From the NCBI GenBank assembly GCA_965153455.1, contig OZ234493.1, positions 27,642,213 to 27,706,212 of the forward strand: a stretch of DNA of 64,000 bases. The letters run 5' to 3'. The notes beneath the pieces were generated by a model that was given only the letters and a program-made list of their open reading frames with translations, ran no database searches and was not told the origin of the DNA. This stretch comes from Sphagnum compactum. Its lineage: Eukaryota. Of this stretch, positions 1 through 64,000 are shown one piece after another (positions within the stretch are counted from its first letter, which is position 1; each line of letters opens with the position of its first letter). Made by a program: the position numbers and the translations under genes.

Positions 1-405
1 TTCTAATCCCCAAATTTCCCAATTGAAGAATTCCAGTTGCCCTAATTTCCCAATGCAAGAATTTTCAGTCCAAAATCTACAATTGAAATTCAGGTGCAAC
101 TCCTACCAGTTAAGCTACAAAGTCAATATATAAAAAAGATACATAGTAATACTCATCAATTTCTTTCTCTCTTTCTTTCTTTGTACAGTACTCTGAGAAA
201 TTTCTAGAGTATGTGGAGGGCACCTTGTACACTCTAGTAATGCTTCCTCAAAATTAGGAGGCACCTTACACGTGCAGGAGGCTTCTTAAACCTACTAAGG
301 ACCTACTTGTAGGCCTCTTACACATGTTTGGTAGGTAAAAGAAGACTTGTAAGTGTAAAATAGCCCTTGCTCTTACTACTACCTCATGATTTACTTATGT
401 CTGCA

Positions 406-612
406 GGCTTCTGATAATGTTCACCTTGTGCTTGACAAATGGGTAAGACCCTACCTAAGTGTTTAGGCTTATGATAATGTTCATCTTGTGCTTTATGATG
501 GGTAAAGTCTTACCTAAGTGTTAAGACTTATGATAATGTTCACCTCGTGCTTTACAGTGGGTAAGGACCTACCTACCTACATGGTTAAGCTTATGACAAT
601 GTTCACCTTGTT
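406..612. repeat. Tandem repeat, ~60-bp unit, ~3.5 copies
   Basis: Unit gctt(a/c)tgataatgttcacct..gtgctt...tgggtaag..ctacctaagtgtt starts at about 406, 466, 525 and 588 (periods 60, 59, 63). Confidence 0.9.
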
Positions 613-633
613 CTATGATGTGTGCGGTATAGG

Positions 634-708
634 GTAAGTCCCTGCTGTCAGAGATCTACTGTGTAGCACCAAGGGCCACACAGTAATTCCCTGACAGCAA
701 GGACTTAC
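634..708. other. Long imperfect hairpin (inverted repeat)
   Basis: gtaagtccctgctgtcag (634-651) pairs with ctgacagcaaggacttac (691-708) with one mismatch. The inner tactgtgt pairs with acacagta. Confidence 0.8.
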
Positions 709-1364
709 ACTGCATAACAGCTGAGGTAATCAATGCCTTATGAAATAATTTTTTCCCTTTCAACGATCTGATTGGGTTACGTCTTTCGCCTTCCGAATCT
801 TACAAAATTACGCTATCTGCCCTGAGGAACATTTTGTAAACCTGATTACAAAAAATAATCCACCCTCCAAATACACTAGAGATTTTCGCCAAGGTTGTTA
901 TGTAATAAGGACCCATATGCCAAAATGTGAGGTTGAGCTTATTTGTGGCCTACTACCTAGTTCAACTAGGTTGTGGCTTATTGCAAGAATGAATGTCCCC
1001 ACCTTGAGGCCTTACCCTCACTTATGTTATGTTTGTTGGGTATTTCCCCTTTTGCTTTTCCGACAATATGTTTGTTGAGTATTTCCATGCATTCATTCGA
1101 TGAATGAATTCATGAACTACACTTACCCAACAAACACCAAAAAGTATAGCATCCCAATCATTACTGACAAGGGTTTTTCTTTCTTTCTTTTTCCATTTTG
1201 TGATATGAAAAACATTGACAAATATTTCCAAAAAATATTTAGCCAAATTAGTCCCACTTTATTATAACTAGAAAAAACGAAAATTTCTCTATTTTTGTTG
1301 AAAAAGGAAAAAAAATTATTGAAAAAAAACAGTGAAATTTTACCAATGTGTGTTTTTTCTAAAA

Positions 1365-1900
1365 ACTTTTGTGATATTGGAAGGCTGGGCATTATTAACA
1401 ACAATATTTAGCCAGAAATGACTAGGTACAAATCAGATCTGACAGTAGAAATTTACGAAAATCTTTCTATGATGTGGCTACTGGCAGGAGCCTATGGGCG
1501 GATGATCTTTTGAATTTGTTTTGAAATCTGGCGAATTTAGAGCCTACGATAGTAATCTGACGATTTGCCCTTTTCTTTTTTTTGTTGATATCCAGCCAGT
1601 TTAGCCTAGGTCTTTTTGTTCCAAAAAATCCTTTATTCGCCCCAAAAAAACCCACTGAATTCAACACCCCCAGGTGGCTGAGTGTTTTTTTATTCAATTT
1701 TGTGATGTTGCTCAAATGGTGATGGGTCCATAAGTATATTGAGCCAAATTTTTCGATATTAAAAACATGAAAGCATAAAATCTTAAGCACCCTTTCATAT
1801 TGTAGGCAATTGTGACTTTTTTGGCTATTTTATTTAATTTTTTCAAAAAAGAGAATTTTCGACAGAATTATTCTCTTTTGAAAATATTTTTCGCAAATGG
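1365..1900 (+). repeat. Dispersed non-coding repeat family (related copies at ~23645, ~38790, and in reverse at ~43430-43665 and ~47320-47410)
   Basis: The motif caattttgtgatgt..c..aa.tgg.ga..(c)at(c)ca.aag....ttagccaaattt recurs, degenerate, at these positions within the window. Confidence 0.6.
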
Positions 1901-2094
1901 CGGAAATTCGCCACAAAAAACTAAAATCGCTGTTCGGGCCCCCCCAGAACAGAAACCAAAAAAAAACTCAAAATTTGTGCAATGGGGCCCAAATTGGGCA
2001 ACCGATTTCGTGAAATCCGAACTCCCGAGTCCCCGTCGTCGTTGCCATCGGAGTTCAGGTACTACAAGAGCGAGCTTTGTGCGCTGCTGCTACC

Positions 2095-2126
2095 GAGAGA
2101 GAGAGAGAGAGAGAGAGAAAAGAGAG
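2095..2126 (+). repeat. (GA)n microsatellite in the probable promoter/5' UTR of the 994-aa gene
   Basis: gagagagagagagagagagagagaaaagagag directly after a CpG-rich segment (2020-2095). Confidence 0.85.
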
Positions 2127-3201
2127 CGCGTGCTCAGGTTTGAGACTTGTGGTCACGAGCATCGGTTATAAAATTGGAGTTGTAATTTGAAGCGATGGCG
2201 ATGTAGGAGTTGGGAGGATTTTGACTACAGAGGAGCGGGGTTTTGTTGCGATCGGGCTGATTCGTTGCTGGAAGAAGCCTCGGAAGAAGTCTCGGAATCT
2301 AACAACTGTGAGCGGACGGACGGACATTGCAGGTTTATTCCCTCCTCCTCCTTCTCCTCTTCTTCTACATTGCTGCGTCGCATTGTTGCAGTGTGTTCGG
2401 ATTCGGAGTGAATTGGAAGTAATGTCTATCTATCTATCTACTTCGATCGACCCGTCGTAGTTTACAGCCTCCCAGCAGCAACGCACAAATCGACAAAGCC
2501 AAAATGAAGAGAGCTGCAGCCGGATAGCCTGCTGAAGGAAGAAGCATAGCACAAAAGGAAGAAGCAAGGCATGGCTTGATGAAGGAAGAAGTATAGTACC
2601 AAAGGAAGAAGGCAGAGAAGAGAGTCTATACAAAGAATGAAGAGAGGAGCTTCACAAATCGAGAGTCATAAGAAGCTCTGGAAGCTCCAAGAATCTTAAA
2701 TCGCGTAATTCAATTGAGCCTGTTGTGTACTGAGGTTGCTTGAGTTCAGATCCGAGCTCATTCACTCTCTTTTGTCCATGTTTTGTATTCGTCGCTTTTG
2801 AGCTTTTCCTCCTGTGGATGTTGGCGCATATGAAGTTTTTCTCTGTACAACTCTTATGATCAGGCGATTCCAGAATCCCTACTGTTTGAGCTTACTGAAT
2901 ACATGCATGCCATGCTTATCGATCTGCCACTGATTCGTTCTGACACCATTTCTGATCTCCTGGTAGAAAACAGCATCGCTTACCAATGTTAGAGGAAGTA
3001 ATTCTTTGCATAGGATTTGCTGGAATGTGCATTGCATCAGTGAAGAGCAGGAGGAACTTCTCCAGATGGTACAAAAAAGAAAAGAAAAAACAAAAGCCAG
3101 AGAGCAAGCTGCTAGCAATGAATGTAAGTGTGATGCAGCAGACTTGTGTTTTACAGTTTTGGCTAACACAGTAGTAGGGTATTTGGTTTTTCTCGGGTCA
3201 G

Positions 3202-6186
3202 ATGTTTCTCAAGGGGATGAGGATGATGATGATGGAGTTGCCACAGTTCTGTGCCTGCATCTTCCTCATTTTTCTGTGCTGTGTGGAGGAACCTTTTACT
3301 GCTGCTGCACTGAAGCCTCCTAAGTATGGGTCAATTGGAGAAGGAAACATCATGCCAACAGAGGGAGGTGGCAGTGGTGGTGCCATGGAACAGGCATTGG
3401 GAAGCAATCTGGGACAGGGTAGAGTCCTTCTAGAGGCCATCATCAATGATGTCAATGTCCCAAAGGAGATGGCATTGAAGGATGAGAAGGATGTCGAGGA
3501 GACAAAATTGCAGCAGCACCAGGTTGGGGCATCAAGCTCTTTTGATCTACTGCAAAAGGCATTAGGTCTAAAGTATGGGTGGATGCAGCAGGAGAAAGAG
3601 AAAGGACAGCTAGAGGAGGAGGAGGAGGAGGAGAAAACAGGAAACAAAGTGGTACAAGCCCTGAACACTACCATGACAGAGAAGAAGAATTTGAAGAATG
3701 GGGAACTTGAGCTGAAGGCAGAGGAGAACAATTTGTCAATATCTGAAGCTCAGGAGGTTGTGGAGGAGGAAGAGGAGGGATTGATTCCTGTGAAGATGAA
3801 AGTGGGTCATGAAACTGAGCTGAGGTTAGTGGAGGGAAAGAGATTGTCAAATTTCAATGAACAGGAGGAAGTAGTGGATGAGCAAGAAGAAGAGGAATCA
3901 GCTCCTGTGAAGAAGAAAGTGGCAAATGAATCTGAGCTGAAGGCAGCAGCAGCAAACAAGAAGAAAGTTTTGGAATCTGAAGACCAGGAGGCAGTGGAGG
4001 AAGAAGAGGAAGAATCGATTCCTGTGACGAAGAAAGGGCCAAATGAAACTGTGTTGACGGAGGAAGAGAAAGAATTGTCAAAATTTGAAGATCAGGAGGC
4101 AGTGGAGGACAGGGAAGAAGCAGTTCCTCATGTGATGAAGAAACTGGGGAAGGAAACTGAGCTAACAGAGGCAGCAGATGAGAAGAAATTATCAGGATCT
4201 GAACTGAGTCTGGGAGCATTGGAGGAAGAAGAAAATGAGGAAGCAATACCTCAGAGAAAAAGAGTAGGGAAGGAAACTAATATGATAATAGCAGCAGATG
4301 AGAAGAAGTTGTCAGAATCTGAGACTCAGGAGGTAATGGATGAGGAAGAGGAGGAAGCACTTCCTCTGAAGAAGAAACTAGGGAAGCAGACTAATCTGAC
4401 AGCAGCAGACAAGGAGTTGTCAGAATCTGAGTCTCAGGAGGCAATGGATGAGGAAGAGGAAGAAGCATTTTCTGTGAAGAAGAAAATGGGGAAGGAAACT
4501 AGTCTGATAGCATCAGATAAAAAGGAATTGTCAGCATCTGAGGTTCAAGAGGCAATGGAGGTTCAGCAAGCAATTTTTGTGAAGAAGAAAGTGGGGAAGG
4601 AGACTAATCTGACAGTAGCAGAAGAGAAGGAATTGTCAGAAGCTGAGGCTCAGAAGGCTGTGGAGGAGGAAGATGAGGAAACATTTCCTGTAGAGAAGAA
4701 AGTGGGGAAGAACAAAATAGAACCAAATGCTGCAGAGGAGAAGGGACTGTCAATATCTGAGACTCAGGAGGCAGTGAAGAAGGAAGAGGAGGAATCAATT
4801 TTTGTAATGAAGAAGATGGGGAACAAAACTGGGCTGAAAGAAACAGAGGAAAAAAAATTGTTGAAATCTGATTCTCAGGAGGCAGTGGAGGAGGAAGAGA
4901 ATGAAGACAAGGAATCAATTTTTGTGAAGCAGAAACAGGGGACCAAAACTGGACTGAAGGCAAAAGAGGAAAAGGTATTGCCAGAATCTGAAGCTCACGA
5001 GACAGTGGAGGAATCAATTCTTGCAAAGAAGAAACCAGGGAGCATAACTGAGCTGAAGGCAGCAGATGAGAAAGAATTGTCAAAGACTGAAACACAAAAT
5101 CTAGTGGAAGCACAAGAAGAAGAGGAATCAGTCCCTGTGCAGAAGAAAGTGGGAATGGAGATTGATCTGAAAGCAACAGAGGAGAAGAATTTGTTAAAGT
5201 ATGAACCTCAAGATGCTGTGGAGGAGGATAAGGAGGAATCAATCCCTGTGAAGAAGAAAGTGGAAAAGGAAACTGATCTTAATGCATTGGAGGACAAGGA
5301 ATTGTCCAAACCTGAAGCTCAGGAGGCAGCAGAGGAGGAAGAGGAGGAGAAAGACAAGGAGAAGAACAAAGGTGACAATAAATCTCTAGAGGGGATGAGA
5401 ATGAATAACTCACAAGCTGCTGCAGAAGAGGCTGATCCAGCATTAGACCTTGACCCAGTCGAGATTGATCTGCTGCAAGAAGTTCAGGACCTTCCTGCAA
5501 ACTTGCAGCAAACAGTTGGAGCAGTGACAACCCATCTACTTCCGAAAATTCAGCAAATCTCTGGCCAGTCAAAGGACTCATTTGATAAGATCAACAAGAA
5601 TCTAGCTAGCAGCTTCTTGCCTTTGATCGGAGAGAAGTATGCTCCAGTCATTGCAACTATAGTTTCCTATTGTCTTCTAATGCTTCCTTTTGGAGTTGTG
5701 TTGTTTCTTTGTGAGCGAATGCGCAGCATCCTCACTCTGCAGAAAGTGCTCCTCTTCATCAACATCTACCTGGCTGTATATTTTTCAATCCTTTTTGCTC
5801 TTGCCTTGGGACTGGGGGCTGAACCCATTTCTTTCTTCTACAAAAATTCAATGTCTGGTTACATAATCTTGCAGTTGTTACAGGCATTTGGTTACATCAT
5901 CTACATGCTGCTGCAGACAGCCGATATCCTCTTTACATGCTCCATGGGAACGCTATTGGGGAAGTGGTCAGCTGCAATGCAATGCTTGTTGGCAACAATG
6001 GTGGGTCTGCACTACTATGTCACTGTATTCCATAGAGCTATGGCCAGGAAAGCTCCACACACAAGCTGGAAATACTATGGTCTCTACTGCCTGAGCTTCT
6101 TTGTATGCTGTCTTCTCTCCAGGGTCCAGCGTGGCAAAAGAGAGTACATTCCTTTGGGGAATGAGACTACAGACAAGAAGAAATGA
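3202..6186 (+). CDS. Signal-peptide protein with a long E/K tandem-repeat region and a conserved C-terminal multi-pass membrane domain (resembles the plant 'cell wall integrity/stress response component-like' family, At4g39840-like)
   Basis: Uninterrupted 994-codon ORF. Hydrophobic N-terminus FCACIFLIFLCC..TAAA. About 15 repeats. C-terminal ~250 aa has several hydrophobic helices and the motifs LLPKIQQIS, LQKVLLFINIYL, VGLHYYVTVFHRA and SWKYYGLY. A probable 5' UTR intron runs from GT 2735 to AG 3201. The family match is from memory, not a search. Confidence 0.9.
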   Translation: MFLKGMRMMMMELPQFCACIFLIFLCCVEEPFTAAALKPPKYGSIGEGNIMPTEGGGSGGAMEQALGSNLGQGRVLLEAIINDVNVPKEMALKDEKDVEETKLQQHQVGASSSFDLLQKALGLKYGWMQQEKEKGQLEEEEEEEKTGNKVVQALNTTMTEKKNLKNGELELKAEENNLSISEAQEVVEEEEEGLIPVKMKVGHETELRLVEGKRLSNFNEQEEVVDEQEEEESAPVKKKVANESELKAAAANKKKVLESEDQEAVEEEEEESIPVTKKGPNETVLTEEEKELSKFEDQEAVEDREEAVPHVMKKLGKETELTEAADEKKLSGSELSLGALEEEENEEAIPQRKRVGKETNMIIAADEKKLSESETQEVMDEEEEEALPLKKKLGKQTNLTAADKELSESESQEAMDEEEEEAFSVKKKMGKETSLIASDKKELSASEVQEAMEVQQAIFVKKKVGKETNLTVAEEKELSEAEAQKAVEEEDEETFPVEKKVGKNKIEPNAAEEKGLSISETQEAVKKEEEESIFVMKKMGNKTGLKETEEKKLLKSDSQEAVEEEENEDKESIFVKQKQGTKTGLKAKEEKVLPESEAHETVEESILAKKKPGSITELKAADEKELSKTETQNLVEAQEEEESVPVQKKVGMEIDLKATEEKNLLKYEPQDAVEEDKEESIPVKKKVEKETDLNALEDKELSKPEAQEAAEEEEEEKDKEKNKGDNKSLEGMRMNNSQAAAEEADPALDLDPVEIDLLQEVQDLPANLQQTVGAVTTHLLPKIQQISGQSKDSFDKINKNLASSFLPLIGEKYAPVIATIVSYCLLMLPFGVVLFLCERMRSILTLQKVLLFINIYLAVYFSILFALALGLGAEPISFFYKNSMSGYIILQLLQAFGYIIYMLLQTADILFTCSMGTLLGKWSAAMQCLLATMVGLHYYVTVFHRAMARKAPHTSWKYYGLYCLSFFVCCLLSRVQRGKREYIPLGNETTDKKK
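3676..5345 (+). repeat. Coding tandem repeat, ~100-120-bp unit, ~15 copies
   Basis: Protein consensus KKKVGKETxLxAAEEKELSxSExQEAVEEEEEESIPV, repeated with unit length 33-40 aa. Confidence 0.9.
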
Positions 6187-7518
6187 GCTTTCTCAATGTC
6201 CATTGAGGTTCTATGCTTCACCAGATGGTTCAACTACTAGATTACTCATAATTTTTTTCTGTTGCCTTTTCTCCCAGCTGTTGGATAGAACCACAAGTCC
6301 ATAGATCTCTATTCAATTCACTTGCTAAGATAGCTGAGAGACCGTAGCTCTGCAACTATGCAACAAACATTCATATCTCTGCAAACTATACAACAGACAT
6401 TTTTTGGTGACTCTATTTTGAGTTGGGAGCATGCATGCACAGAATGTGCATGGCTAAATTTTAGTGGGGCCTCTGTAGATAGAGAGGTCATATGTCATCA
6501 TATAAAACACCCACAGAGAGTGGAATTTCTCAGTGCAACAGGCACATCAATCAATGTTTTACTTATTTGTACATCACGTACCTGCATGAAGGAAACTCCT
6601 ACCCTATCTTCTTCCAATTACTTTCTTTTTGTACAGCATCTGATAGAACAGAATTGCAGGTTGTCATGTCAGATGAAGGTGAAAGCATTAAATTGCCTTC
6701 AACATTTGGAAGTGTGGAAGGTCTGACACCTGATCTGTAAGAGGTCAATTTGGAAATGTTGTGAGCTCCAGGTCCATTTTCCTTTTACAGAGCTCTGCAG
6801 TGATATACAACCAAACAAATTAGCAATGGCAATGTGCAGATCAATATTATGCATGTCTTCTTACTGAAATTTCAGTAATGTCCCCCACAAGTGGATATTA
6901 CCCATCATAAAGCATGAGGATAATTGTTATCATAAGCCTAAACATACATAGATCAAGAGACAGTGCTTGACACCATATATTCATTCCTTCACATGTTCAT
7001 CTTGAAGTGCAAACACATAATCACAATTTTCACCAAAGTGCTCATGGGGAATCCTCACATTCTAGTGCTTTTCTGTGCTCTAAATAAAGACTTCATGTGT
7101 GCTAATCCACTTGTGTATTATGTGCAAAATAAGACAAAGATAATTGGATGATCATGAGGGTTATTACAGATGAAATAATATTAAAAATTAACCTTATTAG
7201 TATGCAAGCCAATGGCAACTTCTAACATTTCGAGTTACATGTGTTACAACTTTCAAAAACATTCCTTCAATCAACAATGACTTCAATAGGTATTGGTGTG
7301 GTCTACTTCACCAATGTCAAGTTATGTTGTTGTATCCACTCCTTGATAAAACACACAAATGCACCATAGTCACATAATGTTTAAGTTTTCATTGTCATGC
7401 TATTTTTAACCTTCCATCCCCAAATATATAAAGAAATAAGTTCTGTCAATCAAATCTTGGAATAATATTTGTGGGATCTTATCCATGACAATGATTTTTT
7501 ATAGTAACAAAATGCATT

Positions 7519-8451
7519 TGTTGCAACCCTAATTTGGGAGTGATTAATTACCAAGATGAGCAACAAAGTGTTTTTCTTGAGATGATAGGATGTTGAATCC
7601 TTCCAAGTGGAATTGGGTTGAACAAAGAATCAAAACTTTGAGTGAACAAAAAAAATTAAAAGCATGCTCTCACATAGCCAAAGGAAGTACCCCCAAAAGT
7701 CTTAAGTTCAACTTTCAGTTTGAGAATTGAAAATTTCAAGGTGTCCTAAATATTTGGATCAATGTTTGAAAGACCAAACCTTATCAATTGAGCCTTCTTT
7801 AAAACCATTTGAAAGTTTTTGAATGGTATTGTACTAAAGTCAAGGGCATTCTTTAAACAAAATCGTACAATACAAGGTCAAAAATCAAACTACCAAAATG
7901 ATTTTCAAACATTTAATCATCATGCAAAGGGGTCAAAACAACTATGATTGAGGAGTTTAATATGTCATTGAAAATATCTTTTCAAGGGCCATAACTTTGC
8001 CTTTGAGAGCTCTTGCTTTGGATACAAAATGATAAAGATATAATCCTAAAGTGACAAGATTCATAATTTGACAATTTTGGGACTTTTGTTTTGAAGTCTC
8101 ATGAAAAATGACAATTTGGCTACAACCCCCATCAGGAGCTACAGAATACATTACAATGAAAGTGATAATTATTTTCAAGTCTAGGTCATGGTAATTTTTG
8201 TGAATCCAAATTAACCCATGGTTTGTATGTGCATCATTAGGCTCATTAACCACCTTATTTGAATTGTATAATTTAACATGTTTGTGAGTTCAACTTGACA
8301 TGTTCTAATCTTGTCTTGGAAATCCTGCATGGCCCACTTGTCCCAATGTGTGGATCGAAAAAGTAGATTCAAAGCTTACAAATCTTTCGCAACATTTTGT
8401 ATTTAGATAATTTATCTCAATACCTTGTGTTAGGCCTTTGGGGATGCATAA
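7519..8451 (+). mobile_element. Degenerate solo-LTR-like dispersed repeat
   Basis: Begins TGTTGCAACCCT and ends ..ttggggatgcataa. Flanks gcatt/acatt may be a 5-bp TSD with one mismatch. Non-coding and CpG-depleted. It resembles an abundant moss LTR-type repeat as I recall it (unverified). Confidence 0.35.
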
Positions 8452-11400
8452 ACATTCATCCACAAATTAAACACCTTTCAATGCAAATTTTGATTTACAC
8501 CCTACGATTCATATTTAGGGTGTGAATAAGATCATGAACCATGTAGTTAAAAATCATGTCCATGGTTCACCAGCATCCAAACATAACTTGTGTCTCATCT
8601 TGAAGAAACATAAGATTGATAAAGAAACATTGTTGATGAACACCATAAAAAATAATCAAAACATATTATTACATACCAAGTATGGTTTTGTTCAATGACA
8701 TAATAATGTTTAATAGTGTGATTCATATAAATAAATTCCTCATGGACATCAATAAATTTTATTTTATTTTGTTGGTGGTGGGCTTCTATGATGAGATCTT
8801 CACCCAAAAAAATTCATATTTTGGAAATTCCCAAAATAAATATTGTGTTGTCTATCCATGTGGCCCATTTTATGTAAGAGAAAAAAATCTTATTGTTTTT
8901 AAACCTCCACAACCATGTTGCAAATTGACCAAAAATAAATGGTGGTCGTCACTTTGTATTTTCTTTTTGCCATTTATTTTTCAAAAGCCCTAAGAAAGGC
9001 ATGAATTTCACAATTCTAAAACATAAAAAAATAACAAGATTGATTTTTAACATAAGCTCAAATTATTTTTTAAATAGCAAAGATACCTTTGGAAGTGAAG
9101 CAAGCAAAATGAAATAAAATAATAAGAAAAGATAACAATGAATTCATAAAAATGATAGTGAAATTAAAATATGGTTGTCAATACATTTGTTTGGATGAGG
9201 TGTGTCAAAATATACCCATTTTGGATATTAATCAAATTGACCATTTAGTCATATTAGACAAGTTGTATTGAACACATCTAATTTGATTAGTGGTCTTTAT
9301 GGTTAGTCAAATGAAGGACCATTTGATTTGTCTAATTAGATAATAAATATTGAACACTGATTTATTTTGACCAAAAAAAATATTTTAAAATTACTACCCA
9401 AAATGATTTTTTTGGGATAATTTTTGTCGTTGGTAGGTAGATACCTTGTAAATAGATGCATGTAAATAGACCTATTACCTACTTACATACCTTTTGCCAA
9501 CCTACATACAACATATATATCACGATGTACCTACCTATGTACGAATATGTTCATGACATACACATATACCACATACATCATCATATAAAAAATTCATATA
9601 CATGATTTGTTGAAATTAATTTGAATTTAAAACTTCATGGAAGCATATCAATGCATTTTCCATCAAATCACATAACCTTTTGTTAAAATATGTGCAACAT
9701 TTTATTTTATCATGTCAAACATGAAACCACTTGGCAATTCAATATTTGACATTTCTTTTTTTAAATGTTGTTCAACTGATTTTTAAAAACATGTTTTTGA
9801 GAAATACAAATCATTGACAAGTTCAAACATTTTAAGTTACGAATCTTCTAATTGAAAACCCTATTCATTGTGCAATTCAAGACAAATTCTTTTGAAAACA
9901 TTTTGTAACAATTTCACAATAATTAATTTTTCTCTCATTAAAATTTTAAAATAGTATTCAATGGCATTAAGTTGTAACATCCCCACTAGCATAACATGTG
10001 ACAACATATCGTTTAACACAATGTTATGAATGTACATGGGTACAATGCAACTTCAAATATAAACTTGTAGCATTTACAAATTATTTACAAGAAATTTGAA
10101 TATATATTATAAAATTCAATCTTACTTACAACATTTCTTCATGAATTATGTTTGAATCTTCACAAAATTGAAAAAATGGTGATGGAATTTATAACATTTG
10201 GTTAGTATGCAATTCAATTTGTATTGTGTTAAACACTGCAAGTGAAATTTGAAAAAGATTTGAAATGCTTAAGGGAAAAGATTTTTGTTACAATAACAAC
10301 AATATGTAATTGCTTAGTAGATGCAGTTGTACAAGTTTTAGTAATGAAAAATTATGTAGTGGTTTGTTACAATGGATATGTAAATGAAAGGTTTAAGGTT
10401 TATAATATGTTTGTCTTCCTCGACACGTACTTTTTTGCATAGGTTGATATCCAACTTCTTGCAATAATCCTTCACCATCATAATTGGGTTTTGAAAAAGA
10501 AAAGTTGAATTACAATTGTCAAGATTTGTTTTCTTTAATAAATTTGACACATTTCTTTTTTCCATTCAAAGGTTAAACAACTAACAAAATATGTACACAT
10601 ATAATATACATGGTGTAATGAAAGCTATAGTTTTTGCATTAACAATTTTGAACAAAATAATGAAATTTTGAAAGTTGATCAATATCAATACAATCTATTG
10701 GTTTGGATGGAATCTTTAACATCTATAGATTGTGTTATTGAATTGTATGCAAAAGAATGCTACATTTTCAACAATAAATTCAATTTGAGAAAAACAATTA
10801 TGTTTCTTCCAGAAATTATCACATATACATATATGTGAAAATGATATAATGTTGAAAACAAGTTTCAAAAATGATATACTTAAGGGCAAGAAAACAAACC
10901 TTGAAAGAAATTTTTATTTTTTATTGGTTTTGTTGGATCCATAAGTAATTTAAAGTAAATATATGAATAGTTGAAACATAACTTGTAAAATAAGTCATGT
11001 ACCAAAGCAAAAGTCATTTCAAATGATTCATAAAAGGGTGAAAGCATGATTCGGTATACATTTCATGATCCTTGCCAAGAAAAGTGTGAAGTAACTATAA
11101 ATCAAGCCTTAACATATTAAATTTAAAATTATTATTTAATTTAATGACCAATATGAACATATTCTTTGAATTTATGTTAATGATATTGAAGAATCACATG
11201 TTTAAAGTAGATTTAAGTATTTTTTTTTTAACTTCCCAAGTTCGAAGAAACAAAGTAAACTTCAAATAGATGAAATATTGGATTTTTTTTACTTTTTTGG
11301 TTAATGGCCATCTAAAATTTATTCATACACTTTCAACTTCCAAAGTAAAAGTAATAATATATCAATATTTTAATGTACTAGTATTTGTTAACACAATTCC

Positions 11401-12089
11401 AACAATCAATCTAAAAGATATAACTTTTGACCTACTTTTAATACACTAAAGTTTTCTAAATTTTGTATACAACATACTATAAACCCAATATTATGCATAA
11501 TGATAATTTAACAATGATTGAAAAGGTTTCAACTCTACTTTTTTGCGTTTATGTGTAAAAAATTGACTATAACTAGTCACAACCACTTTTTGAGTATACT
11601 TGATCATGCTTTCACCCAAAAATATAACATGTTCATGCCATATTGGGGTAGTGATGAAGGTAAGAAAGGCCTTCAACATTTGTGGGAACATGGATAACAT
11701 GATCAAGTGTTTGTTGTAACTATAAACAAGTTTGCAATGATTAACCACCTCCCACATTTCACAAAGTTGTTTTTGTTGAAATGGTTTTGCAAGTTTCAAT
11801 TTCAACTTTTTGTTGTATCCTTCCCCTTTTGGACCATACAAAAGGTTGCATTTATGTCTTTTACACACTACAACATATGTGTGTTTTTATGATTGAAATT
11901 TCAGTCAAAATAGATAAGCGATAGATTTGTCTTCAATTAGATTAGATTAGTCATTTTTGTCAAATATATGACTAAGTTTGATGTGATTGATTGAATGCCT
12001 ATTTTCTTGTCTATTTTGACTAAAATGCATGGTGTTTGGTCTAACTCGCCTATTTAAGTGCCTAATTGACATGGTTGCTTAGTGACTTG

Positions 12090-12560
12090 TCTGTTTTGAT
12101 TGAGGTGACTAATGTTTTAACCAATACCTATGTGCCACATGACATGTCTAATGTGATTAAAATTATTAATGTGATTAAAGAACTAACCTATAATTATGTA
12201 TCACATGGCATGTTTAATGTGACTAAAATTATTAAAATGATTAGAACATTACCCTATAATTATGTGCCACATGGCATGTCTGATGTGACTTATATGACTA
12301 GTGTGATTAAAACATTAGGCTGTATCTATGTGCCACATGGCTTGTTAGGTCTAACTGAAAAGACTATGGCCACTAATTTTTAAATCAATATCTAATTGCC
12401 ACATGGCATGTTTGATATGACAAGAGTGTTTAACATGTTAGCTTATAGTTAATTGCCATGTGGCATGTTTATTATGCATGATATGATTGAAGTGACTAAC
12501 CTATAATTGGCTTACAGGTTGGTGCCATGTATGCATGTTTGTTGTGACTATGTGACCAAA
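12090..12560. repeat. Tandem repeat, ~66-bp unit, 5-6 decaying copies
   Basis: Unit core tatgtgccacatggcatgt(c/t)t(a/g)atgtga(c/t)t. It appears as the 22-aa periodicity (YVPHGMS.V) in ORF 12066-12383. Confidence 0.85.
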
Positions 12561-13784
12561 ATTTTAAATGTGTGTGATAAACACTACATTAAATGTCTAT
12601 TATTTATTTGTTTATATTCATTGATTAAGTATTAATTAACAATATTTTGACCATTAAGATGTAGTTTCAATCCTACATAATAATATGTATAAATCTACAT
12701 TTTATGTTGACATTGCACACATACATTGAAAGTTATAATTCACATGATCCCACACAAAACATGCATGAATCATTCGAAACCAACACCCAAATCTAATTTT
12801 GAAATTGCACATACACACACACATTATTTGCAATTGGATATATTAAATTTGACCACAATTTGACAATGTCCAAAAAACATTGTCTCATACAACGTAACTT
12901 GCAGATCATATCTATTTACAAATATGTAGTAGTGTGTTTCCAAGGCCACATTACAACATACCCTATTGCATATTGAATAGTACAAAGTGGAGGATCATGT
13001 GATGAATCAAGACATGGTAAATGAACACCTTTTAATAAGCTATTCATGATGGCAATAGAAAGGAAAATTGTTGACATAGAATGACCATGATGTATAGCTC
13101 TTCCACCCCCAAATTTCATAGAATTTCCAAGTGCTAAATCCAAGTGCCACTAGTGGCCACTACAAGATATGACAATCTAGTCATTTGTGTGATACTATAG
13201 AATAAATGCCAACAGTGCAAGTAAGTATTGCATTATTACATTGTCGCAATGTAAATCAATAGGTAGAAACAAGTGCCAAGATCAAGTGTTAAAGGGATGC
13301 AAGATATTTAGGGTTTTAGTAATAAATTATAAATTTTTAATTGCAACAAGTACCTTGTCCAAAAAAATTGTCAATCCATAGCTACGCTAATGAGTATCAT
13401 CAAATGAAGGAGATGAAGAACCCTTGTAATGTTTAACAAATGAAAATCAAATAAGGAAAATCCAAATAGGGCAATGTTGATTGATTTACATTCAGGTGGA
13501 TATCTTTTCCATTTATAACAACTATTTCCTTTGCTTTCTCCTTTGCAAAAGTTATTTGAACCCACCTGTAACTAGCAGAGTTTCGCATTGAACCACTTTT
13601 CTTTCGCAAAAGTAATCCCCCTACCTAAATTGAACTTCATGGAAAATTGTTCATCTACAAAATCCCAAAGACAAGATCAAATACACACAATTTGCCATGC
13701 CCATCATTTATATAGAGTTTGCTTTGTAAAATGGTTTTACTACCAATCACCTAGGTTGTAAGAGACCATGCAAAATCCCTTTAG

Positions 13785-14395
13785 GCATTCCAATGTGGGT
13801 TTTTTCTTGTAAGTTGATACTTGTGTGAATTGAAACATACATACTTTAAGGTACTTGGAGCCTTAGACAAGCCAACCAAGCAAGGCTACAATTGTTCTAA
13901 TAAGTAATTGTTCCTCCACCTCACCATCAAACGGATTAAGCATGATGTGGGAGAATGGGGCATTCCTAATACACTTATATGAAGTATCATCTATCAACAA
14001 CATATTAGTTGGACCTAACTACTAGCTACAACTTGGACTAATCTATGCCCAAACCTTATCCATTTTTTTCAACACTAACTGCTAGTTTGGATTTGAAGGA
14101 TAGGCAAAGCTTGTCTCTAAACATTTTTCCACACCCCATATGAACATAGGTTTGACACTTAACATTCCGTCCAACACAAATTGAACCATAGGGGTCAAGT
14201 TAGGTTGTGTTGTTGAATACTAAATCCCAATGTCAAATCTAAAACCACACATTTCTAAAAATTCATGATAGCCAGGTTGTGGGCTTACAAACTTATTGCC
14301 ACACCTCATTACTTCAAGTAATGGTTTCCATTCCTTTCTAGACTTCACATGCATTGCTTGACCTAACAAGCCATTCACATCTAACATAGGTACCA
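13785..14395 (-). pseudogene. FCP1/NIF (CTD-phosphatase-like, HAD superfamily) domain pseudogene
   Basis: Manual minus-strand translation gives MLDVNGLL...QPGYHEFLEMCGFRFDIGI*YSTT...FIWGVEKC...LVLKKMDKVW...NMLLIDDTSYKCIRNAP...(frameshift)YLLEQL*PCLVGL...NPHW. These are the motifs of plant FCP1-homology proteins, in order, with at least 5 stops and a frameshift. Confidence 0.8.
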
Positions 14396-15479
14396 TGTTA
14401 ACAATCATGTTTGGATAGGAAAGTTTGCAATTGCCCACCTTTTTTTGGGCAATCAAACCTTGATTGCTTTTGACATTGTTGGAAACATCAGTTATGAGTA
14501 ACAATGTGGTGGGCCATCCATGACCACCAACTTTCCACGAACATTTGATCTAATTTGCCTTTTGTTGTTAGTGGCCTTTTGATTGGGGGTAGAACCTTTA
14601 AATGCCTGTACCACCATGTCTATGGCCACTTTTTGATGTTTGCTTATAAACATGTTAGAAGGAGTTACTACATTTGTAGCTAGGGTAGGCTCAGGAAAGC
14701 CATCTCCTTTTTATTCCATCTAGTTTGTAGGTGAAGAATTTAATCCACCAACCTACTTACCACATCCCACATTATACAGACCCCACGGCCCATAATATTA
14801 GATATGTTAAATAAAATATCTGCATTGCTAGGTCTTAGACATCCAAACCTCTAGAAAAAATGATCAAAATACAAGTTATAAACAATTTTTACCGCTCCCA
14901 TACTATCCTCATTCATCCATAACTTGGAGGCATCATCTGATGGTATTTGTCTCCTCAAATCAAGATAGATTGTTGCAAATAATGGTTAAAATTTTCATGA
15001 AGGTAAACATCTCTGTCATTGTTAAAAACATTTCCTTTTGTGTTTACACTAGTTGATCTTGGGAAGATTTCAAAAATTCATGGGTGGATTTTAGGTCTTC
15101 AATAGCCTTAATAATTTCTTCATGGTTATTCTCCATGGCCTCTAGGTGAATCTCAAGCTCATATGTTAGGCCTTGGTTCGAATTGCCCACATTATTGTCT
15201 ATTGCCACATCTTCTTGAAAAACATTAACAAGTTAAACATATGAACAAGGAAACCTCAATTCCATGTCCAACCCCTTCCTAATGAGAATAATACAATTCT
15301 ATAAAAATAATATCAAGACCTATCCCTTAGATATACATCACTACATTTGGATTGTCCAAAGAGGGAGACAAATAACTAAGTACCTAGGTACAAAAAATTA
15401 AAAGTATGAAATTTTAAGATCAACAAGCAAATCCACCAAAATGAAAACAAAAATTGTGGTATTGGTGATGTTTTAACTC

Positions 15480-15840
15480 ATCTTCCTCTAGATCAAGACT
15501 TTGGCGCTTGGAGTTTTTTTCCCTATTTATTTCTTTTTGAAGCTCCATCAATGTAGGCTTTATTTTTAATTCTGCCTCCTAAACCACATCAAGCCCACAC
15601 ATCAAGTTATTGAATCAATTCCCAGCAATGCACAAAATTACAAAGCCAAAAAGTTTGATATGGTAGAAAGTTTGTGGTCAAGGATCACCCTTTTCTATCA
15701 TTTTCTTCAAGAATCTTGGCCTACCTTTCAAGACAACTATCACTTGATCTTTCACGTGCTTGTAACCAAGGGGATAATCTAAATATTCAAACCCCATCTT
15801 TTATGCTTCCTTGATTGCTTGAATATCTTTTTAAGGCATT
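15480..15840 (-). pseudogene. TnpA-like (CACTA ORF2-type) coding remnant
   Basis: KDIQAIKEA*KMGFEYLDYPLGYKHVKDQVIVVLKGRPRFLKKMIEKGDP*P. It appears related to the plus-strand remnant at 18585-18790 (GKPMGGGRNN*LIALRGY..L..TIDDI..QP). The family label is an inference from context. Confidence 0.45.
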
Positions 15841-17789
15841 ATAAATATGAACAAACAAGAAAAATAGAAAGGGGCATCCCAACTTCATATAGATGACATC
15901 AAAATTTGATAATTTCATATGATTACCTAGATGCAAAATTATACATGAGATGGTCAAAAATTAAATCATAGTAGCCCCTAACTAATCTCAACACAGATAA
16001 TCCCAATTTGGAACAAACTAATTTAATAATTGCAAACAATAAGGGTATAGTTAGAAATTTGATGACTTTCTAATAAATTCATTTGGGATCCCATGTGAAC
16101 ATTTATCCCAAATTTGACAAAGCTCATGCATGCATGACCACTTCAACTTGTAAATTAAAATTGCAATGACATGAATGATACAATCATTTAAGATTAGATA
16201 AAGGAATTATTTAGCTTAACCCATGAAAAAATCCCTTAAAACTAATTTTAATAATTTTAAACCCCCTAGTATTTAAGGCAAGGCACTAAACAAACATAAG
16301 ATTGTCAATTCTTAATTACTAATTTCTAATACAAGCCATAAATACGTGTTCAAGCTTACTTTTTGGTTAGAAAAATTAATGAAATTGATATGTCATAAGT
16401 TAGGAAATGAAGCTCAACATATGTTTTAGCAAGTCATAAAAAATAAATTCTATTTCCTTTTTGTAAAAATATACTTTCACTTACTTGAAACCAAAAGCCC
16501 ATAGTGAAAAATAAACATCAAAAGCTACTTGTATTTTGAAAAACCTACTTAAAATTTACTTTTACAATTTGAAATATGAAAATCAATGCACATTAGTGTA
16601 ACCATATATTATATTTAATCATTGAAATGAAAACATTCAATGTTCCACAATTCTGTAATGGGTTTTGTTGTTATTTTAAATGTACGTGTTCCAATTTTGA
16701 CAAGGTAATCAAGTTGTTCACATTATTTATCTTCACCCAAGAGAGCAAAGGAATGAAAGGCTTCAAATTAGATTCACACCTCAAGGCAAACAAAGATTTT
16801 GGTGAAGAAGATGTTGAAGATGAAGTAGAATTTGATAGGTCTATTGAGAGTTGGAAAAAGGATAAAGATTTGATCTAGGTAATGTTTCTTGAAATCCTAA
16901 TTCTTTGATGCATTTGTCTTCATTTTTTGTTTTTTGGCATTTCTTGAAATCAAGAATGATGGAAGAGATGGAAGGCCCTAGAATGCCAATTGTGGCAAGA
17001 TTTCAATATGACATTTTATAATAATAAATTTCTCAATCTAACATTGGAAGAAAAGAATTCAATCTAGTATTTCAACTTGCTTCATTCATTCTCTTCGCTT
17101 GTGCTTTAAGTCTTGATGTAACATTTAAATTGATTCAACATTCAATTACTACATCAATGTTTTGCTATAAAATTTTGCATCAAGAACCACTAGACCTTCT
17201 TAAAAAAATAAATTGACTAATTCTAATTAGGTCTTTTAACTATCTCCAAGTTTCAATCAAAACGATCATTTATTTTGGTTATAAACTATTCTCCCCACCC
17301 CCTTTTCCATTGTACTTAAAATGGTCTTGAAGCAACACCAAGTTATAACTTTACTTTTGACATTGGTTTAAAACATGTGGGCATGTTCTGTGTGCCATGT
17401 TTGGATAATAGAAGAAAAGGTGTGGAAAACAAAAACCAAAACAATGGATGGTGTGGAAACCTTCAATGGTGCTTGTTGATCGACTCAACATCCAACTAAC
17501 TAAATCTCATTCCTTCTCATAGCAAGATAAATCAAGTTTTGGTGAGGAGAAGACAATGAGGAAGGGTAATTAAAAAACATGGAAATGCCAACAATTGGTG
17601 GCATCGCCAATTTTCATGAAATAAGATATTTAAGCCAAGCTACAACTATTGGTTTAGGTTTATAAATCTTCTCTTGCAATCAATTTAGGTTTGCAACATG
17701 TGAAAATAGTGGCGACATTTGATTTAGTTTGTTTCTTCTTAATTTGTTTTGATGATTTACAAAATATCAACTTCACGCTTCACCTATTG

Positions 17790-19000
17790 TTGTACCCCAA
17801 AACCCTCCAACACCCACTAACGTACCCCTAAACCCCATGGCACTTGCTACAATACAACAACACCCCCTAATACCTCTTGCAACACCCTAAAACCCTCTAG
17901 CATCGTTTGTAACACCCCAAAACCCCATTCCCAATACACCAAGTTGGCTTTTGGGGTGACCTTTGCTTCATGGTTGGCAATGGTCTAATGGAGGTTGGCT
18001 AGTGCCTTCTGGTTAGCTAATGCCAAATAGGGTACAAACACCACCCATTGCCTACCAACAAGCCCCAACAATTGATGGCCATTATAACCTTGTGATGCCT
18101 TTACTTCCTAGTCAATCTCCACAAATGCAACCTATATCCAATCAATATCACCAAATCCCGCCACTTGCACCTACTCAATACACACATATACCTAAATCAT
18201 TGCCTCAATGTATATGCCAAACCTAATGGCATTTGTTCAAATCATAACTACCCATGGGATCCAATCAATATCAAATGATGCCTTCAACATTTCCTGCAAT
18301 TCCAACAACAATGTATACAACCACTAGAATTACTTGAAACAAGTACCCCAACAATGCCATAATTTCCTGCAAACATACAATTCAACACAACAAAAGGTCA
18401 ATCTAATGTGGGGTTGGTTTAGGTACAAATGCATCTATCCAACTAGACAACACTATTGTTTCATATTATCAATGTTTTTGGCAAGCTGAACAATGGGTGA
18501 ACAATTGGACAAGGTGACGAGACACCTAAAAATTGAAGTGGCTACATTTCATAGTAAAAAAATCAAACTTGTTGTGCATTACAATTTTCAAGGGAAGCCT
18601 ATGGGTGGTGGAAGGAACAATTAGTTGATAGCACTTCGAGGCTATCCCTTGAAGCTCAATTTAACCATTGATGACATCTATAAGCAACCACCAATAAGGA
18701 TACATATCTCCTACACCCACATTCCTTCAAACAATGCAAAGTATAAATTTGTAGGTAGAAAATTTTATCTATAAAAAAATGTCACTAACATACGATCCTT
18801 TTTTTTTGGGTAGGCTATAATGCATGATGTCAAAGGAAAGGTAATTACCAATTGCACATATGCAACGGCATATTGATGCCTAAAAGTTGTTTGATGTTAA
18901 AAAAATTGAAGCAAACCAACAAGGTTTAACATCTTACAAGTGCCCATGCACACGTTGCCATGGTGGAAGACAACAAGTTCGTAGCACAATTTAAACATCT
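17790..19000 (+). pseudogene. CACTA coding remnants: Pro/Gln-rich segment, TnpA-like segment and transposase-associated CPCxxC domain
   Basis: Pro/Gln-rich ORF 18020-18226. 18902-18995 translates as KIEANQQGLTSYKCPCTRCHGGRQQVRSTI*, followed by HL codons, typical of the N-terminal transposase-associated domain of En/Spm transposases. Confidence 0.6.
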
Positions 19001-21148
19001 ATGTCTTAAAATACTTTTTAAAAAAAAAAAACTTTGATAATTGCAAACAATAAGATGTGGGTTGATATTCAGGAACATGGTTGTAATTATGAAATTTATT
19101 TTACATATTATACATAAATGTTTTTAGTTTAATCCTCCATTTTCTTAATGTTCACATGTAAAATTTGGTTGTTTTTTCCATTTACACCCCCTATTTCTAT
19201 GCACATATGACTATAGAAGAATAATAATTAAAGAACTAGACAATTGTATTGTGTTTGTAGGCATATTTTCATAGTTTTAGAATTTAAAAAATTTTATCAA
19301 TTAAAATATTGCAACATAAACAAAAAGTTGCAATATAATCACATTTAGTCAAACTTAGACGACAACTTTTAAAAACATTAGTCAATTTAGTTAAATTGGA
19401 CAACTCCATGTAAGCAACACATCTACCATGTGGCTAGACTACTGTCCAAGTTGACTAAGTTGTTATTTTTTCAGTCATAATGGACATGCTCTCTTTTTAT
19501 GTTAGTCATATTAGACATGATTAATCAATTTGGACAAGTAGCATAGTCACAAATGACTATAGAGTCATCTTAGTCACAATGTTAATAGTGTAAAAAGTTA
19601 AAACCATACTTTTATTATATAGATGGTTTTTACAATTTCACACTTGTGTGAGGACCAAGCACATTGAAAGAAGTCCATCAATTTTTTTTGTCGTGCGAAG
19701 GATATGTCCATGAAGAATTGAAAGAAATTGATGTTGTTCAAACTTAAAGAATTTAAGTGACTATGCTTTTACATTTGTAAATGACATCCCAGTGTGCCTT
19801 TAGATTCATGTTGCGCTTCATATTATTGCCCATGCCACCACAACTTGTAGAATAGGTAGTCCATAGTGGTAGCTACACAACATATTATTGAGGTTATTTC
19901 ACTTTCAGAAAACACCACAATGGATTGTGGAAGATTTTTGGTGTTAATGAACGTTGTGGGATTGGGGGTTGCCACTCAAACATGGTTTCATCATAATGGT
20001 TTGTATACGCATGTTTTCACATCATGGACAAACTCTTTGACCTAATGGATGATTGTTTCGACATGATGACACAATGTTTTGTCATGTTGGAATGCTAGTT
20101 TGACCTAATAGATATGAGATTACTCAACATTGAATGGATGTTGGAGAATTTAGTCAAATTGGAATCCAGGAAGTGACATGCTTTTATCCTTTTATATTGC
20201 GTATATTACAAAGAAGAAAAATGTTGAAGTTTCAAGCTTTTTGATTGTTTGAATAACTTGTTCTAAGGACACAAAACTTTATTCTTGTCTTTTTTTACCA
20301 TTAGTATTTATTTGATTTGAGATGTGATATATGGGTCAAAATGTGTCAAATATTTTATGGGTCAATATTTTAGACCACCACATATTTAGAACCATCAATA
20401 TCATTCACTTTGTGTTCACATATATAATGAAACAAGACTAATAAATGAATATAAAAAAAGGTGACATTGTGACACATTTTTGGTATACTTTAAAAAATTG
20501 AACCTAGTAATCAATCAATTACAATAATAAAATAAAATTTGATCTTTTGGTGGCCAAAAGACAAATTGAAATTTATAAGTCTAAAACTTGTTGTAAAGTT
20601 TAGTAAGAATGATTATGTATTGTTTATATGTATTAAATTGACTATTCTACCCTTTGTAATGCTCAACATTCTCATTGGTAGAATAATCAATGTACAAGTA
20701 ATGTCAATGTCATTAGATTATTAACAAATATTAATGCTTTGAAAAATTTAACTTAATTTCTAGAATTTTAACATTACATTTCAAATTCCAATTTGATTTT
20801 TTTGCAACACATGATCACCTTGGATTGTCCTAATTGAATTTATGTTTAAAAATGTGATCCATATCATTTAGTTGGGTGGTGTTCTTCAAGTTTAATAAAT
20901 TTTTCGTTTTTTTGTCATTATGGCCTTCAAGTGAATAAACTTTCAAACTCCATGAAAATGCATCTTGTGTTCACGTTTCTTTGGTAGAACCTTATGATGG
21001 ATTCACAAATCCAAAAGAGTTGAAAAATCATTGTCAATAATTCAAATCAAGTGAACAAGGATACAAATTGCAAAAAAAAATTTCAATTTAAAGAATTCAC
21101 ATTGTTAAGTATAATACCTTATCCATTAATGAATCAACAAATGAAAGA

Positions 21149-21850
21149 ATGTGTAAGGTAAAGTCCTATGATGAGTGAATTACTATAATAAGGGCCTCCC
21201 AACGTGAGAGTCAAGAGGGGTTTTGCATTTTTGTCATTCCTTCATCCTAAGGCTTTATTTCACATAAAGAAATGGGTTGAAATTTCTTTTCCACCAAGCA
21301 AACAAATTAATCGAAGGGCACATGGTGGCTATTGTTCATGCATTGAACAAGTAGGGGGATGGGAATAAATGGCAACTAGGGAAAGGATTGGGTGACAATT
21401 TCACTTTGCTAAATAGGTAGGTGATGGGAAAGAAAGGCAATTAGGGAGATATAGGAGTCATAATTTCTTGTTGAGGAAATCATAACTCCTAATCAAAATG
21501 TCAAGCCCTTATACTTTTTTAAAATCTAAAAATGACGAGTGTTGTAAGCCATAATTTGCCTTTTACTTAGTGGGAAGGAAATTATGATGTTTGACCACAA
21601 TTTCACCCTTTTGATTGGGATCTCCCACTTTAAGCATGATGTTACTTTTTGTCATCTTATCTTTTCTTGTTTCAGAAATATTTCATTTTGGTTTTCTAGC
21701 AATACCCACACATGTCTTTTTCCATCCATGTCTTTACATCAAGTAAAACCTTTGGATGAAGGAATTACCAAAATTTGGGGACCCCTTAGCTCATGCTTCA
21801 AAGGTCTTTATTTTCATAATCATTTCATCCTAGGACTTTACCTTGCACTT
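21149..21850. mobile_element. Non-autonomous foldback element with ~135-bp TIRs (MULE-like MITE)
   Basis: tgtgtaaggtaaagtcctatgatga...ttccttcatcctaaggctttatt (21149-21285) is the inverted copy of 21718-21850 (..taaaacctttggatgaaggaatt...tcatcctaggactttaccttgcact). No clear TSD. Confidence 0.7.
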
Positions 21851-22043
21851 AACATGTTAATCAAAAATGCAATTTACTTCCTAGTCCCTTAAAGGGAAAT
21901 TGCATTTTGTAAAGTTCATTTATTTTACATCAGAATTGAGCCTAAGTCTTTACATAGATGGGAACTAATTAAACAACTTTCAAATGCTTTTGAAAAGTTG
22001 TAAGAATTCCACCTATGATATACAAACAAACCCAAAGCCACTA

Positions 22044-22416
22044 TCGTAGTACCTTTACCATTCCGGCATAACTTAAATTAATAAACTTAATAAAAAATAA
22101 ATAATTAAATTTTTTTACTTAACTAAAAAAATTCAATAAATTGAAATTTTCAATGGTACAATTTATTAAAATTCTAATAAAATCAAAATTTCCATTATTA
22201 GGTTTGAACCGCAGACCTTCAAGGATAATGACTTAAAATTTAAGCAATCTAGATGCACTAAACTATTCCATAAGATTGACAAAAACATGTTTATTTTTTT
22301 GTATAACCATTACCTATCGAAAATTTCAGAACTAAAAAACCAAGTGCCGAAATTTAAGATTAAAAACTTAATTAATTATTTAGTGGTCTATTGTTGAAAT
22401 GGTCAAGGTACTACGG
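22044..22416. mobile_element. Tc1/mariner-type MITE (TA TSD, ~20-bp TIR)
   Basis: TA|tcgtagtacctttaccatt ... aatggtcaaggtactacgg|TA. Confidence 0.8.
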
Positions 22417-23186
22417 TATTCTTAGAACATGTTAAAAGAGAAGGTGATGGGTCACAAATGGCATTACATAATCAACCCAAATGTAGGTCATTAAAAAAAT
22501 GTTAAAATTTCATTGATTTTTTCTTTAAAAAATCTTTCATATAATTTAAATTGACATTCATGGATGAATTTCATTGATCATCATTTAGTTTTCATTCATA
22601 ATTTATAAATTAAAAAGTTCAAAAATGTTCTTTGAATGATGGGTCATATGAAAATTTTAAGGGAACTTTCTTCAAGAGATTCCACAAATTAATATAAATA
22701 AAAACATTGCCTTTCACATTATCTTTAGTTTGTTCAATATCAATTTGAGGTATATGACCTTATAAAACCTTGTTCATTTTGTAATATGTTTTCATGTTAT
22801 GAACAACTTAAATAAATTTGTTATATTTCATAACCTTATTTTTGGGGATTTTTTTCAATTTTACGAGGTGAAAATTTTGGAAAGTAATGCCAAATATATA
22901 TATTTTTTTGAAATTACATTTTAAAACCAAATTGTATATTTTTTCAAATCAACAAAGTGCAAAAGTTTGACAAAAAGAAGAAAACAATTTGTTTTAAATC
23001 ATTTGTGTGTGTGGTTGGACATAGGTTTAACTATGTTTTGAAATAATTTGTTACACCCCTTGTGTGTGTTGGGAATCTTTTAGTCATGATAGTTTTCATC
23101 GCCATAATACCATCATAAAAATAAATTAAAATCAATGAAGAAGTTATGTGAAAAATTGACTTAAAAAATTCATATAATTGCATATA

Positions 23187-23376
23187 CCATAGTGGGTAGG
23201 CAAGTTTGACTCTTTAATGTTGAATTGTAATACTTTCCCCTAAGATTTTAGTAGATACACAAAAAAATAATTACTTTGTATTTTTTACTTTTAAAGTACA
23301 TTTCAAATAATTTTCCAAAATTCCATTATTTTTTTCCTCATAACTATTTAGTACCAAACGTGCCCACCTACTATGA
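23187..23376. mobile_element. Tc1/mariner-type MITE (TA-flanked, ~25-bp TIR)
   Basis: TA|ccatagtgggtaggcaagtttg ... caaacgtgcccacctactatga|TA. Confidence 0.75.
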
Positions 23377-24694
23377 TATATGCATTTCCAAACATTTAAT
23401 TGCATGTTTATGAAATTATAATAAAATTATAAAATTTCAACATAATTGACAAAGGGCAGGTGATGTGAAAATAGACCAATGTGGGATGGAAAAAAGCAAT
23501 ATCATGGTTGGACATCAATCAAATTGTTACCATATCCTCCTTTATCAAATAGCAATGTATCAATGCTTAATTGATGATTGTGTAGTTTGACAAGTTCATT
23601 AATATGAATGTCCATTTCAACCACTTGACAACAATGTTATTTTTTCAATTTTTGGATGTTGTTCAAAGTGGCGATCATTCATAAGTATCATTAGCACAAA
23701 GCATCACCTTTCATTTGCACACAATTCTTCAATTAAACTAGGTCAAAACAAGTTGACCCCGTAACTCAATTATTGGCCTTCACGTGGTTATTAACATCTC
23801 TCCCTTAGTTAATGATGAATTTTACACATAAAAGATAAAGTTATTGTCACATTTTCATCCATTAAATTGACATTTGATCAATAACATGTGTGATTCAAGT
23901 TCCAATACACTAAAGCCAAATTCATTTTGAACATAATATTGAACACAATATGAACAAGTTTAAATTTAAAAATTTAAAAAAAAAAATTGAAAATGGGAAT
24001 TAATTATTGTAATCACAAAACTAGCTGGAACATTAATAAGGCTCAAAGCTGGATTAGGGTAACCTAGCCTTCTGTGTGAGTTAACATAATCTTACACAAG
24101 TTAACATAAACTTGCACCCATTCAATTTTCAAATTGGCTCCTGTAATAAAACATGAGCCATAGAGGACTCAAACTCAAAAAAATTCACAATCTTTTTCTA
24201 CTCAAAATCATCTTTGGCTGTTGCTCTTTAAACTCACATTTTTCTTGTCTTTAGCTCTTGCACTTACATTTTATCTTGTAAATGAATCGCTCAGTCATTT
24301 GCTTCATGACAAGTTCATGACTATTGATCATGTTGGACATGATATATGACTCTTTACAAGTACTGTGTTTAATAACAACTTGTATGTTTTTCATGAAAGT
24401 TGACTTCATTGAATCATAACATGACAAAGAAGACTGTACGAATTGTCAGTTAAGCCAAGTAAAATATAAATCACAACAGTGGACTGATCACTGACTAGCT
24501 ATTAATACAAAGAAGCTTTGTGAAAACAAATCAGTAAAGTTTGAGAACAAGCATCCTTCTGAGCTTTTTAAAATTATGCAACAGCTACATGAGATGAAGT
24601 TGTTCAAAAATAGGTGCAATGAATGGAAAGAGATGTGTACTTATGTCACAACTGCTTTGCCTTCAACACCTTGAATCATGTCATGAAGTCACCT

Positions 24695-27600
24695 TCATAG
24701 CTCTCCGGCAGAGGAGGAGATCGGTGAATGTCCTGTCACGGGGGTTTTTGATAAGATATAAATATTGGGTGATGGATGTTCTAGAGGTTGATTGGAGCTT
24801 GAATTCATGATTTGGATGTTGCACCCGGGCAGATTAGATGTGGGAGATTCAATCATACTGGTCACCGAAGCCTGATTGGGAAGATGCAGCACCGAGCTGT
24901 GAATGCTACAGGGACTGGCAGCTCCCCACGTGTCCTTCATCAAACAAGGGTGAATCTTCTCTCCTCTCTTGAGAAGACTTAAAAGACCTCTGATTTTCAT
25001 CAGGAAAGTACCCTTTTTTATCTGTGTTTCTTGGTCATCATGAGATCCACCAAAACCTGATCTGAAGTTTTTGGGATCTGCATCACCAGAAGGTGTGCTT
25101 TGTAGTTGTCACTGGAGCTGAATGCACTGTAGGAATTGACAGGTAAATTCAAATATTAATATATCAAAGTCCAAAATCTAGTTCCAAAATTTTAGTATAA
25201 CACCAAAGATGTGTAAAACTAAAATAATATTATAGTCTACCAAAACTATCATATAACATCTCTATTTTATAACTATGACAAAAACCCTTTTAACTCACTA
25301 TTTTGTGGAACTACTCTCATCCTAGCTTTTAAACAACATTAGATGGTTTAACCCTTGTGTTTTTGAGCTACCGTCACCTTAAACTAGGGGATGTGACTTC
25401 TCACCCTTGAGAAAACAAAACTGATTAACTTTATAATTGGGCTCAAAACAAATTTGATGTCAAACCTTCCAGATGGTTCTTTCAACTCAGTTGATTGCCA
25501 TCTGAGCTTGTCATCCTGTGATTCAGCAAATCCACCTCCATTCAAATCCTGATCATTTGAAGCATTAACAGCAAACTTGCCTTCATCTGTATGTTGGAAT
25601 GCATGCCTTTCAGCTGTCTTACTTTGATAGAAGATGGAATCTTCACCTCCCTTTCTATTCTGGTCATCATCCTCATACTCTGGTGCATCAAATTGCAGTT
25701 TCATTGGGCTAACTGTGAACATTCCACCAGCATCCTGATCACAAGGCAGATCATGCTCCTTGAGAGGCCCCATATTGTTATCATCATCCCTTCCAAAATC
25801 AGGCAAAGGCATGGTTTCACTTGCATATCTGCCTGGGATACTTCTGCACTGATATGAGCCCTATCATGCCCATCATTTATGTCACTGTCAAACTTAGTTC
25901 CACCACCATCCTCCACATTTCCAGCAGTTGGTGCTGTAATTTTACGGGAGTTCACCTTTCGATGCTCTGTTTCTTTTATTGCAACTCAGCACTGAACAAT
26001 CAGCAGATTCAGCAGCTGCCTTGCAGCTGCTGCAACATCAGCATAATGTACCTTCTCTATTTCAGGATCCTGGTGGGAATCAAGATTCAAAGATTCTACC
26101 ATCTTTCCTTGTGTTGCTTCATCATAATTCTGAGTGTTGCACACTACAGTTGGAGCAGGAGGAACAGGCCACTCATTCTTTCCTGCTGCTGGCATCTTTA
26201 CAAAGTGGATAATTCTCTTCTTGTCATCCTGCTTAAGAAGCTCTTGTACTGTAGGACTAGACTGTGTGAGAGGGGGTGGTGCCAGTTCAGATGTTGAAGG
26301 AGCCAGTGAATCATTGTCAAGAGGCTTCACAAGAGATTTGTTGGTAGGTGGTGGCATTTCATGTGCCTCAAGAAAGGTGGGTGGGCCATCCTGCATGGAA
26401 TTTTCATGTGTTGAGGAGCATCCAACCATGATGCCCAATTGCAACAAGAAATAGGGCATGTAAGATGTGGACAAGCAGATGCCTGGTTTCCAACATCAAA
26501 GCCCCACACTGTTTTTGTTGTTGTGTTCACCAAGTCTTGCCTTTATCAAAAGGTACAAAGGTAGTAAGAAACACATTGCTCAGGTATTTGAAAAGAGCAT
26601 AAAGAGATAGTGATGGTGTGGACAGGGAGGGAGGACAATAGCTATGTTTTCTGGTGCTTTCAGAAGTTCGGCTTCAAAGTCACTTGAATCCTACTCAATG
26701 TTGTGCTCAGCTGCAATCTCCTTCATCAGATTCAACATGACTTCCCCAATGGTGCCTGTACAGGGAGCTTTTCTATTATCTGCAAGGCCCTCATCCCCAC
26801 AACCACCGTCATTCTCCTCTCCAAGTCCACTCACCCAAGAGACAAACAAGCTTGATGTCAGCCAAATGTCTATCAACAAGAACACAAACCTTGCCAAACT
26901 CTTGAGTACTGAGTTGTATCCTTGGTACACCTGTATATAATGACCTCCAGTTTCCTCCTATCTTGACAAAATTGAGTGTAGTACATATAAGAAGCATTAG
27001 GAAAGCATATAGTATGACATTACATGTCAATTCATCCCACAGTCAGGGTTTAGCTCAGTTGCTACTGCTACAAACTCTTTACCATACTTGACAGCAAAAA
27101 AGCGCGAGGACTTGTTGCAGTTCAGGCAGATCTGCACACTGGGGCAGCGAATATCAAGCTTGAAATCGTCTCCTTCAAATCCAAAGGGCAAATCCTGTGA
27201 CACACAAATAAGAAGAAAGACCACACAAAACCCAAAACTATTTTGTAAGATGTCACAACAAACATGACCCATCTTGGCTAATGCTTTCCTTTTGATCTAT
27301 ACAGATTTTCTCATACCTACTCAACTCAATAGATTCCCTGAGCATGTATTGTAGGCAATAATCAGTGACTTGGGTGGAAGGACTTTCTCATGCAGATCTG
27401 ATTTGCTTTTTGAACCCAGCAACTGCACTACAAAATAAAGGAGGATCAGCACATACTTCTGAGATTCGATAATAGGAAGGCGAACAGTGACAAGTCCACA
27501 GATAAAGCTCAAGCATGTCATACACTGCCAAGAGGTTTTCCTCCCTGAAAATGTGCTCCACCTGCCGTTCCACAAGATCAATCCAAACATGATATGTGAA

Positions 27601-27850
27601 AGACTTGCATTCTCAGATAATTCTGTACTTCCACATATATCCATGAAACAGAAGATCACCGGAAAAGCTCTACAACAACGTGTGTATGTGATGGGTATTG
27701 TTGTATGTGTCATTTTAAGTTTAGGGGGGAAGAGAGAGGAGAGGAGAAAACGCACTCTAATGCGAGCACTGGGCTCCTGGCAAGAAGTAAGAAGCTGTGC
27801 AATTTCTTTCCGCAGCTGCTTGATCTGGAGGTCATGTTTGTTGCGAAGCA
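24695..27850 (-). pseudogene. IST1: IST1-like (regulator of Vps4, ESCRT-III) pseudogene, multi-exon
   Basis: Exon pieces LLRNK..QIKQLRKEIAQLL...ARIR | VEHIFREENLLAVYDMLELY/CGLVTVRLPIIESQK | ICPLDLKETISSLIFAAP/CADLPELQQV..F/AVKYGKEFVAVATELNPDCGMN* | IIEKL...LMKEIAAEHNIE*D, with GT-AG introns. Several frameshifts, CGA>TGA and TGG>TAG stops, and the first coding segment is missing. The 3' end is approximate. Confidence 0.85.
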
Positions 27851-28340
27851 GAGGAGAGGCAGTAGCATTATGACGACGAGTTGGAAGCGGCATCTGGTGC
27901 TATCTTCAAGGTTTCTTCTGAATGCTGCCTCCTGGTGGCGCACAATTCATGAGGTTCTTTTCCTTTCCTTTTGTCCGCCGCGTCTTTGTTAGTTGTTGTT
28001 GTGTCTTCTGTCAATCCGTAGCTACTAGTAGTTCAGAAACAGCTGCAGCGGCTGATCGTTTCGTTTCCCTTACATCTTTTTCTCTGTGGAAGCATGAACT
28101 TGCATTGATTCAAACCGAAAGCCGAGGTATGAGCTCCCATTTCTATGCCTCTTGGAGCATGCTCGTTTGCAGTTCTTTCACTTGCAAGTTTTCCTCTCTC
28201 TAGAGCTCCTTATTCATCTCTCTTCTCTTCAATTAGGGGAGATATATGCATGTCTTTTGCATGTCTGTTTATCTGTCTGTCTCTCCCTCCTTCCAACTCT
28301 CCATGTTGAACCTGAAATCATGATCTTACTAGATGAGCAC

Positions 28341-29046
28341 AATCCACCACAAGATATTGCTATGATTGATGCACGAAGGGGGGCAAATATATTCTGAAAA
28401 GTTGATGTTCCTGTGGTGGATCTTACATTCTATTCATATGTTTTCTTTCTTCTATTTCTCTTGCCATGCCACTATAGTCTGCTTACAGTCAGTTGAGCCT
28501 CACATTCTATGGAATCATGTACTGGGAAAGCAAGTATTCAATGTTAACAAGAAACAGGTGCTGCTCCAGATACTGGGATTGATTGAGAACAGGAGCTTTC
28601 TTTAAGTGTCCCAAGTGTGGTGAATGGTGTGATGTTTTTGGTCACGGCAGTGCTCAGTCAACAACACAGGAGATGGATATGGAGTTTCTTGGAGAGGTAC
28701 CCAACAATCCCCACGCTGCACATTTTCTCCATGTGTTGTGCATTTGCTCAAAGTGCAGGAGCACGCATGATGATCAATCAATCCAACCCACAAAATAATG
28801 CAACACAGTGGGGTGGCTATCTCAGACTTTTCAGAGTCATCTGAACATGCTGCAATGGCTTGATGGCAGGTGCCTCTGAACATTGCAATCCGAGAAACAT
28901 CAGATGCAGGAAGTCCAATAGTGGCAGCTTCACCCTCCAGTGAAGTGGCAATGGTGTACAAGGGCATTGCAGTCCGATTAGCTGCTAAGCTACAGGACTG
29001 GACATCATCTGGAGCTGGAGCTGGGCCTAAAATCACCATACAATAA
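28341..29046 (+). pseudogene. INDH: 5'-truncated Mrp/NBP35-family Fe-S carrier (INDH/Ind1/NUBPL-like) pseudogene, last three exons
   Basis: Exon ~28341-28412: PQDIAMIDARRGANIF*KVDVP. Exon 28570-28696: ILGLIENRSF/FKCPKCGEWCDVFGHG...FLGE, with CxxC and a +1 frameshift. Exon 28870-29046: VPLNIAIRETSDAGSPIV...stop. The P-loop exons are absent. Confidence 0.85.
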
Positions 29047-29899
29047 CTTTCTGGCAAGCCATCTGCAATGGCCATCAAGATGGAGGACAGTCCTGTCTTC
29101 ATCTTTCAAACAATCTCTGAAGAAAAGGGAGAAGATAGAAGCATCAGTGAAAATTCTCCACTCTCAATGCTGGAATTCCAATTTGTTGTCTAGAGGTTCC
29201 TCTGATCCAGTCTTCAGCAATGTGGCCCTAGCTCCCCAAACAACAGAACCATCTTATATGACAGTGAGGCAAATTTTGTAGAAACATTTTCACAATGATG
29301 GCCCTTCACAATATGGAAGATGGATGTTGATGCAGGCGAGCAGCATTTATGTACAGAATCTCATTGTTCAAAATCTCAGTGGTAGTTTCTTTTTTGCGAA
29401 GCAAGCAGACATCATCATGCAGGTTGGGCTTGCTTCAAACAATGATTTTCTTTTCCCAATTTTGATTTGTGTGAAAAATCCACCATCAACAAATGAATGA
29501 ATAATGTTTCCAGGGACCAATAATGCTCTTCAAGCCCAGACTGCTTTTCCAGGTTCTTGAAGGAAGAAACCAGCATGCACTGAACAAGAACTACAGAACC
29601 ACCCATACTTATGCACCCAGTCATGTTGTTTTGCTCTTTATGAGACTGATTGCCAGTGACTCACATCCTTGATTTTATTGAAAATGGAGAGAGTTACTTG
29701 CAAAGTGTGAGCGCCCTGTGAAAAAACAAATGCTCTGCAACGGTATAAAAATGAGCTCTGTTCTTGGTTTTCTTCAATGCTTCATCGTTCCACAAGTGCA
29801 ATGAAAAATGCAATTGGGGAATTGAAACTCTGCATAGAGAAAGAGTAATGTGCGCCCCCGCCCACACACACACACACAATATGGAAATGTATAGCAACT

Positions 29900-30450
29900 A
29901 AGAATCTCCTTGAGGAAGACGAGGCTCCAATGAAGAATCTATGGGAGAACTAATCTCCAACGAGGAATCTCTCGCAAAAAATTGAACGAAGAATCTCTCG
30001 GAGAATGGAATCCCCAACGAGGAATCTATCCAGAACGAATCTCCAACGAGGAATCTCTCGGAAAATGAATGAAGAACCTTTACGAACGAATTTCCAACGA
30101 AGAATCTATCGGAACGTATCTCCAACGAGGAATCGCTCGGAGAATATATCCAACGCGAACGAATCTCCAACGAGGAATCTCTCGGAGAATGAACGAAGAA
30201 TCTTTCCGCGAACGAATCTCTAACGACGAATCTGGAGGAAAATGAACGAAGAATCTATCTTCGAACGATTCTCCAACGAAGAATCTAATCTTCAACGAAT
30301 CACCAACGAGGAATCTCTCGGACAAAAATGAACGAAGGATCTCTCTCGGAGAATGAAATCTCCAACGAAGAATCTATTGGGAGAGCGAATCTCGGGGAAT
30401 CTCTGGGAAAACTGAATCTCCAACGATGAATGTCTCAGAGAGAATGACGC
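29900..30450. repeat. Irregular CpG-rich minisatellite built from GAATCTCCAACGA(A/G)GAATCT
   Basis: More than 12 copies of the core, with related linkers (ctcggagaatgaacgaa). Lies ~220-770 bp upstream of the PLSP1 ATG. Confidence 0.9.
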
Positions 30451-30672
30451 TTTTTTCAGATGGAGCGAACGGTGTTTGGCAACAAGGGGGGGTCGACAAA
30501 GTGACGATGACGACGGATGAGAGCTGGAGAAAAGGGGGAAAAAAGAAGATCCTTTGTTTGCTGACTGCATCACAATTCCAGGTTTTGCAATGGGAAGTCT
30601 TATTCTGATGTGACAGCAGTTGTTGTAAATTGAAGCTTTGTTTTTTTCCCTCTTATATGAAGTGCAGAATAG

Positions 30673-33600
30673 ATGGCAGCAGCAGCAGCAGCTCATGTAC
30701 TAGTCTCCTCCTCCTGCTGCTGCTACACTGCTGTGAACCAGAGCTTTGCCTTGACTGTGAAGAAGCAGGCACGAATTGCACCTGGGAAGCTTATTCTTCG
30801 CGATACTCAATGGCTGACACCAGCAAGCCTGGGTGAAGAAGATCATCATCATCATCATCATGTGAGCGTGAGGTCAAGCCATGGACTGAGAAAAGGAATC
30901 TCCAACAGAGAGATTATTACATGTAAATTACTTTGTGTAGCGGCAAAGTCCGGATTCCTTACAGCTCTGCAGAGGCTTGAGGTGTCTCATAACCATGTAC
31001 AAAGAGTTGCTTCTGCAGCTGCTGCTACGGCTTCGTGCAAAGCGTTGAGTGAAAGCTCAAGCGCTAGGCAGCAGAAGGGCGGCGATGTCGCTGAACCTAA
31101 TTTTGGGGGTGGAGGTGGTGATGGAGACAATGGTGGCGAGGATGGAGACGAGAAGAAGGAGGATATTGACGATGGAGAAGATTTGCAAGAGAAGAAGAAA
31201 GAGGGGATCAGCGGGTGGCTACCAGATTGGATCAATCTTTCCACCGAAGATAGCAAAACCATTCTTGCGGCTTTTACTGTTTCTCTTGTCTTCAGATGGT
31301 TTATTGCTGAGCCCAGATACATCCCTTCTCTCTCCATGTATCCCACATTCGAAGTTGGCGACCGCATCATCGCTGAGAAGGTACGTAGGTATGACGATGA
31401 TAGGTCCACAATCGGAACAAACTCTTTCTTTCTTTCTTTCTTTCTTTCTTCTTCAGCAGATTCGGGCAAATGTCGGTGGTGACCTAATTAGGGTTAGGGT
31501 TTCAGATTCGCAGAATGCAAACGTACCTTATCAAGTATCAAAGAAACTGGAAATCCAACAATGTTGGTCTCTGAAACTATGATGCTTTAGATCAACATCT
31601 TTGATGAGTTTTCTGTTGCAAATTAGAGCAAAAAAAACCCTAATCAGGGTTAGGGTTTCAGGTTCCAGCAGAATGCAAGTACATTATCAAATATCGAAAA
31701 AACTCGAAACTCAATGTCAATCTTTGAGACTATAATCCTTAAATCAACATCTTTGATGAGCTTTCTGTTGCAAATGAGTGCTAACACCCTTAATTAGGGT
31801 TACGGTTAGGGTTTCAGGTTAAAGCAGAATGCAAGTACATTATGAAATATCAAAGAAACTGGAGACTCAATCTCAATTTCTGAAACTATGATGCTTAAAT
31901 CAACATCTTTGATTAACTTTCTGTTGCAAATTAGAGCTTAAAAACCTAATTAGGGTTAGGTTTCAGTATTGAGCAGTATGCAAGTACCTTATCAAATATC
32001 AAAGAAACTAGGAACTCACTGTTCATCTCTGAAACTGTGATGCTTAAATCAAAAAAATTGATGAGCTTTTTGTTGCAAATTTTATGTTCTTGTGTTACAA
32101 TTTATGGCTGCCATATGGGGGGGGAAAGCAGTCTGCAACAGACATGGAAATTTCAAACCACAACAGCAAACTACAGAACATGACTCTGTCAACTTTTTGA
32201 GGGTTTCAGAAGAACAACGATTGGGAATGAGGATTGTGGAATTGACAAATACTTCAATGTTGGCGGTTTTCCTTTTGTGCAGGTTTCTTATTACTTTCAG
32301 AAGCCAAGTGTAAATGACATTGTAATATTCAAGGCTCCCGAAGCATTGCAGGTGTGAATCTGAAATTTTTTATTCTAGCTTTGACTGTGAATTGGGTTTC
32401 ATTTCTTCTTGGAGATATCAATAGAAAGTCTGTGGTATTTAGTACATTAGCCTGATAGGTACTGACTGGAACTCTGAGCAATCACTCTATAAAACAGTTC
32501 TGATTAGCAATGCTGTGCATGATTGCGCCATATTTTTGCTCCTATCACTTTAACATGAAGCAGCATACAATTGACTAATGATTGGCACATTGGTCACTCT
32601 TCACTATGCTATCTGCAAAGTTGTATTCCCTTGAGTCTAGAAATTTTCCAGTTCAATTTTATGATTGAAGTTAGAACACACATTTCCTCTCTGAACAAAT
32701 AGCATGCCATGACATAGAAGTTAGCAACAGATTTTATGTCAAATTGAGTTTGTTTGTGAACATTTGAACCATGTTTGCCACAGAGTCTAGAACTGATGGG
32801 GAATCCGGGTGTTGGGTTTTCCAGGAAAAGGGTTATGCTGCTGGAGAGGTTTTTGTTAAAAGAATAGTGGCACAAGCTGGTGACATTGTAGAGGTATTGC
32901 AACTCTACTATAAAAATTGAGTGGTCAGCACTAATTCTTTCCTCTGGTTCTGTCCCCGTCTCCAGCTGGAATGAGGGTTCTATTTACAAGTTGAAGTTGT
33001 GGTTCTTGTATTCTATCAATTTAAGGAGAGATAGATTTGTCCATTTGCAGTGGAACCCGACACAGATTGAGAGGGAGAACAGACTTATGTGATTTGTCGC
33101 ATTTGGTTCTTGCGTTCAGACCACCATCACAGTGTCATATACTTTGTCTGCAGTAGACATCTTCATATAAACCAGATATATCATAGATTTGGAGTTTTTT
33201 GTTGTGTTGCACAGATTTTTTGGCTATGTTTCTGATGTTCACATGGTGATTCTCAAGCTCTAAAGATTATCACTGTTGTTTAGAGTATCCAACATACATT
33301 ACTGAAATTCTTAAATGTTTGACAGGTGCATAAAGGGAAGGTGTATGTGAATGGCCAAATGAAGTCAGAAGACTTTATTGCAGAACCTCCGGTTTATGAC
33401 ATGAAGCCCACTGTATGTGCCTATCCTGTATTTTAAATACAGACACATAATTTGAGACCTTCACCTAGGATCTGCGCACAAGGGTTTAGGGTTTAGGGTT
33501 TGGTGCTTGCAAAAATTGCAGTTGGGTTTGAAGATAATTGAGAATCATTCGAAGAAATCTTTGCATCCGGTTACAACTCTGAAAAACCCCTTGTTAGAGG

Positions 33601-34392
33601 TATGTGTCTTAGTATCTTGTATGGTCATAGGTTTCTCATCTACCTTGCTAAAATCTCCTCAGTTTTGAAGTGATAGCCAATTTGTTCCTCTTAGTTCTGA
33701 TTTTCTGTTTTGGAAATTTTCAGGCTGTTCTTTGTGGGTATCATTCTAAATGCATTTGACTATAGATACTGAACACCAGTGTTGTCCATAATGTGCATAC
33801 ACTGTCTAATGGATCAATTGCATTCTACTGAGTACTTTCCTTGGGTTTTCCCAGTATGTACCTGAAGGCAATGTATTTGTGATGGGTGATAACCGCAATA
33901 ACAGCTATGACTCTCACCTATGGTATGCATATGCTGCTTACCTTATCTCTTGTGGGCATTTTGTAGCAGTATTTTCTTTCCAGTATGAATGAATAGATTT
34001 TGAATGCACCTGTTTCATTGAAAACTTCTGATTCTATGTCAGATTTTTTGTGCTTAGGATTCAATCCACCCACCCAAATTCTCCCTGCAGCATCATGTTT
34101 TTTCATCATGAATGATTTCTTCATCTCATTTAAAATCCAGGTTGAAGTGCTGAGGTACCCAGTTTTTGGTTTCTGGTCCATCAGCATATGGCATTTGGCC
34201 TCAGGTTATTGAATCTTTTCAGTTGTTTGCAATGGCAGGGGCCCACTTCCTTTGAAGAATATACTGGGACGGTCAGTCATGCGGTACTGGCCCCCCACTC
34301 GGTTAGGCAGCACTGTACTTGATACAGAGCAGGATAGTTTGGCAAAACCCGCAATTCCAATTTTACCAGCAATAGGTGTGCCTAGGCCATAG
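30673..34392 (+). CDS. PLSP1: Plastidic type I signal peptidase / thylakoidal processing peptidase (S26 family)
   Basis: Exons 30673-31380, 32283-32351, 32825-32893, 33326-33412, 33855-33922 and 34239-34392, all GT-AG and in frame. Transit-peptide-like N-terminus, Gly/acidic linker, TM segment, catalytic Ser box [14 protein letters not shown], Lys box FVKRIVA, then [11 protein letters not shown] and WGPLP...RYWPP. Confidence 0.95.
31483..32080. repeat. Intronic tandem repeat, ~152-156-bp unit x4, each unit starting with a telo-box-like tagggttagggttt
   Basis: Units start at about 31483, 31639, 31789 and 31945. Shared text: gcagaatgcaa.tac.ttatcaa.tatcaaagaaact...tgaaactatgatgct.aaatcaacatctttgatgag.tttctgttgcaaat. 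Confidence 0.9.
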
Positions 34393-35002
34393 CCTAGCAA
34401 GATTGCAAGTAGCTTGAATGGTTGATTTTGTCATGTATGTAAATGAGCATGACAAAGTACTCCATTAGTGTTGGCTACAGTATCTGCCATTCTGTCTTCT
34501 ACCTAAGACATATATTCCTGCAAGAATGGAAGTGAAAATTGAGGTTCAATTTTGCAGATATTCTTTTAATTGCTCATTTTTTTAGTCCTCAGCTGATAGC
34601 ATCAAAATGGGAAGGTCTTGAGCAAGCTGTTTTGTCCTTCTACATCATCCCATGAGCCGTCGGCAAGAAAGTCTAAAACCTTTGTGAAGAAACCTTCTTT
34701 TGTTGGACGCCTTGTCATGTGGCAACAGGGATGTGGGTGTTGTTGCATTGAGCTTGTTGCACCTGTTCAGTGCTTCCCCTTGTGATCATTCAAGAGCTAA
34801 ATCAACATTGCAGATTAATTTAATCTATGATAACACAATGTTCCTGGTGCAACTCTTCCACTTTAATCCTACATGGATGGAAGTAGGAGAGTCATGTAGG
34901 AGAACAAAGTACGAAGCCTCTTGCAGGTGGAAGGTGCCTGCTCCTACTTGTGATCTATGAATGTCTAGTCTCATCATAATGTTTGTCTTGTGCTTTCCAA
35001 TG

Positions 35003-35378
35003 AGTAAGGCACATGGGTGAGGGACATTCGCCAAATGTGGGGCTGGACTCTACTAACACATCATTCTACACCCCTTATTTCAGGAATGCCCCACCCTTGG
35101 GCCTTACCCTATGCATTAAAACCTGACATAACTTTGTAAGGTACCTCCTATTTTTTAGAAGGCATTATTAATGTGCATAAGTTGCCCTCCAAAAATACAC
35201 TAAGAAATTTCTCCAAGTGCTTTGCGGGAGTTTTGTCATGTTGGAAAAGGGCTGGTCACATTGGGGGAGTTGTGTGCAGGGTAAAGCCCCAGGGTGGGGG
35301 CATTCCCAAAAGGAAGGGCCTAGGATGAGGTGGTAGCCAAATCTATACTCACATTTTGGGAATGTCCTGGCTTTACCC
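35003..35378. mobile_element. MITE-like element with ~105-bp inverted arms
   Basis: ggacattcgccaaatgtgg...ggaatgccccacccttgggccttaccct (35003-35115) is inverted at 35274-35378. A lone related arm lies at ~905-1020. Confidence 0.6.
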
Positions 35379-38300
35379 ATTCGAAAGCAGAGGGCAAAAT
35401 ATTATCATGAACCTAAACGTACCTAGATTACAAGGCATAAGACAGTTTTTACACTACTCTTTAAGAGTGGGCAGGACACAGTTTTTTACAGCTACTCATT
35501 AAGAGTAGGAATGGTCTTACAGCTATGAGTAGGTGTAAGACACGGATATAAGTCGCCTTCCAAGTACACTAGGCAATAGTTGAGCGCTGGCCTGATTCTG
35601 GTAATGTCCTTGCCCTCAGGCGTTCCCACACATAAAGACGCTGCAGAAAGTTTCTTCTTCTCTCTATGTGGCCAAGATCTGCAGAAAATGGAAGAACCTG
35701 CTCCTAGCATATAAGATCCCACCATGGAACACAAAATATTGCCTAAGTTATTGATTATATCCTAATTTCATAAACCTAATATATCCCTAATTGTTAATCG
35801 TAATATATAATTATGTCCCTAATTAAATCCTCTAATACATCCCCAAGATCATCAGCAACCATAACCAACCTTATTTGAACTTAAGCAAAATAGTGATTCA
35901 TTTTTAATGTTGTCATAGCATATTATGTATTCCCCTAATTATCTGCTAATTATATATCCGAACATATTAATTGTACACCTATTCAGTTAATATTTTCATA
36001 ACAATTATGTCATAGTGACCTTAATGTAACTGAGTTCAACTCTGATACATGTTTAATCAATCTTCATTCATACTTGCCATGGTATCATAGTATGTCCCAA
36101 TTTATAACAACCTTCATATGACCTTAATCACCTAAAAATGATTTTTGATCAACTTCAACATAATGCTAATGTAAATTTAGTCAATTGAACATGTCTACCT
36201 ATAATCAGCCCTTATACAACTTTCATAAACTAGAATTAGCAAATCTACTTTCCATTTGATTTGGCATCATCATGGTCACGTACCTTCATTCCATATTCAA
36301 CTAGCATGCGAACATACTCCATGTTGAATGATGCCTACTCCATGACTAATCTTGTTGGTCCAAGTTTTCGGAGCTAACACAAGGAATTTCTTTCATTATT
36401 TGATTAGTGTATGCAAAAGAAGAGTATATCTCTCCCTATTGCACATTTCACAAAACAAACACGATCATGAAATTTCACTTGATTGAGCGATTATGGGAGG
36501 TAAAAACATTGAATTAGGAGGAGGTTCTTCCTATTCTGGAGTAAGCTTGTGATTGACCAAGGCTAGGTAGGCGTCTTGAGGAAAATATTTTCCAAGCTAG
36601 GGTCCATGGACTTTGGATGATTATTGGCACTACAATGAACAACTAGATAGGCAACCAACTAACTCAATTGGAGAGGTAGGTACCAAAAACATTACTATGT
36701 AATAGGGGTTGTATGTAGTGAATCTCATGGTGTCATTGGTTCAATGTTTAAGCAAGTAGGGATGTACTACGTACTTACTACAATGAGTTACATATAGTAG
36801 TGTGGAAGGATTTTTTTGTCTTTTTCCTTTGTTCTTAATGTGTTCTCATCAAGTTTTCAAATTCTCAAAGTGTTCTCAAATATATTCCCCAAGATGTTCC
36901 CAATAGCATATCAGATTTATCCCATATATTTTGCCTAAAGTTCAACTTTCATGTTTTAAAAACTGAACAAGTGAAATAAAAGGGAGCACTTTTGTTTCTA
37001 TTTTGCAACTGGGGTCCAAAGAGGTTCTTTTATTGGGAAATGCACAATGTTCCAAAAAAATTGATGATGGGCCAATCATTATGGGTCCTTTAAAAATATA
37101 TATATAAAGTTATGATTGCAACTTTAACAACAAACAAAATAATTACTAGTAATTACAAATAATAGTATTAGTGTTGGGGTAATAATATAGATAAAAATAG
37201 GGAATAAATAATGAATCTCATGAGCCCTAGAAGGAGAATCTTTTGACTAAGGGCATAGGGGTTGATTATGAATAATTTAGATAACTATTTCAGATTAGTA
37301 ATAATGGGAGGTCAAGTATGTAGATTTGATCAAATCTTAGATTCTCAATAATGTAAAACCTATCCATAGAAGGATGGGAAGTCATAAGTGGCACTTGCTG
37401 ATTGGTTTGATACATGGGGAATAAATGTAAATAAATGTGGTTAATTATTCATCTATTTATTTTTTTAAAATATATAAGGGATAAAAATTAGAGCTTTTGA
37501 GCTCATAATTTGCATTCAATAACTTCATGTTGTTAGTTGGATCAAAACTTGTAGATGCATCATATGTAAATAAGAGTCTTTAGAATAAAAATGCGAACAT
37601 TATTGTGAATACCATTTTGTAAATTTTATAATCTTTAGTGAATGATCCTCATAAAGGAAAATCTTTAGGTGTGTGCGATGAACTCCCTTGGGGTGTAATT
37701 CTCACATAAAGATTCAACTTTAAGCACGTAGGTGATCCTATCCCAAAATAGTGTAAAGTTTCATATTGGAAACCATGTGAATGATGAATATTGCAAAGGT
37801 TGTTTTGAAATATGTTTGATTGTCTACCCATGTGCTAGAAGGGATTAATCAAAAAAATTCATAATTCCAAACCCCATCCTAGGCTACACAACCATGAACT
37901 AATTAATATGAATCACAATAGGTACGGTGTTGTCACTTGATTTCTAACCTACACATAACATATTATTTATTTGGGTAGTACATATTGCATACTCGTGTTT
38001 AACCATTTTTCTTATGAAATAATTCATGCATGAGACTTCACAACCGGTCATTCATGTTCACTTGGGCTATTACCCAGCTCAAAATAAGGGCTCAAGGATA
38101 AGAACACAATGAATTAAACCAAAAAAATAGTCAACATGCAATTAATCACGTGACATTCACAAGTAAACATGAAAGTAGTTAAAGACTTCTTTTTAAAGTA
38201 GGACCCAAACTTCCAAGTCTTTTATTAATCTCATGAGAACAACCTAAAGTTTGAGAAACGATTGTAACATAAAAGTACATTAAAACACATTTAAATAATA

Positions 38301-39440
38301 AGTGAAATCCATGTTAAAAACATATTTCCCTTCCAAAAATAAAATAAAAAATTTGTATAATACATCTCACAAAGCTTGTGTTGTGTTGAGGGCTTCCACT
38401 TTTTAAATTCTGGTTTAAAAATTGTTTTAATCTCTTGCACCCATTTTTACAAAAGTTGACATTGGAAAAACAAAACATCTAAACATGCTTGCATTTCATA
38501 ACAACCTTTTGGATCTTATTATATATGTTTTTCTTGAATATTATTACATCTAGGAGCATGAATCATATTAACTTTGATCTTTTAATCCAATCAAATTATA
38601 TGCTTAACAATTTTATGATACATTTTGTGTTTCTTTACATGAACAACCTTAAAAAAATGTATCGATAGATCTGTTTGACGGTCCTTGGACCCTTAAATTT
38701 GTAAAATCCCTCATGTGGGTGCCTTACCCTACATGTTCCTACCTTCACCCATTGTCAAGCTAGTCCGCTATCTTGTCTAATTTTTTGTTGTCAATTTTGT
38801 GATGTGACCTAAGTGGAAAGCATCCACAAAAAGATTTAGCCAAATTTGACTAGAAGTGACATATAGTTTTTAAAAATAGAAATATCCTTCTATTTTTTGG
38901 CTATAGAACCAAATATAAAAGTCTAGAGATTTTTATTATTTTTTTCTATTGCTGGAGATTGAAAATGCGGAAAATCACATAATTTTCTCATCTGGATTTT
39001 ATTTTATTTTTAATTTGGCGAAACTTCAACTCCACAAGAAAAAACCATTGATCTTGTCCACCAGCCCTTCCATCTTGATGAACACAATGACCCACAATTG
39101 AGTTCCCAAGGCTGCACTTTGCTAAATATCTTCTAAATCCTCCTAGAACCACCTCACAGTACCCAGGCAACTAACTATGTAAGCATTTACAAGTTTTCAT
39201 ATGTAAGTACATGTAGGGAATGTAAGTGGTTAATAGGTAGTTAGGTAAGTAAGGCACTTTGTGGTTACTAGGTTGGTAGATACATATGGATGGTCAGTAC
39301 ATAGCTAACCGCCATGGTTAGTTATGGGACGTGAATACAATAAATAAAATGTTTCATATTCACATATCGAACATCACGCATGGTGTACCAGTGAGAGTTG
39401 ATTCAATCCAGCCCTACGAAAATGATAGCCTGAAACCATT

Positions 39441-39583
39441 TTGCACAGGGGAAGGTGTTGCTGTCAGGGCCCATTACGCCCTGCTAAGGGCGCCTCTGTC
39501 AGGGCGTTACGCCCTGAGAAGCGAGGGCGGAGGCTCACTTCCCAGGTTGTAATGCCCTGACAGCAGTGCCTTCCCTGATGCAA
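39441..39583. other. GC-rich branched hairpin
   Basis: gggaaggtgttgctgtcaggg (39449-39469) pairs with ccctgacagcagtgccttccc (39555-39575) using three G-U pairs. Internal palindrome tcagggcgttacgccctga. Confidence 0.8.
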
Positions 39584-40961
39584 CAACTGAGAAAATAACA
39601 TGGGCGTAACACCACGACCGCAGGGCCTTAGGCATAACCATCCTGCACCCTGGGAGCAGGAAATTATGTCTGGTGAGGTCCCTCGAATAACAAAGGCTAA
39701 AGTCTTGGAGGTCGTTACATCCTGCGGAGGTGGCTGAAGAGGCCATGTGGTTCCACCAGCTGTCCAAAGATTAAGGATGATGATCTAGGATATCCTTTAG
39801 GATTTCAACTGGGAAGTGATGCAGATGCATCATAGGACATACTTTTTGGCAGACACCATGAGCTTCATTGTAAATCACAAAACTCTAGTGTGGCAACAAA
39901 ACAATATATAAAAGATTCAAGCCAAGTATGTCATGTTTCATGTAAGAATCAATTACACGGAAGTGCAACTACCACTTATGCAAAGGAAAAATCTCTTAAA
40001 GTTGAACTTCTTCACACCCCTCCTTTGATCCAACTTGCTAGTATCTCACAAGAACGCGATGGGTAGACAAAAAGTCTTGAACATTATAAAAGTGGTTTAA
40101 ACTAGTGTCGGTCTGACTTGAACATACTAGCCTGGTTCTGGTATTGGCGCCAAGATTGACTTTGTCTTGAATTAGGCAGGTATATACTTGGTATTGAAAT
40201 TGGTAGGAGGTTGGTAATGCCTTAGGTCATACCAGCCAGGTAGGATCATTGCTTCCAGTATTGATACAAGTGTTGACATTGAGTGTGGACCTCAATGTCA
40301 AGGCCTGCATTAAGCAATCTTCTTTTGCAGAGGGTTTGTAATAATCTTTTCTATTTTCATAAGCTCAAATGCATTACAACTGTCGCACAAACTCAAGAAT
40401 GCAAAAAGAGATTCTAATTTAGCGTTTAATTGCCCAGCTAATATTCCCACTCTTCCCTTTTGTTTCTTTAATCAGATTTTTCTCATCCTAAGAGATTAAA
40501 TTGGGTCATTCAAACTCTAAGTGATTATAGTCCTGAAATCAATCAAGGTATGTCATAGTGGTCAATCAAAGTTGAAGTTCATTGGCATTTTGTAATGAAC
40601 CAGTCTCGTTAGCAAACCTGATTGTACCCATGCCCCTATCATATGATATTTGATTGGGTCAATAAAACTCGACCGGGGATTCTAGCCCTGAGGAACAAAT
40701 GAAACTACCGTTATTGGAGTTATTGGGCATGTTGTTGTAAAATGATGCACAAAAAGGTTGATACTTGTGTCAAGAGTTTGTTGATGCTTGTGTGAAGAAT
40801 GTATCTTTGAGGAAATTTGGACAGCTCATATGAACACATGACTCCACTATTGGAATGTCAAGTCCAAAGCTACTATCATGCAGTCACTGTCATCACTCCT
40901 TCCTCCAAATCGTCAATCCAATCACTAAATTCTGCAAATTGGGAGCATGAAGTTCTATGAG

Positions 40962-41280
40962 CTTTGGCAATCCAAGTTCAGTCTTCAAAAATCGGGGGGT
41001 TTAGCTCACTGAGGCTCCACACTACTTGTAAGGACTCCCTAAGCTGTCATAATGCTTTTTTCTCTCATGACTGAGAATTCATCAGAATCTTTGAAAGAGT
41101 GAGAACCACTTTACTTGTCTTTGGCAATTCAAGTTCAGTCTTCAAAAATTGAGGGTTTAGGGTTTAAAGCTCACCGAGGCTCCATAGTTGTGAGGAGACT
41201 CTTAGCTGCCAGAATGCTTTTCTCTTGTGCTTGAGAATTCATGAGAATCTTGGAAAGAGTGAGAGCTACTTTACTCATAT
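40962..41280. repeat. Tandem duplication (~158 bp) of the kinase gene's C-terminal codons plus proximal 3' UTR
   Basis: 40962-41118 is a diverged copy of 41119-41280 (ctttggcaat.caagttcagtcttcaaaaat...ctcac.gaggctcca...tgagaattcat.agaatctt.gaaagagtgaga). Confidence 0.85.
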
Positions 41281-42772
41281 TGGGTCTCGAGTTGGGATCA
41301 GGATCCACACAATCCTTGGCCAGCTCTGCAGTCTTGAGTGCGTAGTCAAGAGGAGCAGAGTCTCCAAGCAAGGGATCCATCCATGCTCGTAGTCTTCTCC
41401 CCGGTTCCTTGTCTGCAAGGATGGACCTTATGACATCAGGGAGATGAGTCTTCTTCAAAGTGTTTGTGCCAGTCTGATCTGCAGTCTGGCAGAAGCTCGC
41501 CACCTCCTTGCCTGACATGATTTCCAACAAAATCACACCAAATGCAAACACATCAAGCTTTGGCGTGATCAAACCACCAGCTTTCTCCTCTGGTGCCATG
41601 TACCCATGTGTCCCTGAAATCCGGATGCTGTGAGATTGTCTGAAAGTTGAGCGCTGTACTCGGACTCCTCCTGGAAGTTGCATCACCCTTGTAGAAGAAG
41701 ACTGATGATGATCTGAGCCTGTATGATCCCTTTGCTCTTGCAGCTCTCCACTAGTACTTGGTGTGCTCCTGCTGGAACCCTGACCCTCTGCTGCTGCTGG
41801 TGATGTACCCATCTGATCTTGAATTTTCGCAACTCCAAAATATGCAATTTGAGCATGAAGTTCAGTGTCCAAGAGGATATTGCTACTTTTCAAGTGTTTG
41901 TGAACAAAGGGTCCAGCATATGTATGGTGATGGAGATATTCAAGTCCCTTGGCAACATCAAGGACCACTTGCAGCCTGCTTGTCCAAGTGGGAAGACCTG
42001 AGAATCCTGGCGAGTACTGGCTGTGAAGGTATTGTCGCAGGTTTCCACTGGCAATAAACTCATAGACGAGATAAATCTGGCCATGTTGCACATTGATGCA
42101 GCCACCGATGAGTTTCACAAGATTTGTGTGATGTACACTACACAAGTTCTTCATCTCAGCAACAAAATCTGAGCCTCCTCTTCCTGATCCCTTGTTGCTA
42201 TTGTTGTTCTTGAGCACCACGACTGCTACATCCATGCCATGAAGAGAACCCCGAAACACAGAATTGCCCACTTTCTTAGCAGGATGGAAATTCTCTGTTG
42301 CCATGCTCAGATCCTTGAGTTTGAAAATGATAGCTCCATCTGAAAGCATATCCTTGATGCCTAGCACCTGCTGCTGCTGCGATGATATCACACTGCTGCT
42401 GCTGCTGCTAGTGCTGTAATTCGCGGAGGAGTCGACTTGTGAGGAGGAATCCTTTGACAAAGTCTGGCTAGAAATCGTAGTTGTAGCGGTGGTGATGGAG
42501 TTGGTGGTGGTGCTCATGCTGCTGCTGCTGCTGTCGTGATACGGCAGCCGCCACACTAGAGCTGCCTTAAGCTTACTTCTTAGACTGGCAGTACTGAAGA
42601 CCTTGAGGTGCTGCTGCTGCTGCTGGGAACATGAGCTTGCTGCTGCTGCAGGACTAGTAGAGCTGCAGGTAGTTGATCTTGATGAGCAGCAGTTGCGTGC
42701 AGCTGCGCCAGTCTGCTGCCGCTGCTGCTTTGACACCATTATCCTCATTCGCTTCATGATGATCATACACAT
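41171..42772 (-). CDS. Intronless receptor-like cytoplasmic kinase with a LysM-RLK-related kinase domain, probably a pseudokinase (At3g57120-like)
   Basis: 533-aa ORF with a Ser/Gln-rich N-terminus and no TM. Kinase subdomains ATENF, HHTNLVKLIG, LVYEF, W..RLQV.LDVAKGLEYLH, GTHGYMAPE, DVFAFGVILLE, C..PDP..RP.M. Catalytic motifs are altered (VAVV, HKH, YFG). Confidence 0.9.
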   Translation of the reverse strand: MCMIIMKRMRIMVSKQQRQQTGAAARNCCSSRSTTCSSTSPAAAASSCSQQQQQHLKVFSTASLRSKLKAALVWRLPYHDSSSSSMSTTTNSITTATTTISSQTLSKDSSSQVDSSANYSTSSSSSSVISSQQQQVLGIKDMLSDGAIIFKLKDLSMATENFHPAKKVGNSVFRGSLHGMDVAVVVLKNNNSNKGSGRGGSDFVAEMKNLCSVHHTNLVKLIGGCINVQHGQIYLVYEFIASGNLRQYLHSQYSPGFSGLPTWTSRLQVVLDVAKGLEYLHHHTYAGPFVHKHLKSSNILLDTELHAQIAYFGVAKIQDQMGTSPAAAEGQGSSRSTPSTSGELQEQRDHTGSDHHQSSSTRVMQLPGGVRVQRSTFRQSHSIRISGTHGYMAPEEKAGGLITPKLDVFAFGVILLEIMSGKEVASFCQTADQTGTNTLKKTHLPDVIRSILADKEPGRRLRAWMDPLLGDSAPLDYALKTAELAKDCVDPDPNSRPNMSKVALTLSKILMNSQAQEKSILAAKSLLTTMEPR

Positions 42773-44113
42773 TGCAGTGGATTACAGTACCACGTCGCGG
42801 TTCTCATCATTAAAAAAACGATCTTCTTTCTTCTACTTCTACTTCTTCTTCTTTTCTTTTTTCTTGGTGGGTGTGTTTCATTTCGACAACCCAATTCTTC
42901 CGAGTTGCTGCCTGCACGAGCTTTAAATTCTCTAATCCCTAGTGCTAATCCCTACAAGCTTAGAACACAAACCCACTACACACAAAACCCTAATAGGCAC
43001 AGCAGTTGTTGCAGACCATATCAACAGGCTGCAAGCAATCAAGCAATCAAGAAATCAAGCAACCAACCAACCACCACTTCCTCCCATGAGCAGCAGCTTC
43101 AATGAAAGAAGAAAATTGGTCGGAAAAAGCCACAAGACCAATTTGGCCATGAAAAAAAAAAATCCCAATTCAAGAAGAAGAAGAAGAATCGCAAAAAGGA
43201 AAAAAAGAACTCTCGCGTGAAGGAAGAAGAAGAAAGATTCCACTTGCAACAACATCTCAGTGCGAAGGATAGAAGCTGCCAAGGGAGAAGGCACTGCTAG
43301 AAGCGCACGCGGCTGCCGCGGGTGGTTGGGTAGGTAGTAAGTCGGGTTCTGCGATCTTTTCTTCGACCTCTTAGGCTCTTGTTTAAGGTACGTTTTTTTT
43401 TAAAAAAAAATTGGGGGTGTCTAGATATTGCCAAAAAGCTATATACAAAATTTTAAATGATAAAATCAAGTGCTTTTTTAGATTTTTCAATAGTCATAAT
43501 TCGAATTTTTTTTAAATAGCCATATTTATATGCATAGTTCAAATAGGTAGCCAAATATATAGAAGGATGTTTTAAAGTTTTTACTTTCGTATTTAGCTTG
43601 TAGCCAATTTTGGCTAAATGTTTATGTGGATCATCACCACTTTTGGCTATAACACAAAATCGCCAAAAACAAATATTGGGTCGGTGGGTTCGACTGTCCA
43701 TTCTTCCACATGCCCTCTTGTTGTTTACGGTCAAGATGGCAGGTATGTACTTGGTACCCAGTAGCACGCCGTACACCTGTGGGGTTGGCCCCCGCTTCCT
43801 GGGTCCGTGTTTGAAATGTTTTTTTTAAACAAATGAGATTTATTAATGCATTTTTGTGGTATGTAAAGTAAGCCCACAGCCTTTCTCAGAATAAGGGGCC
43901 ATATTAGGATCTGCCTTACATGGGAACGATTCCAATAAAGCCCACAACCCATGTACAGAGTACAGACCTGGTCGACATTTCAATTTTTAAGTTTTTCCCC
44001 TGATACTTTCCATGGGCATTAGGTTTTTCAAAACACATGACAAAATTTGTAGACAAATTATGCACAGTAAGTCGGCTTCCAACCACACGACAAATTTTCA
44101 AAGATGTCTTCAG

Positions 44114-44647
44114 GAGTGTTGGGTGGTTCTCACTTTTTCATGAGAACCGTGCTTCTAGTCATTAACCTAGTTTTAAAGAACCAAGCAGATTCTTTTTTGA
44201 ATTTTTGAAAACTTCTGCAGAGAACTCCATGTCTGATTCTCACAAATTTGTTAATTGACATTTTTCAAAGCTGGTTCTCAACTTGGTTATCAATTTTTTT
44301 TATTAAATTAAGGTATTTTTTAATTCAATAAAATGAAAATAATTTCTTAATTTAAAATCTTGTTGAATGTGTCTTACCAACCACCCTACACCTTAGATAC
44401 TAACATAAACTTTTATCACTACAAATTGGGAAAGGGTATGTCTTAATACTCAGGAAAGTTTTCAATTTTTTTTACATTTAGATACCCTGGGTGGTTCTCA
44501 TAAAGTCATTTCTCAAGTCAGTGAGAACTGACGGGTCAATTGTCATTCACGGTATTAACATTTGTGATACCCATTGATTTTCAGGGTGAGAACCAACATG
44601 AAACCCTGATCAGTTCTCACCTCATTTTTGCGAACCGCTCAACACAG
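44114..44647. mobile_element. hAT-type MITE
   Basis: TIRs gagtgttgggtggttc / gaaccgctcaacacag. 8-bp flanks gtcttcag / gtctttac (6/8 match). Many internal ggttctca/tgagaacc subterminal motifs. Confidence 0.7.
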
Positions 44648-45356
44648 GTCTTTACTACATTTTCTAAGCACATCGGTCCACTTGAGTTGATTCATTACTG
44701 GGTGTGAAAGTATCCTACATACAGGTTATCTACACGGTGTTCTAATTTGTTGTCTAGATGGTGTGCAAGCATGTGTGTGCGTCTAGATGGTACATGCGCT
44801 TTTACCTGACTAGATTGATGATGTCCTTTTGTTGTTTGATTTCTGGATGGTGTGCCCAAATGCAGCTGTCAATTCATTTCTTCTTTGTTCACACTAAATG
44901 AACGATGTGTTCTCTTTGGAAAATGATGTATGTTCTCTTTTAGCTGTTTAGTAATTTAGGGAGGATTTGGCGCACTAAAAGAAGTTGCACTTGAAAAAAT
45001 AATTTGTTGTTGTGAAATGGGTTCTAGGAACTACCTTTACAAGTTACTACTCAGTCTAGAATGATAACTAGATAGATTTAACTGGCAGTGTAAACATGAC
45101 ATACACAAGAGGCGGGCTACAGGTAGACACCAAATAGGTGAAACTAATTTTACAGGGGCCAGGGTCAATTCTATTTCTAGAGGACAAGTTGCCCAACAGT
45201 AAATATTCCCTAATTAAATGTTCAATCAACATTTTTGTTGACATTTTTTTTTGAGAAACTTGTGTGAAAATGTGAGGTTTTGCATGTAATTTTGACTTTC
45301 TAAGGGGAAAAATTCACCACCTTTTTTAGGTTTAAAAAACTGAAAAGAAAAACACA

Positions 45357-46119
45357 TCTACTCTGTTTGTTATGTTTCAAGCTCCCAAACCATCGCACCC
45401 CATCATGCTCTTGGTACCATGGGAAAGCCCTCAATGAGTAAGGGTGAAACAAGGTGGCCTACCATGCAAGAGCTATTCAATATTGAACAATTGTGTCCAA
45501 AAATTTTCAAAAAATCAAAATTAAGTAATTTAGAAAAATTGGGGTGAATTCTTGGTATTGTTCTTGGTAAGTTTTTGATGAATGGGATTTATCAAAGGTG
45601 ATTCCATAAATTTTAGACCTAAAGTGGGAAAACATTAAAATTTGGGTAATTTTTGTCATTGGAATTTTTTTTTATATTTTTTATATTTTTTTCACAATCT
45701 ATCTATTAAGGAAGGTTGTTTGTTTGTTGAAGTCTCCCAAACTGTTGTGCACTTGTTACATTCTTGGTACTGTTGGAAGGCTTCTTCATGAAGAGGGGTG
45801 AATCAAGGTGATTTGATAATGTTTAGACTTACAACACAAGAGTTATTGAATATTGAACAATTTCGTCATTGAAAATTGAATCAAATTAAAATTAAAAGCT
45901 TTTATGAAGATTGGGGCAGGATCTTGGTGTTGCTAATAAGCCCTTGATGAGTGAGATTTCTTGAAGGTGATTTTATAATTTTTAAACCTAAGGTGAAGGA
46001 GATATGGAATTTTGAATAGCCATGGAAAATTATTGCCAATTTTTAAATATTATTTTCACAAGTGGGCTCTACGATCAGGATTATGTTCACACTTTGGCCA
46101 ATGGCACAGGTCATACTAG
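45357..46119 (+). mobile_element. Non-autonomous Helitron-like element, two tandem related units
   Basis: Unit 1 starts a|TCTAC at 45357 and unit 2 starts a|TCTATCTATT at 45698. Their internal sequences are similar. The 3' end is CTAG|t at 46119, preceded by a short tggcc..ggtca stem. Confidence 0.6.
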
Positions 46120-49100
46120 TTGGTTCTTAAAAAATGTTTTTAATGAAAAGTTGTTAAGGAACAACTGAATCTAGGAAAAGCCTTACTGTGGCCTTAAAAT
46201 GGAGGTTATAGTAACAAAAAAAAGATAAAACTGTAATAAAAATAAAAAAAGCTATAAAACAATGTAAATCAACTGGATGATATGCAGATCAGGGAAGATG
46301 GATAATCGGGTTTGATATGGGGAGTTTGCAGATTTTCGCCATTTTTGATAAATAAATTTGATTTCTTTTTGGAATTTTTTTTCTAGTGTAAATTTGACTA
46401 ATTTATATTTTTTGTTAAATTTCTCCAAATTTTGGATATTATAAAATTAAATTAAATTAAAAACACCTGCTTTGGATTGTTCAAATATCCCACACATAGC
46501 TGAATATGATCACCATGTGGACCAGACCTATTTCTGGTTACATAATTCAGATTTCCTAGTGTGTTTGAGGGTAGATTATGTCTGTGAATAAACATTCCTA
46601 GAAAAGAGGTGAGATATTATGCATACTCTTTAGAGTGGAAGGCATCTACTCTAGGTGTAGGAATCCTCCCATTTTAAATGACTAGGCATAAGACCCCTCA
46701 GCCTATTATGCCGTCTGATACCCACATAGTTGAGGGTTCTAAAAGGTGTGCCAGGGGCTCTAAAATTACCAGCATTTGGCACCTTAAGACGCTTAGATAG
46801 GGGTGTTATCCAAAATTTTGCAACTGCCCTAGGCTGTCACCTTGAGTGGGCATCTTATTCTTCTAACAGCCCCCATCCAGGGGCCTTACGTACCATGTCC
46901 CAAATTTAGGCTTAGAAGGTTACGCATGTTCCTAGCATATCTATTAGAAACACCCCTATCGTCCTCTATCTGAGTTGAATGGACGAAAATTTTCATCCAT
47001 TCTCCTATCATCGCCTATTCTGGGGTGTTAGGGCTGATGTTGTACAAAAATGGATGAAAACTCTCATCACTGGCTGAGAGGCACTTTTAAAGGCGAATAT
47101 CATGATGATCTTGGTTCAAGACATTTGAGAGCCTTCCTTTATAGTTTTAAACACATGCTTCCAATTGCAATAAAGCATATGTCACAGTGTTTTCCTTTTG
47201 GGCAATTGTTTTTTTTTTTTTTGGGACCTGAAAAATATGATTTCAACTCATTCAAAAGACTTTTGTGAAAAAGTTGCCCTAAGTTGTCAGATTTTGAAAA
47301 TAAATCAGTTCGCCAGATTTTTACAATAGGTTACAATATACTTTCATGGATGATTTATAGCCATCTTCTTATGGGTGATTGCCAGTTTGCTACATCACAA
47401 AATTGTAATAAAAGTAATTTTGCTTTAAAAAAATAATTTTAGAAAACCCTGGTCACAATGTAAGAATGTGCTTCATCACACACCATAAGGCCCATGTCTA
47501 CACTGTAGAGCACCACAATGATCAACATTGTGGGCTGATTCGTGGTGCACTGGTCAGTGCTTGTTCAATCTTGCTCACACTATTCGAGATGGATTCTGCC
47601 TCGTTAACTATGATCTTACCTACTTACATAGGTAACTACCTAGGTAGTGAGAGGGGGAAGTAGGAAGCTCTTGTAGACACCAATGGTGAAAAAAAATTCT
47701 AAACTTAAAAGTAGTTTCTATTAATGGAAATTACTCAAAATTCAATATCTCCACCAGCTAAAAATCCACCCATAAAGGGCTTTTTCACAATAAGATAATA
47801 GCACTCCAATTTCCTTAGCAAAAAAAAACTTGATTTTGTTGAATTTTCTTTGACAAAATTATTTACTATTTTATTCTCTTGCATTTTATGTCTAAACCAA
47901 TGTTCTCTTGATCTTAGGTTTTTAAGAGAGTTTTCAGTTTTCGGTTCAGTCACTTTTGTATAAAAGAAAGAATCATCAATTCTATGTCTATTTAAATTTT
48001 ATAAAAATCAAAACCCATCGATTTTGAAGTCAAGTCAATTATTTTTACTTTTGGTTCTTGGATTTAACAAGTCTTATCTTGATAAGACCTTTCAATTTCA
48101 GGTTCAAGGGTAGTTTTAGGTTTTAGGGTTTTATAACAAGAAGATGAAAATCAAAATTTTAGAAATCCATCATCAATTGTTTTGGTGTGGTTTCATAACT
48201 TCTTTTCTCTTCACCTTGGCCTTGGGTATACTAGCATCTACACCAACTTTAAGAAAAGTGTACAGGTTTCTTCACAAGAATAATTCTTTAACTCAAACAT
48301 GTTAAGGGAATAACTACTCGTGGTAATATTTAGTTAGTATATTTGTATTTACCTAGTTATTGTTTTAGGAATTACTAGCTAGATTACATAGTTTATTATC
48401 AAAAAGAACAGTAGGATGAGGAGTTTGAAGAAAAAGCTTAGAATTTTGAACCTCAAATTCACTATGTGGTTGAGCAAGAAGCTATAAATCAGGGCATCAG
48501 AATGTCCAGAATAGTTGAATTAGTATTTGTACCAAAAAACTGTAATCTTACTAAAAGCAGAACCAACAGTAGCATAAGGTGTACCTTTGGCTATCAAAAT
48601 AAAGTATAGTGAACCCAAACTTAATCAACAGAGTGGAAGCATAATTAAAGGAGTCCCAAGGGATTGGAGTATAGGAATTCATGTGTGAACATAATTCCAA
48701 GACCTAACCCTTCACAATGCACATATTATCATCAGATTGGACATTAAATCAATGAATGTCCATTTATTGAAAATAATATGGGCCAAGGATTTGTTGAACA
48801 TTTCCAGAATCTGAATCCAAAACTTACAAGAGCAAAGAACCATGGACATGTTGAGCTAGAAGATCTGTACCATGAATGGGTTAAAATTCCAAATAGACTC
48901 ACAGAACAAATCTGGAAAAATAACATAATGGAAATGAGAGCTCAAACTGTGGCAAATGTAATACCAATTTTTGTAGCTCTTATACCAAATTTGTTACATC
49001 ACAACAATGTTGGAATGACTTATCCGGGAACTTCTAATTTCACAATGGAACTAGATCTGTACCATTATATTTTGTGGAAATGCCTTAGTCCATGTTTATA

Positions 49101-49439
49101 GTTACTGAAGTTCCATTTGTAACAACACCAACCCATATTGTTGTTGGTGTGAGATCCAAACCCCATACTCCAATGGAAATAGAAATTGTCAATGTGCATA
49201 CAAAGATGCCTAGAAAGGTGGACAAGATTTTTGTTAAACAACCATTAGACCCAAAAGGAGGAGGTTCAGACCCACCTAGACCTCCAGGACCTTTAGGATA
49301 TTTTGGATTGCTAATGATGAATCTAGGCATATCACCATTACCACCAAATAGGCCTTATCGTTAGCCACTTAACTATCATGAGTATGTGAAGGATTCTAAC
49401 CCAGATGTTCATGTCAGAGTTTTTAAGGTAATCATTAAA

Positions 49440-50065
49440 AGGTTCAAGCACACTAAGGTGTAACACTTTTACACACATGTGAAAGTTCATAATTGATTAA
49501 ATTAACATTGTGAAGGTAGTGTGAAGACAAGATACCTGGAATCACACAAGTCGTTTTACAAATTATCATTATAAATTCGTTATAAGAAAATTTCAACCCT
49601 AGTTTACCTTATGGAAAACCTAAATTTGAAAGATGAGCTTTTAACCTATTTTTTTGTTAAATAAAGGATTTAATAAGAAAAAACCATAATTAAAGGTATA
49701 TAGAAAATTTTGATCATCAAAAATTTTCCAAAGTTTTCCTTGGTATCAATGTTATCACATCATATTACCATTGAGTCCTTTACTCATTAAAAAAAATAAT
49801 ATGAAGGTGCATGAAATCCATACTCATTGATTATGGATTATTACAAGTTTTTGGGTACTTCTTTGAAAGTTTATTATGTTATGGTTCTTCAAAAACTATC
49901 CATGAAATTCATACAATGTGATTGTGATATATATAACATTGTAATGTTGAGTCCCTTTTCATTTTAGTCAATTATATTTAATCACATGGCCAATTACAAA
50001 TTTCAAAATCTTATAAAAATTGTCTTATGACAACACTTTATGGACAATGTAATGTGCTTTCACCC
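49440..50065. mobile_element. MITE nested in gag
   Basis: The gag reading VFKVIIK...NGEIENAKIVNLF is split by an AT-rich insert with imperfect TIRs aggttcaagcaca / tgtgctttcaccc and TA(A) flanks. Confidence 0.65.
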
Positions 50066-53000
50066 TACAATAAATGGTGAAATAGAAAATGCAAAGATTG
50101 TTAATTTGTTTAGTTTTTCCCTCAGAAATATTGTGTCTAATTGGTGTAACAATTACATGGGAGATTACCCAAATTGTACTTTTGCAAAATTGTAGTTAGC
50201 TTTTTATAAAAGGTTCAGATGAGTTGAAAATGATGAGCAAGTCTATCTGCAATTGAAAAACATGAAGTAAGCAGAAGAATGAAATGGTGGAATCTATTAT
50301 GAGATATTATTCAAGTTAGCTAATAGTCTTCAACACATGACAATGGATAGTTTCCTAACTATTGTTTTCAAATCTGGATTTCAACCATATCTACGTGTAG
50401 CAATAACATGCATGAAGAAAAAAACCATGTAGCAACATAAGGAAGCAACTTTGGTTTGTGAAGAAGGAATTTTTGAAATAGAGGCTATAAGCAATTTTTG
50501 AGTACCAAAAAGTAATAAGATAGTATTAGCTCCAAAACCTCAAATAATTACAGAAAAAATAGGAATGTACTCAACAAATTGTCACATGACAAATCATAAT
50601 GTTGAAAATTATAGAGTCAAAAGAAAGGAAAACCGCGTTCCTATAATTTCTAAAGTTACCACCCAATATATCAAAGTACATAGACCTGTAAAGTATTCCT
50701 ATCATATTTGTGGTGACATTGGACATAAGATTATAGAATGTCCTAAGTATAATGACATGCAGAATATGTTTAAGAACAAAGGAATGAAGACAACAGAGAA
50801 ACCATCTATGGTGGAGCCTAAGGTTGCCAATCCTTTAGTTCATATAGTGGATGTCAACATGGCCATCACCAAGAGCAAAGTTATTGAAGAGCAAGTCTTC
50901 AAGGATAGAAAGCCAATCAAGAAGAAGTTTACTACTGACTAAGAAGAAAAACAGAGACTACAACAATCTTTTGTCAAGACACTACAAGATATGCAAGCAG
51001 AAGGCCCACCAAAAAGTCTAAATTAAAAGGAAAAAGCACAATGGAGTACAAGTTGGGCAGGATTACCAGAGACTAAAGTGTTCACAGAACCAATTGTACC
51101 AAAAAATATGTATACTATTCTTAACAACAAAGTTATGTCTATGGAACAGATATTAAAAGATATTAATAAATAGATGCTAAAAACTACCTATACCATGAGG
51201 TTAGCTCAATTATTGAAGATTACACCAAATCTTAATAAATATATGTGGTAGAAATTAAAACCAGAAAAACCTAATATAACTATTAAAGTGATATCAAAAC
51301 CTAGTGTAGCCAGAGTGATTGAGACACACTCTAAAGTTGACACTACAGTTATTGAAGTAGATAACCAGATGGAAGTTATCCAAGTACAGTTGGGAAGCAT
51401 ATTGTTGAAGATGTTTTGTTAGATGGACGAACAAATATTAATATCATAATAGAAAACCTCAAAACAAAATTAGGTTTATCCAAACCAAAACCAAGACCAT
51501 ACCACCTCAGAATGGTAGATCAAAGTATGACCAAACCTTTAGGAATCATTAGAAATTTGAAGATTCACATACATGGTATACCATATGTAGCCACATTTAT
51601 TGTTTTGCAAAACAATGTGGTAGATTCTAGTTATTTTATGTTGTTTGGAAAATCTTGGCTCAGAGATGCAAAGGTTACACATGACTGGGGGAATAATGTG
51701 ATTACTATTTAATGCAATGGAACAGTCAGAACAATATTAGTCAACAAGAAACTGGGAGCAAAAATCAGAAGACCCCAAGTATTTGTTTGTTATGACTTGC
51801 CGGAAAGGCTAACAAATGAAAAGGAAGATCTGATCTTTGAGACAGAACTAGAGTTGTTCTCAATTGGCACAGTCACTATCTCAAAAGAAACAATTTCAAT
51901 GTTGAGTATTGGAATGTCAAAGATCAAAATCAATGAAGAATCTAAACCACAACAAGGGACATTAGATCAAAGAGCAATAGAAGTAGTGCTTTCAACAACA
52001 AAAACAAGAGAATTTAATGTCAGACCATAAATATCACTTCAAGATAAGGTTTATCCAGAAACCTATTATCATCATAGCGAAGCTACTATTGAAATAGATG
52101 AGACACCAACCAAAATTCAAGTACAAAATCTTTAGATTGTAGGTTGGAGTTTGACTAAAAAACAACTTGTAAAACTTTATCTTGGCACAAAAGCAAATCC
52201 ATAGTGCATCATAATTAATGCACAATTAACAAAGGAGAAAATTGAAGAGCTTCAAAGTTTATTCAAGGAGTTCAAAATGTGTTTGCTTATATTTATAAGG
52301 ATGTAAAAGGCATACCTCAAGAGCTGGCTCAACACAGAATTGAGTTAGACACCTCAATTCCATCGGCACATCAAGCAACGTACAAATTGAACCCTAATTA
52401 TGCTGCAACTATCAAATAGGATATTAACAAACTATTAACAGCAGGATACATTTAATTAGTAAAGGAGGCTACATGGTTATCACCTATAGTGGTAGTACTT
52501 AAGAAAAATGGCAAACTGAGAATATGTGTAGATTTTAGGAAGTTGAATAAGGTAACCCAAAAAAATCATTATCTTTAACCATTTTTTGATGAAGTATTGA
52601 ACACTATAACAAGGTATGATATTCATTCTTAGATGGATATTCAGGATACCATCAAAAATTTTATAGCCCCTAAAGATAGATACAAAACACTTTTTGTAAC
52701 ATAATGGGGAGCTTTTTGTTTGGATGGTGATGCCATTTGGTGTCAAAAATGGGCCACCAACATTCCAAAAAGTAGTTAGTAGAACTTTCAGAAAGTATTT
52801 GGACCAATTCATGAAGATATTTTTAGATGATTTTACGATTTGTAGTGATATGGAGAGTCATCTGATGAAGGTCAGACTTTGCTTTCAAAAATGCAGAGAA
52901 TATATAATCAATTTTAATCCCCAAAAACGCCTTTATGGTATTTTCAGGATTAATTTTAGGGTTCATAGTTTCTAAGGAAGGAAAAATACTAGACCCCAAG

Positions 53001-53129
53001 AAGGTTCAAGCAATAGTGAATATGTCAGTACCTACAAACCCATAACAGATTCAGGTCTTTAATGGTATGGTTCAGTTTTATAAATGTTTTATTAAGAATT
53101 TTGCCTTTATCATGGCACTAGAAAAGAGG

Positions 53130-55700
53130 TAGGTACAAATGAGCTAGTTGGTCCAATTTCCATTTCTATTTTTGAAGAAGAGAAGTAGAAGGATGATTTG
53201 CAACAACATCAAGAAGCACCATCACACAACAAGAGGAGCCTACCCATGAACAAATTCTAGAAAAAATCCACATTCCAAACAAGAAGTGCAATAAGAGAAG
53301 AAATTGGCAAGCAATGGTTGCAAATCTGCGAGGAAAGAAGGTGCAAATTCACCAAGATGATGAGGTTAGGTATTTCTTACTCCTATAAAGTAGAGTTATA
53401 ATAACAATCTAAAGAATATTTTGCTTTGGACAAACTCTGGAGAGGAAAAAAGAACATGGGCAAATAGAGCAGGTTTGCTAGGTCTATTTGAGGTTGAATA
53501 AAAGACTCCCCATCACAACATTTTGGTTGAATTTTTGAACAACTAGAAATTGGATTTTGAACATAACAAAATCAAAGTCATGATGGGAAAAAAACAGAAG
53601 ATCATAGATAGACATTTCTTCGCGAAGGTTTTTAAAAAATTTCATATAGGAGAAACAAACGTAGACTAGGCAGAGATGTCAGATGCTAAAGTAGCACTGG
53701 CAAACACAACTAATAGAATCCCAAATATTTACAACACTAATGAAGGGTGGGTTGTAAAGAAGATGAAGTCAAAGTATGTCCATAGAATTGTTGCAATTTT
53801 GCCGATTATCTACAAAAAAAGATAAGGTGCAATATTTTAGCGATAAATTTGCCATGATGATCTCTAAAACAGATCATGGAAAATTTGTCAATTGGGCTGT
53901 AATTATGTATTCTCAATTGGTCAAAAAGTTGATCAAATGGGAAAAATGTCAGAAAAACATGATTGAGGAATAACCAAAAGAAAACCAAAAAAGGATGTAC
54001 GCCATTCTGCTGTTGTTCTAGAAGTTTTGTTTCAGAAGTGGTTTCCATTAAAATGAGCAAAACCACAAGAGAAGAAGCAAACAAAGTAGCCACAAGGAGA
54101 CAAGAGAAGAAAGGATATTATGAGGGAGAGGTTTCTAGAAAACAAGAGACCTCTAAACCCTGCATATATTTTTCCCAAAAAGGAGAAACAACCGGAGACC
54201 AGGACAACTAAAAGAATAGTTTTGATGTCCTAGTCTAATGATGATGAGGAAAGGGAAACTTTGCTGAAGAGGTAGAAAAGACAAGAGGATACTGCAATGA
54301 ATGGTAGTTTAATCCTCAACAAGCAACAAAATTGCTAAGGAAGCAACAACAATAACATTAGAAATAAAAGGAGAAATCAATATCTCCTAAGTTTGATCCA
54401 AGACCATAGGTCTCTCCCAAGTAGGAATAAAGATCAAATGGGCAAGAGCACTAGAGATGGCCCAAGAAAGAGCAAAAATCTCAAGCTCAATAAGCAATAG
54501 ACAATGGACCTAAATCCACTATTAATATAACAATTTGTTCCATTACCACAAAATAATGAAGTTATGCTACCTTCAAGACCAAGTTCTACAACAAGAACAA
54601 AAAAATTTGGAGAAATTTGGATCGCACACAGAAGTCTAAGTTCTTAAAATACTAATTCCAAAGGATAGATTCTTAGGTTTCATACACTAGAGTCTATACA
54701 AGGGCTAGAAGCGGAGTTAAATGAACATAGGAAAACTCCTACTATGTTTCAACAAGTAGTAGAATACAATATACAAATGACCAATACTTTGTTTAGACTT
54801 TCTAATTTGGAAATAAGAAATTATAAAATTATAAAAAAGAAGGACAGATCTTTTTAGAATCTACAGGGGGTTTCGGAAAAGGAGCAAAAGTTCAAACTAG
54901 AGTTGCAAGTCAAGAAGAATGAGAATAGTGAGGTTATTGGCAGAACTACAAATAGCCTGACATAAGATTAACAACATGAAGAGGCACAACAAGGATCTGG
55001 ACAACATCAAAATAGATAGGGATTCTTTGCAAACAACTTTGAAGTAGACATATGCCAATTATTGGAAGTTGAATTCAAAGAAGGATTCTTGGAGTGCAGA
55101 GCACAACAAACTTCAGAGAGTCTACAAGAATATGGAGCGGATTCTTTTAAAGCAGTAGAAGGAGTTAAAGGAGCTCAAAGTGGACATTGGTAATGTATAT
55201 CAAGCCAAGAATGAGGTACAAAGGCAATCTGACTAGAGGGAGGCAGAAATGGATAGAAATTTGTAAAAACAAATGGCTTTTAATGAAAAGTTGCAAAAAC
55301 TTCTAGAGGACACGCAATGGATCAAGCCTTTCAATTTATGACAATGTCTTCAGAGAAAACAATGAACTTAAGAAGCAACATATTTTGCTTCAAGTAAAAC
55401 TCAAGGCATTGACAATGGAGGAAAAGGATGCAAATCTATGGTGGGATGTAGTGCAATCTATTGTCTAAAAAGATATTGGAAAGGTCTATCAAAGGTATGA
55501 CAGAGATGAAAGGCTATACATGTATAGAATATCTTAGATGGAAAGGTCATACCATCATAGTATGAACCTTTAGTCCTCACTTCAGAACTAGAAACTTCAA
55601 ATGAAGAAGAAGAGAGAGGAAATATTGATGGTGCGGGACCATTAGGTATAAGAATAGAAGAGGAGGAACTAACAAATCTTTAAAAAGGGAAGGATAGTCC
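53130..55700 (+). pseudogene. Extra (env-like/additional) ORF of the gypsy element, degenerate
   Basis: Fragments GLLGLFEVE*KTPHHNILVEFLNN*KLD..., RIVAILPIIY/KDKVQYFSDKFAMMISKTDHGKFVNWAVIMYSQLVKKL, then coiled-coil-like E/K/Q-rich codons. The LV.EF and G..VNWA pattern recalls Athila ORF1 / putative plant transposon protein domains. Confidence 0.55.
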
Positions 55701-55871
55701 CCAGAGGGAGGTTGGTGGTATGACATATGCATCAAAATAAACTTTAGAACCAATAGAATATGTTTTCTAGGAGGTTAGTTCTCAAGAGTATGCATTTGTA
55801 ACCACAAAAATAGGGGAGCGAATACAAATTGAAGAACACAAAACTTAGGAAGTTTAACAAGATCAGATTGA

Positions 55872-56075
55872 CCTTACATTAAAACTACAACAACAGGAGT
55901 AGACTTAGATTACATCAAAGCTACAACAACAAGAGCAAACTTAGATTACATTAGATCTGTAGTCACATCAACAATTATAAGTTGCATTAGAGCTACAACA
56001 ATAGGAGTAGCCTAAGATTAATTCAAATCTGTGATCATAATAGCAGCCATAAGTGACATCAGAGTTGCAATCACA
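55872..56075. repeat. ~36-bp tandem repeat in the 3' region of the gypsy element
   Basis: ttacatta.a.ctacaacaaca.gag.a.acttaga repeated 3-5 times with decay. Confidence 0.7.
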
Positions 56076-57848
56076 AGAGTAAACAATAACACATCATCGC
56101 ACAACTGTCAACAAAAGCACAAGAAGAACAACAATAGACTCTACAAACAATAGATGAATTAGACATTAGTTCAATCTTAAGTACAACATGCATAGACAAA
56201 TCAAATATAATACAAATAGATTAGATTATAGTATAGCAAGATCAACATCACATTTCTGACTCACATGAGTAGAATAACATTAAATTTAACGTTCTTAACA
56301 TATTTTGATTCAGAATTCTAGGATGTAATTCAAAGTATGGGTGGGGTAATGTTAAAGGAATAATTACTCATGGTAATAATTAGTTAATATATTTCTACTT
56401 ACCTAGTTATTGTTTTAGGAATTACTAGCTAGATTACATAGTTTTTGTCACCGTTTGAATTTGAATAGATCATAGGATTGTTTTTTTTAGATGGTTATAT
56501 CTGGGAAGAAGGAAGAGAATGGGAGAGGATTATTCATTATAGAACATTGAATTTTGTGGGATCATGAAACAAGAGTATTTGGTTTTTGGAAAAGTTTCAA
56601 CTGCATAGCCAGATTTGTTGTTTTGATGTTTTTCTCATACTTTCATAACTAGATTAAAATTATGAATCTAGATATGAATAAATCTAAATGAGCATATTTT
56701 ATTAGTATTAGTTTCATGATATGTTTTAGTCCAGATTTAGATCAGAATATACAGTAGAGATTTTGTATTTACCAAAACATTTCATGGCTTAACATTGAGC
56801 ATATTTAAAAGATCTTTATTTTCATTCCATCATCTTGGTAAAAGAAAACAAACGTTAAGCCCATGCCACAGTTGGTGGTAGGCCTAATGGTATTTCATTG
56901 TTAAAGGTGAAAAAAAAATAGGAGTCCACGCATATGTTGTTACATAACATTTTGTATGAGGTGGCATATGAGATGGCAATGGTGTTAACTTGGTGTTAAC
57001 AACCAATGTTAACAAACACTAAATCTAAAAAATATGTAAATCTCACGAATGATTTTTGGTGTTATGCAATGTTTTCAAATTAAAGCGATTATCTCAATGT
57101 TAAGAGAATCCATCACCTTATATCTCTCTTGTTCCTCCCATTTTTCTCTCTAGCTTCTACCGCCATTGTTTCTTCACTTCAAAATTACATTTCCATCATG
57201 CATGTGTGCACAAACAAATGTGCCATCATTATTTTCTACAAATTCAATGTACACATTTGTTGAGTATAAGAGTTTCATCTACATGTTGTGCAACAACACA
57301 TGCAAACAGAGATGTGCGCATGCATGGTGCAAACAAGGATGGATGTAAGCTTTTAAGAATCTATAAAGTCTAGATGTTCTACATTCACTTGCAAAGCTTT
57401 AGCCTACAATTGTGATTGAAGATGTTGCCCATGGACAAAGAACACTTGGTCTTCAGGTGTTTCCAACGAGCAACATTAGACCTATGAAATCTTGACAAGG
57501 AATAAAACATTGCTCAACAAACAACACCAACATCAAGTCCAGTGGTTCCAACAACCAATGTTGGAAATGCCATTCCAAGTAAGTTGAATTCCCTACACCT
57601 TTCTATTTATGTGTAAACATTTAAACCCTAAACATAAAACAATAATTTTAGAAAACAAGACTTCAAGAAATTGGAAAAGAACTTTGAAATTCAAAGAAGA
57701 AGGAAAAATGTTGAGAGGATTTGATATTCCATGCAAATTTCATAAATGTCACTAAAGGTAATGCATGAACATTAGTCCTCACAAGAGTAAGGGGAAGCAG
57801 AAAGTTCTAGATTCATCAAAATCCTTAGAAATCTGAACAAGGAAACCT

Positions 57849-58363
57849 AGACAAATAAATTGGGAGAATTTTGAGATCCTTGTACTCATCAATGCAAAAA
57901 ATTTGAGCATGAGGCCAACTTGGAAATTGTTGATTCGCGAAACAACATGGAGACATTGGTAACAAAATGGAAGCGCATTTCATAAGTTGTAATAGATAAT
58001 GGTCGTTTTGAACATCATCTCAACGAACCAACCTGCAAGGACAAGTGGGGGTCTTTGTATGGTGACTACAAAAAAATACACGAATACATGAGTGGTATGG
58101 GACATAATGAAGAATATTGGGACATGTCTGCAAAAGACAAAATCACACAAGGCTGGCCCAAAAACTTTAGCAAGATGTTCTTTGAGCTCATTGACTCCTT
58201 CATGAGTAGCAAACCTTGCTTCAACCCACCACATATGCAAGATTTTATGAACCTAAATGACGATGTGTATTGCGCACTAGCTTATCATGCTTCTTCATCA
58301 TGTGATGACCATGAAATCATTGAAGAGTTCAACAATGAGGAGGTGGTTGAAAAAGATGCATAA
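57849..58363 (+). pseudogene. Harbinger Myb/SANT-like (trihelix) DNA-binding protein remnant
   Basis: RQINWENFEILVLINAK../..TKWKRIS*...NEPTCKDKWGSLYGDYKKIHEY...EYWDMS..DK...WPKNF. This is the trihelix W-W-W pattern, with a stop and a frameshift. Confidence 0.8.
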
Positions 58364-59449
58364 GATCTGTGTGTTACTCAAGATGTAGTCTTCCACTATG
58401 CAGAAGCATTAAAGATAGGGCATAGTTAGCAACACCTCTAAAATTTCATAAAATAGGGTAGAGTGCACAAGGTAGACTAAAAAACTTTTCGTCTTGCCCT
58501 AGTCGGACTCAAAACCCTAGGAATAACTACACCTCAATAGAGCCTAACATTTCAACCTAAATTTTCAAGTCCAAATGCAAGTTTAATTACATAAGGAAGA
58601 CAACCAACTATTTCAAATCTAATACCAAGACAAGCTACACAACAAAATCTAAAAAAAACTAAAAGTATTCCCATACCACAATGTACATCAAACCATCCAA
58701 AACCTATTGTAGCAGATAATGCTTTTGGTATTCAATCCTAACACCATGTGGGGAACACGTGTAAAAAGAAAATCAACATATGCTCACAAAGTTTGGTGGA
58801 AGTAATTGAAAAAGGTAATGTGGCTTTGGTTCAATCAATCAACCGAATCCATGAGACCAATTTGCAAATTGAAAAAAAACATGTTCGAACATAAAAAGAG
58901 ATTCTACAAAAACAATTGGAATATTTCAAACTCCAAGACACAAAAATCAACAAAGCTCGACAAGGCATGGTCTATGTAATCACAAGGTTCACATAAATAA
59001 TGGACCTTACAATCACAGAGATCTACATGAAAATATGGTAACAGTAGTAACATTAGCTAAACTGACAATAATGGTAACAATTGGACTAGTAACAACAACA
59101 TCAGTAATAGCAATAGTTTGACCAATAATAGTAGCAGCAACTGGATGGACAACAATAATAATAAATGGATCAACAACACCAATAACAACAACACTTGAAT
59201 TTGTAATAACAGTAACAACACTTGCACCGGAACTACCAATACATGTCAATCTAACATCTGACACTATTACTACTTAACATGGAGATCTGAAATCATGAAC
59301 TTGGAATTTTGTAATTGTAGACATTTGAATTGACATGATGCGAATAAAACATTATTGAATACCACATGTAGCTACCATTTTGATTTGTTAGACAATTTTA
59401 ATTACATTGTGCACCAAGGTAATTTTTTAAGGTATAACGATGTTGTTCC

Positions 59450-60560
59450 CCTCATAGTTTTTTTGCCTTGGATTCAAACATTTTCCTCATTGTGATTGAA
59501 TCCATTTGATGCATCATTAACATCTTGCATTGCAACTTCCATTTCTATCACTTGCATGAATTCTTTAACATCTACCTCTTTCCTCCCGAGTATCACATTG
59601 TGGAGTAAGCAACAAACACTAAATACATTAGGCACAATTGTGACATGCCATTCTATCTTTTTGAATTTTTTTTGAAAGTTTTTTTCATTATTCCAAAGGT
59701 CTCCTCCTTTTGTGTTTGCGGTTGTATAACAACTCCAACATTGAGTGTTGTTCTTGATTTTCTTTATGAAGGGTCATAAGCTAAAAAAATAACGGGTAAG
59801 CTTTATCCCCAAGTATGCATGGAAACATTCCATCTTGTGACCCAGTGGCCATGTCAAAAAGGCCCCCATGTATTGCACATTGATACAACTTGGACTTCTT
59901 CAACGCATAGGAATCATTTACATCCTAAGCAACCCCACAAAGACATCCAAGAACCTTTTCTTATTATCAACCACTATTTGAACTACAATATTGTAGCCCT
60001 TAGTCGTGTGGTATAGTAATCCTTCGAGAAAGCACCAATTGGTTTTGCTATACTAATATGGGTTCCATCTGTAGCCCCCATAATGCTATGCATTCTACAC
60101 TAATTTTTGAAAATCCAACATGATAGTTTGCATCTTATTACATATAAGCCAAGTTATGAACTTTTTTAACACAATGTTGATTGCCATGATCACTATGTGC
60201 AACACAAGAACTACAATAGAACGCCTAATGGCAAACAACATTTCAATACATGCTAAAATGTTTGCACCTTGTGCAAGCTTGTAGATTGCACATGAAACTC
60301 GCATGTCGACGAGGATTGCCTATTTGTACTTCATATCTTGCTTTGAAATAAGAGGTTTCATTTGGTTGCAAATGTCCATAAATGTATCTTTTGACATTTG
60401 AAATTGTTCAATGCACCTTTTGTTATCATATTTTGTCAATAAAAAATGACTAAATCATGCAATCTATTGGGGTTTCACCCAATGTCCCAAGTCCTCACCA
60501 ATTGCTAACAAACTGCATGATACTCTATAATCTTATATTGCAATAGATGTCAATATGATA
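59450..60560 (-). pseudogene. Harbinger DDE transposase (HARBI1/DDE_Tnp_4-like) remnant
   Basis: YDNKRCIEQFQMSKDTFMDICNQM..., AIYKLAQG, GATDGTHISIAKP, ILGDKAYPL, YNRKH. Multiple stops and frameshifts. Confidence 0.85.
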
Positions 60561-63500
60561 TCATATTTTAGCTACAATTCCGTACAACGATTCAACCGCA
60601 ACAAACAACATAATGTAACTTGATGGGGGCACAACACACAATTGTTACAAAACTTGAACAAAAGGAGAAAACCATTAATCACCATTAACATTGACATGGA
60701 TTCATGATAACCAACACAATGAAACCTACAAAAACAAATAAATATTTGCGATCAAAAGAAAAGAATTGTGAGAAAAGCCAATGTAATCAATTGTGATTGC
60801 CCTATTTGCTCTTCCATGTTGAAAAAATATTGTGTAAACATGCTCTTCAACAAATGTGGAGTGCAGTTTCAATTCTTTATGTAAACAAAGTTTTTTCCAA
60901 TGTAGAGCTGGTGAACACAACTTGAAAAACACAAAGGTACCATGTGACCACAACAAAACATGTCATTTGAAGAGAACACCTATAAGAAACATGCCACAAC
61001 AATAAGGAAATAAATAGCACACAAGTTATTTGATCTTCCGCATGACAACTATCCAAGCTTCAAAATGCAAAATTGGAACATAGTTCAAACTACATACCTA
61101 AAAGTTGGAGCATGTGAAACAACAACAAAGCTCAATAAAAACACTTGAAGCCAACACACAACAATGACAACACTCCAACTAATTTCATGCATTCCAAAAT
61201 GCACATTGCACAACACAACAACAACAAGACTTGAAAAATGAACGAACATTGCAAAAAAGAAGAAAAAGAAACTTACCTCTAGCAACAAGTTTGGATGTGT
61301 TTTCAAAAAATTCTTGGAGGTTGCGTGGTACTTGGCAACGAACACTTGGTGTGGACTTGACGCCAAAAGTGTGTTTAAGATCAGGGCATAAATGTTCGTT
61401 TCATGATAACAAACGCACAAAAGCAATATAAGTTAATGTTAGGGCACTGTTAGAGATTGCTCCTTAACCACTAGGTGTGACATAGGCTTTAGTGACTTTT
61501 CATTCTCCTTGTAAAGCTAGGAAAAATATTCATGCAAAACAAATCTTGGAATATTTCATTTGGACTTTGTTCGAGGAAGTTATGAATTTTCGAACTCTTA
61601 CAACCAAAATATTGGTTTGATTGGCATTGACCAATAAGTTTGATTCTACCACTTTGATAAAGGTATTACCTTAAGTGAGTTTTGAAAAATAATTGATTTT
61701 TGAATAATCATTAGAGGTTTTGCAAGGGGTGTCGACTTACTAAAAGGAAGATGCACCTTTTTGCAATTTTGCAAAAGGGGACGACACTGACTTTGAGATT
61801 ACTATTCAAAAACTTCAATTCTTAAAATTATTATTTTTCTTCATTTTTCTTAAGTTTCACCAAATGAAAATTTTCATGTGCACTTTACAACTTATGTATT
61901 TATTTTCCTAAAATATTGAAGTATCCTTTATAAAAATTGTGGTTCAATGTCTTCAACATGGTTGTCAAATGTAAAGCTAGGGGAAATATTTCAAAAAGAA
62001 GTCTTGAAACTTTTGTAACATATAATATGAAGAACATATGTCGAAAAAGGCTTTACAGAAATGAGTTTCGGTAAAAGCCAAAAAATACTCAAACTTTCAT
62101 GAATTTCAATCCAATTTCTACTACATGGATATGTACCACCACTAATAGCAATGGTCAAATAGATTTAAAAAGTTCTACAACAGAATTTGGCAATAGAAAA
62201 ATGTGTAACTTAAAGCTTGAAGACAAGAAAAAATTCACATATGATATTTCAATATTCCAGCAAAATAAATGCAAAATTTCTAAAAACGCACTTGAGAATC
62301 ATCAAGTGGTGATCTTAAGAAAAAGTCTAAGAAAAATGAAAGAGAAAATCAAAATGTCTAAAACTCTAAGTTAAATATAAATTTCAAAGCCACCATTATT
62401 CATTTCACCCTAAAACCTGCCCATTGATTTGCACTTCAATGTGAATCGTTCACTTGAGAATTGTCCTATAAATAAAAATTAAAGAGTATGAAAATTGTGC
62501 AAGGTAAAAAAAATCGAAATGTGGTTCTCTGTTTTAGAGGTCTAGGATTAAGGGATTATTTATTCTAGGTTTGAGTAATATGTAATTTTTTTAATGGGAT
62601 ATGTGTGCATCCTCAAAGCTAAATGTTTTTATTTCAATGCATCATCTTAATTGACATTGCTTTTAATACTCCCTATGGTGTTAGTTCCACCACATTAACA
62701 TGACAAGAGCTTTTCTTTAGCTCATATATATATAATATATGCCCACAATGTTGAGCAAAGAATATGGAACAAACTTGTGATAAGTTGGACAGTATTTTGA
62801 GTGCACATTGCTGCCTCATTATTTGAATAGTGTAAATTCAATAATTGGTTTGTAAGAACTATTGGAGATAATTGATTTTCTTACATTTGTGAAAACCAAT
62901 AACTTGAGAATTGGCTGAAATTAAGAAATACTGTTTTTATACCTTAAATGGTTCTCATAATAATAAAGAAGATGTAAAAAAACTGAGCTAGATTTGACAA
63001 CTCTATGAGAAAATCAAAACTGTCCCAACATTGATTGGTACCCCTTGCAAAACCTCCAATGATCCTTTAGAAGTTGCATGCTAATCTCTTAAAATAGGCA
63101 TGAACTCCAACATTCTATGAGTGTAGAAAAAACACACCCTTCATTTTTTTTTAAATGAGGAAAATTTAATGCCTATTTTACCACATATTATCACCTTAAA
63201 ACTCAATGACAATTCCCAGCCCACCCAGTTTCCCCTATGTCATTTAAAGTTGACAATTGCATTCTCATGTTATTTTCTTTCCTACCTGCTGTTCACAATG
63301 CCCTTTGTATTATTGTTTTGTAACCCTTAGTTCTGTCACAAACGAATGAGTGTCTTTTCATTTCTCTGTGTACTTTGTGAGATCTCCCCCAGCAGAAGAA
63401 CCCTGGGGGGTTATGCCAAGTGGAGATGTTCCTATGTTCCCATGTTCCTGTAAACAGACAGTCGTTTACATGCTTGGAGGTTCCTGTACTTAAGGGTTCT

Positions 63501-63620
63501 TCTGAGGTTCAGGAATGTCCTCATCATGGTTCCAGGGCTCCTCCAGAGCTCTGAGAGCTGGAGTGTTTGAGAGAAAGGAAGAGCGATGGGCTCTCCGCTT
63601 CCTGGGAGTGTTTCAGAGAG

Positions 63621-63640
63621 CCCCCCCCCCCCCCCCCCCC
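63621..63640. repeat. C20 homopolymer
   Basis: 20 consecutive C. Confidence 0.95.
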
Positions 63641-63690
63641 AGCTCCTCCTCCGTTTTTCTTTGTGTTTTTTTTGTCCATCCTCAGCGGTG

Positions 63691-64000
63691 ATGATGAATA
63701 TCTGCTCTGATCCAGAAGAGCAAAGGAATCTCAAGCTGAATGAGTGTCTCCTGGTTACTGACAGCATTCGGGAGGCAAGGCGCAGCGATCGCCAAGGATC
63801 CGGCAAGCTCGGAAGCGGCAAGCGGAACCCTAATGGCGATGGCGGCGACGCTTCTACCTCCCTGATGCCAAGCAGCTGGGACACCCCATCAGCAAGGGAT
63901 CTCTTTACCCTGCCGGTGCAAGATCCCGGATCGATTCCCTCTGAGACAAGCGCCCCCCTCCCGGGGAGCGCTCGCCCCCCGGAAAAAAGCTCGACTAATC
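63691..64000 (+). CDS. Start of an unidentified ORF running off the window (gene first exon or retroelement ORF1)
   Basis: ATG at 63691 is open to 64000 (MMNICSDPEEQRNLKLNECLLVTDSIREARRSDRQGSGKLGSGKRNPNGDGGD...). CpG-rich; no recognisable domain. Confidence 0.4.
   Translation, partial: MMNICSDPEEQRNLKLNECLLVTDSIREARRSDRQGSGKLGSGKRNPNGDGGDASTSLMPSSWDTPSARDLFTLPVQDPGSIPSETSAPLPGSARPPEKSSTN

Follow-up and report, generated by a model that had tools for sequence, protein, structure and literature searches.

A decayed CACTA-type transposon copy in Sphagnum compactum with an FCP1/NIF-like domain in its second gene

Architecture of the locus

The stretch of Sphagnum compactum DNA analysed here (referred to as the window; 64,000 nucleotides) harbors a decayed CACTA-family element. 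Its features are given below with the evidence by which each of them was recognized; L numbers denote related loci and P numbers denote proteins.

11866-19622, minus strand: whole element, a decayed, transposase-deleted and internally inverted CACTA-family copy
11866-11879, plus strand: 3' terminus, CACTACAACATATG; L014 ends with the equivalent ...GTTATAGTG, followed by unrelated flank
12118-12467, plus strand: subterminal array with a 66 bp period and the motif GCCACATGGCATG (TRF, 3.5 copies of the 66 bp unit; self-match)
12921-13134, minus strand: block conserved on the downstream side of the NIF domain, sharing 70-74% nucleotide identity with L003, L010, L011, L012 and L013
13148-13171, plus strand: internal CACTA-like motifs CACTAGTGGC and CACTACAAGATATG
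13863-14411, minus strand: NIF/FCP1-like HAD domain pseudogene with a DVNGLL motif and 5 in-frame stops
15044-15232, minus strand: coiled-coil exon (LEAMENNHEEIIKAIEDLKST...), an open reading frame (ORF) conserved in L003, L004, L009, L010, L012 and L015
15469-15590, minus strand: charged exon (ELKIKPTLMELQKEINREKNSK...), 72% nucleotide identity to L004 843-967
15672-15831, minus strand: C-terminal half (MGFEYLDYPLGYKHVKDQV...) of the conserved exon of 95 residues that the inversion interrupts
15833-18694, no strand assigned: inverted segment of ~2.9 kb, in the opposite orientation in L001, L002, L004, L009 and L018
16340-16726, no strand assigned: high-copy repeat of ~390 bp inserted in the element (depth 1474-4391 vs ~35 in neighbouring bins)
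16727-16878, plus strand: acidic exon candidate (…NKDFGEEDVEDEVEFD…), an ORF resembling by eye L009:5490-5873 (…NKEFGEEDMKDK…)
17756-18367, plus strand: Pro/Gln-rich coding region (ORFs) upstream of the conserved exon
18368-18690, plus strand: N-terminal half of the conserved exon (…KLVVHYNFQGKPMGGG…), parted from the other half by the inversion
18844-18995, plus strand: remnant beside the TNP2 gene start (…YKCPCTRCHGG…), 72-74% nucleotide identity to L003, L009, L017 and L018, where it adjoins the TNP2 ORFs
19281-19622, minus strand: 5' subterminal and terminal region; L011 315-649 aligns to 19619-19281

The second gene of the family is read from the minus strand of the window outside the inverted segment; it is the inversion that has brought the acidic exon candidate onto the plus strand. 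The 64,000-nt window contains no further copy of the element.

Termini and internal damage

The 3' boundary is demonstrated by L014 and L016, independent copies in which matching with the window stops at 11863-11866. At the other side matching with L011 extends to 19619, and the orthologous locus L001 is collinear with the window across both element ends, the inversion being the only exception. Homology between copies halts at ends of the ...TATAATAGTG type, beyond which at least five different 3' flanks follow. Termini that start with CACTA and lie in inverted orientation, as expected of CACTA/En-Spm elements, are present: the inner 5' end of the window element reads CACTATTAACATTG (reverse complement of 19577-19590), the 5' end of L011 reads CACTATTACAAAAG and the 3' end of L009 reads CACTATTATAAA on the other strand. 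The outer 5' end of the window element (19609-19622) is degenerate. The first-pass annotation had placed the right end at 19590; this position, the inner CACTATTAAC, is one option, the alternative being the degenerate outer end near 19622. The left end that it had proposed at 13148 is not an end, as L014/L016 and L001 continue across the CACTA-like motifs found there and homology proceeds to CACTACAACATATG. Only in the L005-7 locus does matching cease at this place. L005 and L014 represent the same or a duplicated locus and differ only past 13148/13158, so an indel in L005 is equally likely, and 13148/13158 was rejected as a true alternative end.

A subterminal inverted repeat is formed by 13169-13189 and 19548-19568. 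Seven of the eight window matches to GCCACATGGCATG-like motifs fall inside the subterminal array, against 1.2 expected by chance, and the array is kept in L003, L009-L014 and L016, in keeping with the subterminal repeats of CACTA/En-Spm elements. A 3-bp target-site duplication is not recognisable either in the window, flanked by aca on the left and by taa or atg on the right, or in L001 (aaa and taa). The insertion is old since it is common to a locus ~10% diverged.

The window copy has been further broken by the 2.9 kb inversion, the repeat insertion and stop codons. The inversion splits the conserved exon, and both its junctions are spanned by contigs from DNA runs X1 and X2. Loose read ends accumulate at the edges of the inserted repeat (16340 and 16726-16728). 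Next to the remnant at 18844-18995, which gave no Pfam match, the remainder of TNP2 has been deleted; the window copy itself thus lacks the TNP2-type transposase of CACTA/En-Spm elements and is non-autonomous. At ≥85% identity, reads cover the NIF region about as deeply as single-copy DNA, which points to a low copy number. In the RNA data searched (~12% of one poly-A run, at 85% likeness) 13 partial reads were found, all of them on repeats and none in the NIF region.

Sequence and predicted fold of the NIF domain

The disabled NIF-like domain noticed in the first-pass annotation (DVNGLL ... LLIDD..YK) is indeed present. It occupies a single frame that is interrupted by the stops listed above and contains no frameshift, and it sits in a large last exon reaching upstream to ~14710. 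The window copy matches Pfam NIF (PF03031) over profile positions 6-145 of 160 with E=0.0054 and 16.9 bits, which falls below the cut-off of 21.8 bits; this weak match came only from a trimmed 183-residue read-through, while Pfam searches with single ORF fragments and long read-through frames of the window gave no matches. The sister copy L002 exceeds this threshold with 32.0 bits (E=1.1e-7) and covers profile positions 2-157 of 160; its segment L002:9950-10222 scores 25.9 bits. A phmmer search against 1.84 billion representatives yielded 540 homologues at E<=1e-3 (best 1.9e-37), and Pfam NIF was detected in all 31 long homologues scanned. The window domain is truly NIF/FCP1-like.

The domains borne by the related transposon copies (TE-type NIFs) have signature residues of their own: RCGNK, WGVEKC and YKCIGN. 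Among the 150 matches listed, all those with >40% identity are <=186 residues long and no long protein exceeds 38%; the nearest host protein is only ~32% identical. The matches listed include no long annotated protein belonging to the TE-type NIF clade, the collection searched including annotated Sphagnum proteomes, and a search with the NIF query aimed at longer proteins came back empty. A search of PDB sequences with the window copy returned chance matches only.

The structure of the L002 NIF domain was approached by an AF2 model (pLDDT 92, pTM 0.88). Its best Foldseek matches are Tim50, SCP1/2/3, CTDNEP1, UBLCP1 and FCP1 with E from 5e-8 to 4e-5, and of the 32 PDB matches at E<=0.001 those listed, down to rank 32, are without exception Tim50, SCP, CTDNEP1, UBLCP1 or FCP1 chains. 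As judged from the predicted model, the TE-type NIF domain clearly possesses an FCP1/SCP/Tim50-like fold.

Apart from a few decayed copies, nearly all TE-type rows that extend over the catalytic motif have D-V-N-G-L there. This sequence does not conform to D-x-D-x-T/V, which supplies the nucleophile and the general acid/base Asp: with D-V-N-G-L in place of D-x-D-x-T the general acid/base Asp, whose catalytic role we take from work on SCP1, is missing. The alignment does show the conserved Ser/Thr, Lys and DD motifs. It had been suggested from the window alone that DxN leaves catalysis uncertain. Phosphatase activity is doubtful on this ground; the substitution, however, is no defect of the window copy but the state of a whole plant subfamily including host genes, the motif of the host relatives being D-[VIML]-N-G. 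Since D-x-N is common to host relatives, it is not informative on the transposon specifically.

Exons upstream of the NIF domain

The coiled-coil segment of the first-pass annotation corresponds to the ORF at 15044-15232 and is kept in other copies. The version found in L010 matches Pfam ANG-1-like with 2.6e-6, just below the cut-off. The region 15480-15840, which had been read as a TnpA-like remnant, does contain two conserved coding blocks (the charged exon and the C-terminal half of the conserved exon), but the designation "TnpA-like" has no database support. The window frames gave no match to TnpA/Transposase_24 or any other Pfam family at E<=1 to 10, and Pfam searches in the same range were also empty for copies in better condition (L009:7994-8278, L004:108-572, L002:8091-8432, P0193 and P0194). 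A word-based sequence search with the conserved exon returned only two short moss-type fragments, unannotated and without a Pfam domain. The ESM Atlas search gave no score >=0.9, the best value of 0.89 belonging to bacterial hypotheticals. The upstream exons do not match the long NIF homologues that had been collected, with the exception of one marginal 38-residue match.

The conserved exon is uninterrupted in L009 (7994-8278), and Pro/Gln-rich ORFs equivalent to those of the window lie directly upstream of it in L009, L003, L010 and P0193. In L004 the equivalent of the charged exon (ORF 854-970) is bordered by a conserved AG acceptor. It is plausible that all exons of the second gene are fused into one protein; no transcript of them turned up in the ~12% of one poly-A run searched, and the assignment is based on the order of the exons, which is conserved, and on sites in one copy (L004) that by eye look like splice sites.

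Related copies and linkage to the transposase

Of 142 matches to the search pattern in contigs from metagenomes, 18 encode relatives. These loci all derive from a small number of metagenome data sets, and some of them were sighted repeatedly (L005-7, L009/18, L014/16, L010/12). The copies fall into at least four deep subfamilies with 56-69% pairwise nucleotide identity and the same gene order: the blocks 18995-18844, 18690-18368, 15820-15685, 15590-15469, 15168-15083, 14384-13745 and 13134-12921 and the repeat array follow each other identically in diverged copies. The block at 12921-13134 is separated from the NIF domain by an equal distance in L003, L010, L011, L012 and L013.

TNP2 remnants occur upstream of the NIF domain on the opposite strand in all four loci with enough upstream DNA (L003, L009, L011 and L017). 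They match Pfam Transposase_21 (9.5e-34, 8.9e-27, 1.1e-24 and 9.2e-14), DUF4218 and DUF4216, so the family possesses the TNP2-type transposase of CACTA/En-Spm elements. The complete NIF domain is kept in all four deep subfamilies as well as in deletion derivatives that are devoid of the upstream exons (L011; L005/L014). The core idea of the first-pass annotation, a moss CACTA family with an FCP1/NIF-type accessory domain, is supported by these data: the domain is multi-copy (the window and 18 loci), lies inside CACTA termini and adjoins TNP2 remnants and the same upstream exons. An intact copy, which it had proposed to look for, was not encountered, none of the 19 copies having an open frame across the NIF domain.

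Selection and phylogeny

Between subfamilies the NIF frame exhibits NG86 dN/dS of 0.21-0.38 at dS of ~0.9-1.6 (13 pairs), while the two shifted frames of the same pairs give 0.50-1.29 and 0.71-1.54. For the conserved exon the values are 0.22-0.45 in frame versus 0.33-0.60 and 0.82-1.52 in the shifted frames (9 between-subfamily pairs). Terminal pseudogene decay adds noise to these ratios. The NIF frame and the conserved exon were under purifying selection while the subfamilies diverged, which for the NIF frame answers the dN/dS comparison proposed in the first-pass annotation. The phylogenetic comparison with host NIF genes, proposed there as well, agrees: the 13 TE-type rows form one clade (SH-aLRT 99, stem 1.58) that excludes the two domains of P0008, a Sphagnum host protein.

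A Pack-type captured fragment would be expected to resemble a host parent gene closely and to evolve neutrally. The NIF domain looks different, as it is complete, has <=38% identity to long host proteins among the matches listed, forms a separate clade and shows the in-frame dN/dS given above. The NIF domain is a long-kept cargo and not a one-off capture.

The outcomes named beforehand as speaking against the first-pass idea (a single-copy domain, one nested in a host clade without purifying selection, or one unlinked to CACTA termini and the upstream exons elsewhere) were not observed.

Discussion

Most probably, what remains at 11866-19622 is the fossil of an element from an old CACTA (En/Spm-type) family of the peat-moss type, whose second gene ends with an FCP1/NIF-type domain kept by selection. 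It might be argued that the CACTA element took up a host NIF gene in the manner of Pack elements and that this cargo was useless and never served the transposon. Such a passenger would be compatible with the pseudogene state of all 19 copies, with the existence of host NIF genes that have the same D-x-N motif (P0008 and the Sphagnum orthologues of it), with the small number of copies and with the absence of RNA reads from the NIF region in ~12% of one poly-A run. Useless cargo would not, however, be expected to show in-frame dN/dS of 0.21-0.38 over dS ~1 between subfamilies with frame-shift controls near 1, to persist as a complete domain in four deep subfamilies and to be retained even where the upstream exons were lost (L011; L005/L014). 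The ~32% identity to the nearest host protein and the long separate branch also argue against it, and we regard this origin as improbable.

The selection signal could instead have come from copies serving the host, if the NIF-bearing second gene had been co-opted and the transposon surroundings were leftovers. Transposon genes are often domesticated, and no active element was seen. But all copies found are broken; they still have their termini, their subterminal arrays and remnants of TNP2, features that are usually lost on domestication; and among the matches listed no long annotated TE-type NIF protein appears in spite of the annotated Sphagnum proteomes in the collection. Domestication is therefore highly improbable. 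Scarcely credible, and already contradicted, is the reading of the NIF domain as a decayed host pseudogene that happens to lie beside CACTA debris without being its cargo. It would be consistent with the unrecognisable target-site duplication and with the left end proposed at 13148 not being real, but the arrangement of NIF domain, exons and termini is repeated at loci with at least five different 3' flanks, with TNP2 present in four of the four loci where enough upstream DNA is available.

A complete member of the family carries between its CACTA termini two divergently oriented genes, a TNP2-type transposase and a multi-exon second gene. The latter starts with an acidic stretch, which is followed by a Pro/Gln-rich stretch, the conserved domain specific to the family, a region that is charged and forms the coiled coil, and finally the large last exon, in which a complete HAD domain of the FCP1/NIF fold has the catalytic motif D-x-N. 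The membership of these parts, their linkage and their order are established by the copies compared. The second gene may produce one protein in the role of TnpA, which would use its conserved domain to bind the subterminal motifs spaced 66 bp apart and its coiled coil to pair the element ends. The NIF domain would grip a phosphorylated host protein, for example the Pol II CTD, either as a weak phosphatase or, more likely in view of the D-x-N motif, as a phosphopeptide-binding pseudophosphatase. Such a grip would couple transposon expression or transposition to host transcription. That the element manipulates host transcription or silencing is pure conjecture. A bolder version, which we consider doubtful, is that this ancient peat-moss CACTA lineage built its TnpA equivalent around an FCP1-fold pseudophosphatase docking on the phosphorylated Pol II CTD or another phosphoprotein of transcription or silencing. 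The element might thereby draw transcription to its ends, stall it there, or dampen host silencing; in effect, the transposon would encode a protein that reads or erases the CTD code.

En/Spm (CACTA) elements of maize and other plants encode a TNP2/TnpD transposase plus TnpA. The moss family resembles them in its CACTA termini, arrays of short subterminal motifs, the TNP2-type transposase (Transposase_21, DUF4218, DUF4216) of its members, a second gene beside the transposase and the frequent internal-deletion derivatives. In contrast to En/Spm, the moss second gene has no detectable TnpA/Transposase_24 similarity and ends in the FCP1/NIF-fold domain, the two genes are divergent and not read from one promoter, and the 3-bp target duplication is not recognisable in the old window copy. 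Accessory proteins directed at the host are exemplified by VANC of VANDAL Mutator-like elements and by ULP1 protease domains in Mutator-like and CACTA elements. As in these systems, a non-transposase domain lies inside the element and is kept by selection across subfamilies; the moss cargo, however, has the FCP1/NIF fold of the HAD superfamily, and any anti-silencing or other activity of it is hypothetical.

The phosphatases SCP1, FCP1, CTDNEP1 and UBLCP1 (PDB 2q5e, 3l0b, 3ef1, 8ujl, 3shq) have the same fold as the L002 model (Foldseek probability 1.00, TM 0.6-0.78 for SCP chains), but the sequence identity is 11-19% and the TE-type motif is D-V-N-G-L versus D-x-D-x-T. The best structural match, Tim50 (PDB 3qle, 4qqf; E=5.2e-8), is a catalytically inactive FCP1-fold binder of presequence peptides and hence a precedent for the use of this fold as a binder and not as an enzyme. 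Tim50 has only the fold in common with the TE-type NIF and acts in another cellular setting; peptide binding by the moss domain is hypothetical. The closest sequence relatives (30-38% identity) are plant host "FCP1 homology domain" D-x-N proteins such as Sphagnum P0008 with tandem NIF and Asteraceae proteins with two NIF domains and DUF724. They share the D-[VIL]-N-G-L-L motif and the Pfam NIF match but are single-locus host genes with other partner domains, whereas the TE-type NIFs are grouped in a clade of their own with a long stem.

To our knowledge, only a few DNA transposons encode host-directed domains, such as VANC and ULP1 proteases. In the listed titles and abstracts of the open full-text literature, no CACTA element with an NIF/FCP1 domain is described. 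A CACTA family keeping a selected FCP1/NIF fold across deep subfamilies would add a new class of cargo, and the action of known relatives of the fold on the Pol II CTD suggests that transposons and the control of transcription or silencing are linked. For genome annotation it means that NIF-like matches in moss genomes can be transposon debris. The family also offers a natural handle on the widespread and unstudied plant D-x-N "FCP1 homology" subfamily: if the transposon version binds phosphopeptides, the host versions may do so too.

Limits of the element and its transposase

The window copy belongs to a CACTA family with a divergent TNP2 transposase gene and a second gene that ends in a selected FCP1-fold (NIF) domain. 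Metagenome contigs scanned with a pattern yielded 142 matches, 18 of which encode a relative (loci L001-L018). Between window positions 24000 and 9546, flanks included, L001 aligns collinearly at 86-92% identity, and so represents this very insertion in a related genome. The other copies have only internal blocks in common with the window, always in identical order.

Blocks shared with diverged copies, in conserved order
18995-18844, block 1
18690-18368, block 2
15820-15685, block 3
15590-15469, block 4
15168-15083, block 5
14384-13745, block 6, NIF domain
13134-12921, block 7
12500-12200, block 8, repeat array

The match of L014/L016 to the window is unbroken from 14387 to 11863 and then diverges; the 3' terminus reads CACTACAACATATG at window position 11866 and L014 ends in …GTTATAGTG. 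Five loci of the L009 group have a single homology end point (…TTTATAATAGTG in L009). The flanks beyond the 3' ends differ among L009, L011 and the L003 group, which with L014 and the window makes at least five 3' flanks. The 5' end of L011, CACTATTACAAAAG, aligns with window 19619-19609, where the window sequence is degenerate. These termini place the element at about 11866 to 19590-19622. The first-pass annotation had put the left end at 13148, but the CACTA motifs at 13148/13158 are internal, since homology runs on to 11863-11866; matching stops at them only in the L005-7 locus, which apart from this is either L014 itself or its duplicate. Its right end at 19590 holds as an inner end (CACTATTAACATTG, reverse complement of 19577-19590), about 30 bp inside the degenerate outer end that L011 reveals at 19609-19619. 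Inside the 3' end lies an array of 66-bp period with seven GCCACATGGCATG-like motifs, out of eight matches in the window (chance expectation 1.2). No 3-bp target duplication is recognisable at the element ends. A third exact CACTACAAGATATG is found in the window at 50980.

Broken TNP2 genes stand upstream of the NIF domain, on the opposite strand, in all four loci with enough upstream DNA. The linkage of the domain to CACTA elements is borne out by termini, transposase and exon order alike.

Pfam matches of the TNP2 genes
L017: Transposase_21 (9.5e-34), DUF4218
L003: Transposase_21 (8.9e-27 and 2.5e-10), DUF4218
L009: Transposase_21 (1.1e-24), DUF4218, DUF4216
L011: Transposase_21 (9.2e-14), DUF4218

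The window retains only 18844-18995, which matches DNA adjoining the TNP2 gene starts and reads …YKCPCTRCHGG…, similar to the Cys motif in the "transposase-associated" N-terminus of plants; Pfam gave no match for this remnant. As the remainder of TNP2 is deleted, the window copy is non-autonomous. DNA contigs cover 18928-19455 at 3-5 times the depth found over the remaining element, which means that the transposase-proximal, terminal part has more near-identical copies here than the NIF part.

Identity of the NIF domain

A disabled FCP1/NIF domain (DVNGLL … LLIDD..YK) had been read from the sequence, and this reading is correct.

13863-14411, minus strand, single frame: NIF/phosphatase-like domain (…LDVNGLL … IGI*YSTT … FIWGVEKC … LLIDDTSYK…)

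The frame contains five in-frame stops and no frameshifts. It aligns with positions 6-145 of the 160 of Pfam NIF at 16.9 bits (E=0.0054), under the cut-off of 21.8 bits, and Pfam searches of window fragments and long read-through frames gave no matches. Its identity is settled by homology: phmmer against 1.84 billion representatives returned 540 proteins with E<=1e-3 and 186 with E<=1e-10 (top 1.9e-37), and all 31 long matches scanned contain Pfam NIF and none a transposase family. The best intact relative is P0008, a Sphagnum host protein of 588 residues with tandem NIF domains; the names in its cluster come from several Sphagnum species. Of the other long matches, those identified by name are "FCP1 homology domain" proteins of angiosperms.

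Architecture of the second gene

A 95-residue exon, single and open in L009 (7994-8278), is conserved across all groups (L001, L002, L003, L004, L010, L012 and window). Its halves in the window lie 2.9 kb apart on opposite strands because, compared with L001, L002, L004, L009 and L018, the segment 15833-18694 is inverted. Both junctions are bridged by contigs of two DNA runs, so the inversion is not an assembly slip.

Parts of the second gene, in ancestral order
Acidic stretch
Pro/Gln-rich stretch, directly contiguous with the conserved exon (window halves 18368-18690, plus, and 15672-15831, minus)
15469-15590, minus: charged exon
15044-15232, minus: coiled-coil exon
About 14710-13863, minus: large last exon with NIF at its end

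The coiled-coil segment proposed earlier is confirmed, its block 15168-15083 recurring in other copies. The TnpA-like remnant proposed at 15480-15840 does contain conserved coding blocks; its likeness to TnpA is not backed by the databases, since no Pfam family matches the conserved exon and sequence search found only two unannotated fragments related to it. On inspection of one copy, L004, the conserved blocks are bordered by AG acceptors and plausible, partly decayed GT donors, and the window, too, has the acceptor that precedes the charged exon. Judged from sequence, fusion of NIF to the upstream exons is somewhat favoured.

At 16340-16726 the window has a repeat of about 390 bp with sharp boundaries in read pile-ups and a depth 40-120 times that of the adjacent sequence, both in two DNA runs and in Hi-C reads. 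The two ends seem to be copies in direct, not inverted, orientation (…ATACGTGTTC…), and the sequence after the break in L005 may be similar to the repeat.

Copies, selection and descent

Database searches revealed, alongside long host proteins, many short fragments with 41-87% identity to the window NIF copy, nearly all of which have DVNGLL where they cover the motif. The domain is multi-copy: the window and 18 loci, several seen repeatedly (L005/6/7, L009/18, L014/16, L010/12; NIF region 98-100% identical), form at least four deep groups with 56-69% nucleotide identity between them (window/L001 with L005 and L014; L002/L017; L004; L009/L011/L003/L010/L013/L008). The intact copy that was sought did not appear, none of the 19 being open across the domain; an open frame overlaps it by 408 nt at most, and the copy in question is truncated beyond that point. 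Among the 150 matches listed, all those above 40% identity have at most 186 residues, so no long gene model there holds the TE-type (transposon-borne) domain, annotated Sphagnum proteins in the collection included. DNA-contig depth over the window NIF region is at single-copy level (>=85% likeness), and about 12% of one poly-A RNA run gave no reads on it. It appears to be an old family of low copy number that, on the evidence so far, has died out.

In the alignment of all copies, many of the stops that disable the frame arose from TGG (to TAG) or from CAA (to TAA). Differences between runs are mostly transitions, as expected of methylation-driven C-to-T decay in silenced repeats. L011 (6355-6359) and L005/L014 (7767/5549; window 14387) represent two different deletion or rearrangement derivatives; in both, all upstream second-gene exons are lost and the NIF domain is kept, the retained part starting within about 45 bp of the domain start.

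The NG86 estimates of dN/dS on the NIF codon alignment, with shifted frames as control, are 0.21-0.38 in frame against 0.50-1.29 and 0.71-1.54 shifted for 13 pairs between subfamilies (dS about 0.9-1.6). The window and its ortholog L001 give 0.62 in frame and 0.62 and 0.49 shifted, the similarity expected under neutral decay. For the conserved exon, a short stretch, the frame contrast is weaker than for NIF (0.22-0.45 against 0.33-0.60 and 0.82-1.52; 9 between-subfamily pairs).

An unrooted tree (quick search without bootstraps) was built from 75 rows: 9 translated copies, 4 TE-type database fragments and 62 domains of the best-scoring homologues in protein-number order, with duplicates within clusters, domains shorter than 110 residues and homologues of lower rank omitted. 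All 13 TE-type rows fall in a single clade (SH-aLRT 99) with a long stem (1.58), apart from both P0008 domains and from angiosperm proteins. The long-branch row P0046 joins the clade with support 83, flagged by the program as possibly false. The NIF domain is probably genuine, long-kept transposon cargo.

Fold and catalytic motif

The L002 copy, with a single stop in 211 codons, passes Pfam NIF at 32.0 bits, and its fold is predicted from a 33-row alignment with pLDDT 92 and pTM 0.88. Foldseek against PDB places Tim50 first (E=5.2e-8), followed by SCP1/2/3, CTDNEP1, UBLCP1 and FCP1; more distant HAD phosphatases appear only after E=0.003. The first HAD motif is D-V-N-G-L in place of D-x-D-x-T. 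The D-x-N motif had been noted as making activity uncertain; it is no defect of the window copy, because the host relatives in the alignment likewise have D-[VIML]-N-G, and it represents the ancestral state of a plant subfamily. According to work on SCP1, the missing second Asp is the general acid/base, which makes robust phosphatase activity doubtful. The FCP1-fold protein Tim50, the best structural match, offers a precedent that makes a peptide-binding role plausible. The proposal of a CTD-phosphatase-like cargo in a moss CACTA family survives as a selected FCP1-fold cargo, with its enzymatic part in doubt.

Other features of the window and loci

L010, 9200-11245, minus: hAT transposase (Dimer_Tnp_hAT 1.4e-16; Hermes DNA-binding domain 4.5e-5), some 2 kb beyond the 3' end of the CACTA copy
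41171-42781, minus: 536-residue open frame, Ser/Gln-rich low-complexity sequence followed by a protein kinase domain (PK_Tyr_Ser-Thr 4e-32), probably a host gene
3178-6186, plus: 1002-residue open frame, hydrophobic at the C-terminus, with numerous Glu-rich repeats each some 40 residues long, no Pfam family
30673-31482, plus: open frame with partial signal peptidase S26 match (7.7e-7)
50502-51712: zinc-knuckle-like ORF (…HICGDIGHKIIECP…) and downstream ORF, resembling retroelement gag and protease, no Pfam match

Proposed role

Among the titles and abstracts listed by full-text searches of literature outside Repbase and subscription journals, none describes a NIF/FCP1/HAD domain in an element of CACTA or En/Spm type. 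The second gene may have encoded one protein doing the job of TnpA, in which the conserved domain would occupy the subterminal motifs, the coiled coil would pair the element ends and the D-x-N NIF domain would tie the protein to a phosphorylated host protein. The Pol II CTD would be the obvious candidate partner, and we regard action of the domain on the CTD or on silencing as unlikely. Those plant host proteins of the "FCP1 homology" kind that are most similar to the transposon domain (P0023, P0026, P0034, P0064 and others) read D-x-N-G-L-L throughout in the alignment that includes host proteins, and this large D-x-N host group may also be pseudophosphatases.
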